Source: Nitrosopumilaceae archaeon (GTDB lineage Archaea > Thermoproteota > Nitrososphaeria > Nitrososphaerales > Nitrosopumilaceae). From it: DNA of 64,000 bases. Both the position numbers and the translations under genes were made by a program. Below the pieces are notes generated by a model that did no database searches, was not told the origin of the DNA, and saw nothing but the letters and a program-made list of their open reading frames with translations. The stretch lies in contig CBDCCK010000002.1 in NCBI GenBank assembly GCA_965214835.1, forward strand, positions 736,001-800,000, read 5' to 3'. Below are positions 1-64,000 of this stretch, one piece after another (position 1 is the stretch's first letter; every line of letters starts with the position of its first letter).

Positions 1-931
1 GCTCCAGATGTGCCTCGGGCTCCTCTATGATCAATGTACCGCCGTCGTTGACGTGATTCATTCCGGCAGCAATCGGAAACGTCGCAACAGTTCCAGAACC
101 TGCAGATTCCAGATCGGTGACAAATCCGACCGGATCCTCGTACGTTATTTGAGCTAATCCACTTGGCGTTTTTACGGTATCAATCGAGCCAGGAAATATA
201 CCGGAGAACAGTGCTTGCGTGTCCTGAGCCAATCCGTCGGCGTGGGATGAGAGAATGATATCATAAAACTGTTCCAAATATTCTGAAATACCATGCAAAC
301 GCGTAAAGCTTTGAATGCTTTTAGTCGATGGTTTTGTCGCCTTCATTGGTCTGTCTTCACCAGACATGCCCAACAGGTCACCAAGCAGCCTGTTGCGAAC
401 GCGCATGATGCTGGTAAAAAACTGCATAGTGCCAGTCCTGCCAGCTGGAATATAGATACTTGTGCGCGTGTTTCTGGCCACGTGACGGAAATACAGAACC
501 GACAGAAGAGCTAGTTTCTTGTTTGGTAATCGCCGCTTCCTGTGCAGCGTACGGGACAGAGTCTTTGCTCTGAACTTGATCTCAATGTGGCCTTTGTTTT
601 GGCCGTGCGTTATGGCATCCGGATGCGGTAATCCGGCATTTTGCAGGATGGAATCAATGTAAGCGTTTTCAACATCAGCCGCCTTAGGTTGGACTGTCGG
701 ATACCCGTATCGTTTCAGCTGAAGTTTTGCCGACCGCAGGGACGGTGTTGGTGTAGAGTTGATGGTGTGGATCAATCTTGACACTATAGATTTTCCAGAA
801 TTGTTGGGGCCAAAAAAAACATTGATTTTGTTTTGTCGGACAACTCCGTCTTTTATCGGTCCTATGTTCTTGACCGTCAATTCTTGGAGTTTACGTGGTG
901 GCTTTGAATTGCTCTCACTTGCAGAAAGCAT
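1..931 (-). CDS. AAA/ABC-type ATPase (AAA_15/AAA_21-like, often defence-associated); partial, runs off the left edge
   Basis: Own translation: MLSASES...LTVKNIGPIKDG...KINVFFGPNNSGKS (Walker A) and GTLIIEEPEAHLE (Walker B/D-loop) at the window edge; absent from the ORF track because there is no stop in the window. Confidence 0.8.
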   Translation of the reverse strand, partial: MLSASESNSKPPRKLQELTVKNIGPIKDGVVRQNKINVFFGPNNSGKSIVSRLIHTINSTPTPSLRSAKLQLKRYGYPTVQPKAADVENAYIDSILQNAGLPHPDAITHGQNKGHIEIKFRAKTLSRTLHRKRRLPNKKLALLSVLYFRHVARNTRTSIYIPAGRTGTMQFFTSIMRVRNRLLGDLLGMSGEDRPMKATKPSTKSIQSFTRLHGISEYLEQFYDIILSSHADGLAQDTQALFSGIFPGSIDTVKTPSGLAQITYEDPVGFVTDLESAGSGTVATFPIAAGMNHVNDGGTLIIEEPEAHLE

Positions 932-981
932 CACATGACCTACGAGCAAGATATCTATAATCTTTATTAGGATGGGTTCTA

Positions 982-2222
982 GACCTTATGCGTAATCGAC
1001 CGGATTGAAACATTCCGACGGCGGGCCGATCATGCATGCCAAGCCGGCAGACGCCGCGGTGTCCAACATATTTGATCAAATCCGCAACTATTTTCAGGCG
1101 ATTGGTTTAGATCCGGGATCCATTCCCGCAGTAGCGGCATGGCAGAATCCGAGGCCCAACTAGCACGACGGCTGAAAAGTGATCTCAGGCAGTGCAGAAA
1201 GGAGATTACACAGTACGAGAAAAGACACGAGAAGGATCAGAAGAAGATAGAGCAGCTGAGCCGGCAGACGGACACCGAACGCAGGATGTGGCCGGCCTCC
1301 GGAAACGATGACAGGCGTACAACGGAGAACGCCGCGTTCTTTCACAGTCGCGAGGTACTCGAGGACATAATCGGCGGTAAGCTGCTGCGTGCCACGACAT
1401 CTATGGACCGCACCCAGTTTGATTACATATCCGACCGTAGTGCGCACAGTTAAAATGAGATATTTTCTTATTAAAATAGGCACGATATGCCAAAATTATG
1501 TTGCAGTTTTTGATGCCACGGCAACTATTCGACAGTCAGAATTTCCGAGGAACACGATATGCCAAAATTATGTTGCAGTTTTTGATGCGTGTACTACGGT
1601 TCACAAGGCAGGCCCGGAAGCACACACGACATCAGCATGGTAAAGGACAATCCACCCCCTGACATGGGACTGCTGTCGGCTAGGATGCGCAGCAACAGAA
1701 GGCATACCAGAGGCGAGAAGGTAAAGATGTTAGCGAACCTGGGATGTCTTGGAATCAAGAAAATATATCCGGGCGTAATACTCAGGCAGCCCCACAAAAA
1801 GCCAAAGGGGGGCAAGCTTGGGAGCAGCACGCGCAGAACAGGAGGATAAGCGGCAAGAGGGTGACAGTCGAGCACGCCATAGGGCGCATCAAGCAGTACA
1901 GGCTGGTGTGCATCCCGTATGACGGGACTGCCGGCGAGTTTGACCGGGAGTTGGAGGTGATCACCGGGCTTGTCAACTTTAAGTTGCTGTGGGACAGGCG
2001 GCGCAAGAAGCTCAGGCTTGGATTCTGATACCACGATACGGAGTGCATTGCGGTGCCACGCGGTGCCGCACGACACTGCAGTTTTTGTCAGACATGTGGG
2101 TCCGTAACTGCGCGGTATGCGGCCTTTGCCGCCCTTGCATACGTCGCCTGATGCTGTCGGCCCTGCATGCATGATCGGCTTTCAAACATAATATTTCGAT
2201 CAGGTCGATTACACATAAGGTC
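982..2222 (+). mobile_element. Decayed IS5-family (ISL2/PIF-Harbinger-like, DDE_Tnp_4) element with an internal deletion and a nested insertion
   Basis: TIRs GACCTTATGCGTAATCGACC / GGTCGATTACACATAAGGTC flanked by TA; ORF fragments 1139-1453, 1589-1849 and 1744-2028 are homologous to the intact transposase at 15077-16423. Confidence 0.85.
1438..1596. repeat. 159-bp AT-rich insertion (MITE-like) with two identical 36-bp direct repeats
   Basis: CACGATATGCCAAAATTATGTTGCAGTTTTTGATGC at 1481-1516 and 1553-1588; imperfect ends TAGTGCGC/GTGTACTA; CG duplicated on both sides relative to the intact IS copy. Confidence 0.7.
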
Positions 2223-2345
2223 TAATGCAAGGAACGCGTATAGTGGCGATTAAAGTTCTTGAGCACATGCGGGCATGAACTATGCATGGAGAGGCCCTTT
2301 GATGATCAAAGACATTCAACTGCCACCATAGGATCGGTCAACGAC

Positions 2346-3008
2346 TCAGCCTGTCACGGATAGTGGCAGAACATGCCTTGCAAGTCCGTCACGCCTGGAG
2401 ATGAACTTGGCAGAAAGCATGTCTCGCCTTCCCCTCTGGTTGTGGCTCTTGATTTTCATGGTGGTTCGCCTCTCATCAACAAGGTGAAGCTCAAATGCAG
2501 AGCAGTACCTAAGATTGAGCATGGCGCCTATCTCCCTGGCAATCCTCATCTTGCCGTTTCCAACCTTGACTATCTTCCTCTCAGCCCTCAAGCCGCCTAG
2601 TACCTCAATCATGTGAATCACAAGCTGCTCTACTGACGAGAAGACGGAGCTCTCAATTTCACGGCCATAGTATGACACGGACAGCCCGATGTGCTTTCCC
2701 GGGTCGACGCCGAGAACCAGGTTTGGATCCTCGAATCGGTTGTCAAGAATCCGGACAAGCAGTCCCCGGGTGACGGTCGGATGTTGATCAAAGACCTCCT
2801 CACGGATCAGGTGCGCGCTGCAGTCCTGGGGAGACTCCTCCATCGTCGTAAAGACTACGTTTCCGGCATAGCGAGGAATCTCTTGGGGCACTAGGGAGTC
2901 AAAGCGAAGGCCAAGCTGGCTTAGTGCCCTTGAGAACTTAAAGTAGGGCCTCCCATACGCGGTGGCAACTCCGATGCGGATAAGAGAGAGAGGATCCATG
3001 GCTTGCAA
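2346..3008 (-). CDS. Conserved hypothetical protein with an RNase H-like motif (VLGVDPG)
   Basis: 220-aa ORF; GVDPGKHIG and VDERRTT resemble YqgF/RNase H-fold motifs. Confidence 0.6.
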   Translation of the reverse strand: MQAMDPLSLIRIGVATAYGRPYFKFSRALSQLGLRFDSLVPQEIPRYAGNVVFTTMEESPQDCSAHLIREEVFDQHPTVTRGLLVRILDNRFEDPNLVLGVDPGKHIGLSVSYYGREIESSVFSSVEQLVIHMIEVLGGLRAERKIVKVGNGKMRIAREIGAMLNLRYCSAFELHLVDERRTTMKIKSHNQRGRRDMLSAKFISRRDGLARHVLPLSVTG

Positions 3009-3029
3009 GTCACAAGATGTGTTAAAGGT

Positions 3030-3362
3030 CTATGCCTTCAGGACTGTTGACACGACAGTGGCAACTGCCTCGTCAAAACTCGCATCGATTTTAGACTGGG
3101 TCTCGGACAGCCGCGATTGGCCTGCCTGGGCAATCTGTGACGCCTCGGACTCGGCCCTAGATTTTGCTGCGTTGATGATGGATTCGGCTTCCCGGGTCGC
3201 CATATCCCGGGTTTTTTGCCTAAGGGCGGCCAGTTCTGACTGGGTGGCAGAACTGATGGATTTTTGCACCTCAGACACCCTTGCGTTCAAGGAGTCAATG
3301 TCTTCCTCCAGGGACGACAGTGCCTTTACAATGCCTGTAACCTTTGATTCTGCTACGCTCAT
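3030..3362 (-). CDS. Coiled-coil protein, A/V-type ATPase subunit H/G-like
   Basis: 110-aa helical Ala/Glu/Lys-rich ORF (EAESIINAAKSRAESEA). Confidence 0.5.
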   Translation of the reverse strand: MSVAESKVTGIVKALSSLEEDIDSLNARVSEVQKSISSATQSELAALRQKTRDMATREAESIINAAKSRAESEASQIAQAGQSRLSETQSKIDASFDEAVATVVSTVLKA

Positions 3363-3412
3363 CTAGTCAAAATCCTCCCATCCCAATAATTAAACCTTCA
3401 ATCGGTCTTCAG

Positions 3413-3494
3413 GTGAGTTTACCCCTCCCCTGAGATACGGCGTGATCATGAAGGCTCCGGCCAGCAGTGTTGCCCAAGGGGTAAACTCTCTTAC
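3413..3494. mobile_element. 82-bp MITE related to the IS66-like element
   Basis: Ends GTGAGTTTACCCC / GGGGTAAACTCTCTTAC match the TIR of 11948-13570; perfect 8-bp TSD GTCTTCAG (3405-3412, 3495-3502). Confidence 0.85.
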
Positions 3495-3832
3495 GTCTTC
3501 AGACTCATGATCGCCTGGGCCAGATCTCCCTTTGACTCTGTCAGTGCCTCGATTGCCCTCTCCTTGTCGACGTTTGCCTGAAGACACACCAGCTCGATGT
3601 CGTCGTTGCGAAATATAGGCACCTCAAGCTCCCTTTCCTCGTAGCTTTCAGCGGCAACTGTAAAAATTGTACTGTCTTGCGCCTTCATTTCGGTAACGGA
3701 GGGATTTGAGATTATGATCTCCTTTTTGTCAGTCTTTATGATGACCTCCTGGACGTTCGGGAGCTCTTGCAGGTCAAGGCCCATCTTGTCCATCATTCTT
3801 CGCATTTGACGGTTGCCACCACCACGCATCAT
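3491..3832 (-). CDS. nac: Nascent polypeptide-associated complex protein
   Basis: RQMRRMMDKMG N-terminus, VQEVIIK, UBA-like C-terminus (ALTESKGDLAQAIMSL). Confidence 0.9.
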   Translation of the reverse strand: MMRGGGNRQMRRMMDKMGLDLQELPNVQEVIIKTDKKEIIISNPSVTEMKAQDSTIFTVAAESYEERELEVPIFRNDDIELVCLQANVDKERAIEALTESKGDLAQAIMSLKT

Positions 3833-4353
3833 ACTACTTTCTTACCCCCTATCTGACTTTTTAAACTATCCCTGACCCTCACTGCCACGCCCCTGTCAAA
3901 ATCACCCATCATCTCGGCAGACAGAACCGCCCTGCCCACGGCAATCACCCTGCCCCCGTACAAAACGGGAGTGTCGGCTGAAATTCTGACATTTTTGCCG
4001 CACCAGGTCACGTGCTTTGCAAAAACGGAGTATCCGTCCTCAACGAAGGGCCGGGCGTCCTTTGTGATCTCCACACAGTTGTCCCGGAACCTTTTGCTCT
4101 TGAGAAGCATCTGCGCAAGTTTTGGCGTGATTGCCAGGCCGCCGTCGATTCTCAAGGTGCAAAGCAGATCGCCCTTGTGAAACACGCTTTTGATTCGGCC
4201 GGTCTTTCTTGAAAACGTAAGCTCGATGTCCCTTGGCAGCTGTCTTGCTATGCCGTTTCCAAACAGCGCATCAATCGTCTGCCTGAGTTTTTCGACCGGC
4301 TCCAATGGTTTCTGCAGTTCTTCTTTACATATTAGTCCAGTGCAAAGTGGCAA
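3829..4353 (-). CDS. PUA-domain RNA-binding protein (archaeosine TGT C-terminal-like)
   Basis: SRKTGRIK, TLRIDGG, GYSVFAKHV, AVGRAVLS..M..FDRGVAVRVR; true start uncertain. Confidence 0.8.
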   Translation of the reverse strand: MPLCTGLICKEELQKPLEPVEKLRQTIDALFGNGIARQLPRDIELTFSRKTGRIKSVFHKGDLLCTLRIDGGLAITPKLAQMLLKSKRFRDNCVEITKDARPFVEDGYSVFAKHVTWCGKNVRISADTPVLYGGRVIAVGRAVLSAEMMGDFDRGVAVRVRDSLKSQIGGKKVV

Positions 4354-4391
4354 GGATCAATCTATATAGATCATTTCGAGTTCTATAGGAT

Positions 4392-5438
4392 GTGGAAGAA
4401 AGGGAAGAGACAAGAAAAATTCAATTTACCGGCAAGTCATCATACATAGTTTCCTTGCCTAAACAGTGGGTTATGGATTTGGGCCTAAAGCAGGGAGACC
4501 AGATCAGAATGCAGCGGCAGGGCTCTGCGGGGCTGCAGGTATACCCCGTCAAGCACCAGGCCGCGCCGAGGCAAAAGGAGGATGCCACCATTGAGATCGG
4601 GGCAGACGAGGAGACATCGACTGTCATCCGAAAGTTAATCTCGCTTTACTTTCTGGGATTCAAAACAGTCAACGTAAAGCCAAGGGGGGGAAGGCTCGGC
4701 CCCCAGCAAAGGACGGCCGTAAAAAACGCAGTCAAGAGGATGCTCATGGGATCTGAGATCATCGCAGACTCTACCGGCGGGATCACGATCCAGGTCCTGG
4801 TAAACCTCATGGAGCTCTCAATTGACGGCGCATTCAAGAGAATGATTCACCTGGCAAAGTCAATGCTGAGTGACGCCATTTTGGCAGTAAGGGAGGAAAA
4901 CATGGACTTGGCAGAGGAGGTCATCAACACGGATGACGAGGTAGACAGGTTTGGATTCTACATCATCAGGCAGATCAAGATTGCCATCCAAAACGAGCAC
5001 ATGCTAGAGGAGATGGGCCTGGATAGCGCCAGAAACTGCCTGGGATACAGGATTGTGGTAAAAAACATCGAAAGGACCGGAGACCATGCCGCCTTTATTG
5101 CAAGGGACGTGCTGGAGTTCAAAAAGGGCATCAACAATAAGATTCTTGACAGGATTCAGGACATGAACGACTTTGCCATAGGGGTCCTAGACGAGGCATG
5201 CCTGGCCCTGTTCAAGGGGGACTATATCCAGGCAGAGAAAACCATCACTAGGACACAGGACATCTCAAGGTTTGAAGGGAGGATTCTGGATGCGTCCAAG
5301 AACCTCAGGGACGAGGAGGCCCTGTTCAGGGTCAAGAGAATGACTGAAAACATCAAGAGAATCGCAGAATACGCAAGCGATATCGCAGAAATTGTACTCA
5401 ATATCAACATCGAAAAGGCGCTGCTAAAGAAACCCTAA
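4392..5438 (+). CDS. phoU: Archaeal phosphate uptake regulator (AbrB-type N-terminus plus PhoU domains)
   Basis: RKIQFTGKSSYIVSLPKQW; DDEVDRF; NIERTGDHA. Confidence 0.85.
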   Translation: MEEREETRKIQFTGKSSYIVSLPKQWVMDLGLKQGDQIRMQRQGSAGLQVYPVKHQAAPRQKEDATIEIGADEETSTVIRKLISLYFLGFKTVNVKPRGGRLGPQQRTAVKNAVKRMLMGSEIIADSTGGITIQVLVNLMELSIDGAFKRMIHLAKSMLSDAILAVREENMDLAEEVINTDDEVDRFGFYIIRQIKIAIQNEHMLEEMGLDSARNCLGYRIVVKNIERTGDHAAFIARDVLEFKKGINNKILDRIQDMNDFAIGVLDEACLALFKGDYIQAEKTITRTQDISRFEGRILDASKNLRDEEALFRVKRMTENIKRIAEYASDIAEIVLNINIEKALLKKP

Positions 5439-5463
5439 TCTTTGCCCCCTCCAGAGTCAACTC

Positions 5464-6072
5464 ATGACAATAATGGACGCGGGAGGCCTTCCGGACTGGG
5501 ACGCGTACTATAGGGAAAACGAGGTGCAGGCCATGCCTTGGTTTTCAGCAGAGCTTGACCCGGACGTCAGTGGGGCACTGGAGGGCCTGGGCGTCAGTGA
5601 GGGGGATCTTCTTGACCTGGGCTCAGGCCCGGGCACGCAGGCAGTAGAGCTTGCAAGGATGGGATTCAATGTGACGGGCTCGGATGTATCAGAGGCCGCC
5701 ATGAGAAAGGCCGCAGGGCTCGGGGATGCAAGCTTTGTAGTGGATGACATCCTAGATACAGGGCTTCCAGAGGACGGATTTGACCTGGTTTTGGACAGGG
5801 GGTGCTTTCATGTCTTTGGCCCAGACAGGCACGCAGGCTATCTGAACGGCGTAAAAAAAATCCTAAGGCAGGACGGGATTTTGCTCCTAAAGTGCATGAG
5901 CAAAAAGGAGACAAGCCTGCCCGAGGATCGGGGCCCCTACAGGTATGATGAGGAGGAGATCAGGAGGATCTTCTCAGGCTACTTTGACATACAGGATGCA
6001 AGGGATACGGTCTACTACTGTACAGTCGACCCCCTCCCGAGGGCGCTGTTTTTTGTAATGAGAAAAAGATAG
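5464..6072 (+). CDS. Class I SAM-dependent methyltransferase
   Basis: LLDLGSGPG; FDLVLDRGCFH. Confidence 0.85.
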   Translation: MTIMDAGGLPDWDAYYRENEVQAMPWFSAELDPDVSGALEGLGVSEGDLLDLGSGPGTQAVELARMGFNVTGSDVSEAAMRKAAGLGDASFVVDDILDTGLPEDGFDLVLDRGCFHVFGPDRHAGYLNGVKKILRQDGILLLKCMSKKETSLPEDRGPYRYDEEEIRRIFSGYFDIQDARDTVYYCTVDPLPRALFFVMRKR

Positions 6073-6075
6073 AAG

Positions 6076-7200
6076 ATGAAGTCGTCCATTCTTATAACAT
6101 ATGACAACGAGGATGCCATAAACGAGGCGGCCGCACTGTGCGATGCGGCAGGATACAGGGTAGACCACATCATGAGGCAGGATCATCTTCTCAGGCCAAA
6201 GTACGGAATCAGCGAGGCGGTAATGGAGAGGCTCGAGCAGGCGGCACAGAAAATCAGTCCGGACGTAATAGTGTATGACGAGATTCTCAGGCCCAGCCAG
6301 AACTACAACCTGGCATCAAAGCTGCACAGGAACATCCTGGACCGGGAGTCGCTGATTTTGGAGATTTTTGAGAGCAGGGCATCGAGTGCGGAATCAAAGC
6401 TGCAGGTGAGGCTGGCACAGATGAGATACGAGATGGGCCGTGCAAAGGAAAAGGTCAGGCTGGCAAGGATGGGCGAGCAGCCGGGGTTCATGGGGATAGG
6501 AAAGTTCGAGGTTGACGCGTATCACGACGACATCAGGCACAGGATGCAGTCTGTCAAGAAAAAACTGGCAAAGGCAGGAAAGCAGAGGGAGCTTCACAGG
6601 GAGGGGAGGAAGAGGCAGGGATTCAAGACGATATCGCTTGCAGGGTACACGTCTGCAGGAAAGACTACGCTGTTCAACGCACTTACCGGAGAGCAGAAGG
6701 AGGAGGGTGCGGAGCTGTTCACCACGCTGTCCACGACGATACGAAGACTGGAGATCGGAGGTAATGCGTTTTTGGTCTCAGATACGGTGGGCTTTATCAG
6801 CAAGCTTCCCGCATACATGATTGACGCGTTCAGATCGACCCTGGAGGAGCTGCTTTACTCGGACGTTGTAATCGTGGTAATCGATGTAAGCGACACCGTT
6901 ACCCGCCTGAGGGAGAAGTTCCGCAGCTGTAAGAGGACGATAAGTGACCTAGGGGTGGATGGGGGCCGGATAATCCTTGCGCTAAACAAGTCGGATCTGA
7001 CAGACCCGGAGGACATCAGGGACAAGATCGGGGAGCTGGGACTGGACGGGGCAAAAAAATGCATTGCAGTCTCAGCTGAGACCGGGGACAATCTGGAGGA
7101 GCTAAAAACGCTGGTCAGGGATGTGATTCTCACGCAGGATCCCGGTTCCGAAAAGCCGGACGGAAAATCATCCGAGTCAGGGGACGCCTATGGAAATTGA
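6076..7200 (+). CDS. hflX: GTPase HflX
   Basis: [34 protein letters not shown]. Confidence 0.95.
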
Positions 7201-7747
7201 GGTCTTGAGGATAGGGCAGAGGGTGGTCCGGGACGACAGGGTGACCACGCATGTTGCGCTGGTAGCCAGGGCATTTGGCGCATCGCGCATCTACATGAAT
7301 GAGGTCAATCCGGAGATCAAGGACACCATCAAAAAAATCAACGAGACATGGGGGGGTGGCTTTGAGATAATCATGATAAACAGCTGGAGGAGGACCCTCA
7401 AGGAAAAACTCGGGGAGGGATTCATTGCGGTACACCTGACAATGTACGGGGAGCCGGTACACAAGATGGGCAGGAAGATTTCAGTGGAGGACAAAATCCT
7501 AGTCGTCGTAGGTGCAAAAAAGACTCCAAGGGAGGTCTATGAGCTATCAAGATATAACGTCGCAGTTGCAAGCCAGCCCCACTCTGAGATCGGCGCGCTG
7601 GCAGTACTGCTTGACAGGATCCAGGACGGCAGGCAGTTTGAAAAGAGGTTCGGCGGTGCAAAAAGGATTATTGTGCCCACAAACCGCGGCAAAAACGTCA
7701 GGGTAGACCAGTCTTCCCAGAATGCCCCACAGGGCGGCCAAGATTGA
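7190..7747 (+). CDS. trm56: tRNA (cytidine(56)-2'-O)-methyltransferase
   Basis: [30 protein letters not shown]. Confidence 0.93.
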
Positions 7748-7888
7748 CACAATTCGGATTGGGCGGCCTGCAGATCCGCACGCCGCTGCCTGCAGCCACG
7801 AGTCAGGCACGTGTGGGAGGGGGGGATGTATGATTTTGGCTATCATGCACCCTGCCGTTTAGGGCGAGGTGGCCTAGTACGCCGAAAG

Positions 7889-7979
7889 GTAAGAGCTTGC
7901 CCCATATGCGGCACTGCCAGCCAAGGCCTTGATCACCATTCCACCACGCCGTGTATTCGGGGGGACAGACCCCCATCAC
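7889..7979. mobile_element. Degenerate IS66-derived MITE
   Basis: Starts GTAAGAGCTTGCCCC; internal GCGGCACTG..GATCACCAT..CCACGCCG shared with the copies at 3413 and 54325; right end eroded. Confidence 0.6.
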
Positions 7980-8027
7980 TACAAGTGAAAAAAGGGATTA
8001 ATACAGGATGCGGGAAAGGGAGGACAG

Positions 8028-8543
8028 TTGGTTGACAAGTACGAGGATCCCTTTGTGAGGATCTCTGCCATGATTGGGGGCGACGAGTATCTCAAGGTTG
8101 CAAGATCACTGCTAAAGGCGGAGGATGCCACAGACGAGGAGATTGCAAGCTCCACCGGCCTTAGGATCAACATGGTAAGAAAGGTCCTCTACGACCTCTT
8201 TGGCAAGTCGCTGATTACCGGAATCAGGGTAAAAGACGAGCGAAAGGGGTGGTTCGTCTACAGGTGGAGGACCAGGAGGGAGGAGGTCGAGAACTTTATC
8301 GAAAACCAGAAGAAAAAGATCACAGAGAGGCTCCAACAGAGGCTGGACTACGAGGAGTCCTCGGAGTTTTATCACTGCGGGAACGAGGACTGCGCAAGGG
8401 TGACGTTTGAGGCTGCACTGGAGGACATGTTCAAGTGTACCTCGTGCGGAAAGATTCTGAACCTCAAAAAGAATGAAAGGTCCAAAAAGGCGTACCGCAA
8501 AAAGATCGACGAGATCAAAAAGGATATGCAGCAGATATTCTAG
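8028..8543 (+). CDS. tfe: Transcription factor E (TFIIE alpha)
   Basis: TDEEIA..TGLRIN.VRKVLYDL, GWFVYRW, C-terminal Zn ribbon. Confidence 0.92.
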   Translation: MVDKYEDPFVRISAMIGGDEYLKVARSLLKAEDATDEEIASSTGLRINMVRKVLYDLFGKSLITGIRVKDERKGWFVYRWRTRREEVENFIENQKKKITERLQQRLDYEESSEFYHCGNEDCARVTFEAALEDMFKCTSCGKILNLKKNERSKKAYRKKIDEIKKDMQQIF

Positions 8544-8610
8544 CTCTGGGCAAAGGCTGTTTTGCGACTATAATCCCATGCAACAAGCGGCGCAATGGAT
8601 CATATTATTA

Positions 8611-8688
8611 GACTTTATGCGTAATCGACCTGAATGAGATGAATTTATTCCTAATAATCCTGGATCTGAACCGATTACGCATAAAGTC
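8611..8688. mobile_element. 78-bp MITE of the IS5-like family
   Basis: 17-bp TIR GACTTTATGCGTAATCG / CGATTACGCATAAAGTC, TA on both sides, nearly identical to the TIRs of the IS5-like elements. Confidence 0.85.
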
Positions 8689-8715
8689 TAATAAAGCCAA
8701 AGTCTAAAACAAGCC

Positions 8716-9453
8716 ATGACTTCGTTCAAGATGGCTGCAATCAAGGTTCTGAGAAAGTCAAAGGAGCCGCTTCACTATCAAGAAATCACCAAGATGGCAA
8801 TTGATCAAAACCTCATTGAAACATCTGGCGCGACACCCGAGGCCACAATGAATGCCCAGATTGCAGTGGACATAAAGTACAAGAAGGACAGGTCAGCATT
8901 CATTAAAACCAGGCCCGGAATATTCAAACTAAACCCAAAATACACACACGAAGAACAGATGCAGGAAGAAAAGACGGAAATTTTAGATGCTGGAGAAAGA
9001 GAGGCCGAAACAAAACATTCCCAATTTATTGGAAAAGCTGGGGAGCATCTTGTTGTCAGCAAGCTACTCTTCCAAGAGTTTAATGCAAACATCATGAGTG
9101 TTGATGAGGGGATAGACGTCGTAGCCACAAAGGGTGACCGTGTATACAACATTCAAGTAAAGACTGCAAATGAAAAACATGGAAAATACATCACAGACAT
9201 AAGCATCAGCTCGTATCAGAAACACAATAACTCCAATACATTCTACATATTTGTGCTCAGAGGAAAAGAGGAAAAATTTATGATTCTCCCATTTAATGAA
9301 ATTCAAAAAAACATCGACCAGAAAAACATCCTGGTGGTCAACCGTGGAAAAAGATACAGGGTCAATTTTAGGCTAAAAGGCGGCAAAATCTACATCGGGA
9401 ACCTAGATAACGACGCCACGTATTTTGAAAACAACTGGGAGTCAATTAGGTAG
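8716..9453 (+). CDS. HARE-HTH (HB1/ASXL) plus PD-(D/E)XK restriction endonuclease-like protein
   Basis: AAIKVL...PLHYQEIT...TSGATPEATMNAQI N-terminal domain; GKAGEHLV...GIDVVA...IQVKT nuclease motif. Confidence 0.8.
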   Translation: MTSFKMAAIKVLRKSKEPLHYQEITKMAIDQNLIETSGATPEATMNAQIAVDIKYKKDRSAFIKTRPGIFKLNPKYTHEEQMQEEKTEILDAGEREAETKHSQFIGKAGEHLVVSKLLFQEFNANIMSVDEGIDVVATKGDRVYNIQVKTANEKHGKYITDISISSYQKHNNSNTFYIFVLRGKEEKFMILPFNEIQKNIDQKNILVVNRGKRYRVNFRLKGGKIYIGNLDNDATYFENNWESIR

Positions 9454-9520
9454 CTTGTCCTATCCTTTCAGTGTATCTCCAAGGGTATTGCCCGACCCGT
9501 CTGAGGATGGTCCGAAGCAA

Positions 9521-10072
9521 TCAGCGCCCTGAGGCGTGCTTTGCCAGACTGTCTGCCAGCTCCTCGTAATGCCGGCGGGTCTTGCCAATCTCCCCGAGCT
9601 TGGCATCCTCGATCTCATGAAGCTCCCGGTCTACCTGCGATGCGACATGCTGCAGCCGGGCCTCGGCCATCATGAACAGCCGGTTGTTCTCCTTCCACAG
9701 GTGCTCTGTAACGTGCTGGATGTACCGGTCCATTACGGCAATCAGGCCTGTAGCATCGCCGGAATCCAGGTACCGCCTTGCGGCATCTGCCATCTCCCCC
9801 GCAATCTCCCTCTGGCGCTCATGATCCATCAGCATCATTGCAATCGGCCCCATGTTCCTGGGCATCCCGGCCTTTTCCAGCGACGGAAACAGCGATCCCT
9901 CCTCCTTGCCGTGATGGCACACGTCCGTAAAGTTGGTTGAAAAGTCAATCACCTGTGCCAGTATCGGCTCTGGAATCTGTCTTCCATCACGCAGCATCTG
10001 AGCGGTGGACTCCATGGCCCTGAGTACCTTGTCTATCAGATCATGATCCCTTCTCAGCGATGCAGTCGACAT
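9521..10072 (-). CDS. Hemerythrin-like (HHE) cation-binding protein
   Basis: CHHGKEEGSLFP, DHERQR, HLWKENNRLF. Confidence 0.88.
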   Translation of the reverse strand: MSTASLRRDHDLIDKVLRAMESTAQMLRDGRQIPEPILAQVIDFSTNFTDVCHHGKEEGSLFPSLEKAGMPRNMGPIAMMLMDHERQREIAGEMADAARRYLDSGDATGLIAVMDRYIQHVTEHLWKENNRLFMMAEARLQHVASQVDRELHEIEDAKLGEIGKTRRHYEELADSLAKHASGR

Positions 10073-10376
10073 GAGTCAAGTTCCCCGGGTGCTTGGTATA
10101 TGTGATTCGCCTGTACCAACTAAGTGAAATGTGAGTGGAAATTGTTTTTGCCTTGCTGGTGGACATAACTTGAGGCGTCGTCTTCCTACTCACCGTCTGT
10201 TTTTACTTGGTTTTTTGGCACATTTCACTTGGCTAATAACGGCTCATACTCCTACAGCGTTCCAGATCCACGGTTGCATTCAGCAGTTACCTGCCGGTCT
10301 AATTCCACTAGGGCTACTTAGATGACCTTCTGTGTAACAGAGTCCAGTATTTTCTGATAAAACTGTTCTGACGCAG

Positions 10377-10532
10377 TGGGACTGGTAAGTTAACGGGAGT
10401 TGATTTCTCTTGGAAAACATCGGGAGCTGGTATGGGCGTTCTGGATTATCGTCTTCCATTTATTCTCGCCCTGAACCCTGATTCTGGCCCTGTCTGCCGC
10501 TGTGTCGCCGTCAAGACCCTGATGCGGCCTGT
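10377..10532 (-). mobile_element. 3' end remnant of an IS6-like transposase with its element end
   Basis: PHQGLDGDTAADRARI..GENKWKTIIQNA, near-identical to 31514-31737; followed by TTAACTTACCAGT. Confidence 0.75.
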
Positions 10533-10719
10533 GCGGTCGTGTTGCCAGGCAGCACGGAGCGCACCGCCAGGATTCTGGTGTATGCCCTGTTATTCTTCTC
10601 GGCATGCATGGCATCCGTGAGGATTTTCGTCTTGTCCATACCAAGGGGCCGTGGCGGAGATCCATAAACCTTCACAGGGCGTGCAATCAGGCGAAATTTT
10701 CAATGATCGTCAGTATGGA

Positions 10720-11202
10720 TTATCTGATTGTGTTTTGTAATTCAGGAAATATGTCGGCGTACATCATGGTGTATTTGTTACCATCTTCAATTATTTCTGC
10801 CTCTTGAAAGTCAGGTTGCAGATAGAACTCTTTTGCCTCTTTTGTAAATAATACAATGTATCTGCATCCTATCTGTTTGGCAATTTTTCTTGCCAATCCA
10901 CTACACCACAATAAAACATATTCGCCAAAACCGCACCTTCTTGATGGCTTGTCTATGCAAAATTCTTGAATGATCACTGCTGGAAAAAATGAGCCATCTC
11001 TGCTTCTGGGTCTTGCTTTTTTAAATATGTGATTTTTGTGTATGCTTGATGTCGACAGCGTTATGTAACCAATTGGTTTTCTTTTGTACCTTATCACATA
11101 TGTAGTACCGAGATGCTTTTCTTGCATGCCCACTGCATCCTTGTCTATGAATCTTTGAAGTCTCTGAGTATCTTTGCCGTAGTCATCAGTACGTCCAGAC
11201 AT
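10720..11202 (-). CDS. GNAT acetyltransferase, toxin-like (5' end may be frameshifted)
   Basis: IGYITL, FPAVIIQEFCIDKPSRRCGFG, IGCRYIVL, FY. Confidence 0.75.
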   Translation of the reverse strand: MSGRTDDYGKDTQRLQRFIDKDAVGMQEKHLGTTYVIRYKRKPIGYITLSTSSIHKNHIFKKARPRSRDGSFFPAVIIQEFCIDKPSRRCGFGEYVLLWCSGLARKIAKQIGCRYIVLFTKEAKEFYLQPDFQEAEIIEDGNKYTMMYADIFPELQNTIR

Positions 11203-11305
11203 AGTTTATGTCTTTTTGAAAGTTGACTATAATACATCTCGTGTGGATCGACTCTAAACCTAATGCTTTCTGACAACATGTAACTTTAGAGAATTAGATC
11301 TTTAA

Positions 11306-11473
11306 TTATTTTTTTGCAGTTCGTTTCTTTACTACTTTCTTACAGCGATCCTTGTAATATTCGTCTGCTCTTTTGAAGAATTCAATCTCTTTTTTTGTAG
11401 CCTTGCGCCTCATATATTTGTCAAAGTTCTCGGCATTCTTGCCTTCCAGTACGATTGGTTTGTTTGGAATCAT
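11306..11473 (-). CDS. Small basic protein, putative antitoxin of the GNAT
   Basis: Own translation: MIPNKPIVLEGKNAENFDKYMRRKATKKEIEFFKRADEYY..., 55 aa, upstream of the GNAT on the same strand. Confidence 0.55.
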   Translation of the reverse strand: MIPNKPIVLEGKNAENFDKYMRRKATKKEIEFFKRADEYYKDRCKKVVKKRTAKK

Positions 11474-11947
11474 TCTTGACTTTCTCCTCTCACGGATGGA
11501 ATACTGGCAAAACTCCTTATTAACCCAGTCTTAGAATTCCTGCTCGGGTTGCTAAGATTGGCTTTATTGACAAAAACCGATCTACTTTTCCCCATTGCAA
11601 GACATACAGTTGGGAATACTATAAGCATTGCCTAAACTGCACCCTGGCTACGGCGGGGGTGTTTTTATCATGTGTTCAACAAACTAGATTTTTTGCACGG
11701 AAACTTTTGCGTGTTGCTATAGATCATATGCATAGTCAAGGACAAAAAGATCCGACCATTTTCAAACCAAATCCGTGCCTCTGATTGGCTAAAAATGAGC
11801 GGATCATTATGGCCGGCACTACGCGTGTTCAATCGAACTGCCATAATTCCTTACGTCTATTCCATCTGATCCATTTTGGTCGTCAAATTTAACGCAATTT
11901 ACGCGACTGGCCATGCTTATTATTAATATTTTTATTCAATTTAAATT

Positions 11948-13570
11948 GTAAGAGTTTACCCCTCATCCGTATAATTTAGATTGAGCACAAGGCCAATTTT
12001 TGATCACCATCTGGATCCATATGCATCCAGATCACACCTGTATTCATTGCCTGATTCAGAGACCAAGATACTACGCGACGAGTTGGCCCGCACCATAGCC
12101 GAATTAGGCAGGAAGGACAGGATCATCGCAGACAAGGATCAGACGATAACCATGCTTGTCGAACAGATGGCCGAGTCCTCGGTGACAATCGTGATGCAGG
12201 CATCACAGATCAGCTGGTACAGGCAAAAGGGACCAGAGGGGGTAGCAGCATCTGAGGCGCAGACTGCCGAACTGAAAGCAGAAAACCAGCAGCTCAGACA
12301 GCACATCAAATATTACGAAAACCCGCACACCCCATCCTCGCAGAACTCGATTCCGACCAAGCAGAAAAAGACTGCTGCTGCAAAGGCATCAGGCAACGTA
12401 CCGGCATCTGCAAAGGCAAAGCCGGGCCGCAGGCAGGGACACGAGGGGATATCACACAAGAGAATGCCGACCGAATTTGTAAAGCACTGCCCCAAAAAGT
12501 GCGGCAAGTGCGGCAGCACCAACATGAAGAAGCCGAAAAAGATCTTCTCCAAACTTGTGACCGATACCCCCAGGAGGCCCGAGCCGGTCACGACACAGCA
12601 CACCGCATACAGGCGCAAATGCGCCGACTGCGGCAACATGTGCATCGAAGACGACAGGTCATGGAACGTGCCGGGAACCGAGTTTGGACCAAACATCACG
12701 GGGATGATGGCCGCAATACGCGTGGCACCTGCCTCCATACAGGCCACGGCCACACTGTGCTCAGAAATCCTGGGCATGGACGTCTCAGAGGCAGGCGTGC
12801 TGCAGTGCCTGAGGGCCGGTGCCAATGCGATAAAGCCCAGCGTAGAGGGCATCAAGCAGGCCATCAAGGATTCTGATTATCTGCATATTGACGAGACTGC
12901 CATGCCATACAACGGCAGGACGGCCCGCATATGGGTAATAGTAGGCAGGAACAAGGACGGCACCACAACCGGCGTCCACACGCTGGCCGCACCCAGTAGA
13001 GGCAGGGCCGTAGTTGACATGAACTTTCCGTATTATGACAAACCGGTCACAGTCGACGGGTACGGCGTATACGCCGCATTCAAGACCAGGCAGTGGTGCT
13101 GGGCCCACATACTCCGGGAGGCCAGGGAGGCCTGCAAGGCTTCTAGGCAGGCCCACGCGCTGTATGTGGCCCTTAAGAAAAAGTTCATCCATGCCAAGGG
13201 GCTGGGGCCGCCGGAGGAGGGCGCCGCCCGGCACGACATGCTGGTGGCAGAAACGCGCGGGCTGGCCGAGGCATTCGGCATGGAGGCCGGATGCGAGAGC
13301 TTTGCCACAAAGCTTGGGAACGCCTCGGAATACTTGTACACGTTCACATTGCATCCTGGCATGGAGCCCACCAACAACCTGGCCGAGCGCATGCTGAGGC
13401 CGTCCGTAATTGCGCGCAAGGTATTCCAGGGACTCCGTACCATGGAAGGCATGGAGATGTTCACCGTATTGATGACGTGCGCGATGAACTGGCGCGCCCG
13501 GGGGTGCGGCGTGAGGGAAATGCTCGTCAAGACCCTGACTGGCAGCGTCGCCTGAGGGGTAAACTCATAC
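11948..13570 (+). mobile_element. IS66-family (single-ORF, ISBst12-like) insertion sequence
   Basis: TIR GTAAGAGTTTACCCCTCA / TGAGGGGTAAACTCATAC (17/18); direct repeat ATTTAAATT on both flanks. Confidence 0.92.
11981..13555 (+). CDS. IS66-family transposase
   Basis: NPHTPSS, KPGRRQGHEG, Zn ribbon, HIDET, VDGYGVY, CWAHILRE, PTNNLAERMLR. Confidence 0.92.
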   Translation: MSTRPIFDHHLDPYASRSHLYSLPDSETKILRDELARTIAELGRKDRIIADKDQTITMLVEQMAESSVTIVMQASQISWYRQKGPEGVAASEAQTAELKAENQQLRQHIKYYENPHTPSSQNSIPTKQKKTAAAKASGNVPASAKAKPGRRQGHEGISHKRMPTEFVKHCPKKCGKCGSTNMKKPKKIFSKLVTDTPRRPEPVTTQHTAYRRKCADCGNMCIEDDRSWNVPGTEFGPNITGMMAAIRVAPASIQATATLCSEILGMDVSEAGVLQCLRAGANAIKPSVEGIKQAIKDSDYLHIDETAMPYNGRTARIWVIVGRNKDGTTTGVHTLAAPSRGRAVVDMNFPYYDKPVTVDGYGVYAAFKTRQWCWAHILREAREACKASRQAHALYVALKKKFIHAKGLGPPEEGAARHDMLVAETRGLAEAFGMEAGCESFATKLGNASEYLYTFTLHPGMEPTNNLAERMLRPSVIARKVFQGLRTMEGMEMFTVLMTCAMNWRARGCGVREMLVKTLTGSVA

Positions 13571-13618
13571 ATTTAAATTGAAATAATCCATAAAAAATAA
13601 ACTTGGCAGAACTAGGCA

Positions 13619-14203
13619 ATGACTAGAACAACGACAACCATGCTGTTGGGCATCATAGCAGCATTGGCGATAGGTATCACTGCACCGGCATACGCAAATC
13701 ATGGCACGGGTAGCGGGTATTGGTCGGACGGAAGCGTCACGTACCATTGCATGGACTCGTTAGACGATTTGAGCACAACTTCAAACGTCGACCCGTGCAG
13801 CGACATTGCCGAAGCTGTAGAGGCATGGAACGATGTAGATTCCTCGTTCGAATTAAGCGAAGTTCAAAGCAACGGCGAATCGACGTACGGCGCACAGAAC
13901 TTGGCATCATATGTCCGGGGAGTCAACTCAAACACCGTTTCAAACTCGGGCGGTTCAACAATGACGTATGCAGACATATCCTTCAACACGGATCACACGT
14001 GGGCCGACAGGGTCGGCGGCGATTGGTGGAAGGTCTGGCTTTGCCATGACTTCATAAGCGTGGCGACGCACGAATCAGGACATACGGTAAGGCTGACACA
14101 TGATTCAGCCTCAACGCTGATGAAAGGCTCACACAGTTGCGGCGAGGTTTACCGTACACTGTCAGATCACGACGAGGCCGCCGTGGAGGCAAAATACCCA
14201 TGA
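13619..14203 (+). CDS. Secreted matrixin-like (metzincin) metalloprotease
   Basis: Signal peptide (..PAYA), EAVEAWN, ADISFN, VATHESGHTVRLTH, STLM Met-turn. Confidence 0.75.
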   Translation: MTRTTTTMLLGIIAALAIGITAPAYANHGTGSGYWSDGSVTYHCMDSLDDLSTTSNVDPCSDIAEAVEAWNDVDSSFELSEVQSNGESTYGAQNLASYVRGVNSNTVSNSGGSTMTYADISFNTDHTWADRVGGDWWKVWLCHDFISVATHESGHTVRLTHDSASTLMKGSHSCGEVYRTLSDHDEAAVEAKYP

Positions 14204-14766
14204 CTTCCAAAAAGATAGCAATCCCATTACTGGTTGTTGCTGTTTTGATACCGGCAGTTTTGGTGTTTGTCAATTCTGATGCAGGACTACAGGCAAACGA
14301 GACGATCGTCACGACTGTAAGCCTTGACGAGGACACGTTGGATTTTGCCACGCTGACAGGGGGTAGCGACTTGATAATTGAGGGGAACATTTTGCATTCG
14401 CACGTGTTCACGAAACCCGTACACGATGACCAGGCATTCCCTGACATATACACGAAATACGAGATCAAGGTTGCAAACGTTCTGAAAGGCGAGACCGATC
14501 AGGACACAGTCACAATCGTGACCCACGGAGGCGAATTCAACGACCGGATTTCCGTGACGGAGGCGGTGCCGATCAAGGATACCGATACAGTGATCCTGTT
14601 TCTGGAAAAGAACGGAGCCCACTACACAGATACAGAAGACTACAATCCGATTGCACCGATACAAGGCGTGTTTCTCGTAAAAGACGACATCGTGAAATCC
14701 GGCGCATACAGTGACGTCGGCAAGTCAGATCTTATAGACGCAATCGACACAGCCAAACAAAACTAA
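14200..14766 (+). CDS. Secreted or membrane-anchored protein, TIMP/NTR-like OB fold suspected
   Basis: ATGA overlap with the protease stop; N-terminal hydrophobic helix; SDLIIEGNI..YTKYEIKVANVLKG..VILFL. Confidence 0.6.
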   Translation: MTSKKIAIPLLVVAVLIPAVLVFVNSDAGLQANETIVTTVSLDEDTLDFATLTGGSDLIIEGNILHSHVFTKPVHDDQAFPDIYTKYEIKVANVLKGETDQDTVTIVTHGGEFNDRISVTEAVPIKDTDTVILFLEKNGAHYTDTEDYNPIAPIQGVFLVKDDIVKSGAYSDVGKSDLIDAIDTAKQN

Positions 14767-14771
14767 CCACA

Positions 14772-14788
14772 CCCTTTTCTTTTTTTTG
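14772..14788 (+). terminator. Oligo-T archaeal terminator
   Basis: Pyrimidine/T run a few bases after the stop at 14766. Confidence 0.5.
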
Positions 14789-14900
14789 TACCCATGCTTG
14801 TAAAAAATGTCTTGAAAGCTCTATTTCACCCCAGATGTCACGGTGTCATTCCGCTAGATACCACGACGTGCCTGATTGAAAACGACATGAAGCAACACTA

Positions 14901-16616
14901 GACCTTATGCGTAAACGAAATTAGCGGCGATGCCCCCGGCGCACGGGCTACAAATGAGGCAAGTCAGGGCCGGCGCACGCGCGACTGTACCTTACAACGT
15001 TGAAAATATTTGATCAAAACCACAACTATTTTCAGACGATTGATTTAGATCCGGGATCCATTCTCGCATAAGAGTAATGGCAAAGTCCGAGACCGAGCAG
15101 ATACGACTGCTGAAGAAGAGAATCGAGCAGTACGAGAAGGAGAAGGTACAGGACAGGAAGGAGAAGGCGCGGGACAAAAAGAAGATCAAGAAGTATGAGA
15201 AGAGGATCAAGAGGCACGAGAAGAAGAGCAGGCAGGACAGGAAGGAGAAGGCGCGGGACAGGACGGAGAGGATGCAGTACAGGAAGGAGATCAGAGAGTA
15301 CGAGAAGAAGAGCAGGCAGGACGGCAGGAGGCAGGAGCGGGATCAGGAGAGGATAGGGCAGCTGGAACAGCAGCTGGACGCCGAGCGCCGGATGTGGCCC
15401 GCAACCTGGGATGACGACAGGCGCTCCGCGGACAACGCCGCCCTCATGCACAGGCTCGAGGTGCTCGATGACATAATCGGTGGCGGGTCCCTGCAGCCCA
15501 CCACGTCGATGAACCTCCGCCAGTTTGACTACATATATGACCGGTTTACGAAGCTTGCCAAAAAGCACACAGAAGGCCCCCTGTTCTCAGAAGACGAGGA
15601 CAACTTGCCCGGAAACCGGTGCAAGCTGTCCTACCGCCACGCCCTGCTGATGTCGCTGATGCGCAAGTACGGAAACCCGACACAGGAGCAGCTTGCGGCA
15701 TTCTTTGGCATAGACCAGAGCACCGTATGCAGGTACCTCAGGTATTGCGACATGATATTCACCAAGATACTGCCCACGCCGGACGCCGTATCGCGAAAGA
15801 TACGAAACGCCCGCACGATCAAGGAAGTCAAGAAGATCGTCCCGGATCTGACCGTGATTGTAGACGGCACGCACATCGACATACAGCGCCCCACAGACAA
15901 GGAGCCAAGAAAGGAGGCATACTCTGGCAAGAAGAAGAGCTTTACGCGCAACACCCAGGTGATTGCCGACAAGAAGGGACTGGCGATGTATGCAAGCAAG
16001 TCGGCGCCCGGAAGCACGCACGACCTCACCATGATAAAGAACAACCCACCGGATCTGGGAATCCTGACTGCCAGGATGCGCAGCAACAGAAAGCACCCCG
16101 AGGACGAGAAGGTAAAGATGTTCTCTGATCTGGGATACATGGGAATCGAGGAGGTGTATCCCGGGGCCACATCCGTGCAGCCCGACAAGAAGCCAAGGAA
16201 AGGCAAGCTTACAAAGAAACAGAAAGCGCAGAACAGGAGGATAAGCAGCAAGAGGGTGACAGTAGAGCACGCCATAGGACGGATAAAGCAGTACAAGCGG
16301 ATGCGTGATCCGTACGACGGGACCGCCGAGGAGTTCGACAGGGAGTTCCAGGTGACGGCCGGGCTTGCCAACTTTAGGCTGCTGTGGGACAAGCGGAACA
16401 AGAAGCTCATGCATGGGTTCTGATACCACGATACGGAGCGCATTGCGGCGCCACACGATGCCGCACGACATTGTCGTTTTTACCAGCTGTAATGGCTCGT
16501 AGCTACACTATATACGGACTGTGCCGCCCTCATGCACGTCATGTGATGCCGTCAGCCTTGCATGTATGGCCGGTCACCGTCGGAATATTTCGATCCGGTC
16601 GATTACGCATAAGGTC
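14901..16616 (+). mobile_element. Apparently intact IS5-family (ISL2/PIF-like) element
   Basis: TIR GACCTTATGCGTAA / TTACGCATAAGGTC, TA duplication. Confidence 0.9.
15077..16423 (+). CDS. IS5-family DDE_Tnp_4 transposase with a long charged N-terminus
   Basis: HTH (QEQLAAFFGIDQSTVCR), IVDGTH..QRP, YSGKKK, PGSTHD, SDLGY, RVTVEHAIGRIK. Confidence 0.92.
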   Translation: MAKSETEQIRLLKKRIEQYEKEKVQDRKEKARDKKKIKKYEKRIKRHEKKSRQDRKEKARDRTERMQYRKEIREYEKKSRQDGRRQERDQERIGQLEQQLDAERRMWPATWDDDRRSADNAALMHRLEVLDDIIGGGSLQPTTSMNLRQFDYIYDRFTKLAKKHTEGPLFSEDEDNLPGNRCKLSYRHALLMSLMRKYGNPTQEQLAAFFGIDQSTVCRYLRYCDMIFTKILPTPDAVSRKIRNARTIKEVKKIVPDLTVIVDGTHIDIQRPTDKEPRKEAYSGKKKSFTRNTQVIADKKGLAMYASKSAPGSTHDLTMIKNNPPDLGILTARMRSNRKHPEDEKVKMFSDLGYMGIEEVYPGATSVQPDKKPRKGKLTKKQKAQNRRISSKRVTVEHAIGRIKQYKRMRDPYDGTAEEFDREFQVTAGLANFRLLWDKRNKKLMHGF

Positions 16617-16691
16617 TACTGTAAGGAAAACCGCCGACGGCAGACTTGAAAGGCACAACCAAGACGACCCAAATTCACGATCTGTGCATGA

Positions 16692-17231
16692 TCAATTCTT
16701 CTTGCGCGCGTAGATTCTGTCTATTATCACCCCGACTACCACTATTGCCAAACCAACCACCAAGGCACTTGGCAAGTCCAAGATAACGTCAGAATCTGAA
16801 TCCACACCATAATCAGTCTGGACGTTCAATACATGCAACGCTAGCGGCATTAGACCTGTAATGCCGAGCGCCACGAACTTCACACTGCCGCGAAGAATTC
16901 GTTTCAGGAATCTGGCTTCGTCCTTGTTTTGGGTTCCGGGCAGCACCAGCAAACCCTTTGCTATTCTGAAATGCCTGCGCTCTACACCCTTCCTGATAAT
17001 TTTCTTACTGGTGATCTCTAGCAGGCCTATTGATTCCATCTTGTGCAGGTGGTGGACCACCAAGTTGGGGCGAAGTTCAAGATCCCTTGCGATTTCATTG
17101 GCATACATGGTCCGGTCAATCAACGCCTTGATCATTTTGCGACTGGATTCGTTGCCAAGGAGCTCGCCAAGAATCTTCAAGGATTCGTCGGTGGATAAAA
17201 CCTTGATCTCGTCATTTCCTTCTTCGTCCAC
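16692..17231 (-). CDS. ArsR-type winged-helix regulator with two C-terminal TM helices
   Basis: LGNESSRKMIKAL..MYANEIA..L..NLVVHHL.KM...GLL; hydrophobic C-terminus. Confidence 0.8.
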   Translation of the reverse strand: MDEEGNDEIKVLSTDESLKILGELLGNESSRKMIKALIDRTMYANEIARDLELRPNLVVHHLHKMESIGLLEITSKKIIRKGVERRHFRIAKGLLVLPGTQNKDEARFLKRILRGSVKFVALGITGLMPLALHVLNVQTDYGVDSDSDVILDLPSALVVGLAIVVVGVIIDRIYARKKN

Positions 17232-17373
17232 ATCGTTGGGTTGAAACCATGAACCCTAAATACCATTCCACGACCTAATTCAAAGATCGATTGGTCTGGA
17301 GTTGCAGGACTGACCGTCATGACCTGCGAGTTTGAGCAAATTTCAGGCTGTCATGATAACTGATGATGATTTT

Positions 17374-17480
17374 GTGAACTACCAACGACTAAAGCCGTTG
17401 GCTTCCTCGTTCAACGAGCCGGCTTGACCATGGCGATTTGTCATGACCAGAGGCCTTCTCTCCGGAGGCGTGACTTTCCC
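17374..17480 (-). mobile_element. IS200/IS605- or IS607-type right end (TnpB omegaRNA scaffold-like remnant), no tnpB gene
   Basis: Minus strand GGGAAAGTCACGCCT...GGCTCGTTGAACGAGGAAGCCAACGGCTTTAGTCGTTGGTAGTTCAC: terminal hairpin plus TCAC, typical of these ends. Confidence 0.7.
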
Positions 17481-17635
17481 GCGTCCCACAGACAAGGATC
17501 CAAGAAAGGAGGCGTACTCGGGCAAGAAGAAGAGCTTTACGCGCAACGTCCAGGTACTGGCCGACAAGAGGGACCTGACGATGTATGCAAGCGAGTCGGC
17601 TCCCGGAAGCGCGCACGACCTCACCATGATAAGGG
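17481..17635 (+). pseudogene. Internal fragment of the IS5-like transposase
   Basis: RPTDKDPRKEAYSGKKKSFTRN...PGSAHDLTMI, homologous to ~15885-16040. Confidence 0.85.
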
Positions 17636-19044
17636 ACAACTCGCTTTCTACGCTGCCCCTGCGGCAGATAATTCCGGATGATGACGCCAACTGGCTGAAC
17701 CAGACAGACAACGACTTTGATGAATTGGTTCCAGTCATAGATACGGATGGCGGAACTTCGCTGTTTAGGACACTGTTGATGGGATCAACGTCAGGTCGAG
17801 ACGAGTGGGTATGTGACTTTACTAAATCATCACTTCAGAGCAAGATGAAATACTTTGCTAAATTTTACAATGACACAATTAAAAAATATAATGAAGAGAA
17901 ACTAGATGGTGATCTAAAAGACTGGGTGGATAAGAAGATCAAATGGGGTAGGGAAATTATTAAACGATTGAAGCATGGAGATGAAATAGTCTACTCTGAC
18001 ACCAACATCAAAAATCTACTGTATAGACCGTTTGTATTAAAATTTCATTATTTTGATAGGATAATAGTCGATTATCAAAGAAAGTTCCCACAAATTTTTA
18101 AAGATAACAACCCAAACAAAATCATTTGTTTTGTAAACCCGCAAAATAATTCAACATTCCAAACCTTGGCAACTAATCAGATTGCAGAATATCATCTAAC
18201 TGACACGACACAATGTATTCCGCTTCATACATACGATATGGATAATTACAGTTCCAGCAATGTGACAGAATCTGGACTAGAACTATTCCAAAAACATTAC
18301 AAGGACAAAACGATAACTGATGAAGACATATTCTACTACACCTACGCCATCTTCAGCGATCCAAAATACTCTGGCAAATACAAGTTTAACCTGCAGCGCA
18401 AATTTCCGCGAATCCCGCTGGCTGAGAATTTCAGGGAGTGGGTGAGGATAGGTCAGAGGCTGTACATCCTGCATACGGAGTTTGAGGATGCAGAGCCTTA
18501 CGCGTTGCACAGAATAGACAAAAAAACCCGCAAAAATGGCACCAAGCTAAGACTGAAAAAATCCGACGAAAACCAATCTGTGATAATAATAGATGAGCAG
18601 ACCGTCCTTGACGGTGTCCCAAGCCAGGCTTTGGAATACAAGCTCGGTTCAAAGTGTGCACTGGAGTGGATTCTGGAGTTCTACAAGGAATCAAAGAACG
18701 TCATAAAAGAAAAGTCATGCGATGATCCCGCAATACGCGAGAGATTCAACACGTACAGGTTTGCAGACCACAAGGAGCATGTCATAGACCTGCTGCAAAG
18801 GGTTACCACGGTCTCGGTAGAGACAGTGAAGCTGCAGCGAGAACTCGAAAGAATGCCCTGGGGGGAACAGCCAAAACCATACCTTGGAAAATCTGACGTC
18901 AGTGTCGACAAGGCAACGAAAAAACCGCAAATGAGGAAATCCAAACAGCCCAAAAAGCCAAAAGTCGCAAAGAAGAACAGAAGGAAATCCGGGCTCCAGG
19001 ACACGCTTGACGGATCCGGGCAGAAAAGGCTGTTTGGGAACTAG
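17633..19044 (+). pseudogene. Orphan C-terminal (specificity) part of a Type ISP-like methyltransferase, cassette A
   Basis: DNSLSTL..WLNQTDNDF..LYRPF..FPRIP..CALEWILEFYKE..GQKRLF; open frame; paralogue of 27371-30565. Confidence 0.85.
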
Positions 19045-19126
19045 GCCACGGCAGAGTCACATACAGCCCAGCTCCCTAAGTTAACGCCAGAAACCCCTAA
19101 CTTAACACCCCGCTGAAAAGCCCCGA

Positions 19127-19164
19127 AGATTTACCAGAGTACTAAACTGTACTCTGGTAAATCT
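19127..19164. repeat. Perfect 16-bp inverted repeat with a 6-bp spacer (left border site)
   Basis: AGATTTACCAGAGTAC-TAAACT-GTACTCTGGTAAATCT. Confidence 0.95.
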
Positions 19165-19287
19165 CCGAGAGTTTTCAGAGACCTGTTAAATTAGGGTGCT
19201 GGGGTGTTAAATTAGAGTGTTAGAGACGTCGGCAAGAACAAACGATTGATGGCACGCTACAAGCGTTGGCTTCGGGAATGTTGAAGG

Positions 19288-21159
19288 TCAGAACAGCCTT
19301 TTCTGGCCGGTTCCGTCAAGCGTGTCTTGGAGCTTGGATTTCTTTGATTTCTTGGGTTTTTTAGGCTGTTGTCTGGTTTTTTTTGTTTGCAATTTTCTCA
19401 TCGTCTTGTCATTGCCGGCATCAGACTTCTTAAGGTGCAGTTCCGGCTGCTTCCCCCAAGGCATGTTTTCAAGATCCCGCCGCAGATTCATCGTCTCGAC
19501 TGAGATACTGGTGACCTTTTGTAGTAGGCCTATGACATGTTCCTTGTAATCTGCAAACCTGTACGTGTTGAACTTTTCCCGGATTTTGGGATCATCGCAG
19601 GATTTGTCGGATATGACGTTCTTTGATTCCTTGTAGAATTCTAAGATCCATTCCAGTGCGCATTTTGAGCTGAATTTGTATTCCAATGCTTGATCAGGTA
19701 CATCCTCAAGTATGGTCTGCTCATCAATCACTATTTTCAATGACTCGCTTTCTGATTTTTTTAAACTCAATTTGGTGCTGTTCTTGTTTGTTTTCCTGTC
19801 TGTGCGTTTTAACGGAAATGGCTCTGCCTCTTCAAAATGGACATGAAGGTCATAGAGTTTTTTGCCTAGCCGTACCCATTTCGAAAAATTTTCTGCGAGA
19901 GGTATTCTTGGGAACTTGCGCTGGAGATTGAACTTGTATTTTTCTTGGTATTTCGGATCATTGAAAATGGCATAAGTATAGTAGAATACGTCCTCGTCTG
20001 TTATCGTTTTGCTCCCGTAGTGTTTTTGAAATAACTCCAAACCAAAGTCAGTAATGTTGCTGTGACGCTTGCCCTCGTCATCGTATGTGTAAAGCGGGAT
20101 GCACTGAGTGCCAACAACACAATCAAGATCCATGATTTTATCAGTTGCCAATGTCTGAAATAACACATTAGTTTTTGGATTGGCAAAACCAATTAGCCTG
20201 TTTGATCTAGAATTTTTGAAGATGTTAGGAAATTTTCTCTGCCTATGTGTTATTATTTTATCAAAATAATTCTTCTTCAATACAAATGGCCTATACATTA
20301 CGTCTTTGATGTTGGATTTTGAATATGCGATTTTATTTCCACGTTTTATATGCTTAAAGAAATCCTCGGTCCACTTGATTTTTTTATCTGCCCAGTCTTT
20401 TAGACTAACCGCTAGGTTTTCTTCATCATATTTAGAAAGTGTTTTGCTGTAAAAATCAACAAAATATTTTATCTTGTTTTCAAGCGATGTTTGGTCAAAA
20501 TCATACACCCATTCGTTCCTGTTTGATGCCAGTCCCATAGACAGTACTCCAAATATGGAATTTTCTTTATCAGACACGATCGGAACCAGTTTTTTAAAAT
20601 CATTGTCAGTCTGGTTCAGCCAGACCGCATCCTCGTCGGGCACTATCTCCCTTAGCTGCAGGGTAGAAAGCGAGTTGTCCGCAAGCCATTTTAGCTTAGC
20701 TTCACTTTTCATATAGTCTGCAATTTCTGTGTATCTAATCTCAGATTTTTCTTCACCCGTTTTGATAAAAAAGGATATGGTTACACCAACCTTGATGGTG
20801 TCTCGAAACACGTTGCCTTTCTGTTTGCGGCGTTCCTCGCCTGATGTACGAGCATTTCCCTTCAGGTTGACAGTATAGATGTAATCAAACTCTTCAAACA
20901 CCGACCTCCTGAACCCATCGTCTGACTTTGCGTCAAGAAAGGAGTTGTTGCTCACAAATATGACCATGCCGTTGTTCTTGATGCGCTCGCTTGCCCACTT
21001 GAGAAAGCGCTTGTACATGTCATACTGCTTATCCTTGTTCCCTACAGTGGAATTTTTGACGTACGTTTCTTCTATTTTCTTATCAAGGTCAGGATATTTG
21101 TCAGCAGGATTTGCGTCGTTAAAGCTTACCTGGACCGCGTTGTACGGCGGGTTTCCCAA
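19288..21159 (-). pseudogene. 5'-truncated alternative C-terminal half of the Type ISP-like methyltransferase (from GNPPY to stop), cassette B
   Basis: Open frame; homology to the full gene begins abruptly at TTGGGAAACCCGCCGTAC; lacks the SAM-binding motif I. Confidence 0.9.
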
Positions 21160-22330
21160 AACTCGCCTTAGTATGTGTGAGCATATCCAGAACACAGTTA
21201 ATCTGTTGCGGTGTTGCCCGCTCTAAGATCTCCTGTATTTGCTGTTTCGGTTCTGATCTAGAAATTACACCCACCTGATCCAAGTATTCCTCGGATCTTG
21301 CAAAGGCATCACTCATTTCATTTAGCAAAACTTCTGGAAGGATCCCCTTGTTTGTGGTGTATCTTGATTCGATGGTGCCTTTATGCCCCATGAAGAAGAC
21401 TCGGAAATCATGCGCAATCTTTCCTTTAGACTCTGCTATTAGCAGCTGTGTGTCAAAATATGCACGTAGCACATACGGCCTCCACCCAAATTTGGGTCGG
21501 AGCGTATTGCGTATTTTGTCGCTTATTCGTTGTGTTGGAAGGAACGCCTTTTGCGATCTTCTCCAAGCATGTACTTCACTATGATCGTTGGGGGATATTA
21601 CGGGTGAGTTCTCGTCCAGATTCTCCCCAGACGCAAGTCTGTCGTTTAGATACGTCACTAGCTGTTCTGTTGCTTGACATGTGGAGAATGTAAAGTACTG
21701 GTGTCCTGCCTTTGACAATTCACGTCTTACGATGATTCGGTTTGGCGTCCGGATGCATTTTACTGTTCCATGTAAAATCGAAATATCTGGAAGATCCCTC
21801 ATCTGTAACCCATCTGTCCCTCTGTGGTTACCAATTACGCCCGGTCTCATACCTGATTTTGCCATAAGTGATATCAGCACGGATTCTCGCAATCCTGCAT
21901 TGCTGTATATGTCTGTCATTTCATGTGCATCAGGCACCCGTTCATTCTGCAGTGTGGGAGAAAACCCAGCAGATGCAATTCTTATTCGTCGCTTTACCAC
22001 CACATCAAAATGCCTGAACCAGGATTTTACGGTGTTTATATGATCCTCTATGTATCCAGGAGAATAGTTGTTGGACTCCATCATGGTTATGTGATCCTCC
22101 AGCAGGTCTGTTGCAGTCCTCAGATCGTTGACTGCAAGATCTGCAAGCTGGGAGGGAGTCATCTTGTGCATCTCACAGAACCTTCCCAGCTTCCGCAGGC
22201 GTCCCTCGGCGGTAAGAGGACTTCCACGCATCAGATTGTCATACCACCGTTGGACATCCTGATTAGATAGTAATTTTGATTTCTTGGTGTGGTTGGCAAC
22301 GTCTTTTGCACACGCTTTACGGGTTTTCAT
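21119..22330 (-). CDS. Tyrosine recombinase/integrase (archaeal type)
   Basis: SGMRPG (R), ELSK (K), PYVLR (H/YxxR), FMGH (H), RYT (Y). Confidence 0.9.
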   Translation of the reverse strand: MKTRKACAKDVANHTKKSKLLSNQDVQRWYDNLMRGSPLTAEGRLRKLGRFCEMHKMTPSQLADLAVNDLRTATDLLEDHITMMESNNYSPGYIEDHINTVKSWFRHFDVVVKRRIRIASAGFSPTLQNERVPDAHEMTDIYSNAGLRESVLISLMAKSGMRPGVIGNHRGTDGLQMRDLPDISILHGTVKCIRTPNRIIVRRELSKAGHQYFTFSTCQATEQLVTYLNDRLASGENLDENSPVISPNDHSEVHAWRRSQKAFLPTQRISDKIRNTLRPKFGWRPYVLRAYFDTQLLIAESKGKIAHDFRVFFMGHKGTIESRYTTNKGILPEVLLNEMSDAFARSEEYLDQVGVISRSEPKQQIQEILERATPQQINCVLDMLTHTKASFGKPAVQRGPGKL

Positions 22331-22400
22331 ACGGATTGGTTTTAGATGCCTAATCTTATCCTTATGCGTGACAGGGCATCCACTGTTAAAAAATAAGGCA

Positions 22401-23744
22401 TCAGGAAAGCAGTTTCATCCAGCAGCTGTTTTTTCCATTTGACAGCCAGCTGAATCCGTGCAGACGTAGTATATCATTGATTTCCCGCCAGATGTGCTTG
22501 TCAATCCATGCCCTGGGAGATATTTTGATAGAATCCCCCTCGTTCACAATTGAAACTTTGCTAATTCTCTTTCCCAAATTGCTTGTAAAACTCGGTGTCG
22601 TCATCGACTGTTTTATCAGGTCCAAATACTTGTCGTTTCCAAGTCCAAGCTCGATCCCTGATGCCTGAGCCGGAGTCCTGCCGTCAAGCCCCTGATGCGG
22701 TTTTACAAAATTGTGGTTTATTTTCAGCAACTCTGCAAAGTCCTGTGCTGACTCGTCATTGCCAAGGCCGCGTCTTGCCTTTAGGTTCTCTCTGATCTCG
22801 TTGTGATACCTCTCTATGGGCCTGTTTGCAAACCCGTCCCTGATGGATTTTGTTTTGACATGTGCTGTCATTTCTTTGAATTCTTTTCGCATTGCCTCCT
22901 GATACGAGTTTAAGGCATCTGTAATGACATAGTTAGGATACTTGGGTATCAGCTTCTTACCGCTTGCTATGATTCTTCTTGCATCTGCAATCTCGCGTCT
23001 CTTGGAGACTTCGGTAGCAATCAGAAATCGGGTCTTGGGATCAATGATGCTCCACAACCAGTCATAGAATCCCTTTCCAGTCTTCTCTGTGTTTTTTACG
23101 TTCAGCGTCATCTCATCCAAAGACCATACATCACCAAGCGTTGGACAAAATGACTCCACGTATTCTTTGATCAGTTGGGTGTATTTTTTTATCCAATTTC
23201 TAACGGAGACGTAACTGATCTTAATTCCGTGGACGGAATTGATGTGTCTTGAAATGTTTCTGTACGAGACGCCTGACATGACTAGGTTGATTGATTCGGA
23301 TATTATCTTTGGATCAGACGACATCTTTGAAAACCCGCTTTCTCCAAGGTTGAACCTATAGCCGCATTGCTTGCATTTGTATAGTTGTCTCTTTGTATCA
23401 TCCTTGAGAATTCTGAACCCAGACTTGATTATTGTAGTCGAATAACATTTGGGACAGATTCTTGGCTGTTCCGTCTTTTCAATCCTATTTTGGGTCTTGA
23501 TGTTGTCCTTTAGCATTATGCAACATATGATATGCTTGCAATGCTTGTCGTCTTGTGTTCTGAGCCGGTTATGAAAATCCGGACACTCGCATGTCCATAT
23601 GTCTATGTCATGCAGTTTTTTTACGCTATATTCCTTGTCGGAGTTTTGTGATTTTACTACATAGTGGTTCTTTGTTATCTTTCTGACCGAGTTGACCTTT
23701 GAGAGGATCTGGACTGCTTTTTCATCCCTACTTGTATACTTCAT
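22401..23744 (-). CDS. IS6-like DDE transposase/integrase with an N-terminal SWIM finger and Zn ribbon
   Basis: WTCECPDF..CKHI (SWIM), CPKC..CKQC, WSLDEM, IIDPKTRF, ITDAL, NRPIERYH, NFVKPHQGLDGRTPA. Confidence 0.85.
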   Translation of the reverse strand: MKYTSRDEKAVQILSKVNSVRKITKNHYVVKSQNSDKEYSVKKLHDIDIWTCECPDFHNRLRTQDDKHCKHIICCIMLKDNIKTQNRIEKTEQPRICPKCYSTTIIKSGFRILKDDTKRQLYKCKQCGYRFNLGESGFSKMSSDPKIISESINLVMSGVSYRNISRHINSVHGIKISYVSVRNWIKKYTQLIKEYVESFCPTLGDVWSLDEMTLNVKNTEKTGKGFYDWLWSIIDPKTRFLIATEVSKRREIADARRIIASGKKLIPKYPNYVITDALNSYQEAMRKEFKEMTAHVKTKSIRDGFANRPIERYHNEIRENLKARRGLGNDESAQDFAELLKINHNFVKPHQGLDGRTPAQASGIELGLGNDKYLDLIKQSMTTPSFTSNLGKRISKVSIVNEGDSIKISPRAWIDKHIWREINDILRLHGFSWLSNGKNSCWMKLLS

Positions 23745-23829
23745 ATTGTATAGATAACGGTATATCTATAAAACATTATCTGCCTAAAGCCAGATATCCT
23801 TTATATATGTGGATTCACATATTCGAATA

Positions 23830-23988
23830 TTGGCAAGGAAAAAAACAAGTCTCACTTTGGATGAGAAAATCTGGAATAACTTTCAGGCATACGCATTAAA
23901 AAAACACGGAAACACTCGTAACGCCAACACAGAACTGGAGCTTGCCATGTATGAATACATTAAGAATCACCCTGTGGAGAAAAAATAG
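23830..23988 (+). CDS. Small ribbon-helix-helix-like regulator
   Basis: Own translation (TTG start): MARKKTSLTLDEKIWNNFQAYALKKHGNTRNANTELELAMYEYIKNH.., 52 aa, divergent from the transposase and upstream of the RM genes. Confidence 0.65.
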   Translation: MARKKTSLTLDEKIWNNFQAYALKKHGNTRNANTELELAMYEYIKNHPVEKK

Positions 23989-24074
23989 AATGAATGTTAA
24001 CCGCAAATCGTCAAGGATGCCTGTATTGGGCGGTAAAAATCTAAAAATTCAAAAACAAGCCAAACGCGTGATTC

Positions 24075-27000
24075 ATGGGTAACGGTGAACTAATCATGGG
24101 TAGTGAGGATACGGTAATTGACAATGAGAGTGTCGTACTTTTAGATCAACTAAGAGAGATACTGCCAGATACGAACAGGGCAAGCATTGCGGTGGGCTAT
24201 TTCTTCATCTCTGGATTCAGCGCAATAATGGGTAGCTTAAACAAGATAGAGTCAAGCAGCGACCCAAACCACGTTATACGGCTGTTGATCTCACCGACTA
24301 CAAACCGGGCCACGGCAGAGGCGTTACTTGCAAGCAACGAGTCTTATGAAACAGCAAGAATGAGGGGCAAACAAACCGGTTCTGAGGAAAGAGGAAAAAA
24401 GACCGCAAAAGAAGAGGTCAAAAAAACGCTTGAGTACATGTCGCAAACAAACGAGGATCAAAAGGCTACAGCGAAACTTGCCGAACTGATCAAAAAGAAA
24501 AAAGTGCAGGTGAAGGTATATACAAAGGATCAACTTCATGCAAAGGCGTATATTTTCGAGCTTGACAACAGACAGCTTTCAAAGATGGCAATAGTAGGTT
24601 CCAGCAACCTCTCAATGTCGGGGATAAAGGAGCATACTGAGCTTAATCTGAGAACAAATCACTCAGGCGACTCTGGCAAACTGCTAGAATGGTTTGATCG
24701 ACATTGGAACGATCCCAGCTGCCAGGAATTCACGCGGGAGATAGCTGACATCATAGATGAATCCTGGATTGCCAAACACTCGCCAAATGACGTGTACGAC
24801 AAGGCGGTTCTTCATGAGCATGAAGAACTTTTTGAAGAGCCCGACGGAGTAGATGAAAAAACACGAGAGTTGTTTGACTTTCAAAAGACGGCAGTAAGCA
24901 ACGCCATAAAAAAACTCGACAGGTATGGGGGTGTCATGATTGCCGATGTGGTGGGTACAGGCAAATCCTACATTGGTAGTGCCATTCTAAAGCATCTCAA
25001 GGAGAACAACCGCTCAAAACCACTGATAATATGCCCACCCCACCTCAAGGAGATGTGGCAGGAATACATGAAAGATTTTGACATTTACTGCCAGATAGAA
25101 TCAAGATACAAGATAGGCATGGAGGATAACATACTCTCACGCTACACAAACTGCGACGCGGTGTTGATAGACGAGAGTCACAACTTTCGCAATTCAAGCA
25201 CAAACGCATACAGGGCACTGCTTGCATTCATGGAGGAAAAGACAGAAGAGGCCAAGATAATCATGCTGTCTGCCACCCCGATATCAAACCGCATCACGGA
25301 TCTAAAGAACCAGCTAAGGCTTTTCCCAAGAGAGATGCTCTTGCAGATACCTCCCCTGAACAACACAACACTTGATGAATACTTTAAGGGATTAGACGGC
25401 CCAAAAGACGAGCTCAGAGAGGAGGCCGACACCAAGATACGGGAACTTCTCAAGTATATTCTAATCCGACGTACCCGCAAGCAGATCATGAAAAAGTATG
25501 CCAAAAAAGACGGCAAACGGTACTATCTTGAAAAGGACGGGCAACGAAAGTACTTTCCAAGAAGAGAGTTACAGAATCCAAAGGAGTACAATGTTGACAA
25601 GGTGTACAACAACTCCTTTGACATGATCCAAAGCGCGATTGAGGATCTTACCCTTGCGAGGTTTGCCCCGGGAAACTACATCAAGAAAGAATATCTGAAC
25701 GACTCTAACCCGGACCACAAAAAATATGTCGATTTGAACAGTACGACAAAGCCACTGGTTGGCATAGTTCGGACATCGCTACTCAAGAGGATGGAAAGTA
25801 GCATCATGGCGTTTGCATCCAGCGTAAAGCACTATCAGGAAGGGTACAAGGAGTTCAGAAAGCAGCTTGACAAGGGCAAGGTTCCCATCGGAAAGGACTT
25901 TCATGATGAGATATACAAGAAGATCGCATACGAGGGGGAAGACTATGACGACGAGGAGTACGAGCAGAAAATGGCAAAGATCTCATCTCAGTACGACATA
26001 GAGGCGTTTGACGTGGAACGTTGGAAGAGGGACATAGCAGAGGACATTAACCGTTTTTCAAGCATCAAGGGGAATCTGGTGTCAAAGTCCGAGTATACCA
26101 AATATGATGACAAGCTCCACACGCTGGTAAAACTGGTCAACGGAATGGACAGGGAAAAGATTCTGATCTTTTCTGAATCTGCCGTAACCGCAAAATACGT
26201 CTACGAATACATGAAAAAGGAACTAAATCCGCCTCGTCGTATTGCGCAGATTGACTCTAAACAGGGAAACAGGGAGAAAAATGTCTTGATCAGGAAGTTT
26301 GATCCGAAGAACAACAACGCTACTGCTGATGTTCCAAAAAGCGAGGAGATTGACGTGTTGATAAGCACGGACGTACTGTCTGAGGGAGTGAACTTGCAAG
26401 CTGGCAAGACGGTAATCAACTATGACTTTCACTGGAATCCCGTCAGGCTCATACAGAGAGTAGGAAGGATAGACAGGATAGGCACGCAACACGAAACTGT
26501 CGACGTGATCAATTTCCTTCCTACGGCAAAGATTGACGCGACTCTCTCGCTCAAAGAAAGGGTTGCAAACAAGATTGAGACCATCCGCAGGATAATAGGA
26601 CATGATCAGCAGATACTAGAGTCAACAGAAGTATTGGACGAAAAGGGCGTGCTTGACATTTATGCTGGTAACGAGGACGTACTGGATTCTGATGTTGCAA
26701 GCATCATTGATATGGGCGAATCAAAGTCAGAACAAGACGCAGACAATATAAAAAGAGATGAGACAAGAAGACAACATATCGAGCAGATGCCCTTTGGCAT
26801 AAGAAGCGTTTCAGGCACGGGTAAGCTTCTGATAGCGTGCGAGGCACGGGAGATTGTAATGGATCAGCGTGGCCGCCACATGTCTGAACGTCCGTTTAGA
26901 AGACACTACGAAATAACGAAGGACAGCATTACTCAGATCTGGCAGTCATCCTTCCTGAACGAGTTGGGGAAAAACCAAGGAAACCTATCCGGCACGGAGG

Positions 27001-27374
27001 ATTCCACATATAACGAGCTTGTGGCTGAAGCGTGGAAAAAGTTCGATAAGGACATGAAAAATTCCAGTGCAAAAAAGACCATGCTAAAGCACCAGCAATA
27101 CTTTGATAAAAAATTAAGACAGATGTCCGAAAGTCAGGACTTGGGCCGTCGCGCAATGTCCATGCTGCCGTTCGTAGGACAGAGAATGCTTACAAATCTC
27201 CAGCCGTACAAGAGGCTAACCGAGCTTCGCAAGGAGATTGACAGGAATCCCGACACTGATGACAAGATGATAATCGAGGGGTTGGAAACGATCAGGGATA
27301 AATACGGACAGACGGAATATGAAAAGACGATAAGCAAGCCTCGTATACTGTATAGCATGATGGTGGCCAAATGA
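24075..27374 (+). CDS. PLD-family nuclease plus SF2 (SNF2-like) helicase, putative restriction subunit
   Basis: AVGYFF, LHAKAYIF..IVGSSNLS..ELN (PLD); ADVVGTGKS, DESH, SATP, TDVLSEGVNLQ, WNPVRLIQRVGRIDR. Confidence 0.9.
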   Translation: MGNGELIMGSEDTVIDNESVVLLDQLREILPDTNRASIAVGYFFISGFSAIMGSLNKIESSSDPNHVIRLLISPTTNRATAEALLASNESYETARMRGKQTGSEERGKKTAKEEVKKTLEYMSQTNEDQKATAKLAELIKKKKVQVKVYTKDQLHAKAYIFELDNRQLSKMAIVGSSNLSMSGIKEHTELNLRTNHSGDSGKLLEWFDRHWNDPSCQEFTREIADIIDESWIAKHSPNDVYDKAVLHEHEELFEEPDGVDEKTRELFDFQKTAVSNAIKKLDRYGGVMIADVVGTGKSYIGSAILKHLKENNRSKPLIICPPHLKEMWQEYMKDFDIYCQIESRYKIGMEDNILSRYTNCDAVLIDESHNFRNSSTNAYRALLAFMEEKTEEAKIIMLSATPISNRITDLKNQLRLFPREMLLQIPPLNNTTLDEYFKGLDGPKDELREEADTKIRELLKYILIRRTRKQIMKKYAKKDGKRYYLEKDGQRKYFPRRELQNPKEYNVDKVYNNSFDMIQSAIEDLTLARFAPGNYIKKEYLNDSNPDHKKYVDLNSTTKPLVGIVRTSLLKRMESSIMAFASSVKHYQEGYKEFRKQLDKGKVPIGKDFHDEIYKKIAYEGEDYDDEEYEQKMAKISSQYDIEAFDVERWKRDIAEDINRFSSIKGNLVSKSEYTKYDDKLHTLVKLVNGMDREKILIFSESAVTAKYVYEYMKKELNPPRRIAQIDSKQGNREKNVLIRKFDPKNNNATADVPKSEEIDVLISTDVLSEGVNLQAGKTVINYDFHWNPVRLIQRVGRIDRIGTQHETVDVINFLPTAKIDATLSLKERVANKIETIRRIIGHDQQILESTEVLDEKGVLDIYAGNEDVLDSDVASIIDMGESKSEQDADNIKRDETRRQHIEQMPFGIRSVSGTGKLLIACEAREIVMDQRGRHMSERPFRRHYEITKDSITQIWQSSFLNELGKNQGNLSGTEDSTYNELVAEAWKKFDKDMKNSSAKKTMLKHQQYFDKKLRQMSESQDLGRRAMSMLPFVGQRMLTNLQPYKRLTELRKEIDRNPDTDDKMIIEGLETIRDKYGQTEYEKTISKPRILYSMMVAK

Positions 27375-30300
27375 GTTTTGAGGATCGCCTGGAATCCCTT
27401 CAAAGGACGCTGAAATTAAGCGGATATGAGAATATACGCCATTTCGTTGACATAAGCGCGCTAGTAAGGGACGAATCAGTAAGCGACTGTGAGATAATAG
27501 CGCGCAAGGATTTCTACAACATCTTATATCTGGAGGCAAAGTCAAACTGGCGCGGCATTGCCACCGACGTGGCCAAAAAGCAGTCAAAGCCATGCCTTGT
27601 CATCACTGGCTACGGGGAATCACACCTGATCCTATCCACCATCAAGGATTACTTTACAAATCCAAGACCGCGCCATGTCATCATCGACACAAGATCCAAG
27701 ACACATTCTTTTGACGGATTTGCAAAGCTGATCAAGGTAAGGCCGGAGGACGATTTTGTATCTATAGATGAGCAAGTACACCATGCGTTTGATGAATTTG
27801 CGGCGTACGAGGAGGCGCTTGACGAATTCGGCGAGAACCTCAAAAACGCAATAAAAAACACACGGGAAATCATAGTAAAGGCATCAAAAAACAACAAGAG
27901 ATACGACGCAGAGTCTGAACAGTTTCTGGAGATGTGTCACAAGGTGATAAGCAACAAGCTCAAATCAGACGACATTACAGAGATGATTCTTCAGCATGTC
28001 CTGACATACAAGATCTTCTCCCTGATATACGACGAGCACGAACTCCACAGCACCAATGCAATAGCACGGTCACTTGAGGGCATAATAGATACGCTTGGAG
28101 TCGATATGGAGCAGATTAGTACCGGCTACCAGACGACAAAACTGGTAGCCGAATCGCTTACAGATTTTGCCGAAAAGCAGGACTTTCTCAAACGCGTGTA
28201 TGAGACGTTTTATGCAGAGTATGACCCAAAAAACAAGGACAGTTGGGGAATAGCATACACCCCATCAGAGGTTGTGGATTTCATGGTAAGGTCGACCGAC
28301 CAGCTGCTTGAAAAACACTTTGGAAAATCAATGTCCGATGATTGTGTTACCCTACTTGATCCGGCCACCGGTACGGGAACATTCATTACACAGATCCTGA
28401 GGCACCTGAAGCACAACTCTGTCAAAACCAAATACGAAAATGACATATTTGCAAACGACATATCGTTACTGGCATACTACATTGCTGCGCTGAACATAGA
28501 GAATACATACCAAGAGATAACAGGGCAAGTCAAAGAGTTTGAGAACATATGCTGGATGGATACCCTTGCTACTGGCACAAAGGACTTTGGGAAGGTAAGC
28601 ACGTATTTTGATGAGCAGGACAATGTAAAGAGGATCTCAAAGCAGCAAGTAAAGGACATATGTGTGGTCTTGGGAAACCCGCCGTACAACGCGGTCCAGG
28701 TAAGCTTTAACGACGCAAATCCTGCTGACAAATATCCTGACCTTGATAAGAAAATAGAAGAAACGTACGTCAAAAATTCCACTGTAGGGAACAAGGATAA
28801 GCAGTATGACATGTACAAGCGCTTTCTCAAGTGGGCAAGCGAGCGCATCAAGAACAACGGCATGGTCATATTTGTGAGCAACAACTCCTTTCTTGACGCA
28901 AAGTCAGACGATGGGTTCAGGAGGTCGGTGTTTGAAGAGTTTGATTACATCTATACTGTCAACCTGAAGGGAAATGCAAGACTGTCTGGTGATGCATGGA
29001 GACGCGAGGGGGATAAAATATTTGGCCAGAGTGCGCGTGTTGGCATATCCATATCTTTTTTTATAAAAACGGGAGAAAATCATTCAGAGATACGATACGT
29101 GGAAATAGACGATTATTTGAAGAGGGAAGATAAGCTAAAATGGCTTGCGGACAACTCGCTTTCTACCCTGCAGCTAAGGGAGATAGTGCCCGACGAGGAT
29201 GCGGTCTGGCTGAACCAGACTGACAATGATTTTAAAAAACTGGTTCCGATCGTGTCTGATAAAGAAAAATCTGTCTTTGAATTGCTTTCAATGGGTTTAA
29301 CATCTAATAGAGACGAATGGGTGTATGATCTAGGCCGGAAATCACTTGAAAACAAAATGAGGTATTTCGTTGATTTTTACAACAAATCAGTCGCACAATA
29401 TCAGAATGAACATCCTAAGGATACAGAATTCAAAGACTGGGCAGATAAAAAAATCAAGTGGACCGAGGATTTCTTTAAGCATATAAAACGTGGAAATAAA
29501 ATCGCATATTCAAAATCCAACATCAAAGACGTAATGTATAGGCCATTTGTATTGAAGAAGAATTATTTTGATAAAATAATAACACATAGGCAGAGAAAAT
29601 TTCCTAACATCTTCAAAAATTCAAGCCGTAATAGACTGATTAATTTTACAAATCCTACACCAAAAAGCCGATTTCATGCGCTTGTGTCAGACAAGATCGT
29701 TGATCTTCATTATGTTATTGACACTCAATGCATTCCGCTTTACACATATGATGATGGGGGCAAGCGTCACAGCAACGTCACTGACTTTGGTTTGGAGTTA
29801 TTTCAAAAACACTATAGGAACAAAGCGATAGCAGACGAGGACATATTCTACTACACCTATGCCATTTTCAATGATCCGAAATACCAAGAAAAATACAAGT
29901 ACGATCTGCAGCGCAAATTCCCAAGAATTCCGCTGGCTGAGAATTTTGGTGATTGGGTGAAAATAGGCAGGAAACTGTATGATCTCCATGTCAACTTTGA
30001 ATGTGTCAAAAAGTATCCATTGAAGCGAACAGACAAAAAGACTGCAAAAAATCAAACCCGACTCCTGCTGAAAAAACCGAAAGAGGAAGACAACTCTCAG
30101 GATTTTACCATAATGATTGATGATAATACGATGCTTGAAGGAGTGCCAAAAGAAACGTTGCAATACAAATTCAGCTCAAAATGCGCACTGGAGTGGATCT
30201 TAGAATTCTACAAGGAATCAAAGAACGTCATATCCGACAAATCCTGCGATGATCCCAAAATCCGGGAAAAGTTCAACACGTACAGGTTTGCAGATTACAA

Positions 30301-30565
30301 GGAACATGTCATAGGCCTACTACAAAAGGTCACCAGTATCTCAGTCGAGACGATGAAGCTGCGGCGGGATCTTGAAAACATGCCTTGGGGGAAGCAGCCG
30401 GAACTGCACCTTAAGAAGTCTGATGCCGGCAATGACAAGACGATGAGAAAATTGCAAACAAAAAAAACCAGACAACAGCCTAAAAAACCTAAAAAACCCA
30501 AGAAATCAAAGAAATCCAAGCTCCAAGACACGCTTGACGGAACCGGCCAGAAAAGGCTGTTCTGA
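27371..30565 (+). CDS. N6-adenine DNA methyltransferase with a Type ISP-like C-terminal specificity domain
   Basis: GIAYTP..VVDFMVRS, LDPATGTGTF, GNPPY, NLKGN, RDEWVY, YRPF, FPRIP, ALEWI; ATGA overlap with the helicase stop. Confidence 0.92.
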   Translation: MSFEDRLESLQRTLKLSGYENIRHFVDISALVRDESVSDCEIIARKDFYNILYLEAKSNWRGIATDVAKKQSKPCLVITGYGESHLILSTIKDYFTNPRPRHVIIDTRSKTHSFDGFAKLIKVRPEDDFVSIDEQVHHAFDEFAAYEEALDEFGENLKNAIKNTREIIVKASKNNKRYDAESEQFLEMCHKVISNKLKSDDITEMILQHVLTYKIFSLIYDEHELHSTNAIARSLEGIIDTLGVDMEQISTGYQTTKLVAESLTDFAEKQDFLKRVYETFYAEYDPKNKDSWGIAYTPSEVVDFMVRSTDQLLEKHFGKSMSDDCVTLLDPATGTGTFITQILRHLKHNSVKTKYENDIFANDISLLAYYIAALNIENTYQEITGQVKEFENICWMDTLATGTKDFGKVSTYFDEQDNVKRISKQQVKDICVVLGNPPYNAVQVSFNDANPADKYPDLDKKIEETYVKNSTVGNKDKQYDMYKRFLKWASERIKNNGMVIFVSNNSFLDAKSDDGFRRSVFEEFDYIYTVNLKGNARLSGDAWRREGDKIFGQSARVGISISFFIKTGENHSEIRYVEIDDYLKREDKLKWLADNSLSTLQLREIVPDEDAVWLNQTDNDFKKLVPIVSDKEKSVFELLSMGLTSNRDEWVYDLGRKSLENKMRYFVDFYNKSVAQYQNEHPKDTEFKDWADKKIKWTEDFFKHIKRGNKIAYSKSNIKDVMYRPFVLKKNYFDKIITHRQRKFPNIFKNSSRNRLINFTNPTPKSRFHALVSDKIVDLHYVIDTQCIPLYTYDDGGKRHSNVTDFGLELFQKHYRNKAIADEDIFYYTYAIFNDPKYQEKYKYDLQRKFPRIPLAENFGDWVKIGRKLYDLHVNFECVKKYPLKRTDKKTAKNQTRLLLKKPKEEDNSQDFTIMIDDNTMLEGVPKETLQYKFSSKCALEWILEFYKESKNVISDKSCDDPKIREKFNTYRFADYKEHVIGLLQKVTSISVETMKLRRDLENMPWGKQPELHLKKSDAGNDKTMRKLQTKKTRQQPKKPKKPKKSKKSKLQDTLDGTGQKRLF

Positions 30566-30688
30566 CCTTCAACATTCCCGAAGCCAACGCTTGTAGCGTG
30601 CCATCAATCGTTTGTTCTTGCCGACGTCTCTAACACTCTAATTTAACACCCCAGCACCCTAATTTAACAGGTCTCTGAAAACTCTCGG

Positions 30689-30724
30689 AGATTTACCAGA
30701 GTACTAAACTGTACACTGGTAAGT
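30689..30724. repeat. Right border site (arm-TAAACT-imperfect arm)
   Basis: AGATTTACCAGAGTAC-TAAACT-GTACACTGGTAAGT. Confidence 0.9.
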
Positions 30725-30765
30725 TAACGGGAGCTGATTTCTCCTGGAAGGCGTCGGGAGCCGGA
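30711..30765 (-). mobile_element. End remnant of the IS6-like element
   Basis: CTGGTAAGTTAACGGGAGCTGATTTCTC matches 10382-10410 and the reverse complement of 31700-31733. Confidence 0.75.
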
Positions 30766-30918
30766 ACCGGTGGCTATCCCTCATGCTAACGGCCGGGTGA
30801 TGTCGGAGGAGGTGACCTAGTACAAAAGAAGGCTTCTTGGTTTTGTCTGGATTTGGCTCAGCGTCTCATTTGGCATCTTGGGTTGGCCGGTTGATGCTAG
30901 TCACGCACAGAATATACG

Positions 30919-31200
30919 CTAGTCTAGAATGACTGGTCTCCAGTCAGACAGATTACGGGAGTTATAATTGCACTCATCCTGATCGTTGTACATCCATTCG
31001 TTATTGTCTAATATCACAACGCCGCCAAAGAGGCTCTTGGAGTTCTTTATGTATCGCGTAAGCGCTTCGGCCTTGTATTTGGCCTCTTTTGCAGTAAATC
31101 CTTCCTTGGTATCGAACAGCCCTACCTTGCCATTCTCCATGCGGATTATAAAATCAAGCCGGAGCAAATCCGGATGAGTATTTCCTGACGAAGGTATCAA
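30919..31200 (-). pseudogene. C-terminal fragment of a Type III-like restriction (Res) endonuclease
   Basis: DFIIRMENGKVGLFDTKEGFTA...KAEAL..Y...GGVV; PD-(D/E)xK-like; truncated. Confidence 0.55.
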
Positions 31201-31228
31201 AAACTCACTGTATTTCTTCCGCGCTAGC

Positions 31229-31737
31229 TGGATTCCGAGACACGGTTCTGGCTGGCCCAGACGGTCTCAGAACACAAGGGAAACGACGACGTGTCCCCGA
31301 TGTTCAGGGATGCCAAGAGGAAGGCAAGCAAAATCCCAAAGATGCTGATATCGGACAGGGCTGCAAACTTTCACCATGCATGGAGGGAGCAGTACCGATC
31401 CAAGAACTTCCTCCACAAGGACACCGAACATCACAGGAACATCCATCTCTCCGGCGACATGAACAACAACCAGATGGAGTCATTCAACGGCAACACACAG
31501 GGCCTGCGAGAAGGTGATCCGTGGGATTAAGAGGGACGATTCTGCCATACTCAGGGGGATGCAGATCCACCACAACTACATCAGGCCCCATCAGGGTCTT
31601 GACGGCGACATGCCGGCAGACAGGGCCGGAATCAGAATAATGGGAGAAAACAAGTGGAAGACCATAATCCAGAACGCCCATACCAGCTCCCGACGCTTTC
31701 CGGGAGAAATCAGCTCCCGTTAGCTTACCAGTCCCCA
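31229..31737 (+). pseudogene. Frameshifted IS6-like transposase 3' half with its element end
   Basis: DSETRFWLA, LISDRAANF, NNNQMESFNG, HNYIRPHQGLDG; ends TTACCAGTCCCCA. Confidence 0.8.
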
Positions 31738-32076
31738 TGAGCAATATGCCTGAAATAGAAAGCGAATATTCTCCGACGTACAAACGCATACCTGTGGCGG
31801 GGATTTTTGGAGGCATACGGCCATTTGGCGTCGAAGTCGTCCTGTATTCTGAAAGCATGGACATAAAAAACATTGGAAACCCATCCTCCGTCAAACAGTA
31901 GAACATCAATCAAGCGTACCGCCAAATGCGAACTCCTCATCGATCCAATGCAGATGAGGAGTATACACAAGTGGCTGGAAAATAAAATCAAAGAGTATGA
32001 GGAAACGTTCAGTACAATCCCCTCACCAGAAGAAGTAGAAGGTAGAGCAAAAAGAAGCAAGGATCCCCGCCGATAG
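31737..32076 (+). pseudogene. Frameshifted hypothetical protein
   Basis: MSNMPEIESEYSPTYKRIPVAGIFGG.. continues in another frame (..CELLIDPMQMRSIHKWLENKIKEYE) across an A6 run. Confidence 0.5.
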
Positions 32077-32361
32077 CCCCGGCGTCATGCAGTGCCACCT
32101 GCATGATGCAGGACAACCCCGCACAGGCGGCGTTCGTGGTGCTGGCTGAAAGACCTTCAAGTTCGGGATCCGCTCCCGATGTACTACACGATACCGTGAA
32201 GCTGGCAGTCCCCCCCGGTATCCTGGGGGCTGCCGCCTGATTTACTAGGATTTTTGAAGCCATGTGGTGTCGTCCAGATCGGGTGTGAAAGAGATTGGAG
32301 TCCAAAAGACGTGCGGGTCGATCCCGGCAGGGGGAATCACGCGAGTCCTCCATCTGGGCCC

Positions 32362-33018
32362 CTAGCACCTCGAGTAATAGAGTACGAGCTCGTCTCCAAT
32401 CCTGCCCGTCCTCTCTAGGCGCAGCCTGGGCGAGTCCCCGACCCTTGCAAACCCGGCGCCCTGCACCAGGGAGACCGCATCGGTGCCGCCGATGATCCTC
32501 GGCGATACCGTGACTATGAGCCTGTCAAACAGGCCGTTTTTGACAAAATCCCAGTTTACGGCTCCGCCGCCCTCCACAAGCAGGGTCCTGATTTTTTGCG
32601 AGGCAAGCCTTCTCAGGAGCTGCCGTATGCTGACCTGCCTGTCCCCGCAGACAATCACCGTGACCGGGAGTCTTTCCAGCCTCCTCAGGTTCTTCTGGGT
32701 GGCAGACTTTGAGACTGCAATGATCGTGGGAACCTGCCCCGCGGTTCTGATGATCCTTGATCCAGATGGGATGGTTCCCCCCGAGTCAAGCACTATGCGC
32801 GTGGGATTTTTTCCCCTTGCGTGCCGCACCGTAAGGAGGGGATCGTCCCGCCGCAGCGTATTGCCACCTATCAGGATTGCGTCTGCCCTGGAGCGAAGCC
32901 TGTGTACCCTTGCCAGATCCCGCTTGGAGGAGATCCCCGAGGCCCCGCTCCTAGTCGCAATCTTTCCATCCACCGACATTGCAGCCGTGATGATCACGGT
33001 GGGCCTAGATCCTGCCAT
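32362..33018 (-). CDS. arfC: 2,5-diamino-6-ribosylamino-4(3H)-pyrimidinone 5'-phosphate reductase (RibD C-terminal/ArfC)
   Basis: AAMSVDGKIA, VHRLRS..DAILIG, DDPLLTVR, LLVEGGG. Confidence 0.92.
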   Translation of the reverse strand: MAGSRPTVIITAAMSVDGKIATRSGASGISSKRDLARVHRLRSRADAILIGGNTLRRDDPLLTVRHARGKNPTRIVLDSGGTIPSGSRIIRTAGQVPTIIAVSKSATQKNLRRLERLPVTVIVCGDRQVSIRQLLRRLASQKIRTLLVEGGGAVNWDFVKNGLFDRLIVTVSPRIIGGTDAVSLVQGAGFARVGDSPRLRLERTGRIGDELVLYYSRC

Positions 33019-34195
33019 GGACGATCTCCCCCCCGATCATCACCGCGCGGATTGCGGTCTCCGAGGCCCTGTGGACTATTGATGCGTGCGGGCTGTGCAT
33101 CGGTTCTAGATCAATCGCATGCTTGTCTAGGAACACCGCGTCTGCAAGCATCCCCCGGCCTATGGCCCCGAGGTTCCTGCGCAGGAGGTGCCCCGCGTTT
33201 ACGGTCGCCATCTGCAGGATTGTTTTAGGGTCAACCCTCCGTCTTTTCAGGCCCATCGTGACCTTCCAGAGATAGTCCATCTCGCGGAACATGTCAGGCG
33301 GATTGATCATGACATTGTCTGTTCCCAGGGCGAGGTTTGCGCCAGCCCTGCGCATCGACTCGATGTCCGGTATTCCTTCGGCCAGGGAGGCGTTTGCCCT
33401 GGGGCACACGACGATTCCGCGGGTTTTCTCGGCCGCCATCCTGAGCTCCCTCGGGCCGGCATAGGTCATGTGGACCATAAAGTGGGGCTTGAGGGCAAGC
33501 GCACGGACGACCTCGGACCTTTTTGTCATTCTCCGGGATGCGGCCGTGCTCTGCCTTGTCTCGGCCGCGTGTATGGCGCGCATCTTTTTTGTCCTGGAGT
33601 AAAGGCCAAGCTGCGAGTCGCTGTTCTCGTTTGCGCCGCTGATGCCCAGTCCGTCGCACTCCCTGAGCAGGGCCCTCAGCTCCCCTGTCCTGGATCCTGG
33701 AAATCCCTCGTTTGCGCGGATCTGTCCTGCGTCATGGTACTGGGCCATCCTGCCCAGCACTATCGGGCGGATGGGCAGGCCCGATACGGCCTCCCTCAGC
33801 AGCGCAATCCCGTCCAGCCCGTCCTCGCGAAAGTCGACAAACGTGGTGATTCCCTTTTGCAGCATCGACTGGCAGGCGCCCCTCATGAAGGCGGCCAGGT
33901 GTCTCGGATCGGTGGCAGAGAGGATTCTTGACTTTGCGCCAGAGACTGGATGGATCCTCCCCTCGACTGATCTGTCAAGCGTCACGTCCTTTCCGATAGA
34001 GTCGCCGATGTGGGTATGGCAGTTTACCAGGCCGGGAATCACCAGCAGGCCCTCGCAGTCCAGGACCTCCTCCCCCCGGCCGGGGCGCAGGCCGGCCCGC
34101 ACTCTGTAGAACTTTTGATCCCTTATCTGGAGGCTTGTCCTCGGGGAGTACTTGAGATCCCTTCCCAAAAGCACGCTTGCGTTTTTTATCAGCAT
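33005..34195 (-). CDS. Metal-dependent amidohydrolase
   Basis: PGLVNCHTHIGD, IHAAE, VHMT, VVCPRAN, LGTDN. Confidence 0.88.
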   Translation of the reverse strand: MLIKNASVLLGRDLKYSPRTSLQIRDQKFYRVRAGLRPGRGEEVLDCEGLLVIPGLVNCHTHIGDSIGKDVTLDRSVEGRIHPVSGAKSRILSATDPRHLAAFMRGACQSMLQKGITTFVDFREDGLDGIALLREAVSGLPIRPIVLGRMAQYHDAGQIRANEGFPGSRTGELRALLRECDGLGISGANENSDSQLGLYSRTKKMRAIHAAETRQSTAASRRMTKRSEVVRALALKPHFMVHMTYAGPRELRMAAEKTRGIVVCPRANASLAEGIPDIESMRRAGANLALGTDNVMINPPDMFREMDYLWKVTMGLKRRRVDPKTILQMATVNAGHLLRRNLGAIGRGMLADAVFLDKHAIDLEPMHSPHASIVHRASETAIRAVMIGGEIVHGRI

Positions 34196-34938
34196 GACAG
34201 CTCGTAAATTGCCGGCTTTTGCCCTCCTTCGTCCCGTATCTGGCGTATGGTGTCCAGGGATTTCGTTGCAAGCCTTGCGGCGTCCCTGGACGTGCCTGCA
34301 TGGCCGATTCCGCAGTTTAGTGTCATGTTGCCCTCCCTCTGCACTAGGTCGATGAACTCCTGCGCCGACGGCCTGGGATCCCCGTGGGATACAACCATGA
34401 AGTTGTCCCCCCCCAGGAAGAACGCCAGGGATTTTTTCTCCATAAAGAACGCGGACATTTTTGCCAAAAGCCAGAACATGGAGCTTGAGACTTCATAGGG
34501 GGATTTTGTCCTTTGTGAGGAGGTGAGATCCTCCACGTCCATGTGCATGATTGTGGCCTGTTTTTCGGACTCGTCAATATGGCCGTAGATGGCGTGCCGC
34601 TCGCTCAGAAGCGCCCCGGATTTTCGTGCATCAAACGCATCAAGGTTTGCCTCATAGGGGGTATCTGCACATCCGATCGACATTGCAAGGCGCAAGTCAA
34701 ACCTTGACTCGAGGTGCTCCTGTATGGAAATGTGGTCCCCAAGTGCAAGGCCGTTGGTTACTGCAAAGCACTCGTCGCCGCGGTTGAGGAAGACAAGGCT
34801 GCCTCTTTGGGAGAACTGATCCTGAAGCTCCCTGTACAGCGAGGCCTGGAGCATCTGCAGCTCGTGCTCCCTGTCGCTTCCCAGGGTAAGCGTCCAGGGG
34901 CCGTATCCGGTGATCTTCATTATGGTCAGCTGGATCAT
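34189..34938 (-). CDS. gch3: GTP cyclohydrolase III (IIa)
   Basis: YGPWTLTLGSDREHELQMLQA, FFLGGDNFM. Confidence 0.92.
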   Translation of the reverse strand: MIQLTIMKITGYGPWTLTLGSDREHELQMLQASLYRELQDQFSQRGSLVFLNRGDECFAVTNGLALGDHISIQEHLESRFDLRLAMSIGCADTPYEANLDAFDARKSGALLSERHAIYGHIDESEKQATIMHMDVEDLTSSQRTKSPYEVSSSMFWLLAKMSAFFMEKKSLAFFLGGDNFMVVSHGDPRPSAQEFIDLVQREGNMTLNCGIGHAGTSRDAARLATKSLDTIRQIRDEGGQKPAIYELSC

Positions 34939-35351
34939 TTTGTGATTTTTTTCAGCTCCCTTGAAATTTTCAGCACCGCCTCCACTGCGCGCTCGGCTAC
35001 CGGACGGATTCGGGCATATGCGTGTCTTTGCTGCATTCCGGGGCCCGATATTCCCAGTGATACTGGCTTTTTGTGCCTGACGGACAGCTCGGATAGCGCC
35101 TGTGCTGCCGCATGCGATATCACCTCGTCATGCTTGGTCTGGCCCCGGATTATGGCGCCCAGTGTGACTACTGCATCGATGTCCTTTCTCTGCAGCAGTG
35201 CATCCACGATTATCGGCATGTCGTAGGATCCCGGAACGTGCGCGATGTGCCTTACCTTGAGATTCAGCTGCTCTGCCCTCTCCTCGGCTACTGCCTGCAT
35301 GCGGGAGGTTACCTCCCCGTTGAACTCCGCGACCACCAAGGCAATGTTCAA
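34935..35351 (-). CDS. ribH: 6,7-dimethyl-8-ribityllumazine synthase
   Basis: VVAEFN, VPGSYDMP, LGAIIRGQTKHD, KPVSLG. Confidence 0.95.
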   Translation of the reverse strand: MNIALVVAEFNGEVTSRMQAVAEERAEQLNLKVRHIAHVPGSYDMPIIVDALLQRKDIDAVVTLGAIIRGQTKHDEVISHAAAQALSELSVRHKKPVSLGISGPGMQQRHAYARIRPVAERAVEAVLKISRELKKITK

Positions 35352-35353
35352 AA

Positions 35354-36022
35354 TCAGTGCACCCGGGAGTATTCCAGCAGCTCCCTACCGTCCAGGAAGG
35401 GAATCGCGTTGTGCCTGGCGTACTTTTGCGCCTTTTCAACGGATAGTGCAGAGTAGGTCTGGGCATCCATCATCTCACAGATGGCAGTGACCGGTACAAG
35501 TCCCGCGATTTTGCCCAGATAGACGGACATCTCCGTATGGCCCTGGCGCTTTGAGAGCAGCCCCTCGGATGCTATCAGCAGCGGGACGTGTCCGGGGGTC
35601 TTAAACGAGGACACGAACTTCTTTCGGGGGCCATCCACGCCGTAGAGCCTTGCCATCTCCTGCACGGTGACTGCCCGGTCCTTGTCGGTAATGCCGGTGT
35701 ATGTCCTGTAATGGTTGACGCTGATTGAAAAGGTGGGGTGATCCCCGTAGGGGGCCAGTCCCATGATCATCTCCCTGTCCTCCCCGGACAGCGAGCGGCC
35801 CAGGATTTCATGCATGTATCGGAGTCCAAGCCTGTCTGCAAACGGCCTGCCGACTGCAAGACAGAGCAGCCCGCCTGCATGCTGCCGCATCCTGGCGATG
35901 TGCTCCGGCGTTACAAACTGTGCGGCTACTGCCATGTCGACCTCGTTTTCCCTGCCCTCGGAGTCGTAAAGCAGGACAAACTCCCCGCGCCTGAGCGAAT
36001 CAACGGCAGCCTCTATACCCAT
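35354..36022 (-). CDS. ribB: 3,4-dihydroxy-2-butanone-4-phosphate synthase
   Basis: DSEGRENEVD, TGITDKDRA, PGHVPLL, RQGHTE, CEMMD. Confidence 0.95.
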   Translation of the reverse strand: MGIEAAVDSLRRGEFVLLYDSEGRENEVDMAVAAQFVTPEHIARMRQHAGGLLCLAVGRPFADRLGLRYMHEILGRSLSGEDREMIMGLAPYGDHPTFSISVNHYRTYTGITDKDRAVTVQEMARLYGVDGPRKKFVSSFKTPGHVPLLIASEGLLSKRQGHTEMSVYLGKIAGLVPVTAICEMMDAQTYSALSVEKAQKYARHNAIPFLDGRELLEYSRVH

Positions 36023-36094
36023 GTGGAAAATCGCCGCCGTTCTGGTTATAAGGATTACTAAAAAAATGGTAACTACCACTGGAGTTGTAAATGG

Positions 36095-36685
36095 CTATCT
36101 TCGTGCCAGGATGTACTTGCCAAGTATGTCGGTTTCAATATTGACCCTGTCGCCTGCCCTTCGTGTCTTGAAGTTTGTAACATCGACTGTATGTGGAATA
36201 AGGCAGACTGATGCGATCCCGTCTTTTGCATCGACAACCGTCAGGCTGATGCCGTCGATTGCAATGGAGCCCTTTTTGACGACGTACCTTGCCAGGCTTT
36301 TTGGAAGCTCTACCCAGACCCGGATCTCCTTTGGTCTTTTCTGGATTTTCTTGATGGTGGCAGTCCCATCCACGTGGCCCAGCACAAAGTGTCCCTCCAG
36401 GCGGTCGCCTGCCCTCAGGCTCCGTTCAATGTTTACCATGCTGCCCTTTCTGAGGTTTCCAAGGTCGGTCTTTTTTGTGGTCTCCTCTATCATCTCAAAA
36501 CTGCACCTGTTTTTTAGCAGTCTTGTGACAGTAAGGCACGCCCCGTTGAGGGCTACGCTCTGCCCGATTTTGAGTCCCTTGGTGTTTTTTCCGAGATCGA
36601 CGGTCACCTCGACTGCGCTGCGGTTCTTTGTGCTTTTGGAGATTTTTTCCACCCTTCCAACCCCCTCGACTATTCCGGTAAACAT
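36095..36685 (-). CDS. ribE: Riboflavin synthase (bacterial alpha-type)
   Basis: MFTGIVE start, GACLTV, GHFVLGHVDG, KGSIAIDGISLT. Confidence 0.95.
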   Translation of the reverse strand: MFTGIVEGVGRVEKISKSTKNRSAVEVTVDLGKNTKGLKIGQSVALNGACLTVTRLLKNRCSFEMIEETTKKTDLGNLRKGSMVNIERSLRAGDRLEGHFVLGHVDGTATIKKIQKRPKEIRVWVELPKSLARYVVKKGSIAIDGISLTVVDAKDGIASVCLIPHTVDVTNFKTRRAGDRVNIETDILGKYILARR

Positions 36686-36725
36686 GATCACGGTTCCGCC
36701 CCTTGTTTTATAAAACAAGCTGCAG

Positions 36726-37442
36726 TCATTTCTGGTTTTTTGACCGCTCCATCGAGTCAAACTCCTCGCTGCAAAACTGGTGAAACACCGAGCACCTGTT
36801 TTCTCTTGCAGCGTCCTTGAACTTTTGCATCCTCTCAATCAGAACCCCCTGGGCTGCAAGAAACGACTCGTCCTCCCTTCCCAGCCTGGAGAACATGTCG
36901 GACTTGGCCCCGGACACGCCCTCGACCGTGGAATCCACCTGCTGGACCAGATCATAGGTCTGGGCCGCCTTTTCGAACTCCCCCAAGAGACCCAGGGAGT
37001 TTGCCTTGTTGAGCAGTGCGGTGACATTCTTTGGATCCAGTCCTATGGCCCGGTCATAGAGTGCCAGGGCGTCTTTGTGCCTGTCAAGCTCGTTTAGTGC
37101 AAGCCCCTTGGTGTTCAGAGCCCACACGTCCCGGGGGTCTGCGGCCAGGAGGTTGTCGGCGCACTCGACTACCTTGTCGAACTGCCGCATTCCCTCCAGG
37201 CTTAGGATTTTGTTGTGCAGTGCATGCTCGTCGGTCGGGCTTTTTTCCAGGGTGATGTTGCAGTAGACCAGTGCCTCCTCATATTCTCGAATCTGCAAGA
37301 ATGCGGTGGATATGTTTTGCAATGCCAGCAGGTCATTGGGATCCTGGTTCAAGAGTTTCTTGCAAAATACGATGAGATCCTCGAACTTTTCGGCCTCAAA
37401 CATTCTGGTCATCACGGTCAGGGGATCAAGCAGGTCAACCAA
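36726..37442 (-). CDS. Tetratricopeptide repeat protein
   Basis: Repeated ALxNKGxAL...A...YD.A...DP. Confidence 0.85.
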   Translation of the reverse strand: MVDLLDPLTVMTRMFEAEKFEDLIVFCKKLLNQDPNDLLALQNISTAFLQIREYEEALVYCNITLEKSPTDEHALHNKILSLEGMRQFDKVVECADNLLAADPRDVWALNTKGLALNELDRHKDALALYDRAIGLDPKNVTALLNKANSLGLLGEFEKAAQTYDLVQQVDSTVEGVSGAKSDMFSRLGREDESFLAAQGVLIERMQKFKDAARENRCSVFHQFCSEEFDSMERSKNQK

Positions 37443-37543
37443 GTATACCAGGGATACTCGTACATCGTAGCCTTTATGGTTTGTCTAAAAAGGGGAGTGT
37501 TTTTACATCTGACGGGGTTTGTGGGTGACAGCCTGCAATACTA

Positions 37544-37620
37544 GGCCTTATGCGTAGTCGGTTCAAATCAAAAAAAATCAGGCAGCTTTTACGTCATTTT
37601 TGGTAGTTACGCATAAGGAC
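37544..37620. mobile_element. Degenerate ~77-bp IS5-family MITE
   Basis: CCTTATGCGTA ... TACGCATAAGG ends; same size as 8611-8688. Confidence 0.7.
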
Positions 37621-37655
37621 TGCTGTGTACAAGCTTCCCAAGCGTTGCATAGTAC

Positions 37656-38345
37656 TCAGACGAGGATGTCTCTTTTTGCCCGGTGCCGGTATTTTTCCAT
37701 GCCGCTGAGCTCCAAGGTGGCCGCCGGCAGGCACCTGGCCCTTACGGTGTCTCCATTGCCTTCCACGAATTTCTTTACATCCTTACCTGTTTTGACACAA
37801 AATGATTGGTTTTCAATCATAGGCACTACGCAGGCGCCTCCCGACGTATCAATACCTGGAAACTGTACAGGCTTTGCTTCGAGCAACCTGCGGGGAACCT
37901 GATCGGTGATGTCCGTACTGTATTGTCGACATTGTTTTTCACGATACCTTTATGCGAGCCAGTAGAGATCCCCACGACTTGGATCACTCCGACCTCGACT
38001 GTGATTCCAGAATCGATATAATGTTGGACTATCTCGTCGGCGGCCATATCCAACTCGTTCATGGAACCGCCCCAACTACGCAGCCCGTTTGTCATGTCCG
38101 GAAATGAGAGCCCGCCATCACTAGTCTCGATGGAATCCCTCTTCATGTATCCCAGCAGCACCGAATGCTCCAGTTTCCATGCTTTCCACTCGGCAGGCGT
38201 GGTCGGATCCGCCGATGATACCGTTTCATTCATGTCGCCCATTACATCGGCCTTGATATTGAACTTCTTGATAAGATCTGTCCGGTTCTGCCCCATAAAA
38301 TACACAATCTGCCGGCACTTTGCTGTCTGCGGTCATCACCATGCA
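37656..38345 (-). pseudogene. Fragmented hypothetical repeat-module protein
   Basis: ORFs 37826-38305 and 37656-37886; module YFM.Q..DLIKKFNIKAD.M.DMNE is also found at 39330-39800. Confidence 0.5.
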
Positions 38346-38411
38346 GATTAGAAATTTTTCAACAATAGGAAGCATCTCCCTGCGTGGTTTATACCCACAT
38401 GTGTTGAAAAA

Positions 38412-38502
38412 GTAAGAGTTTACCCCCTCCCGAAAATGTGGCGTGGTAGGCACGGTGATCAAGGTTCTGGTCGGTAACGTCGCCTATGGGATAAACTCTT
38501 GA
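38412..38502. mobile_element. ~90-bp IS66-derived MITE
   Basis: GTAAGAGTTTACCCC ... GGGATAAACTCTT. Confidence 0.75.
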
Positions 38503-38509
38503 GAAATTT

Positions 38510-38884
38510 TCAATCGTCACTGTGGATCTTTTCTCTGATTCTCTTTTTTGCAATCTCAAGGGCAAGCTTGCCTATAGATTTTGCCTGTGCCGAGTCCGGG
38601 TTCAGCTTGTATAATATGGCATTTCCAACCTTCCTTGTTCTCTTTAAGACTCCCTGATCCTCCAGCTTGTGTATGATGTTCAGAGTTGTCTTGAAACCCA
38701 CTCCTGAGATTTTAGATATGTCTGAGATTGAGTAATCAAAGCTTTTCATCGTAACCATATGATCCAAAATTTTAGATTCTGAACATGGAAAGGTACTTGC
38801 CAGAGGCCCAATCTCTGTTTTTTTAGTTGTTGTTTTTTTTCTGGAAGGAGATCTAGCTCCAAATCTTTTCTGTAGGCTTGTCAC
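38510..38884 (-). CDS. Winged-helix DNA-binding protein
   Basis: KILDHM..FDYSISDISKISGVGFKT...L...GVLKRTRKVGNAILYKLN. Confidence 0.75.
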   Translation of the reverse strand: MTSLQKRFGARSPSRKKTTTKKTEIGPLASTFPCSESKILDHMVTMKSFDYSISDISKISGVGFKTTLNIIHKLEDQGVLKRTRKVGNAILYKLNPDSAQAKSIGKLALEIAKKRIREKIHSDD

Positions 38885-38980
38885 ACTCGATTATAGCGGT
38901 ATTATTTATTTAAATATTTACCTGTTAGTGTGTAATTTATTACATAATATTAATACGTCATCTGTATAATATGTTACATA

Positions 38981-39227
38981 ATGAAGCTGGATTCCCTTGC
39001 CATCAACACGCTAAGAAAGATGTACTTTTATGGATACATCGGTGGCAAACACACGTCCATTGATAATCTTCAGAAAAGTTTTCCAAAACACGAGAGGCAA
39101 TCTCAAAGGAGCAGTCAAGGCCCTCATCAAAGCTAATCTAATTATTCCAAAGTCTACGGGCTATGGGAAACATTGCTCGCTTAATCCAAGAATGATCAAT
39201 GAAATAGAAAAATTGATTGAGAAATGA
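38981..39227 (+). pseudogene. Frameshifted small archaeal protein (GGKHT...YG.H.SLNP type)
   Basis: MKLDSLAINTLRKMYFYGYIGGKHTSIDNLQKSFPKHE, shifting frame to RGNLKGAVKALIK..YGKHCSLNP. Confidence 0.55.
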
Positions 39228-39329
39228 TCTTACGCCGGCCAAGTTGCAGCATGATCAGGCCATCATTGTCCAGTATGTGACGGATTCTCTCATCTGTCAC
39301 TGGAATGGCAGATGATGACACTCTAGCTC

Positions 39330-39920
39330 ATGTCTTTTATCTCGTCGACCTTGATATTGAACTTCTTGGCAAGATCTGCCCAGCTTGCCTCATCAAATAC
39401 ACGAGTTGTCGGTACTCTGGCTGTCCGCTATCATGTAGAGATCGTGCCCAAACTTCGTACCGGTCTTTACCAGTACGCCCATATCGATGTACTTTTGGAC
39501 CAGTTCCTCCTGGGTCATGCCGCCCATGTCGTATGATGCCCAGCTGCGCAGCCAACCGGTCATCTCCCCGATGAGAAGGCCCTTGACCTCGCCGTAGCCC
39601 TTTACATCCCTTACAAAGTCGAGCAGACTTTTGCCGTCTGGGGGCATGTCTTGAAGCATGTCTTGTGTGTCCACCTGTGATGCCTTCGATGTAATTTCGT
39701 TCATGCTTTTCATCTCACCGGCCTTGGTATTAAGACTCGAGGCAATATCTGCCCAGCTCTGCACCATAAAGCACACGAGTTGCCGGTACGCATTGTCTCC
39801 ATGCCAACCCCCGCGATAATGACCCGGGGGAGATGGGTTACTGGTAAAGCCAGCAAGTGAGTCTATCAAAAAGAGGGCAAGTCGCACTTTGGATTTGAGA
39901 GGGGATCGTTCAAAAAACAT
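39330..39920 (-). pseudogene. Fragmented hypothetical repeat-module protein
   Basis: Two YRQLV.(F/L)M modules; WLRSW...EELVQKYIDMG parallels GLRSW...DEIVQHYIDSG in 37826-38305. Confidence 0.5.
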
Positions 39921-39961
39921 GGATGTAATGGGCGGTAGAATCCGAGTACCGGTCTGCGGTG

Positions 39962-40825
39962 CTAGGGCTGGCCGACCAGATCAAGCAGCGCCCTTGCCTG
40001 CTTGTAGTGCACCTCGTCGATCATCTTGCCCTCGACTGCGGTCGCACCCCTCCCCTTTTCGGTGGATTTCAGGTACGCATCACACACCTTCCTTGCCCAT
40101 TCGATTTCCGTCTTGTTGGGATGAAATATTCTGTGGACGGTCCTGATCTGGTCGGGATGAATTATGCTCTTTCCGGCATATCCAAGGCCCCTTCCGATCC
40201 TACAGTCACTAGCAAGCCCCCTGCTGTCTCCGATGTCCTGCCAGATTGCGTCGATTGCGGGCACTCCGGCGGCCCGGGAATCAACCGGGATCTTTGCGCG
40301 GGAGTATGCGGCCCCCTGCGGCTGTTTTGCATACTCTATTCCCAGGTCATTGAGCAGATCAAACACACCAAAGACGACGGCACAGACCCTTTTGCCATGT
40401 GCAGAGATTTCGTATGCGTTGACCACCCCCTCGGCAGACTCGATTGAGGGAATGATCTGGACGGGTCCGAGCCCTGCCTTTTTCTCGGCTGCCCCGAGGG
40501 CCCTCTCTACTTCTCTTAGATCCCCCGCCCTGCTGACCTTGGGTACCACGATTCCATCGATTCCCTTTCGTACTATTTCTCTGAGATCGTCTGGAATCAT
40601 GCCGGATGCGGGCGCGTTGGTCCGCACAAAGACAGACGCCCTGTACTGGGAGTGGGATCCTAGCGCGGCACGGACAAGCCTGCGTGCGGCCTTTTTTTCA
40701 GACGGGGGGACAGAGTCCTCCAGATCAAGGCAGACGATGTCTGCCTCCAGTGACTTGGCCTTTTCTAAGAATCTGGGGTTGTTGCCAGGAACAAAAATGA
40801 GGCTTCTGAAGAGCCGGGCCATCAA
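39962..40825 (-). CDS. CitE/HpcH-HpaI family CoA-ester lyase
   Basis: RSLIFVPG, DLEDSV, VPKV, IESAEG, GKSIIHPDQI, GKMIDE. Confidence 0.9.
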   Translation of the reverse strand: MMARLFRSLIFVPGNNPRFLEKAKSLEADIVCLDLEDSVPPSEKKAARRLVRAALGSHSQYRASVFVRTNAPASGMIPDDLREIVRKGIDGIVVPKVSRAGDLREVERALGAAEKKAGLGPVQIIPSIESAEGVVNAYEISAHGKRVCAVVFGVFDLLNDLGIEYAKQPQGAAYSRAKIPVDSRAAGVPAIDAIWQDIGDSRGLASDCRIGRGLGYAGKSIIHPDQIRTVHRIFHPNKTEIEWARKVCDAYLKSTEKGRGATAVEGKMIDEVHYKQARALLDLVGQP

Positions 40826-40829
40826 ATGA

Positions 40830-41906
40830 CTAGGCGCCCTCAGGCTTCATTAAGATTTTGCCGAAAAAGGCGCCCTTTAGCATCTTCGTGTGGGCCTCTG
40901 CTGCCTGCTCGAAGGTATGTACAGAGTCAACGACGGATCTTATCCTTCCCTGGCCCATCCAGTACAGTGCCTGGTCAAGCTCGGCCTTGGTTCCCTGCGT
41001 CGAGCCCAGGACGTTGATTCCCTTGAAGAATATGTGCCTGAGGTCTATCTGTGCGTCATAGCCAGTTGTTGCCCCGCACGACACAAGGGATGCGCCATAC
41101 TTGAGCAGGGTAAGCTGCTTGTTAAAGTGGGTCTGGCCAATGTGGTCAAAGGCAATGTCAATTCCGGGCGCCTCGCCCTTTGTCTTTGCGATCTCCTTTG
41201 ATATCCTAAAGACCTCCTTGCTCCAGTCGTCCTTTCTGTGGTCCACTGCGTAATCTGCACCAAGCTCCCTGCACTTTTCCAGCTTGTCCGGACTGGCAGT
41301 TGCAATCACGTCGCAGTTGTACAGCTTGGCGATCTGAATCCCAAAGCTTCCGACGCCGGAGCCGCCTCCCATGATGAGTACGGTCTGGCCCGGGGTTATT
41401 TTGGCCCTTCCGACCAGCATGTGCCACGAGGTAAGAATGGTCATTGAGGCGGCCGCCGCATCCTCGTATGAGACCCCGTCGGGAATCTTTGAGACGTTGA
41501 CTTCTGGCAGGTGAATCTGCTCGGAATAGGCCCCCCAGAGTGGTCCGGTCTGAAAGCCCCAGACCTGTCTCTTGGTACAGTCAAACTCCCTTCCGTCCGT
41601 GCATGCCTTGCATACTCTGCAGGCAAGGTTGGAGTGAGATACCACCCTGTCTCCGACCTTGAAGTTCTTGACGTCCTCCCCGACCGCAATCACGTCGCCG
41701 GCCACGTCAGAGCCCGATACGTGTGGAAGGGGCACTGCCACCGGGACTCCCCTCATTCCCCAAATGTCGTTATAGTTCAAGGCAGATGCCTTGTTTGTAA
41801 AAATAACCTCGTCGGGCTTTGGTTTTGGCTCGTCTATATCCTGGACTTTGAGGATCTTGGCATAATTATCATCTGGTGCGTATTCATTGTATACTACGGC
41901 TTTCAT
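40830..41906 (-). CDS. Zinc-binding medium-chain dehydrogenase/reductase
   Basis: PHVSGSDVAG, CxxCxxC..C, GGGSGVG, GATTG. Confidence 0.9.
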   Translation of the reverse strand: MKAVVYNEYAPDDNYAKILKVQDIDEPKPKPDEVIFTNKASALNYNDIWGMRGVPVAVPLPHVSGSDVAGDVIAVGEDVKNFKVGDRVVSHSNLACRVCKACTDGREFDCTKRQVWGFQTGPLWGAYSEQIHLPEVNVSKIPDGVSYEDAAAASMTILTSWHMLVGRAKITPGQTVLIMGGGSGVGSFGIQIAKLYNCDVIATASPDKLEKCRELGADYAVDHRKDDWSKEVFRISKEIAKTKGEAPGIDIAFDHIGQTHFNKQLTLLKYGASLVSCGATTGYDAQIDLRHIFFKGINVLGSTQGTKAELDQALYWMGQGRIRSVVDSVHTFEQAAEAHTKMLKGAFFGKILMKPEGA

Positions 41907-42068
41907 GAGTAAGAGCCTGCAAGCCCCATAATTATAGTTTTTTAGGATTCCAGTCCCCCAGGTGTGCCCTGCTCGTGGAGGTGCGGGCGGCCATGTAAGG
42001 ATCGGCTGGCCTGTCTGAGCTGTTACGTTTGGAGCCGTCTTACGTGGATCCCTTTGGAAGGCCGGGTT

Positions 42069-42374
42069 CTATATCCGGTTTATTTTAAAATCGCGTTTTG
42101 GCTGTTGTGCAGACAGCAGGATCTGTTTGAGCTGCGCATCCGTGATGGGTGCGGGCAGCTTTCCCTGCGCCCCGATGCCGATGAGATAGTTCTCCACGGC
42201 ATTTGCCAGCTCCGGTTTGACCATTCTGACGTTGCCGAGTCTGGCCCTTGCTGCAGGCTCTAGAATCTGCCTGAGAACCGCCTCCTTTTGTGTCTCCACC
42301 TCCCTTTGTGAGCCAGGATCGGCCCCGGGGACGCTGCCCTGGGTGCCAAATTCATCCGGATTCGTGTAGCTCAT
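42069..42374 (-). CDS. PDCD5/TFAR19-like dsDNA-binding protein
   Basis: LRQILEPAARARL.NVRMVKPE.A..VE..LI. Confidence 0.9.
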   Translation of the reverse strand: MSYTNPDEFGTQGSVPGADPGSQREVETQKEAVLRQILEPAARARLGNVRMVKPELANAVENYLIGIGAQGKLPAPITDAQLKQILLSAQQPKRDFKINRI

Positions 42375-42381
42375 TTTATTT

Positions 42382-42834
42382 CTAAGAGTATACCTTCAGC
42401 TTTGGGTTTTCTGCGGCAAGTCTTTGGAGAATCTCGGTTGCAAGCCTGTCTACTTTTTGCATCCCCTGCTTGGATAGGATCCTGCCCTTCTTCTCGGCTT
42501 TTTCCACATAGCCCAGCTTTTCTAGCTCATGAACGGCGTTTCTGATGATTGCGCCGCCTGCATCCCTGTGCTTTGCCGCGCCGTATCCACGCGGTTTTCC
42601 GCCGCCGTACTCCTTTCTTAGCTCGTTAATTCCAATTGGACCGCGAAGGTAAATTTTTCTTAAAAGCGACGCACACCTAGTATGCCACCAGTCGCTCTCA
42701 TGCGGGGGCTTGTCTGCATGAACCCCGGTCTTTACAAACGAGGCCCAGCTTGGGACGGCAATGTCCTCGCCCTTCAATATCCCGGTAAGCTCCGAGATGA
42801 AGACGTCTGCCGGCACATCGTAGACCTTTGCCAT
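42382..42834 (-). CDS. rps19e: 30S ribosomal protein S19e
   Basis: VYDVPAD, FVKTG, WWHTRCASLLRKIY. Confidence 0.95.
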   Translation of the reverse strand: MAKVYDVPADVFISELTGILKGEDIAVPSWASFVKTGVHADKPPHESDWWHTRCASLLRKIYLRGPIGINELRKEYGGGKPRGYGAAKHRDAGGAIIRNAVHELEKLGYVEKAEKKGRILSKQGMQKVDRLATEILQRLAAENPKLKVYS

Positions 42835-42865
42835 GAAGACAAAAACTTGTGAGTCGCCTTATAAA

Positions 42866-43168
42866 TCATTGAGGCAGTATCTTGCGGTAGACGTGCCCGC
42901 AGTAGCCGCAGGTTATGCGTATCGACCTGGTTGCAGAGCCGCCCACCCTTATCCGTGCATGGACGCCGGGCGCGATGAAGCTCTTGCACTTTTTGCAGAA
43001 TGTCATCCTGATCTCGTACGGCATCCGTATCCTGTATTTAGTGCTGATCCTTCTTGCAAGGCAGGCCTGACGCTGAGACAGTGCAGGATTGCCCCTTGCA
43101 TTGGATACCGCATTATCAATTAGGATCCTCATCCTTTCAAGCGCGATCTGTCTTGCCGCAGGCCTCAT
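42866..43168 (-). CDS. rnp4: RNase P protein component 4 (Rpp21)
   Basis: IALERMRIL, FCKKC, ITCGYCG. Confidence 0.9.
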   Translation of the reverse strand: MRPAARQIALERMRILIDNAVSNARGNPALSQRQACLARRISTKYRIRMPYEIRMTFCKKCKSFIAPGVHARIRVGGSATRSIRITCGYCGHVYRKILPQ

Positions 43169-43215
43169 GTGCTCCAGTCAGGGTTCTCATAAAAATTTGT
43201 TCCAGTCACAAGGCA

Positions 43216-43289
43216 TGCAGTCAGCGGGACTTGAACCCGCGTCACAGGGTTGGAAACCCCGAATACTAACCAGGCTATACTATGACTGC
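43216..43289 (-). tRNA. tRNA-Gly(TCC)
   Basis: GCAGTCA acceptor stem, anticodon arm CGGGG-TTTCCAA-CCCTG, GGTTCAAGTCC T-loop. Confidence 0.95.
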
Positions 43290-43311
43290 ACAAAATAGCA
43301 GGCCAGGCAGC

Positions 43312-43980
43312 CTACATAAAAATGGTTTTTTCATACTCGTAAAGAATCCTGGCAGTCACGACATGGGACTCTAGGGGGGAATCACCAATGCGGTACAGTC
43401 CGTCAATGGATTTTTTTGTGGACTCGGCAAAGTGGCCCTTCTGGAACCCCCCGACTACCAGGCACGCGTCCTCGTCAAGCAGGTCTGCAACGCCAGAACA
43501 GGAGCTGAGCGCCCCCTCCGTGGTCAGCCCGATCACCTGGGAGGGCGCAATCTCCCGCACAAGCTCCGAAAACGTCATGCTTGCCATCTCAAGTAGCGGT
43601 CGTGCGCCGTCCCCGACCTTTTTTTCCCCGAATAGCTTCTCAAGCACCCCCCGGAACCTGTGATAGCTCTTCGGAAGGCTTGCGCCCCTTCCCACGCTGA
43701 TCACCTTGTCTCCTATGGTGTGAACATAGACTTGGATTTTGTTTTCACGATACAGCGGGATGGACGTTGCCTCCAGCAGGCTGAAATGAACGATGTCGGG
43801 CCTGCCGCGCTTGATCTCGTTTTCCAGTCCCTTCATTGCAGCGTAATGCCACGAGTTGTCAAGGAGGGTCTCAGACGGCAGCTTGCCTGACCTGCGTGCA
43901 TGTGCCCTTACGGAGCTGTGATGCTGCAGTTCCACGGGAACGGTCTCCAGTGAGGACTCTGCAAGGATCAGCGAGGCCAC
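43312..43980 (-). CDS. nep1: Nep1/Emg1 rRNA pseudouridine methyltransferase
   Basis: LAESSLE, LLDNSWH, RGRPDIVH, VGGFQKGHF. Confidence 0.92.
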   Translation of the reverse strand: MASLILAESSLETVPVELQHHSSVRAHARRSGKLPSETLLDNSWHYAAMKGLENEIKRGRPDIVHFSLLEATSIPLYRENKIQVYVHTIGDKVISVGRGASLPKSYHRFRGVLEKLFGEKKVGDGARPLLEMASMTFSELVREIAPSQVIGLTTEGALSSCSGVADLLDEDACLVVGGFQKGHFAESTKKSIDGLYRIGDSPLESHVVTARILYEYEKTIFM

Positions 43981-43983
43981 AGT

Positions 43984-45102
43984 CTAGGAGCTCCTTGAGA
44001 CCTGGCTGGCAAACTCGTCCCAGCCTGCCTTTGGGTTGCCATCGGCGTCAATCAGGCCGGCACTGCAGACATAGCTGCCCAGGCGCTCGGCTACATGCTC
44101 GCTGCCGCCAAGTCCGGAGCCGCCGCCCACGGTGGCCTTGTCCGAGTCCGGACCTGCATCAAACGAGCATGCCCCGTCGGGCCTGTCATACTGGCGGTAC
44201 CACGTCAGAAACTCAATGTCCTCGTGGTTTTGGTTGTAAAAGTCAAACGCATTTGCAATGAACCTGCTCTGATCCTGGGCGTTTCCGTTTACAAGGTCAG
44301 ACGTACTCCAGCTTACCTCAAAGAATGCCACCTTTTTGCCGCCTGCAAGATCCATTGCATGCCGCAGGTCGCCTACTGCCTCGTCGGGGGTCTTTATAAT
44401 GTCGTTTAGGGAGTCGACCGGAAAGTACGTAAATCCCACAAAGTCGCCTACGTCCAGGCCGCCTACGATGTGATCAAGATCCTTGTTGATTATGCCGTGC
44501 AGCGAGTACGTGTTGCCAAACCGCACGTCCGGGTGCCTGGGCTTTAGCTCGGAGTATACCTCCTCGAACAGATCCCTGTAGGCCGGGATGTCCTGCTCGT
44601 TGTATCTAAAGTGCTCGTCTGTCTCCCCCGAGATGACCACATAATCGACAATGTGGTACCTAGCAAGGATCGCGTCCAGCGTGGAGGCGACCTGGGAGGA
44701 GTCCATCGAGGCCAGATCCGGCCTTCCCATCCAGTCTGGGAGGGGGCCTACCGTTTTCCCGTTGATCAGCGAAAAGTAGAGCGTGACCTTGAGGTTGTTG
44801 TTCTTGTTCAGGCTCATCAGGATGTCAGACTGGCCCCAGTCGTACCTGCCCTGCTCCGGCTCTATTATATTCCAGAACATGTAGACGTTGCTGCGCCCTA
44901 TGCCAGTGGAGGATGCCTGCTCGTAGATGTCGCTGATCAGCCTGACGTCCGGCGTGGCAGTCGGGGAGTTGACCACGAGGCCGATCTTTTGGTTGTTGAC
45001 TGCGGTGTTGAGCGCGGCATCAAACGTCTGAAGCGTCAGCGTCATCGAGGCGCCGATTGCGACGGCAATCACTGCAATGCCCACCATGGCCTTCCTGTCC
45101 AC
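43984..45102 (-). CDS. Membrane-anchored glycoside-hydrolase-like TIM-barrel protein
   Basis: N-terminal TM; W..IEPEQGRYDW, FEVSWST, GLIDADGNPK. Confidence 0.6.
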   Translation of the reverse strand: MDRKAMVGIAVIAVAIGASMTLTLQTFDAALNTAVNNQKIGLVVNSPTATPDVRLISDIYEQASSTGIGRSNVYMFWNIIEPEQGRYDWGQSDILMSLNKNNNLKVTLYFSLINGKTVGPLPDWMGRPDLASMDSSQVASTLDAILARYHIVDYVVISGETDEHFRYNEQDIPAYRDLFEEVYSELKPRHPDVRFGNTYSLHGIINKDLDHIVGGLDVGDFVGFTYFPVDSLNDIIKTPDEAVGDLRHAMDLAGGKKVAFFEVSWSTSDLVNGNAQDQSRFIANAFDFYNQNHEDIEFLTWYRQYDRPDGACSFDAGPDSDKATVGGGSGLGGSEHVAERLGSYVCSAGLIDADGNPKAGWDEFASQVSRSS

Positions 45103-45146
45103 CCGGATCGGAAATTAAAAAGGGGGTAAAAAAGTTGTGGTGGCAG

Positions 45147-47804
45147 TTATCCGGACGTGCATCCGGTGTATCCGCAGTCGATGCAGATGCTGCATCCCTC
45201 CACGAAGACAAGGGTGTTCTTGCATGTGGGACAGAGGCTTTCCTCCGGAACGTCCTCGATTGCGGCAAGCTGCTCGCTGGCGATGACCTCTGCAGACGGG
45301 ATCTTCAGGCGCAGCGCGTTGTCCACCTGGGAGCGGATGTAGGAGTTCCCAATGTTGCGAGTCACAAAGTCGGTGACATACCGGGTCGGAACAACGTCAA
45401 ACGTCTTGGTTGCATTCTCGCTGGTCATGTGGAGGACCTGCTTGTGCCTCGAGCCGTCGCGGTACACGGTGATTCCCTTGAGGCCCAGCTCGTGTGCCAG
45501 CAGGTAGGATGCCTTGACGTCGTCTGCGGTCACGTCATACGGCATGTTGATTGTCTTTGCGATTGCGTTTCCAATCCACTGCTGCCATACGGACTGCGCC
45601 ATCAGGTGGTCGGCCCAGTGGATGTCCATCGCGGTGACGAATACTTTTTTGATCCAGTCGGGAATCTCGTCGATTCCCTGCACGGAGCCGTAGTTGTCTG
45701 CAATCTTTGCCAGCAGCTCCTCGCTGTACAGGCCGTTGTCGCGCAGTACCTGCTCGAAGATCTTGTTTGTGTAAAAGAACCTCCCGACGGTCACGCGCTT
45801 TTCAAAGACCAGTGCAAAGGTAGGCTCCATCCCGTTGGTACAGTCCGCAATCATGGAAAGCGTCCCGGTCGGCGCAACAGTCGTGGTCAGGACGTTTCGG
45901 ATTCCGTGCCTTTTGATCTTCTCAATCAGCGCGTCCCACTCAAACGAGTGCGCCTCCTTGGGGTTCTCATAGTATCCGGCGACGGGGATCTTTCCCTCCG
46001 GGAACTCGGTCTTGGGACAGAGTGGGAACTCCCCCCTGGACTTTGACAGTGCGACGCTTTCCTCCATTGAGTAATATGTCAGCGCCTCGGAGAGCTTTGA
46101 CTGCAGCTCGTATCCCTCCTTTGAGTTGTACGGAATCCTCAGCTTGTAGAGAAGATCTGCGACCCCCATGACTCCCAGCCCGATTCTTCGGGAGTCCTTT
46201 GATGCCACGTCGATTTCATCGACAGGATAGTAGTTGACGTCGATTACGTTGTCCAGGAACCGCGTGGTCTTTCGGATTGTCTCCTCGCACCTCTGCCAGT
46301 CAAACTCGTACTCCCCGTCTGCCTTGCGCTTTACAAGGTTTGCAACGTTGATCGAGCCCAGGTTGCATGACTCGTACGGGTAGAGGCTCTGCTCGCCGCA
46401 CGGGTTCGTCGCGCGCAGGGGGGCGCCGCGCGCCTTTGCAAACACGTTGTACTTGTTGATTTGATCAAAGAAGATCAGGCCCGGCTCGGCGCTCTTCCAT
46501 GCGGACAGGGCAATCAGGTCGATTATCTGGTGTGCGTTTACCTCCTTTACGGGCGACATGTCGCGCGCGCTCCTCAGCATGTACTTGCCGTCATCGGTGT
46601 TGACAAGCGCGTTCCAAAAGTCCTCCCAGATTCCAACGCTGACGTTAAAGTTCTCCAGGACCCCGGGCTCTGTCTTGTTCGTGATGAACCTCTCGACGTC
46701 GGGATGCCATGCCTCGATGATTCCCATGTTTGCACCCCTGCGCTTGCCGCCCTGCTTGACTACCTCGGTGACGGTATTGATGATGTTCATAAAGGAGACC
46801 GGACCGGATGCGACTCCCGACGTCGAGGCCACAATGTCTCCCTCGTGTCGCAGGTCAGAGTAGTTGATTCCAACCCCGCCGCCTGACTTGAAGATCAGCG
46901 CCGCATCAGACGTCGACTTCATTATTCCGCCCATGTCGTCAGGCATGTCCAGTACAAAGCATGCGGACAGCTGTCCCAGACGGCCGCCGGCATTCATCAT
47001 TGTCGGCGAGTTTGGCAGAAAGTCCTGCGATACCATCAGCTCAAAGTATTCTGCTACCTTGTCTGCGTGGCTGTCAAGTTTTTTTGCCGCAAGCAGTGTC
47101 AGGACATCCTTAAAGCTTACCTTCATCAGTCCCTTGCCTGCAAGGGCGATGTAGTGATTGATCAGTGACCTGAAATGATACTTGTTCAGGTAGTGGTCTC
47201 CTATCTTGAACTTGTAGTCAAACCTGTCCAGCTTTTCAAGATAGGATCTTGCCTCGTCGACGTTCTGGGAATAGTTGCCGTCCTTTGCAAATATCTGCGG
47301 ATCATACATCAGGTCGCCGATTCCGACCAGGAGCGCGACGCGCTCGAACATCTGCGTCGGCGTCTCGGTGATCTCGTTTTTGTTGTTTCGCAAAAGATAC
47401 CTCGATGCCAGGACGCGCAGGCAGTTCAGATCGAACTTTTTCGACACGGGATCAAGCTGCTTTGTGTTGATGACCTTCATCTTCTCGTCGCGGACCTTGC
47501 GCCTCTCATGCCTGTACAGGATGTAGGCCTTGGCAATCTCGCTCAGGCCGTTATCGATCAGGGTGGATTCTACCATGTCCTGAATATCCTCGACGCTGGG
47601 AGGATGGGATGCAGAAAATCCCTGCTTGTGCAGTTTTTCTAGCACGCCGTCCGTCAGTCGGTCTGCTAGGCCACGATCGGCTTCAGATGTGGCCGCCAAT
47701 GCCTTAAAGATGGCATTGGAAATCTTATCTTTGTTAAAGGTGGTAACCTTTCCGTTTCTCTTGCGGATCTCCCCGATAGAGCTTTCTATTTGTGAATTAT
47801 CCAA
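45147..47804 (-). CDS. nrdJ: Class II (B12-dependent) ribonucleotide reductase with ATP cone
   Basis: PNSPTMMNAG, QLSACFV, QGGKRRGANM, TNPCGEQ, VAPTGT, KGITVYRDGSR. Confidence 0.95.
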   Translation of the reverse strand: MDNSQIESSIGEIRKRNGKVTTFNKDKISNAIFKALAATSEADRGLADRLTDGVLEKLHKQGFSASHPPSVEDIQDMVESTLIDNGLSEIAKAYILYRHERRKVRDEKMKVINTKQLDPVSKKFDLNCLRVLASRYLLRNNKNEITETPTQMFERVALLVGIGDLMYDPQIFAKDGNYSQNVDEARSYLEKLDRFDYKFKIGDHYLNKYHFRSLINHYIALAGKGLMKVSFKDVLTLLAAKKLDSHADKVAEYFELMVSQDFLPNSPTMMNAGGRLGQLSACFVLDMPDDMGGIMKSTSDAALIFKSGGGVGINYSDLRHEGDIVASTSGVASGPVSFMNIINTVTEVVKQGGKRRGANMGIIEAWHPDVERFITNKTEPGVLENFNVSVGIWEDFWNALVNTDDGKYMLRSARDMSPVKEVNAHQIIDLIALSAWKSAEPGLIFFDQINKYNVFAKARGAPLRATNPCGEQSLYPYESCNLGSINVANLVKRKADGEYEFDWQRCEETIRKTTRFLDNVIDVNYYPVDEIDVASKDSRRIGLGVMGVADLLYKLRIPYNSKEGYELQSKLSEALTYYSMEESVALSKSRGEFPLCPKTEFPEGKIPVAGYYENPKEAHSFEWDALIEKIKRHGIRNVLTTTVAPTGTLSMIADCTNGMEPTFALVFEKRVTVGRFFYTNKIFEQVLRDNGLYSEELLAKIADNYGSVQGIDEIPDWIKKVFVTAMDIHWADHLMAQSVWQQWIGNAIAKTINMPYDVTADDVKASYLLAHELGLKGITVYRDGSRHKQVLHMTSENATKTFDVVPTRYVTDFVTRNIGNSYIRSQVDNALRLKIPSAEVIASEQLAAIEDVPEESLCPTCKNTLVFVEGCSICIDCGYTGCTSG

Positions 47805-48037
47805 TTATAATCTCCCCATTGGGGGTAAATCAGATTGGCATATTAAATATTATTGAGAAAATCAGGTCATACCCAGCTCAACTTTTTTTGTACCAATCCA
47901 ACGGAATTCGAGCCAGATATCGGAGGCCATGCAGCGATGATCGCCTGCTGCCCCACACGGATTTGGGGGTCATAAACCTCACAATTTGCAACGTCTGGGC
48001 TGGCAGTGGAGATCGGCCGCGGATGGCCGGTGCGGGC

Positions 48038-50164
48038 TCAGAGTGACGAATTTCGGAGTATATACGGCGACTTGCAGTCTGGACACTTGCCGGATAGCTT
48101 TTCGCCCTTAAAGCCGCACTGCCCGCAGATGGGTACAGGCTTGATCGGGGTAAAGGACGGTGTCAGGGCCGCGGCCTTTTCAATGGCCGCCTTGATGTCG
48201 GCAGTAGACGCATCCCCCTCAATGTCCAGCCTTACCGCAAGTCCCCCGTTGAGCGCCTTGGCAAGCCTGTTACACTGGGAGATCTCGTCGCTTTTTGCGG
48301 TGAGGCCGGCAACCCCTGCTGCAGGCAACGCCACGCCCTGGCTGTACGAGTCCGAGTCGGCCTCGCCAAGAATGGTGTTCTTGCCATATTTCTCGCCGTC
48401 CATGGCGGCAAACCTGGCGGCGCTCTCGCTGCCGATCATGCAGACTTTGACCTCGTCGCCCAGCTCCTTGCCCTTCTTGGCGGCCACGTCCACGGCCGTC
48501 TCGATTACCTTGTAGAGCACGCCGCGCCCGGCCCTGTCGTTTTGGTAGCCTAGGATGCTGAAGATGGCCTCCCTTAGGCCGACAAGATTGATGATCATGG
48601 ATACGGAACTCCTTTGCATGTATTGCGAGTTCTTGGCCAGGATCGGATTTAGTCCGCGCCTGGTCAGATCAGAGATGTCCTTCTTTCTCAAAGCCATCGA
48701 AGCCAGTGCCGGCTTCATCAGCAGCGCCAGTCTTGCCCTAAAGTAGGTCTCGTCCTTGTTTGACTCAAATGCAAGTCTTGGCAGGTTGATTGAAATGGAA
48801 TGCAGTTTGATTGACGAGGATGCTGCATGCCTTGACGAGTTGGTGATCCCCTTGCAGGATAGCTGCCCCTTTCCAAAGGTTACAATCCCTCCAAGTGAAA
48901 CGATTTCGGCCAGTTTCTCAGATACATCCGATACCCTGCCTTTGTCATGGTCTACTACCAGCCCGATCTTTGGCATTGGCGTCATCCTTGCATAGCTGCG
49001 ATATGCGTTCAGTATTGCGCCAATTGTCTTGTTTTCGGTTCCAAGCTGTAGGCGGACTGAGACGGTCGTTCCGGACTTGCTGTACTTTGAAGTTGTCGAT
49101 GCAGCTGCAAATGCGTTTACCAGCCTGTCTTCCAGCTCGGAGGCGTTTTTTGCATACTTTGAGAGTACCTGTGGCAGGCCGTCGATTACGACCTCCTGCG
49201 ATGCCTCCTTGGCAATCAACGAGATTGTAATGGACAGTGCGGTCGTAAGATCGCCCAGTGTCTTTGTTGCTGCTATCCTTGAAACGTCAAGGTATTTTCC
49301 GCCCAGATCCACGCCGTCATCAAGCAGATCCCTTGCGTTGATGAAGATGGTATCTGGAAGCAGTGACCAGACGCCGGGATTTTCGACATGCAGGTCGCCG
49401 GACAGGTGTGAGTCTACAACGTCCTTTGGCAGCGTATTGATCAAAAGATGCTCGCTGAAGATCCTCTGCCCTGTTTTGAACAGCAGTCCTTCGGCGCCAT
49501 TGTCGATATTGTCGACGTTTGAGACCATTTCCTGGACATCAAAGACGGGCATGCCCAGGCGTACAAGCTTGTTGCGGTACTCCTCGTGTCCGTGCTCAAG
49601 CAGGACGGAGTTTACCATCTCGCGGATCAGCGAGCCCGTAAGATAGGTTGTCTGATACTTGTAGATTCTGTTCTCGACCTCCTCGGTGATTTTTTGCGCC
49701 AGCTCCAGCGGAAGACTTCCCTCCCGGACAAGCGACTGGATGATTTTGTGTGAGTTGAATTCCTCGATTGACTCGTTTGATGATCTGACATACATCTTGC
49801 CGCTCTCAATGATCGATCTTTCCTCAACCTGCCTGGCAAGGCTCAGGACGAGCTTTCCGAGGTTTGTAATGGTGTACCTTCTCTCCGACTTGTTTAATGA
49901 GACAAGGGACTGCCTTAGGAGCTTTCGAAGGTGGTATGCAAACTTTCCGCTCTCCTTTTTGGACTTGAATCCCGCAAGGGATTTCAGCTCCGAGTACGTA
50001 AGGGGGCCTTTTGAGTTGAGAATTCTGAGGATGTCTATCCTGTTTGGGCTTGCCATCACAGAAAAGATCATTCTTACACGCTTTGACGTGGACTGTAGGA
50101 TGCTACCCCTCTTAGGCTCCGCTACCCCCTCGCTCAGTTCCATGCCTACACTAAAAAATTCCAC
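48038..50164 (-). CDS. ArsR-HTH plus ATP-cone plus NrdD-like barrel protein
   Basis: N-terminal wHTH (GKFAYHLRKL), ATP cone, HLSGDLHV, ISINLPRLA, INLVGLREA, C-terminal CxxC..CxxC. Confidence 0.75.
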   Translation of the reverse strand: MEFFSVGMELSEGVAEPKRGSILQSTSKRVRMIFSVMASPNRIDILRILNSKGPLTYSELKSLAGFKSKKESGKFAYHLRKLLRQSLVSLNKSERRYTITNLGKLVLSLARQVEERSIIESGKMYVRSSNESIEEFNSHKIIQSLVREGSLPLELAQKITEEVENRIYKYQTTYLTGSLIREMVNSVLLEHGHEEYRNKLVRLGMPVFDVQEMVSNVDNIDNGAEGLLFKTGQRIFSEHLLINTLPKDVVDSHLSGDLHVENPGVWSLLPDTIFINARDLLDDGVDLGGKYLDVSRIAATKTLGDLTTALSITISLIAKEASQEVVIDGLPQVLSKYAKNASELEDRLVNAFAAASTTSKYSKSGTTVSVRLQLGTENKTIGAILNAYRSYARMTPMPKIGLVVDHDKGRVSDVSEKLAEIVSLGGIVTFGKGQLSCKGITNSSRHAASSSIKLHSISINLPRLAFESNKDETYFRARLALLMKPALASMALRKKDISDLTRRGLNPILAKNSQYMQRSSVSMIINLVGLREAIFSILGYQNDRAGRGVLYKVIETAVDVAAKKGKELGDEVKVCMIGSESAARFAAMDGEKYGKNTILGEADSDSYSQGVALPAAGVAGLTAKSDEISQCNRLAKALNGGLAVRLDIEGDASTADIKAAIEKAAALTPSFTPIKPVPICGQCGFKGEKLSGKCPDCKSPYILRNSSL

Positions 50165-50206
50165 TAAATAAGAATTGTGAATTCCAAATGATGCGGGTGC
50201 ATTTGA

Positions 50207-50422
50207 TCAGCTCTCCTGCACATCAAGTGTGAACTCCGATGTGGACAGTGCTTGTCCGCAGGACGGACACTTTCCATTGTATGCACCGATCACGTCCTTT
50301 AATGACTTTAGCATTTTCATGCTGGTGATTTTTTCGCCGCATTTGCCGCATGCTACTTCTACCGACATAAGTGGGGGTGGTTTGACGGGATAATTAAGAA
50401 TCCGCTTGGATTTTTTTGGCAA
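50207..50422 (-). CDS. Small Zn-finger protein
   Basis: CGKC..CPSC. Confidence 0.65.
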   Translation of the reverse strand: MPKKSKRILNYPVKPPPLMSVEVACGKCGEKITSMKMLKSLKDVIGAYNGKCPSCGQALSTSEFTLDVQES

Positions 50423-50437
50423 TTACAGCAAATTATT

Positions 50438-50803
50438 TTACTGCTTTTCGATGAGGATTCCCCTGTTATCGAATCCGGTGATTTTCGCTCTGGCTCCAAC
50501 GGGAAGGTCCTCAGGGGAGCCGATTCCGGCCATAAAGCCAGAAACCCTCAAATCGACGCCGTCTAGCTTGAGCACGACCCAAGCATAGGGGGTATACTCC
50601 TCAAATCCCGCCGGAGGCACGGTTATTATGGTATAGGTTGCAACGCTTCCAACTCCCCTTACCGGATGGTTTTCAAACCCCTTGCTTCCGCAACCCCTGC
50701 AAAAGTATACGGTTGAGAGGTGCAGCTCCCCGCACCTTGTGCACTTGCGGGCTAGGACATTGCCTGCCTTGGCCTCGTCAACGAACTCTTGTTTTGCAGA
50801 CAT
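50438..50803 (-). CDS. DUF35 Zn-ribbon/OB-fold thiolase partner
   Basis: KCTRCG..CRGC, G.VATYT, PY; adjacent to the thiolase. Confidence 0.88.
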   Translation of the reverse strand: MSAKQEFVDEAKAGNVLARKCTRCGELHLSTVYFCRGCGSKGFENHPVRGVGSVATYTIITVPPAGFEEYTPYAWVVLKLDGVDLRVSGFMAGIGSPEDLPVGARAKITGFDNRGILIEKQ

Positions 50804-50805
50804 TT

Positions 50806-51960
50806 CTATACGCTTTCAAATACATGTACGGCGCAGCTTGCGCCCGTTGCGCCAAAGTTATGAGTCAGTCCGACGTGTGCGTCTTTAACGGCCCGCTCGC
50901 CTGCCTTGCCGGTCAGCTGATCGAAGACCTCGGCGACCTGGCCTACGCCTGTCGCGCCAATGGGATGGCCCTTTGACTTTAGCCCGCCGGAGGGATTGAT
51001 GGAGATTTCAGAGTTTAGCCTTGTTCTGCCCTCCGTTGCAGCCTTGGCACCCTCGCCCTTTTCAAAGAATCCCAGATCCTCGGTGTCGACTATCTCCGCA
51101 ATTGTAAAGCAGTCGTGAACCTCTGCAAAGTCAATGTCCTTTGCGGTGATGCCTGCCATCCTGTACGCCTTTTCGGCCGCAATCTTGGTGCTCGGGATTG
51201 TCGTCATGTGCTCCCTTCCCTGCAGCGCCGCAGGAGAGCCGCCGCGTCCCGAGCCGGTCACTCTGACATAGTCCTTGGAGTGCTCCCTTGCAAATTTTTC
51301 ATTGCACAGTATTACGGAGCTTGCGCCATCCGAAAACGGACAGCAGTCATAAAGTTTCAGGGGGCTCGCCACAACTGCGGAGCTGAGTACATCATCAACT
51401 GAGATTCTTTTTCTCAGATGTGCCTTTGGATTCAAGGCTCCGTTTTCGTGGTTTTTAACTGCTACGTTTGCAAAGTCCTCCTCGGTGGTTTTGAACTCGG
51501 TCAGGTACGCCCTGGCCATGGATGCAAACAGCCCGGGGAACGAGGCGCCTGCCTGTCCCTCGTAGAAGAAATCAGAGCAATATGAAAAGTAGGTCGTGGT
51601 CCATTCGGTACCCGTATGGGTCACCTTCTCGACGCCGGTTACCAAGACTGCGTCATAAAATCCCGCCGCGACGTTTGCAAACGCCTCCCTGAACGATACC
51701 GAGCCGCTTCCACACGCGGACTCGATGGACAGTGACGGCTTGTCGGGAATGCCCAGATTGCTCATCACCACGGGGCCCAGGTGGACCTGCCTGTCTGCAA
51801 TCCCAAACACGTTGGATATGTAGCCTGCCTCAATCTCCTTTGGATCGATTCCCGCGCCCTCAATGGCATCAACGGATGCCTGAACCGTGATGTCTGAAAT
51901 GCTGTCCTCTAATTTGCCGTATTTTGTGCTGCCTGCACCAAGAACGCAAACACTTTCCAC
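50806..51960 (-). CDS. Acetyl-CoA acetyltransferase (thiolase)
   Basis: ESACGSG, DCCPFSDG, EVHDCF, GHPIGATG. Confidence 0.93.
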   Translation of the reverse strand: MESVCVLGAGSTKYGKLEDSISDITVQASVDAIEGAGIDPKEIEAGYISNVFGIADRQVHLGPVVMSNLGIPDKPSLSIESACGSGSVSFREAFANVAAGFYDAVLVTGVEKVTHTGTEWTTTYFSYCSDFFYEGQAGASFPGLFASMARAYLTEFKTTEEDFANVAVKNHENGALNPKAHLRKRISVDDVLSSAVVASPLKLYDCCPFSDGASSVILCNEKFAREHSKDYVRVTGSGRGGSPAALQGREHMTTIPSTKIAAEKAYRMAGITAKDIDFAEVHDCFTIAEIVDTEDLGFFEKGEGAKAATEGRTRLNSEISINPSGGLKSKGHPIGATGVGQVAEVFDQLTGKAGERAVKDAHVGLTHNFGATGASCAVHVFESV

Positions 51961-52013
51961 AAATGTTGTTGACCGAGGTCCCTATAAAAATTCTTCAAAA
52001 ACATAATCAGGGT

Positions 52014-52469
52014 ATGGCCGGACACTCCAAGACAAAGACTGAAAGGACTGCAGGATCCAGGGCCGGATCCCGCCATGCCGTAAAGGCCACAAAGTCCGGC
52101 GTCAGGGATCTAAAGGCGGAGATCACGCAGTATTTTGATTCAGACGGCTATCTTTCATGGTCTGCAAAAAAGAAAAAATATCAGATCCTGGGCACCAACG
52201 CTCCAAAGGACGGACTAGCAGAGTGTCCCGAGTGCAAAATCGGCCAGCTGGTGGTAATCAGGTCCCCCAAGACAAAAAAGCGGTTCATAGGCTGCTCAAA
52301 CTATGGCAACGGCTGCAGGGCCTCGTCGCCGCTACTGCAAAAGGCAATGCTCAGGGTCACAAAGGCCAAGTGCAAGATCTGTGCGTGGCCGGTCGTTGTT
52401 TTCCGCTATTCCAGAAAGCAGGCGTGGACGAGGCGGTGCTCCAACATCAACTGCAGGCACCAGGGCTAG
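52014..52469 (+). CDS. Topoisomerase I-type C4 Zn-finger protein
   Basis: CPEC..G.L..IRS..RFIGCSNY..C. Confidence 0.75.
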   Translation: MAGHSKTKTERTAGSRAGSRHAVKATKSGVRDLKAEITQYFDSDGYLSWSAKKKKYQILGTNAPKDGLAECPECKIGQLVVIRSPKTKKRFIGCSNYGNGCRASSPLLQKAMLRVTKAKCKICAWPVVVFRYSRKQAWTRRCSNINCRHQG

Positions 52470-53275
52470 TCTTCAAAGTCGGCATAAAGATCGGTCCTGC
52501 GGTTCTCAAGCAGCGGCAGGGCCCTTCTCACCCTCTTGATCTGGGATCCGTCTATCTTGACAACTGCAAGGCCACGCCTCTTCCTCATGTCCAGGAGAAC
52601 CTTTCCATACGGATCAACGACGATGCTGCGCCCGCAGTAGATGTTTCCGACCTGATCAGGGGAGATGACAAAGCATCCGTTCTCGATTGCGCGCGTCCTG
52701 TTGATGGCAATCCAGTGCTCCTCCTTCATCTTGCCGCGCACCCATGCAGACGGGGCGACTAGGACCTCGGTTCCCGCGGCAGCCAGCTTTCTTGACATCT
52801 CCGGAAAGCGCAGGTCGTAGCAGATCATCATTCCGATTTTTCCGATTCTAGACGCCTGCGGCCCGGGAATCTGTGAGCCGGCTGCCAGTTTTTTTGATTC
52901 CCTGAATCCCAGCGCGTCGTAAAGGTGCACCTTGCGGTACTTGGAAACTAGCCTCCCCGAGGAGTCCATGAGAAAGGCAGTGTCAAAGACCTGTTTTTTT
53001 GACTCGCCTTTTTCATAAAGCGTTCCTACGACCTCGATGGAGCTTTCTTTGGCGGCCCGGGCGATCTCTTGTACAAAGGTCCCGGTGACCGGCTCTGCCA
53101 GCCTTGCCAACTCGGCAGGGGACTGCGTGGAGGGGGTGTAAAACATCATAAACTCCGGAAATGCGCAAAGTGAGGCCCCCCTTTTTGCAGCGTCCCTGAT
53201 GTACGCAATAATTTTTTCGAGGTTGGCCTCCTTGTCTGTGGATGCCCTGAGCTGCACCACTGCTACCTTTCTCAT
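52466..53275 (-). CDS. Carbon-nitrogen hydrolase (Nit-like)
   Basis: FPE, YRKVHLYD, ICYDLRFPE, RAIENG. Confidence 0.92.
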   Translation of the reverse strand: MRKVAVVQLRASTDKEANLEKIIAYIRDAAKRGASLCAFPEFMMFYTPSTQSPAELARLAEPVTGTFVQEIARAAKESSIEVVGTLYEKGESKKQVFDTAFLMDSSGRLVSKYRKVHLYDALGFRESKKLAAGSQIPGPQASRIGKIGMMICYDLRFPEMSRKLAAAGTEVLVAPSAWVRGKMKEEHWIAINRTRAIENGCFVISPDQVGNIYCGRSIVVDPYGKVLLDMRKRRGLAVVKIDGSQIKRVRRALPLLENRRTDLYADFED

Positions 53276-53309
53276 GGTGTCTGCATACAGGCCGGAAATA
53301 AAAATATGG

Positions 53310-53486
53310 TTAAAGCTGCCTGCCTGCAAGAAACCAGTTTTCCTTTGGGTTCTCGTCAAAGACAACTATGACGTGCTCCTCCCTTGTCTTTAGGATCTCG
53401 ACGGCCGACTTTGTTATGGCCCTGGCATAGTCTTCCTTCTGCTGCCGGGTTCTGCCCGGATACATTGAGACTGTGACTAGTGGCAT
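53310..53486 (-). CDS. 4-oxalocrotonate tautomerase family protein
   Basis: Pro-1 (MPLVTV), GRT..QK, ENW. Confidence 0.85.
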   Translation of the reverse strand: MPLVTVSMYPGRTRQQKEDYARAITKSAVEILKTREEHVIVVFDENPKENWFLAGRQL

Positions 53487-53520
53487 GGATGACATCCGGG
53501 CGGGGGGAATTTATTTTGAG

Positions 53521-54270
53521 CTAGTCCCCCTTCCACCCGTATCGCGTGCCGTATGTAAACTCGTTTCTGTGCATTTTCTTGTATGCAAGGCCCGTGGCGA
53601 CGCCGATTGCAAACCCGCCTATGTGTGCCATGAAGGCAACCCCGCCGCCCGCTACGCCGAATCCCCCGATCATAAACGGGATCAGGTTTTGGAAGATCAG
53701 CCAGAACGGCAGGAACCACCTGGCCTGGACATGGATGAAAAAGTAGAACATCAGCGTCAGGATTTTCGCGCGCGGGAAGATCACCAGGTAGGCGCCCAGT
53801 ATCCCGGAGATTGCGCCCGATGCGCCGACTGCCGGAATTATGCTGTTGGGATCAACGGCCATGTGGGCAAGTCCTGCGACGATCCCCCACATCAGATAGA
53901 TTGCAAGGAACTTTGCGCGTCCGAGCTTTAGCTCTATGTTGTCGCCAAATATCCACAGATACAGCATGTTTCCACCAAAGTGCATCAGGCCGCCGTGCAT
54001 GAACATGGAGCTAAGCAGGGTGGCATACTGCATGTCGGGGCACGGAATCCGGTACGGCCCGTTGCTGATGAAATCGGCACCGTTGATGCACGCGGGAACC
54101 GCGCCCCACTCGTAAAACAGCAGGGCGGCATTCTGGTTGGTAAAGTCAAAGAACTGTCCGGTTGCTGCCACCTCGTAAAAGAAGACGACTGCATTTGCGA
54201 TGATCAGCCCTATGGTCACCTTGGGCCGGTATCCCGGAGGGTGTGGGTTCTCATCGCGTAATGGGAGCAT
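53521..54270 (-). CDS. Rhomboid intramembrane serine protease
   Basis: SMFMHGG..H..GNMLYLWIFGDNIE, GASGA, AHIGG. Confidence 0.93.
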   Translation of the reverse strand: MLPLRDENPHPPGYRPKVTIGLIIANAVVFFYEVAATGQFFDFTNQNAALLFYEWGAVPACINGADFISNGPYRIPCPDMQYATLLSSMFMHGGLMHFGGNMLYLWIFGDNIELKLGRAKFLAIYLMWGIVAGLAHMAVDPNSIIPAVGASGAISGILGAYLVIFPRAKILTLMFYFFIHVQARWFLPFWLIFQNLIPFMIGGFGVAGGGVAFMAHIGGFAIGVATGLAYKKMHRNEFTYGTRYGWKGD

Positions 54271-54324
54271 GGGTTGTTCAGCTGAGTGGAAAAATCGTAT
54301 AATAGTTTTTGTCGGAGCCTCGTC

Positions 54325-54413
54325 GTAGGAGCTTGCCCCTGGGCGGCACTGCAGGCCGGAACCCCGATCACCATGCCCGCCACGCCGCATCCCCTAGAGG
54401 GGCAAACTCATGC
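54325..54413. mobile_element. IS66-derived MITE
   Basis: GTAGGAGCTTGCCCC ... GGGGCAAACTCATGC. Confidence 0.7.
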
Positions 54414-54497
54414 AGTAGGCGTCAGGGACGGTGCGGCCGTCGGCGCACACGTGATGGCGACTACCAGCAGGGGAAGTACGTACTGGATGGGCGCTCT

Positions 54498-54845
54498 TCA
54501 CACGTGCCCGGGATCGGGTGACCGACGGATGTTTCCCGGTGTGAGAGGTTCTTCTACAGGAATAGGCAGCTGTGCCGGCCCGCATGATCCCGGATGGAGG
54601 GGATGCCAGAGCGAAAAGGGATCCGAGACGGAGAGGGGGATATCAGTGACTAGCGAACATGACTCTAACATAACACCGCAGATAAGCTCCTGCAGGGCGC
54701 CCTCCTGTAGGCCATACTGCGACTGGATTTGGTAATATTCTGTAAATTCAGGATCCGAGGACTCGAATGTTTTATCTATCGGATCAGTATATCCGAGCCG
54801 TTCAAGCTCCACATCAGCTGCATCAAGGCTCATCTTTGCAGTCAA
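54498..54845 (-). pseudogene. Possible truncated GNAT-toxin-like gene
   Basis: N-terminus (..TFESSDPEFTEYY..) loosely resembles GNAT toxin starts; the rest looks non-coding. Confidence 0.3.
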
Positions 54846-54853
54846 AAGAGAAA

Positions 54854-54997
54854 TCAGTAGTTCCTCTTGATTTTTGAGGCGCGTTCCAGAGCTTTCTTTA
54901 CAGTGGCAATTGATTCATCGGTTGGGCCAGTTTTCAACATGTCTTGAACTTGGGCCCATTGTTTCTTATCCAGTGGCTTGACTTTTCTTAATGCCAA
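54854..54997 (-). CDS. Small basic protein, possible antitoxin
   Basis: Own translation (TTG start): MALRKVKPLDKKQWAQVQDMLKTGPTDESIATVKKALERASKIKRNY. Confidence 0.45.
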   Translation of the reverse strand: MALRKVKPLDKKQWAQVQDMLKTGPTDESIATVKKALERASKIKRNY

Positions 54998-55046
54998 GTT
55001 ATGACGATAACGGAATCATTATTTAAAACTGACACTTTTTGCAGTC

Positions 55047-55135
55047 ATAAGAGCTTGCCTCTCCCGAAGATACGGCCAGAGGGGCATGGTCATGAAGGCC
55101 CTGATCGAGTGCCGCCCAGGTGGTAAAGCCCTTAC
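55047..55135. mobile_element. Degenerate IS66-derived MITE
   Basis: ATAAGAGCTTGCCTC ... GGTAAAGCCCTTAC; interior resembles 3413-3494. Confidence 0.65.
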
Positions 55136-55260
55136 GGCATCATCCTGCACTGAACCTGACATTGCAGGCAGGGCAGAACCAGGACTCGCCTTCGCCCTGC
55201 TCTCGGAACATGAACCCCCTGCATCTGGGGCAGGGCCGGATCTCCTCGCTCAAAGGACGC

Positions 55261-55476
55261 CTAGGTCCATGACTTTGGGCCTTTTTTCCAGATTAGCTTG
55301 TCATCGATGTAGACCTTGTCTTTTTCCTCGAATACCGTGTGCCACTTGCCGTTGTGTGGAAACAGGCTGTTCATTTCCTCGACCTTGTCATGGGTGGGAG
55401 GCCTGTTCATTAGTGCGCCCCACTTCATGTCAGGGATCTTTGGCATGATATCATTGATGTCCTTCATCAGGCACAC
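55261..55476 (-). CDS. Small hypothetical protein
   Basis: 71-aa ORF abutting the upstream gene. Confidence 0.6.
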   Translation of the reverse strand: MCLMKDINDIMPKIPDMKWGALMNRPPTHDKVEEMNSLFPHNGKWHTVFEEKDKVYIDDKLIWKKGPKSWT

Positions 55477-57144
55477 CTAGACGGTAATTACTCCGTTTTC
55501 AATCAGCCATGCAATTCCGCTTACAAAGGCCTCATCGCCAATGATTCCCGCAGACCAAGCCCCTGCGGTGTCCTTTACCCAGCTTGGAACGGAGCTGGCC
55601 GCATCTCCTGCCACCTCGGCCGGAGGAATCACTATGACGCCGTTGTCGATCAGCCATTCAATTCCCAGGATAAAGGTAGAGTCGTCGATCACTCCCTGAG
55701 ACCAAGCTTGTGCGCTGGTTTTAATCCAGCCCGGAAGCCTGACCTCTGTTTCCTGTGTGGCGGTCTCTTTTACCATGCCAGATGACGGCCCCACCTCGAT
55801 CATGGCAGAGCCGACCCCGGAATACGTAGGATCAAAGTCCAGTCCCTGACCCAGAATCCAGACATCAATGCGGTAGGTATCCTGTGTCGGAATTGTAATC
55901 CTCTGAACATCGATTCCCTCTGATGCCTCAATTCCAAGACTGCCTGCATCGGTGCCGGCAGACATGATGGTCTCGTTGGTATCGTCGTTAATTACATAAT
56001 ATGCATACCTTACATCCCTGAGCAGGTTTTCCGACTCGTCAAAGAAGGCAAAGTCAAACGGAATCTCGTCGTTTACACCGTAGGCGCTGTCCCACGAGAT
56101 GTTTACAGTCGAGTTCACTCGTGCGCCGTCATCTAGATTGACCAGATAAAACTCTGCAGAGTTTCTTACGACCTCGCCCTGCGGGACTATCTCAAAGGAC
56201 ATCTTTTTACTGGCGTGGTTGTCAGGGCCAAGCTGCTGGTTTATTCTTTCCAGCTCAGGGCCGGTCACCAGAAAGTGAAGTATGTTGGTATCATTAAAGG
56301 AATATGGATCCAACAGCAGTACCCGGTTATCAACCTCTATGCCGTTTACATATCCCTTGAAGCTGGTTCCGTTTGCATAGGGATCAAAGGTTTTTGGGAA
56401 TCTGATTTCCTCGTGTACAACCTGCACCTGCGAGATGTATTCGGGATCCCAGTCAAATGGCATCTCAAACGTAACCGAGTCATCCTCACCAGAATAATCA
56501 AACGAGGTGATATCGTCATAGTATGTCTTGACAATTACCGGAACCTCCTGGGCCTGTGCGGTCTGTATTAGAAAGTCCTGCTCTTGGGCCACGCTTACAA
56601 AGGTCTCAAACTCCAATGGATCGGCTACTAGGGTCTTTGGGCTGGAGGCGCTCTCAATGATTGTCTTGATATTGTACAGTCCGCCCTTGTCAAATATCGG
56701 CCCCTTGATGACGGGTCGTCCCTCGCCCCTTGCAAACAGTCCGCCTGCAATGGTATGTTTCTCGCCAAAGTAGTCGGTGCACTCCCAAAGTTTGACTTCA
56801 CCGCATGAAAATACGGGCCTGACCTCCACATCAAGAGTCCCATCAACATCATAGAAGGTATTGCGTGCCAGCAGGTCGCCGCTGCGCCAAATCTCGATTC
56901 TGTACAACACGTCGTTTAGGGTGGCATTGGTAAGGGTGTCAAAGAACTTTATCTGCACGTTTGCATCATCTATCTCTCCAACAGTAATATCAGAAGGCGA
57001 AAGCTCGGTTCTGACCGTGACATCCATTCCCTCAAAGCTGATTGGAAGGGCCTGATCTGCGCCCAGTCCGTGACCATAGGCATCGGCGGCATACGGAATG
57101 GCAATGAATCCCAGCAGTGAAAAAACGAGTACGATCCTGTACAA
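55477..57144 (-). CDS. Secreted protein with two C-terminal (I/L)PxW(I/V)K..A..W surface-anchoring repeats
   Basis: Signal peptide, His at the mature N-terminus (AYGHG), repeats typical of Nitrosopumilaceae surface proteins. Confidence 0.75.
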   Translation of the reverse strand: MYRIVLVFSLLGFIAIPYAADAYGHGLGADQALPISFEGMDVTVRTELSPSDITVGEIDDANVQIKFFDTLTNATLNDVLYRIEIWRSGDLLARNTFYDVDGTLDVEVRPVFSCGEVKLWECTDYFGEKHTIAGGLFARGEGRPVIKGPIFDKGGLYNIKTIIESASSPKTLVADPLEFETFVSVAQEQDFLIQTAQAQEVPVIVKTYYDDITSFDYSGEDDSVTFEMPFDWDPEYISQVQVVHEEIRFPKTFDPYANGTSFKGYVNGIEVDNRVLLLDPYSFNDTNILHFLVTGPELERINQQLGPDNHASKKMSFEIVPQGEVVRNSAEFYLVNLDDGARVNSTVNISWDSAYGVNDEIPFDFAFFDESENLLRDVRYAYYVINDDTNETIMSAGTDAGSLGIEASEGIDVQRITIPTQDTYRIDVWILGQGLDFDPTYSGVGSAMIEVGPSSGMVKETATQETEVRLPGWIKTSAQAWSQGVIDDSTFILGIEWLIDNGVIVIPPAEVAGDAASSVPSWVKDTAGAWSAGIIGDEAFVSGIAWLIENGVITV

Positions 57145-57261
57145 GTATTGTAATTTGGTGTTTTTCCTTATTTAAGTATACGACTGAATTCCCACCGGTG
57201 CAAGGTCTGCCGGCACGGCAGATTTCATAATTTTTATTACTGGTTCTGGAAAATCCAAGGT

Positions 57262-58083
57262 GTGAGAATTCTTGCAGTCTTGTTGCTGGTACCGCTAATG
57301 ACAGTTCCTGCGTTTGCAGAAACGCTGCCCACAGATATAGGCAGCCTAGATGTGGAGTTTACAACGACGCCGGAAGACTTTGCGGCAGGAGAGGAGATCC
57401 GCATGAACTTGAACTTTATCAATCCGGTAACACAGACTACGCAGATTCACATCGACTACTATGTCACGGTACTTGAGGACGGAAAAGAGATTTTTGGCCC
57501 GACAAACAGGCTTCATACTGCAACAGGTGAGATAAGCATACCCATTCAATTCCAAAGGGACGGCCAGTATGAAGTCAGGGCGGAGGTGGACGGGATTTTG
57601 TGGAACAACATGCCGACAGAGACGGTCTCCTTCAGTGTCGCAGTCGGCCAGGAATCCGATGGTGCCGTTCCCCCGGAAACGAACGGGGACGACAACGGCT
57701 GTCTGATTGCGACGGCAGCATATGGCTCGGAGCTATCCGACGAGGTGCAGATGCTGCGGGAAATCAGGGATAACTCCCTGCTTGCGACAGATTCAGGCTC
57801 GGCATTTATGGCGGGATTCAACCAGATGTACTACTCGTTTTCTCCGGCAATTGCCGACTTGGAAAGGCAAAGTCCGGCATTCAGGGAATTGGTAAGGGCC
57901 GCCATAACTCCGCTACTTGCATCACTGTCCATACTGAACCATGTAAGCATGGATTCCGAAGGGGAGGTACTTGGATATGGCATCGGGGTGATAGTCCTTA
58001 ACCTGGGGATGTACATCGTACTGCCCCTAGCTGGAGTTCTAAAGCTGTGCCAGGTTCGCAAAAACCGTACAGGTCTGCCTTGA
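57262..58083 (+). CDS. CFI-box-CTERM domain surface protein
   Basis: Signal peptide; GCLIATAAYGS..VQMLREIRD..YYSFSP. Confidence 0.85.
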   Translation: MRILAVLLLVPLMTVPAFAETLPTDIGSLDVEFTTTPEDFAAGEEIRMNLNFINPVTQTTQIHIDYYVTVLEDGKEIFGPTNRLHTATGEISIPIQFQRDGQYEVRAEVDGILWNNMPTETVSFSVAVGQESDGAVPPETNGDDNGCLIATAAYGSELSDEVQMLREIRDNSLLATDSGSAFMAGFNQMYYSFSPAIADLERQSPAFRELVRAAITPLLASLSILNHVSMDSEGEVLGYGIGVIVLNLGMYIVLPLAGVLKLCQVRKNRTGLP

Positions 58084-58136
58084 TCCCATGCCATGCCGGA
58101 TAGCCCCGAACCCTTTGGTAGCATTGTTTATACCGC

Positions 58137-58502
58137 ATGATCCGATCATGGATCTCGTTGGTCGAGTATACCAGAATACAAAAGATCATAGAATCCTCAA
58201 GATCCCACAAGATACACTATATTTCCAAAAACCCCAACTTTGACTTTCCGGCGGTGTATCTGATCTCCAACTCCAGGGTCATCTATGTCGGCGAGACAAA
58301 CTCCCTGTACCACAGGATGGGGGAGCACCAGCACGGCATAGGACGCTACAGCCTTCTACCAAAGCTAGAAAAGTACGGGCTGTCCGTCGACATGTCCGCA
58401 TATCACGTGCAGTACATCAAGGTCGAGGAGTACAGGGAGAGAAAGTTTACAGAGGACATGCTAAAGTCCATGTACAGGCCGTATCTGAACTACCGCAGGT
58501 GA
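58137..58502 (+). CDS. GIY-YIG nuclease family protein
   Basis: PAVYLI..IYVGET.SL.HR..EH...E. Confidence 0.7.
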   Translation: MIRSWISLVEYTRIQKIIESSRSHKIHYISKNPNFDFPAVYLISNSRVIYVGETNSLYHRMGEHQHGIGRYSLLPKLEKYGLSVDMSAYHVQYIKVEEYRERKFTEDMLKSMYRPYLNYRR

Positions 58503-58632
58503 CGGTGCGAAAAAAACCAAGTGCGAGACAAGCAGTTGCTGGCCGAGTCCGGAGTGAAACGTGATGTCAGAAGGGGACAAACTGCTTGCTGGATCCCACA
58601 AGTTTTTATTTACCCAGACGGGGTTTTCAGTA

Positions 58633-59682
58633 ATGAAGACAATAGCAATAGGATCTCTATTTGTTCTATTTGCTGCAGTTGCAGGAATCAACGCGGTTCC
58701 ATCAGCATTCGCAGATCATCCAACGGCCGGGGTCGGATTCAAGGAGGGTTCCGGATTCTCACAGGAATGTGTAGAAACAGACGATTGTTTTACACCGGCA
58801 ACCGTTACCGTTGACGTTGGAGGGGAAGTCGTGTGGACCAACGAAGACTCTCAAATTCATAACGTGGTGTCCGGCGGACTTGATGATATGAAAGCAGACA
58901 CTGTTGGCACTAATTGGCCAAATGGTGAAGGCGCTGAAGGAAACATAGGATTCGATAGCTCATTTATGATGCAGGGAGATGTGTTCAAACACAAGTTTGA
59001 TGCTCCCGGAGAATACCCATACGTTTGCACCCTTCATCCTTGGATGATGGGCACTGTCATTGTAGAAGATGCAGCGAACGGCGACAAAGACATGCATGTG
59101 GACGGCGATGCAATGGACGGCGATGCAATGGACGGCGATGCAATGGACGGCGATGCAATGGACGGCGATGCAATGGACGGCGATGCAATGGACGGCGATG
59201 CAATGGACGGCGATGCAATGGACGGCGATGCAATGGACGGCGATGCAATGCACCCAATGTCAATTGAAGACGTGATGGCCGAGATCACCACCGGAGAAGG
59301 CATGATGGGAAGCCCGCTGACTATCGATGTGACCATCACCGATATGGAGGGCAAAGCACTTGAACATGTCAACTTCAAGGTGACTGCAATGCAAGGCGAC
59401 AAGGTTGTTTATCAAACAACAGACAAAGAACACTCGCATACGGGCATAGCAGACCAGATTACAACTGCTCCACTGCCGGCAGATCCTTCTGAGGCAATGC
59501 CTGTCGACATTACTGTCGAGTTGTTAGGATTCGGCATTAATGAGATCGAGGGCCCGTCAGGTGAACTAGCTACGGCGCAAGTGGTTCCAGAATTCGGAAC
59601 AATTGCAATGATGATTCTTGGCATAGCCATAGTAAGCATTATTGCAGTGACTGCAAAATCCAGAGTAATTCCAAGAATTTAG
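58633..59682 (+). CDS. Blue-copper (cupredoxin) PEFG-CTERM surface protein with a Met-rich repeat
   Basis: HNV, YVCTLHPWM type-1 Cu ligands; VVPEFG plus TM tail. Confidence 0.9.
   Translation: MKTIAIGSLFVLFAAVAGINAVPSAFADHPTAGVGFKEGSGFSQECVETDDCFTPATVTVDVGGEVVWTNEDSQIHNVVSGGLDDMKADTVGTNWPNGEGAEGNIGFDSSFMMQGDVFKHKFDAPGEYPYVCTLHPWMMGTVIVEDAANGDKDMHVDGDAMDGDAMDGDAMDGDAMDGDAMDGDAMDGDAMDGDAMDGDAMDGDAMHPMSIEDVMAEITTGEGMMGSPLTIDVTITDMEGKALEHVNFKVTAMQGDKVVYQTTDKEHSHTGIADQITTAPLPADPSEAMPVDITVELLGFGINEIEGPSGELATAQVVPEFGTIAMMILGIAIVSIIAVTAKSRVIPRI
59101..59250 (+). repeat. 10 perfect tandem copies of the 15-bp unit GACGGCGATGCAATG (DGDAM)
   Basis: Directly visible. Confidence 0.97.
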
Positions 59683-59695
59683 GAATCTCTCTTTC

Positions 59696-60388
59696 TTACT
59701 TTCTTTTTAACATAGAGACAACGGCCAGGATTACGCCGGCTGCTCCCAGAGACAGGCCAAATACCGCAAAGTCATAGGCAGCACCGGTATCGGACGGCCC
59801 GGCAGAGATGCCGCCGGCCTTCAGGTCGGCTACATCCCTTTGTAGGGATGAGAGTGCCTGCTTTAGAGGCCCCAGGTCCTCAGAACCCGCGGTCTTTGGG
59901 GGAAAGTCCAGTATTGCAGTGGACTCGGCATCCTCTATCGGTACATCGACTGAGACCGGAACCCCGTTTATCTCCCCTGTCAGTTCTACCGAATAGCTTC
60001 CGGTCCTTGTAGGAATGATGTCTGCAGCATAGTGTCCTACCCGGAGGTTCGTATGTACGTCCAGCTGCTTGCTTGCGCCGCCGAATTTTACCACCGCATC
60101 AAGATTCTGAAACGCGTTTTTCACGCCGGAGGACGTGCCGGGCGAGTCCCCCTGCTCAGAAACATGCAGTACAATAGTGTTGCGATAGCTCACGACGGGG
60201 GGCTCAATGCCCCAGCCCACCTCAATGGAGTAGGGGGCTACCTCAACGGTGGTATGTGCAGACGCGTATGAGATAAAGCCAAAAAACAGTAGCATGATAA
60301 AGGCAGCAAGCATTCCCCTCATGTTGGTACTTGGGATTCGAACGGATTTTAACATTACTGGAAGTGGTACAAATTTCAAATGTGTCAA
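59696..60388 (-). CDS. Membrane-anchored hypothetical protein (His at the mature N-terminus)
   Basis: Signal peptide ..ASAHT, C-terminal TM; real start probably near 60321. Confidence 0.7.
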   Translation of the reverse strand: MTHLKFVPLPVMLKSVRIPSTNMRGMLAAFIMLLFFGFISYASAHTTVEVAPYSIEVGWGIEPPVVSYRNTIVLHVSEQGDSPGTSSGVKNAFQNLDAVVKFGGASKQLDVHTNLRVGHYAADIIPTRTGSYSVELTGEINGVPVSVDVPIEDAESTAILDFPPKTAGSEDLGPLKQALSSLQRDVADLKAGGISAGPSDTGAAYDFAVFGLSLGAAGVILAVVSMLKRK

Positions 60389-60420
60389 CTGTTTAAATTA
60401 TCAGGCAATGAAAGGAGGTT

Positions 60421-63186
60421 GTGAAAAAGTCCATCCCGGTACTGCTTGTAATCGTTTTTGGCATGATCCCATTTGCCGGTGCCCATCCGTTCACGGAGGA
60501 TACGATTCCTGCAAAGCTGTCCAGTGGGCCGGTAGGCACCACCCAGGTGGTTGTCTTTTATTCGGAGGCCTTGGAGGTGGAGTTCAGCTCGCTCAAGGTC
60601 TTTGACAGCAGCGGCGACCAGATCGACAACAGGGATACAAGCTACTACCAGGGGGAGGAGTCCCTCATAGTAACCACGCCGCCGCTTGAGGAGGGGGCGT
60701 ATACCGTGACAAGCAAGGTGCTCTCAAAGGTCGACGGCCACCTGGTTCCAGACGCATTCGTGTTTGGCATAGGGAACGTGGTCGTTGAGGATACTACCGG
60801 ATCCCCGGCAGAACTAATCTTCTATCCGGAGGCTGCAGCAAGGTTTCCGGGACTGGTCGGACAGACGGTTGTCCTGGGATCTGCAATTGCCTCGATTCTG
60901 ATCTGGGCAACGCAGAGAAAGGACGTCATACGCCCCAGCCTAGGGCAGGTGGAATCCGCATTTCAAGGGAGGTTTTTGTCGGTAACAGGGGTGGGAATCA
61001 TCACGGTTTTTGCCTCAAACGTCCTGATGCTTGCAGTCCACACGTGGAGGCTGGAGGTCCCGGCGCTCCAGGCACTAGAGACATCGTTTGGAACGACCTG
61101 GCTGGTCAGAATGGGAATCACGACTGTATTGATTGCCGCATGGTTTGCGCTGTATCGAAGGGGTGCAAAGTCTGCCAGGTCCCGCATTCCAATCCTAGCA
61201 ATCTCGCTGGTTCTCATCTCAACTACGACAATGGTCGGCCACGGGGCGGCAAGCGAGCAGCCAGGGGCGGTTCTTCTGGACTATGTACACAGTCTGGTCG
61301 CAGCTGCCTGGATCGGCGGGGTGGTCTTCTTTGCCTTTGCAATGCTGCCGGCACTTGCAGGCCTCAGGGACGACATGAGGGGGAAAATGTCCCTAGTACT
61401 GATTCCAAGGTTTTCAATAATGATAACAGTCTCGCTGGGAATCGTAATAATCTCGGGGCCGATTCTGATGTGGTTCCTTGAAAGCGATGTGGGTACGATT
61501 GTCGAGTCGACCTATGGAAAGCTCATCATGGCAAAGATCCTCATTGCCTCCATAATGATAGGGGTTGGCGGATACCACCAGTTTGGGATTCAAAGGGGGG
61601 CCGAGAAAAACATCGGCTCATCCAATGTACATAAAAGACTGGGGCGCGCCCTGAAGGTCGAGTCCGTCCTAGGTATAGCCCTTCTCGGCGTGGTTGCACT
61701 GCTGGTAAACGGGACGCTTCCGGCAGGAGAGGTTCAGCCGGCAGACGCCCGGTCTGCAGCCTATGGGTTCTCCTCAACAGAGTTTGCAGAGACGGCCAGG
61801 TTTGAAACGGAGATCTTTCCGTTTACGACGGGGAGCAACGAGATCCTGGTCAGGGTGTCCGATTCCCAAGGAAACAGGATAGGGGATCTGGAGTCGCTGA
61901 GGATCAAGGTATCAAACCCAGAGAGAAACATCACGCCTATCGTGATTGACATGGCCAGGACGGAGAATGAAAATGCCGACGAGTTTGTCGGCGAGCCCAC
62001 GTTTGGCTTTTCTGGAAACTGGCTGGTGGAGATCGAGGCACAGAAAACCCAGACGGCCAACGAGGCCGTATCGCTGAACCTGCTGGTAAAGCCGCATCTG
62101 GAGAACCTGCAGACCGAGATCACAGAGTATGACCTGCCGGTGGCCGGCAAGCCGCTGTATCCGGTCTTTGACGGCACCGATACAATCTGGATAAGCGATA
62201 CGGCACAGCCCCGAATATGGGAGTATGCCATAAGCAGCGGGGAGTTCAGGTCGCATGACTTTGACGGGCAGGCAGCCCAGACACTGGCATTGGACGGGGA
62301 TGGAAGGGTCTGGTTTACGGATATCGCAGAGGAGAAAATCGGGTTCCTGGAGCCGTCCACCGGGGAGACAGAGACGGTCGCGCTGCCTGAGATATTTCCC
62401 AATAACTTTAGAAGCATCCCCGCATCGCTGGAGGCAGACATGAAAGGCAACATCTGGATTTCAATCCTTACAAAGGGCGTCATCCTGAAGTTTGATCAGA
62501 GGCTGCAGGAGTTTGAGGAGTACAGGCTGGCAGACCAGCAGGGGGGGCCGTTTGACGTGATGGAGGGCGTGGACGGAAGCATCTGGTTTACAGAGTCAGG
62601 CTCTGGGAAAATAGGGGCGATCAATCCGGATACCGGGGAGATCAGGGAGGTCCCCCAATCCCTAAAGCTGGAGGGCCCGGAGGCCTTCATCCTTGACGGG
62701 TCAGGCGACATCTGGATCACCGAGCACGCGGGCACGGGCATAGTAAGGTACAGCCCGGTCCTGGATGCGTTTGAGAGGTTCCCGGTGTCAAATCCCGACT
62801 CGCTGCCGTTTGGAATGGCCCTTGACAGGTATGGAAACATCTGGTTTGCCCAGCACCAGATAGACTTTCTTGGCGTCTATGATCCGCAGAACAACGACAT
62901 GATGGACGTCCCAATTCCGACCGAGACGTCGTTTGTCCAGTTTGTCACGGCAGACGGCAACGGGGACATCTGGTTTGCCGAGCAGGAGGGCGGCAAGATT
63001 GGCGTGCTGAAGATTACCGAAAGGCCGGTGTCCGGGGCAGTCACGAGGCAGGGCGGCGCCGGCCCGTCACTGCAGTATACGGAGCTTGCATCGCCTCTGA
63101 TTGCGATGGGAATCATTGCAACGGCGCTGTTCTTTGTAAAAGGCGTCAATGACAAGCGAAGGCTGAACGAGAAGGTGCTTGGCTAG
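60421..63186 (+). CDS. CopC-CopD-(Ig)-Vgb/NHL beta-propeller fusion, copper uptake/resistance
   Basis: AHP..SKVDGH (CopC), GHGA..H..AAAWIGG..RFS (CopD), repeated GxIWF(T/A)E blades. Confidence 0.88.
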   Translation: MKKSIPVLLVIVFGMIPFAGAHPFTEDTIPAKLSSGPVGTTQVVVFYSEALEVEFSSLKVFDSSGDQIDNRDTSYYQGEESLIVTTPPLEEGAYTVTSKVLSKVDGHLVPDAFVFGIGNVVVEDTTGSPAELIFYPEAAARFPGLVGQTVVLGSAIASILIWATQRKDVIRPSLGQVESAFQGRFLSVTGVGIITVFASNVLMLAVHTWRLEVPALQALETSFGTTWLVRMGITTVLIAAWFALYRRGAKSARSRIPILAISLVLISTTTMVGHGAASEQPGAVLLDYVHSLVAAAWIGGVVFFAFAMLPALAGLRDDMRGKMSLVLIPRFSIMITVSLGIVIISGPILMWFLESDVGTIVESTYGKLIMAKILIASIMIGVGGYHQFGIQRGAEKNIGSSNVHKRLGRALKVESVLGIALLGVVALLVNGTLPAGEVQPADARSAAYGFSSTEFAETARFETEIFPFTTGSNEILVRVSDSQGNRIGDLESLRIKVSNPERNITPIVIDMARTENENADEFVGEPTFGFSGNWLVEIEAQKTQTANEAVSLNLLVKPHLENLQTEITEYDLPVAGKPLYPVFDGTDTIWISDTAQPRIWEYAISSGEFRSHDFDGQAAQTLALDGDGRVWFTDIAEEKIGFLEPSTGETETVALPEIFPNNFRSIPASLEADMKGNIWISILTKGVILKFDQRLQEFEEYRLADQQGGPFDVMEGVDGSIWFTESGSGKIGAINPDTGEIREVPQSLKLEGPEAFILDGSGDIWITEHAGTGIVRYSPVLDAFERFPVSNPDSLPFGMALDRYGNIWFAQHQIDFLGVYDPQNNDMMDVPIPTETSFVQFVTADGNGDIWFAEQEGGKIGVLKITERPVSGAVTRQGGAGPSLQYTELASPLIAMGIIATALFFVKGVNDKRRLNEKVLG

Positions 63187-63239
63187 TCGCATCGGGAGAC
63201 TGCCGGTCAGGGTGGCAGGCGTCTCGCCTCAAGCCGGGG

Positions 63240-64000
63240 CTATTTGACGGCCTGCGGCTCGCCTGTAGCAACCCTTGATATCAGTCCTGCGGATTTTGCC
63301 AAGAGTACACCGATCAGGATTGCAACTGCAATCATTACGATGGTGCCCGACGGCGCGATATTGTAATAGTATGACAGGAGGATTCCGGTGACTACGGATA
63401 TGACCGAGATGGACATCGATATCCCGATTGTCTTTTTGAATCCCTTTCCAAACATCATTGCAGATATGTTTGGAATGACGACGAGTGCAGATATCAGCAG
63501 AATCCCCACCAGCCTCATCGAGGTTACGACCGTCACAGACGCAAGTATGACAAACGCGTAGTTCATCAGGGTCACCGGTACCCCTGCAAGCCTGGCCTGC
63601 TCCTCGTTGAAGGTCAGCTGGAGAAACTGCCTCTGCAGGAGGGTCAGGGTGGCAATTATCCCCGCGCTGATTGCAAGGATCATTACCATGTCCTCGTCAC
63701 TTATCAGCAGGATGCTGCCGAACAGGAAGCTGAACAGATCAACTGAAAAGCCGCCCGACGAGCTGACCAGAATCACGCCCACTGCCAGCCCGGAGACCAG
63801 AACCACGGCTACTGCCGCATCACCTGATATCTTTGTGCTCTGCCTCAGCTTTTGCAGTCCCAGCCCCCCAAAAATGGATACAATGAATGCAGTCCAGAGT
63901 GGAAACACGCCCAGGAACAGGCCTACCGAGATTCCACCGAACGCGACATGCGCGATGCCGTCTCCAAACAACGAATACCGTCTGAGCACCAAAAACGCGC
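63240..64000 (-). CDS. Zn/Mn ABC transporter permease (ZnuB-like), 5' end beyond the window
   Basis: LRRYSLFGDGIAH, LFGSIL, VGILLISAL. Confidence 0.9.
   Translation of the reverse strand, partial: AFLVLRRYSLFGDGIAHVAFGGISVGLFLGVFPLWTAFIVSIFGGLGLQKLRQSTKISGDAAVAVVLVSGLAVGVILVSSSGGFSVDLFSFLFGSILLISDEDMVMILAISAGIIATLTLLQRQFLQLTFNEEQARLAGVPVTLMNYAFVILASVTVVTSMRLVGILLISALVVIPNISAMMFGKGFKKTIGISMSISVISVVTGILLSYYYNIAPSGTIVMIAVAILIGVLLAKSAGLISRVATGEPQAVK

Follow-up and report, generated by a model that had tools for sequence, protein, structure and literature searches.

We analysed a 64,000-nt stretch of DNA, the window, from a Nitrosopumilaceae archaeon (GCA_965214835.1, contig CBDCCK010000002.1, positions 736,001-800,000 of the forward strand). 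All coordinates are those of the window. The locus contains an R-M gene pair, a recombinase gene and the two cassettes A and B, arranged as follows.

17443-19044, + strand: cassette A, a chimeric ORF in which a DDE_Tnp_4 transposase fragment precedes a third copy of the TRD
19128-19163, no strand: palindrome (15-6-15) at which the 3' flanks of cassettes A and B meet tail to tail
19288-21162, - strand: cassette B, an inverted copy of the 3' part of the M gene, opposite the full gene
21119-22330, - strand: gene of a tyrosine recombinase (403 aa), assigned by PDB profile, AF2 and Foldseek, without a Pfam match
22401-23744, - strand: DDE transposase gene (IS6/IS1-like), single copy in the genome
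24075-27374, + strand: R gene, a PLD (HKD) nuclease fused to an SNF2-type helicase
27371-30565, + strand: M gene (the full gene, F), assigned by Pfam and PDB profile matches
21160-28669, no strand: smallest invertible segment, predicted from the geometry and bounded by the two copies of block C1

In the M protein, an N-terminal domain without an assigned family is followed by an ISP coupler, a gamma-class N6-adenine MTase and, at the C-terminus, a Type ISP TRD. Its Pfam matches were PF22240 (2.1e-10), PF02384 (6.2e-13) and PF18135 (2.5e-76), which give the coupler, MTase and Type_ISP_C TRD expected of a Type ISP enzyme. Against the PDB, M matched DrdV (5.3e-190, residues 145-998), LlaGI (2.7e-130) and LlaBIII (6.9e-112). 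The DrdV match begins only at residue 145, and a helicase-nuclease partner gene is present. Residues 1-150 had no Pfam match above noise, and the Atlas gave only a weak lead for the N-terminus (BpuSI_N, score 0.91, 121 shared features). The R protein matched PLDc_2 (2.2e-12), SNF2-rel_dom, Helicase_C, ResIII and RE_NgoFVII (8.5e-7) in Pfam and 'HKD+Snf2' (2.1e-72) in PADLOC. Its stop overlaps the start of M (24075-27374 and 27371-30565). Nuclease, ATPase, MTase and TRD are thus divided between two genes and not joined in the single polypeptide of Type ISP, and the nuclease domain is PLD/HKD, not Mrr-like (PD-ExK). The same split was found in 10 other loci with usable flanks. Because of the two genes and the PLD nuclease, we call the system ISP-like, not ISP. 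The original prediction had framed it as a Type ISP enzyme after LlaBIII; this frame has to be revised, as DrdV, a Type IIL enzyme, is the nearest relative with a solved structure.

The 3' part of M was compared with cassette B by aligning 28401-30900 with the reverse complement of 19001-21400 in MAFFT. The block borders were as follows, and the same inverted pairs were recovered independently by a repeat search of the window.

F 28670-28977 (+) and B 21159-20852 (-): block C1, 308 nt, identical (MAFFT); the B copy (20852-21159, - strand) contains the equivalents of Loops I and II; its first codon is 434 (LGNPPY, motif IV)
F 28978-29130 (+) and B 20851-20699 (-): segment V1, divergent; Loop III equivalent, in the MTase domain, KGNARTSGEERRKQKGNVFRDTIKVG in B and KGNARLSGDAWRREGDKIFGQSARVG in F
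F 29131-29268 (+) and B 20698-20561 (-): block C2, 138 nt, identical
F 29269-29431 (+) and B 20560-20401 (-): segment V2; Loop IV equivalent, MGLTSNRD in F and MGLASNRN in B
F 29432-29622 (+) and B 20400-20210 (-): block C3, 191 nt, identical; helix H and Loop V equivalents
F 29623-30161 (+) and B 20209-19683 (-): segment V3; Loop VI equivalent, VDLHYVIDT in F and MDLDCVVGT in B
F 30162-30704 (+) and B 19682-19149 (-): block C4, a near-identical tail (534/543 nt); the F copy (+ strand) takes in the 3' flank as far as the 15-mer 30690-30704

Cassette B is a partial copy on the opposite strand that covers M codons 433-1064, with a reading frame open over 624 codons. The last 631 codons of M are therefore present twice in inverted orientation, and a full-length gene faces a silent inverted copy, as in a shufflon. 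All four blocks and three variable segments are in frame, and the indels are multiples of 3 nt, so that the inverted repeats are also of the in-frame type seen in shufflons. The C4 tail consists of runs of 31, 164, 120 and 217 nt, interrupted in the MAFFT alignment by 2 substitutions and one 9-nt indel. In B, it takes in ~130 terminal codons with the stop codon and extends 139 nt into the 3' flank; in F, the identity likewise continues 139 nt beyond the stop at 30565. Within V1-V3, 30-nt pieces were 11-28/30 identical between F and B. Identical runs of 138-308 nt beside 40-90%-identical segments cannot have arisen by chance.

The dS between F and B was 0-0.03 in the blocks, and 1.97, 2.33 and 1.24 in V1, V2 and V3, respectively. 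V1-V3 are three old, diverged segments between four blocks that were kept identical. The dN/dS values of the three segments were 0.21, 0.12 and 0.18. Purifying selection on B could predate its becoming a silent copy. The three identical blocks (308, 138 and 191 nt), the near-identical tail and the intervening divergent segments had been predicted exactly as MAFFT and the repeat search placed them, and all V1, V2 and V3 peptides quoted with them were found in the protein alignment. The dS contrast (0-0.03 in blocks vs 1.2-2.3 in V segments) also bears out the reading of the sharp identity borders as marks of recombination or conversion.

Cassette A is in direct orientation to the M gene and inverted relative to B. 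It matched Type_ISP_C (1.2e-74) and DDE_Tnp_4 (4.1e-8) in Pfam. Its TRD is homologous to the full gene from about codon 589, with 59% amino acid identity over residues 589-1064 (tblastn). The repeat search found no identical blocks between cassette A and the full gene; repeats D2-D7 were 74-85% identical. The first 25 nt of the palindrome recur perfectly as a direct repeat (19128-19152 and 30690-30714), which belongs to the 3' flank common to all TRD copies and remnants in the genome. The transposase gene, located between those of the recombinase and R, might have disturbed expression. The small ORF at 23830-23988 looked ribbon-helix-helix-like by eye; it had no Pfam match and no counterpart in 5 related loci.

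In Type ISP enzymes, loops of the MTase and loops of the TRD both read bases, as reported in PMC4872093, and base contacts in DrdV likewise come from MTase and TRD loops according to bioRxiv 10.1101/2021.01.06.425610. Both sources agree with the original prediction on this point. Loops were mapped by HMMER alignments to DrdV, LlaGI and LlaBIII with the LlaGI loop definitions given in PMC4872093, and residue identities were checked against those named in the papers. Each variable segment contains one published recognition loop: Loop III in V1 (residues 533-556), Loop IV in V2 (641-648) and Loop VI in V3 (777-785). The variable segments thus cover equivalents of base-contacting loops and do not map away from the DNA, the outcome that had been named as speaking against the prediction. 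The V segments account for 45% of the cassette length and hold 3 of the 7 recognition elements, with no enrichment; Loops I, II, V and helix H fall in constant blocks.

Four of the 12 DrdV base-contact positions differ between F and B. The equivalent of R554 is W543 in F and R in B, that of D564 is Q553 in F and D in B, that of D803 is H780 in F and D in B, and that of K807 is D784 in F and G in B. The equivalent of LlaGI K1131 is K549 in F and N in B. The divergence of V1 clusters in the loop, with 29% identity between F and B over residues 537-560 vs 74% over residues 561-587. In V2, the contact Asn (N646) is the same in F and B, and 2 of the 8 Loop IV residues differ. With every block in frame, 2^3 = 8 haplotypes can result from crossovers in different blocks, by at most three nested inversions. 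The unchanged Asn, with only two Loop IV residues altered, suggests that the 8 sequences would probably amount to ~4 distinct specificities. Of the up to 8 alleles originally predicted, the number of possible in-frame V1/V2/V3 haplotypes stands, and the number of specificities is probably about half as large.

The last 41 nt of the recombinase gene overlap C1 of cassette B, placing a site-specific recombinase directly beside the repeats. A profile of the recombinase built from 106 sequences matched XerA (4a8e, E 4.1e-9) and 5hxy (E 8.2e-6) in the PDB. Its AF2 model had a pLDDT of 91.7, and Foldseek matched the model to XerA, IntI4, Cre, XerH and lambda Int at a probability of 1.00. R162, K207 and Y324 are invariant in the 106 sequences, and R289 and H316 are conserved in at least 90%; the catalytic roles (Arg, Lys, Arg, His and the Tyr nucleophile) were assigned by eye. 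By its modelled two-domain fold and catalytic residues, the 403-aa protein encoded next to the cassette is a tyrosine recombinase. No match came from Pfam, NCBIfam, PADLOC or PHROGs. Its nearest relatives were 82-84% identical to it. A shallow profile of 18 sequences had matched only TAL-effector repeats in the PDB and gave a poor model (pLDDT 55.9); both were superseded by those from the 106-sequence alignment.

A search for the recombinase core site found no 12-mer common to the four blocks beyond chance (best summed mismatch 9, random minimum 8). The longest identical run shared with a related locus, L006, is 43 nt long (28651-28693) and spans the 5' edge of C1 in F. It was considered as a recombinase site and set aside as not good evidence, because a 35-nt identical run occurs outside any block. 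The recombinase family consists mostly of integrases of mobile elements. A tblastn search of the genome with the recombinase gave 12 match regions that were examined, 8-9 of them near full length, plus fragments, and only the copy described here is flanked by large inverted repeats. Elsewhere in the family, inverted repeats near an integrase in L037 were transposase copies, and for those in L025 no family was obtained.

L006, a locus in a Nitrosopumilus MAG, has the same gene order of M, R, recombinase and inverted cassette, with identities to the present locus of 64-65% for M, 57% for R and 78% for the recombinase. The transposase gene is missing there. Its cassette also starts at codon 433, and its identical 307-nt C1, identical 127-nt C2 and near-identical C3 are separated by variable segments at matching places. 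The layout is therefore conserved in a second genus. C1 is 99-100% identical within each genome and 79-80% identical in amino acids between genomes; for C3, the values are 92-100% and 51-53%. The blocks evolve in concert within each genome, and this pattern (identical within each of two genomes, only 51-80% amino acid identity between them) lends further weight to conversion or recombination as predicted. Over Loop III residues 537-560, our cassette B is 83% identical to the L006 full gene and 29% identical to its own full gene. The Loop VI motif of our cassette B (DCVVG) groups with that of the L006 cassette (DCIPG). These pairings across genomes hint at possible reassortment. In L006, we found no flanking direct repeat of at least 18 nt and no copy of the 15-mer. 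The layout of the present locus was found in 1 of 78 related loci of the recombinase family, and 2 of the 11 R-M loci whose flanks were usable have a cassette. At one R-M locus, L113, a family integrase occurs without a cassette. A metagenome scan gave 16 loci with 38-53% identity; the R-M pair was found in 2 of them, on contigs too short to show a cassette.

Sequencing runs X1, X3, X4 and X5 were compared over 17000-31800 as contigs cut at repeat borders, which cannot phase the segments. X3, X4 and X5 come from one study, which may have used the source strain. Their contigs matched 19653-19961, 20671-20995 and 21130-28699 with 0 other letters, and the last of these pieces was carried on one 7570-nt contig. 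Because the contigs reproduced these pieces, the junctions are no assembly artefact. Neither an inversion variant nor a recombinant haplotype was seen, and no strand-changing joint was listed, in the contigs of the four runs, all broken at repeats, in which recombination inside blocks longer than 31 nt creates no new words and is hence invisible. A joint from 17733 to 29354 in X5 was set aside, as its depth of 4.3 and its shorter side of 24 letters were under the reliability hint. The C4 contig was B-type in X3, had the two other letters in X4 and was F-type in X5, each at ~2x single-copy depth; we put these differences down to bubble popping during contig building and do not read them as recombinants. 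In run X1, the depth was about 86-88 over the cassette A region vs 0-8 over 19470-28855.

Cassette B is probably the silent partner of a specificity shufflon. The active operon encodes R, a PLD-SNF2 nuclease-motor, and M, a coupler-MTase-TRD subunit. Recombination between a block of the gene and its inverted twin would flip everything between them, and the smallest predicted segment would take with it the genes of the recombinase and the transposase, R and the first 433 codons of M. The flip would fuse the 5' part of M to the downstream segments of the other copy, and nested inversions at different blocks could give all 8 V1/V2/V3 combinations. The adjacent tyrosine recombinase would be the likely catalyst. 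V1 carries the MTase Loop III, which reads position -1 in LlaGI, V3 the TRD Loop VI, which reads position +3, and V2 the Loop IV, which reads position +4 and keeps its contact Asn. Because the V1 and V3 loops differ and V2 keeps this Asn, switching is predicted to alter motif positions -1 and +3, with positions +5 and +6 staying fixed. In the ISP frame, the predicted base at -1 is C with the F-type Loop III and G with the B-type, that at +3 is G with the F-type Loop VI and C with the B-type, and that at +4 is A with either. We infer that inversion is ongoing, that the recombinase drives it and that it changes specificity.

The main alternative, which we regard as unlikely, is that cassette B, the recombinase, the transposase and the R-M genes form a mobile element integrated in the 3' flank of an older resident cassette A. 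The recombinase would then serve integration and excision, B would be a leftover duplicate, the blocks would stem from homologous recombination or gene conversion that happened occasionally, and there would be no programmed switching. The perfect 25-nt direct repeat brackets an 11.5-kb unit, and its left copy ends the cassette A flank, as this reading expects. The depth profile of X1, the other genomic recombinase copies without adjoining large inverted repeats, the 77 of 78 related loci that lack the layout and the cassette-free L113 also fit it. Thaumarchaeal elements as described in PMC6563490 often carry RM genes, insert 3'-distally in genes and form tandem arrays. Yet L006 shares the recombinase-cassette adjacency and the block plan without the direct repeat or the 15-mer, and sporadic conversion would not readily place four exact blocks at matching codons in two genera. 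The position of the 25-nt repeat in the 3' flank common to all TRD copies means that common descent explains it too. A mobile island can also carry a shufflon, so the two readings are compatible.

It is improbable that B is a one-way donor that, in the manner of pilin-type antigenic variation, converts the expressed gene non-reciprocally and without inversion. Conversion could use the identical blocks as homology anchors just as well, and the absence of a core site from the 12-mer search of the blocks agrees with this. Nevertheless, the inverted orientation and the abutting tyrosine recombinase are the signature of an inversion system, and both are kept in L006. One-way conversion would also erase F-type segments, yet two diverged sets persist at both loci. 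An assembly or polishing artefact as the source of the identical blocks is hardly credible, as the X3, X4 and X5 contigs give the unique pieces and block borders without a differing letter and the pattern is repeated in the independent L006 genome.

The locus is best read as a specificity shufflon. Such shufflons are known for PglX and Type IIG genes of bacteria; we found none in print for archaea. Tentatively, Archaea might here have their first described specificity switch by programmed inversion. In this reading, an integrase resembling XerA, from a thaumarchaeal mobile-element lineage, may have been co-opted as an invertase that flips a whole R-M operon between two 3' ends. Three one-loop modules, one of them in the MTase, may then rewrite the target one position at a time (-1, +3 and perhaps +4) according to the Type ISP recognition code in the literature. 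With a specificity shufflon, a clonal population can hedge against phages, and methylation-dependent gene expression can be reset; such switches are well documented in bacteria. Together with its Nitrosopumilus counterpart, the present locus provides a concrete case from Archaea among relatives of ammonia oxidisers. With one mapped recognition loop in each swappable module, the locus is also a natural experiment: it puts to the test the amino-acid-to-base code that has been proposed for Type ISP and Type IIL enzymes, which is useful for engineering new specificities. It also suggests a possible function for one branch of a large archaeal recombinase family without a Pfam model.

M resembles LlaGI and LlaBIII, two enzymes of Type ISP, in its coupler, gamma-class MTase and Type_ISP_C-family TRD, and the six recognition loops and helix H are alignable. 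A Type ISP enzyme has its Mrr-like nuclease and RecA-like ATPase in one polypeptide with the other domains, whereas the motor-nuclease is here a separate PLD-SNF2 protein. The Type IIL enzyme DrdV (PDB 7LO5) is the best solved relative of M, and Loop III of cassette B is close to that of DrdV. In the published description, DrdV has its own N-terminal nuclease and needs no helicase, whereas here residues 1-144 are without a Pfam family and the helicase-nuclease gene is translationally coupled.

The tyrosine recombinase, the RM genes, the bracketing direct repeat and a putative insertion at a gene's 3' end recall the cryptic integrated elements of Thaumarchaeota (Krupovic et al. 2019, PMC6563490). 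An inverted block-structured cassette is no feature of those elements, and 'inversion' has 0 occurrences in the main text of that paper. Gene-altering programmed inversions in bacteria include those of BREX PglX and Eco57I-type (Type IIG) RM genes, as described by Milman et al. (2023, PMC9881135). These also have a full gene with a partial inverted copy, nested inverted repeats in the coding sequence and an adjacent recombinase gene, and swapping an internal part takes two nested inversions. Unlike the cases described there, the present locus belongs to an archaeon and encodes a helicase-dependent, ISP-like enzyme in two genes, and the predicted flip carries the whole of R, the 5' part of M and a recombinase of a Pfam-less family. 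That survey covered bacteria only, according to its discussion, and another published survey (PMC10028968) included very few archaeal data sets.

The locus also resembles the Type I hsdS shufflons in its inverted repeats between specificity modules and its tyrosine recombinase. In hsdS shufflons, where the repeats lie between TRD modules, these features allow one clone to have several methylation specificities. Examples are the hsdS inversions reported for Streptococcus pneumoniae (PMC4948785, PMC7672463). hsdS systems shuffle the two TRDs of a separate S subunit, whereas here three modules, one of them an MTase-domain loop, would be shuffled within a single MTase-TRD chain.

Part of the window (28401-30900) carrying the 3' portion of the full gene M, called F in comparisons, was aligned with the reverse complement of 19001-21400, which carries cassette B, a silent inverted partial copy of M. 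The genes, cassettes and shared blocks were as follows:

24075-27374, plus strand: R, the partner gene of M
27371-30565, plus strand: M
19288-21162, minus strand: cassette B, matching M codons 433-1064, open throughout
17443-19044, plus strand: cassette A, a third TRD copy, homologous to M from about codon 589 onwards and joined to part of a transposase
28670-28977 (F) and 21159-20852 (B): block C1, 308 nt, identical
29131-29268 (F) and 20698-20561 (B): block C2, 138 nt, identical
29432-29622 (F) and 20400-20210 (B): block C3, 191 nt, identical
30162-30704 (F) and 19682-19149 (B): C4 tail, near-identical, with 2 substitutions and one 9-nt indel

All block sizes and coordinates of the original prediction were reproduced, and the peptides it quoted for the divergent segments between the blocks (V1-V3) were all found in the protein alignment. 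A separate repeat search of the window recovered the same inverted pairs. The tail identity extended 139 nt past the M stop codon (30565), and 30-nt windows between blocks were 11-28/30 identical. Contigs of three further runs, from one study and possibly from the source strain, matched the unique pieces and the block borders without mismatch, indicating that the F/B structure was not an assembly artefact. Cassette A was 59% identical to M and had no identical block in common with it. The start of its ORF is a fragment of a DDE_Tnp_4 transposase gene at 15077-16423 (15886-16045 vs 17481-17640, 89% identical); the N-terminal part of that transposase comes from Lys/Glu/Arg-rich 21-nt periodic repeats (15114-15365).

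The ORF adjoining cassette B (21119-22330) had no match in Pfam, NCBIfam, PADLOC or PHROGs. It had more than 2000 homologues, some labelled "site-specific integrase" by NCBI. A profile of 106 diverse relatives matched archaeal XerA (4A8E, E 4.1e-9; 5HXY, 8.2e-6), and R162, K207 and Y324 were invariant across this alignment. Foldseek with the AlphaFold model (pLDDT 91.7) returned XerA, IntI4, Cre, XerH and lambda integrase at probability 1.00. The ORF encodes a tyrosine recombinase, and the last 41 nt of its gene fall within the B copy of C1. Its N-terminal helical region (residues ~48-83) gave recurrent weak TAL-effector-repeat matches in PDB profile searches (E ~1e-5 summed over repeats), probably a chance resemblance of one helix-loop-helix. 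The source genome carries 8-9 near-full-length paralogues (40-65% identical) plus fragments. On its sequence named C2 (not block C2), they are at 481528, 527471, 544121, 658751, 1271100, 1373436, 2006855 and 3204967, and fragments of the recombinase occur along with clustered direct repeats at 478-485 kb.

The same layout was found in one of 78 loci encoding relatives of the recombinase. This locus, L006, is from a complete Nitrosopumilus MAG, and its recombinase is 78% identical. The order is M, R, recombinase and inverted cassette, the cassette beginning at codon 433, 5 nt past the recombinase stop. L006 has an identical 307-nt C1 (codons 433-535), an identical 127-nt C2 (586-628) and a near-identical C3 (652-738), and its variable stretches are in the same places as V1, V2 and V3. 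Identity within genomes was 99-100% for C1 and 92-100% for C3, but between genomes only 79-80% and 51-53%, indicating that it reflects exchange rather than protein constraint. Between F and B, dS was 0-0.03 in the blocks, against 1.97 in V1 (dN/dS 0.21), 2.33 in V2 (0.12) and 1.24 in V3 (0.18). With blocks identical only within genomes, these values upheld the earlier reading of the sharp borders as recombination or conversion. The variable alleles are old and have been maintained by selection on the protein; the blocks are being homogenised.

M contains an ISP coupler, an N6-adenine MTase and a Type_ISP_C TRD. Its best solved relatives were DrdV (7LO5, E 5.3e-190, from residue 145), LlaGI (5FFJ, 2.7e-130) and LlaBIII (4XQK, 6.9e-112). 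R combines a PLD/HKD nuclease with an SNF2 helicase in one protein, and its stop overlaps the M start. The pair is Type ISP-like in its mode of action, but it consists of two genes and has a different nuclease; two defining features of the Type ISP family are absent from it. At least 10 further loci with usable flanks in the same archaeal family carry this pair, as do two short metagenome contigs. Among the 11 R-M loci with flanks, the cassette was present in only 2 and a family integrase in 3. The host is archaeal: relatives of the locus were found in Nitrosopumilaceae MAGs, and the window contains TFIIE-alpha and GTP cyclohydrolase III genes. In L113 (G359:C1:106000-125999), a second R-M locus from another genome without an inverted cassette, a family integrase (6344-7390, 55% identical) lies divergently upstream of R; the integrase-R-M association thus recurs without a shufflon.

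Residues 1-144 of M (27371-27802), outside the DrdV match and with no Pfam family, form an N-terminal domain conserved, with its YLE-x-x-SNW motif, in five homologues. The Atlas pointed only weakly to the N-terminal nuclease domain of BpuSI, and a possible E-x-K motif lacks conservation at its Lys. Upstream of R, a 52-aa ORF (23830-23988) resembles a ribbon-helix-helix regulator by eye; it matched no Pfam family, and five related loci lacked a counterpart. Near the locus, 8716-9453 encodes a HARE-HTH protein that weakly matches the nuclease Mrr_cat_2; this, too, may be a restriction-type gene.

Published contacts were transferred via HMMER alignments, and each mapped residue was compared with the residue letter in the paper. 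The recognition elements described for LlaGI in the available text of PMC4872093 mapped as follows:

Loop I equivalent: residues 435-445, in C1
Loop II equivalent: residues 471-480, in C1
Loop III equivalent: residues 533-556, in V1
Loop IV equivalent: residues 641-648, in V2
Helix H equivalent: residues 699-707, in C3
Loop V equivalent: residues 737-744, in C3
Loop VI equivalent: residues 777-785, in V3

Each variable segment thus holds exactly one recognition loop, which answers in the affirmative the question of loop coverage raised by the original prediction. Recognition elements were not statistically enriched in V segments (which hold 3/7 elements and account for 45% of the cassette). 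The V1 divergence was centred on the loop, residues 537-560 being 29% identical vs 74% for 561-587. Loop VI differed between F and B at 5/9 positions and Loop IV at only 2/8. Of the base contacts in the DrdV text available, 12 positions fell in the cassette range and 6 in V segments. Four of these differ: R554 (position 543; W in F, R in B), D564 (553; Q, D), D803 (780; H, D) and K807 (784; D, G). N548 (R537 here) and N673 (N646 here) are the same in both. Loop III classes were swapped by position, B resembling the L006 gene while F and the L006 cassette have the W...K-(I/V)-F-G form; Loop VI classes were unswapped, B resembling the L006 cassette. With two loci, the pattern is no more than a hint of reassortment.

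According to the text available of PMC4872093, Lys at LlaGI position 1131 correlates with C:G at -1, His at 1368 reads G at +3, and Asn at 1228 correlates with A:T at +4. F has Lys at 1131 and His at 1368. B has Asn at 1131, Arg at 1125 and Asp at the DrdV D803 position, and both alleles have Asn at 1228. Asn 1131 and Arg 1125 of B are predicted to specify G:C at -1. DrdV has G at -1, the region contacted by R554, and C at +3 (DrdV preprint, available part). An allele switch would be predicted to alter positions -1 and +3 but to leave +5 and +6 unchanged.

A specificity shufflon was the best explanation of this locus, and we consider it a reasonably probable one. All blocks are in frame. Inversion at the C1 copies would flip 21160-28669 (recombinase, transposase gene, R and M codons 1-433) and join the M 5' part to B; in either state, the outward-reading ends of M and the recombinase would meet identical block sequence. 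Inversions at C2, C3 or C4 would take along progressively more V segments, and up to three nested inversions could reach all eight V combinations. The "up to 8 alleles" proposed originally therefore hold as haplotypes; with changes only at -1 and +3, about four specificities are predicted from them. A core site common to the blocks was looked for and not found. No inversion was seen; the run data are contigs, and recombination in blocks >31 nt makes no new words, so that contigs are blind to inversion.

Alternatively, the 11.5-kb unit of B, recombinase, transposase gene, R and M may be a present or former integrated element, its recombinase serving mobility and its blocks exchanging by homologous recombination. 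The recombinase family consists mainly of integrases of mobile elements, a perfect 25-nt direct repeat (19128-19152 and 30690-30714) brackets the unit, and in run X1 depth was ~86-88 in the cassette A region left of the repeat and 0-8 in the unit. The depth drop at the repeat suggests presence/absence polymorphism of the unit. However, L006 has no such repeat, yet it keeps the recombinase next to the cassette and has the same block plan, which this explanation does not account for. The shufflon and the integrated element can both hold. The TRD genes have a 3' flank of ~74 nt (19068-19142) that terminates in a fixed 15-mer and recurs at four other sites of sequence C2 (near 854552, 2242355, 2465307 and 65239), two of them adjoining degraded remnants of the C-terminal region of the same gene (854654-855596 and 2241974-2242327); the similarity always ends directly after the 15-mer. 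A 1018-bp MITE-like element (30715-31732; 50-nt terminal inverted repeats, 92% complementary; no clear gene) adjoins the right-hand 25-nt repeat and has many partial copies genome-wide.

Overall, the original observation was confirmed and its interpretation supported in part. Full-text term searches of the literature found no report of an archaeal or Type ISP inversion switch. The word "inversion" was not found in the available text of a thaumarchaeal mobile-element paper (PMC6563490). A long-read survey that included 42 archaeal data sets listed 12 putative archaeal invertons, none named as lying in an RM gene in its available text (PMC10028968). In bacteria, according to the available text of PMC9881135, a survey restricted to bacteria by its own statement, programmed inversions rewriting PglX and Eco57I-type RM genes are established, and swapping an internal part of those genes takes two nested inversions. 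The mechanism class is thus already known. New details here are the archaeal host, the kind of enzyme, the family to which the recombinase belongs and the predicted exchange of a loop within the MTase domain.
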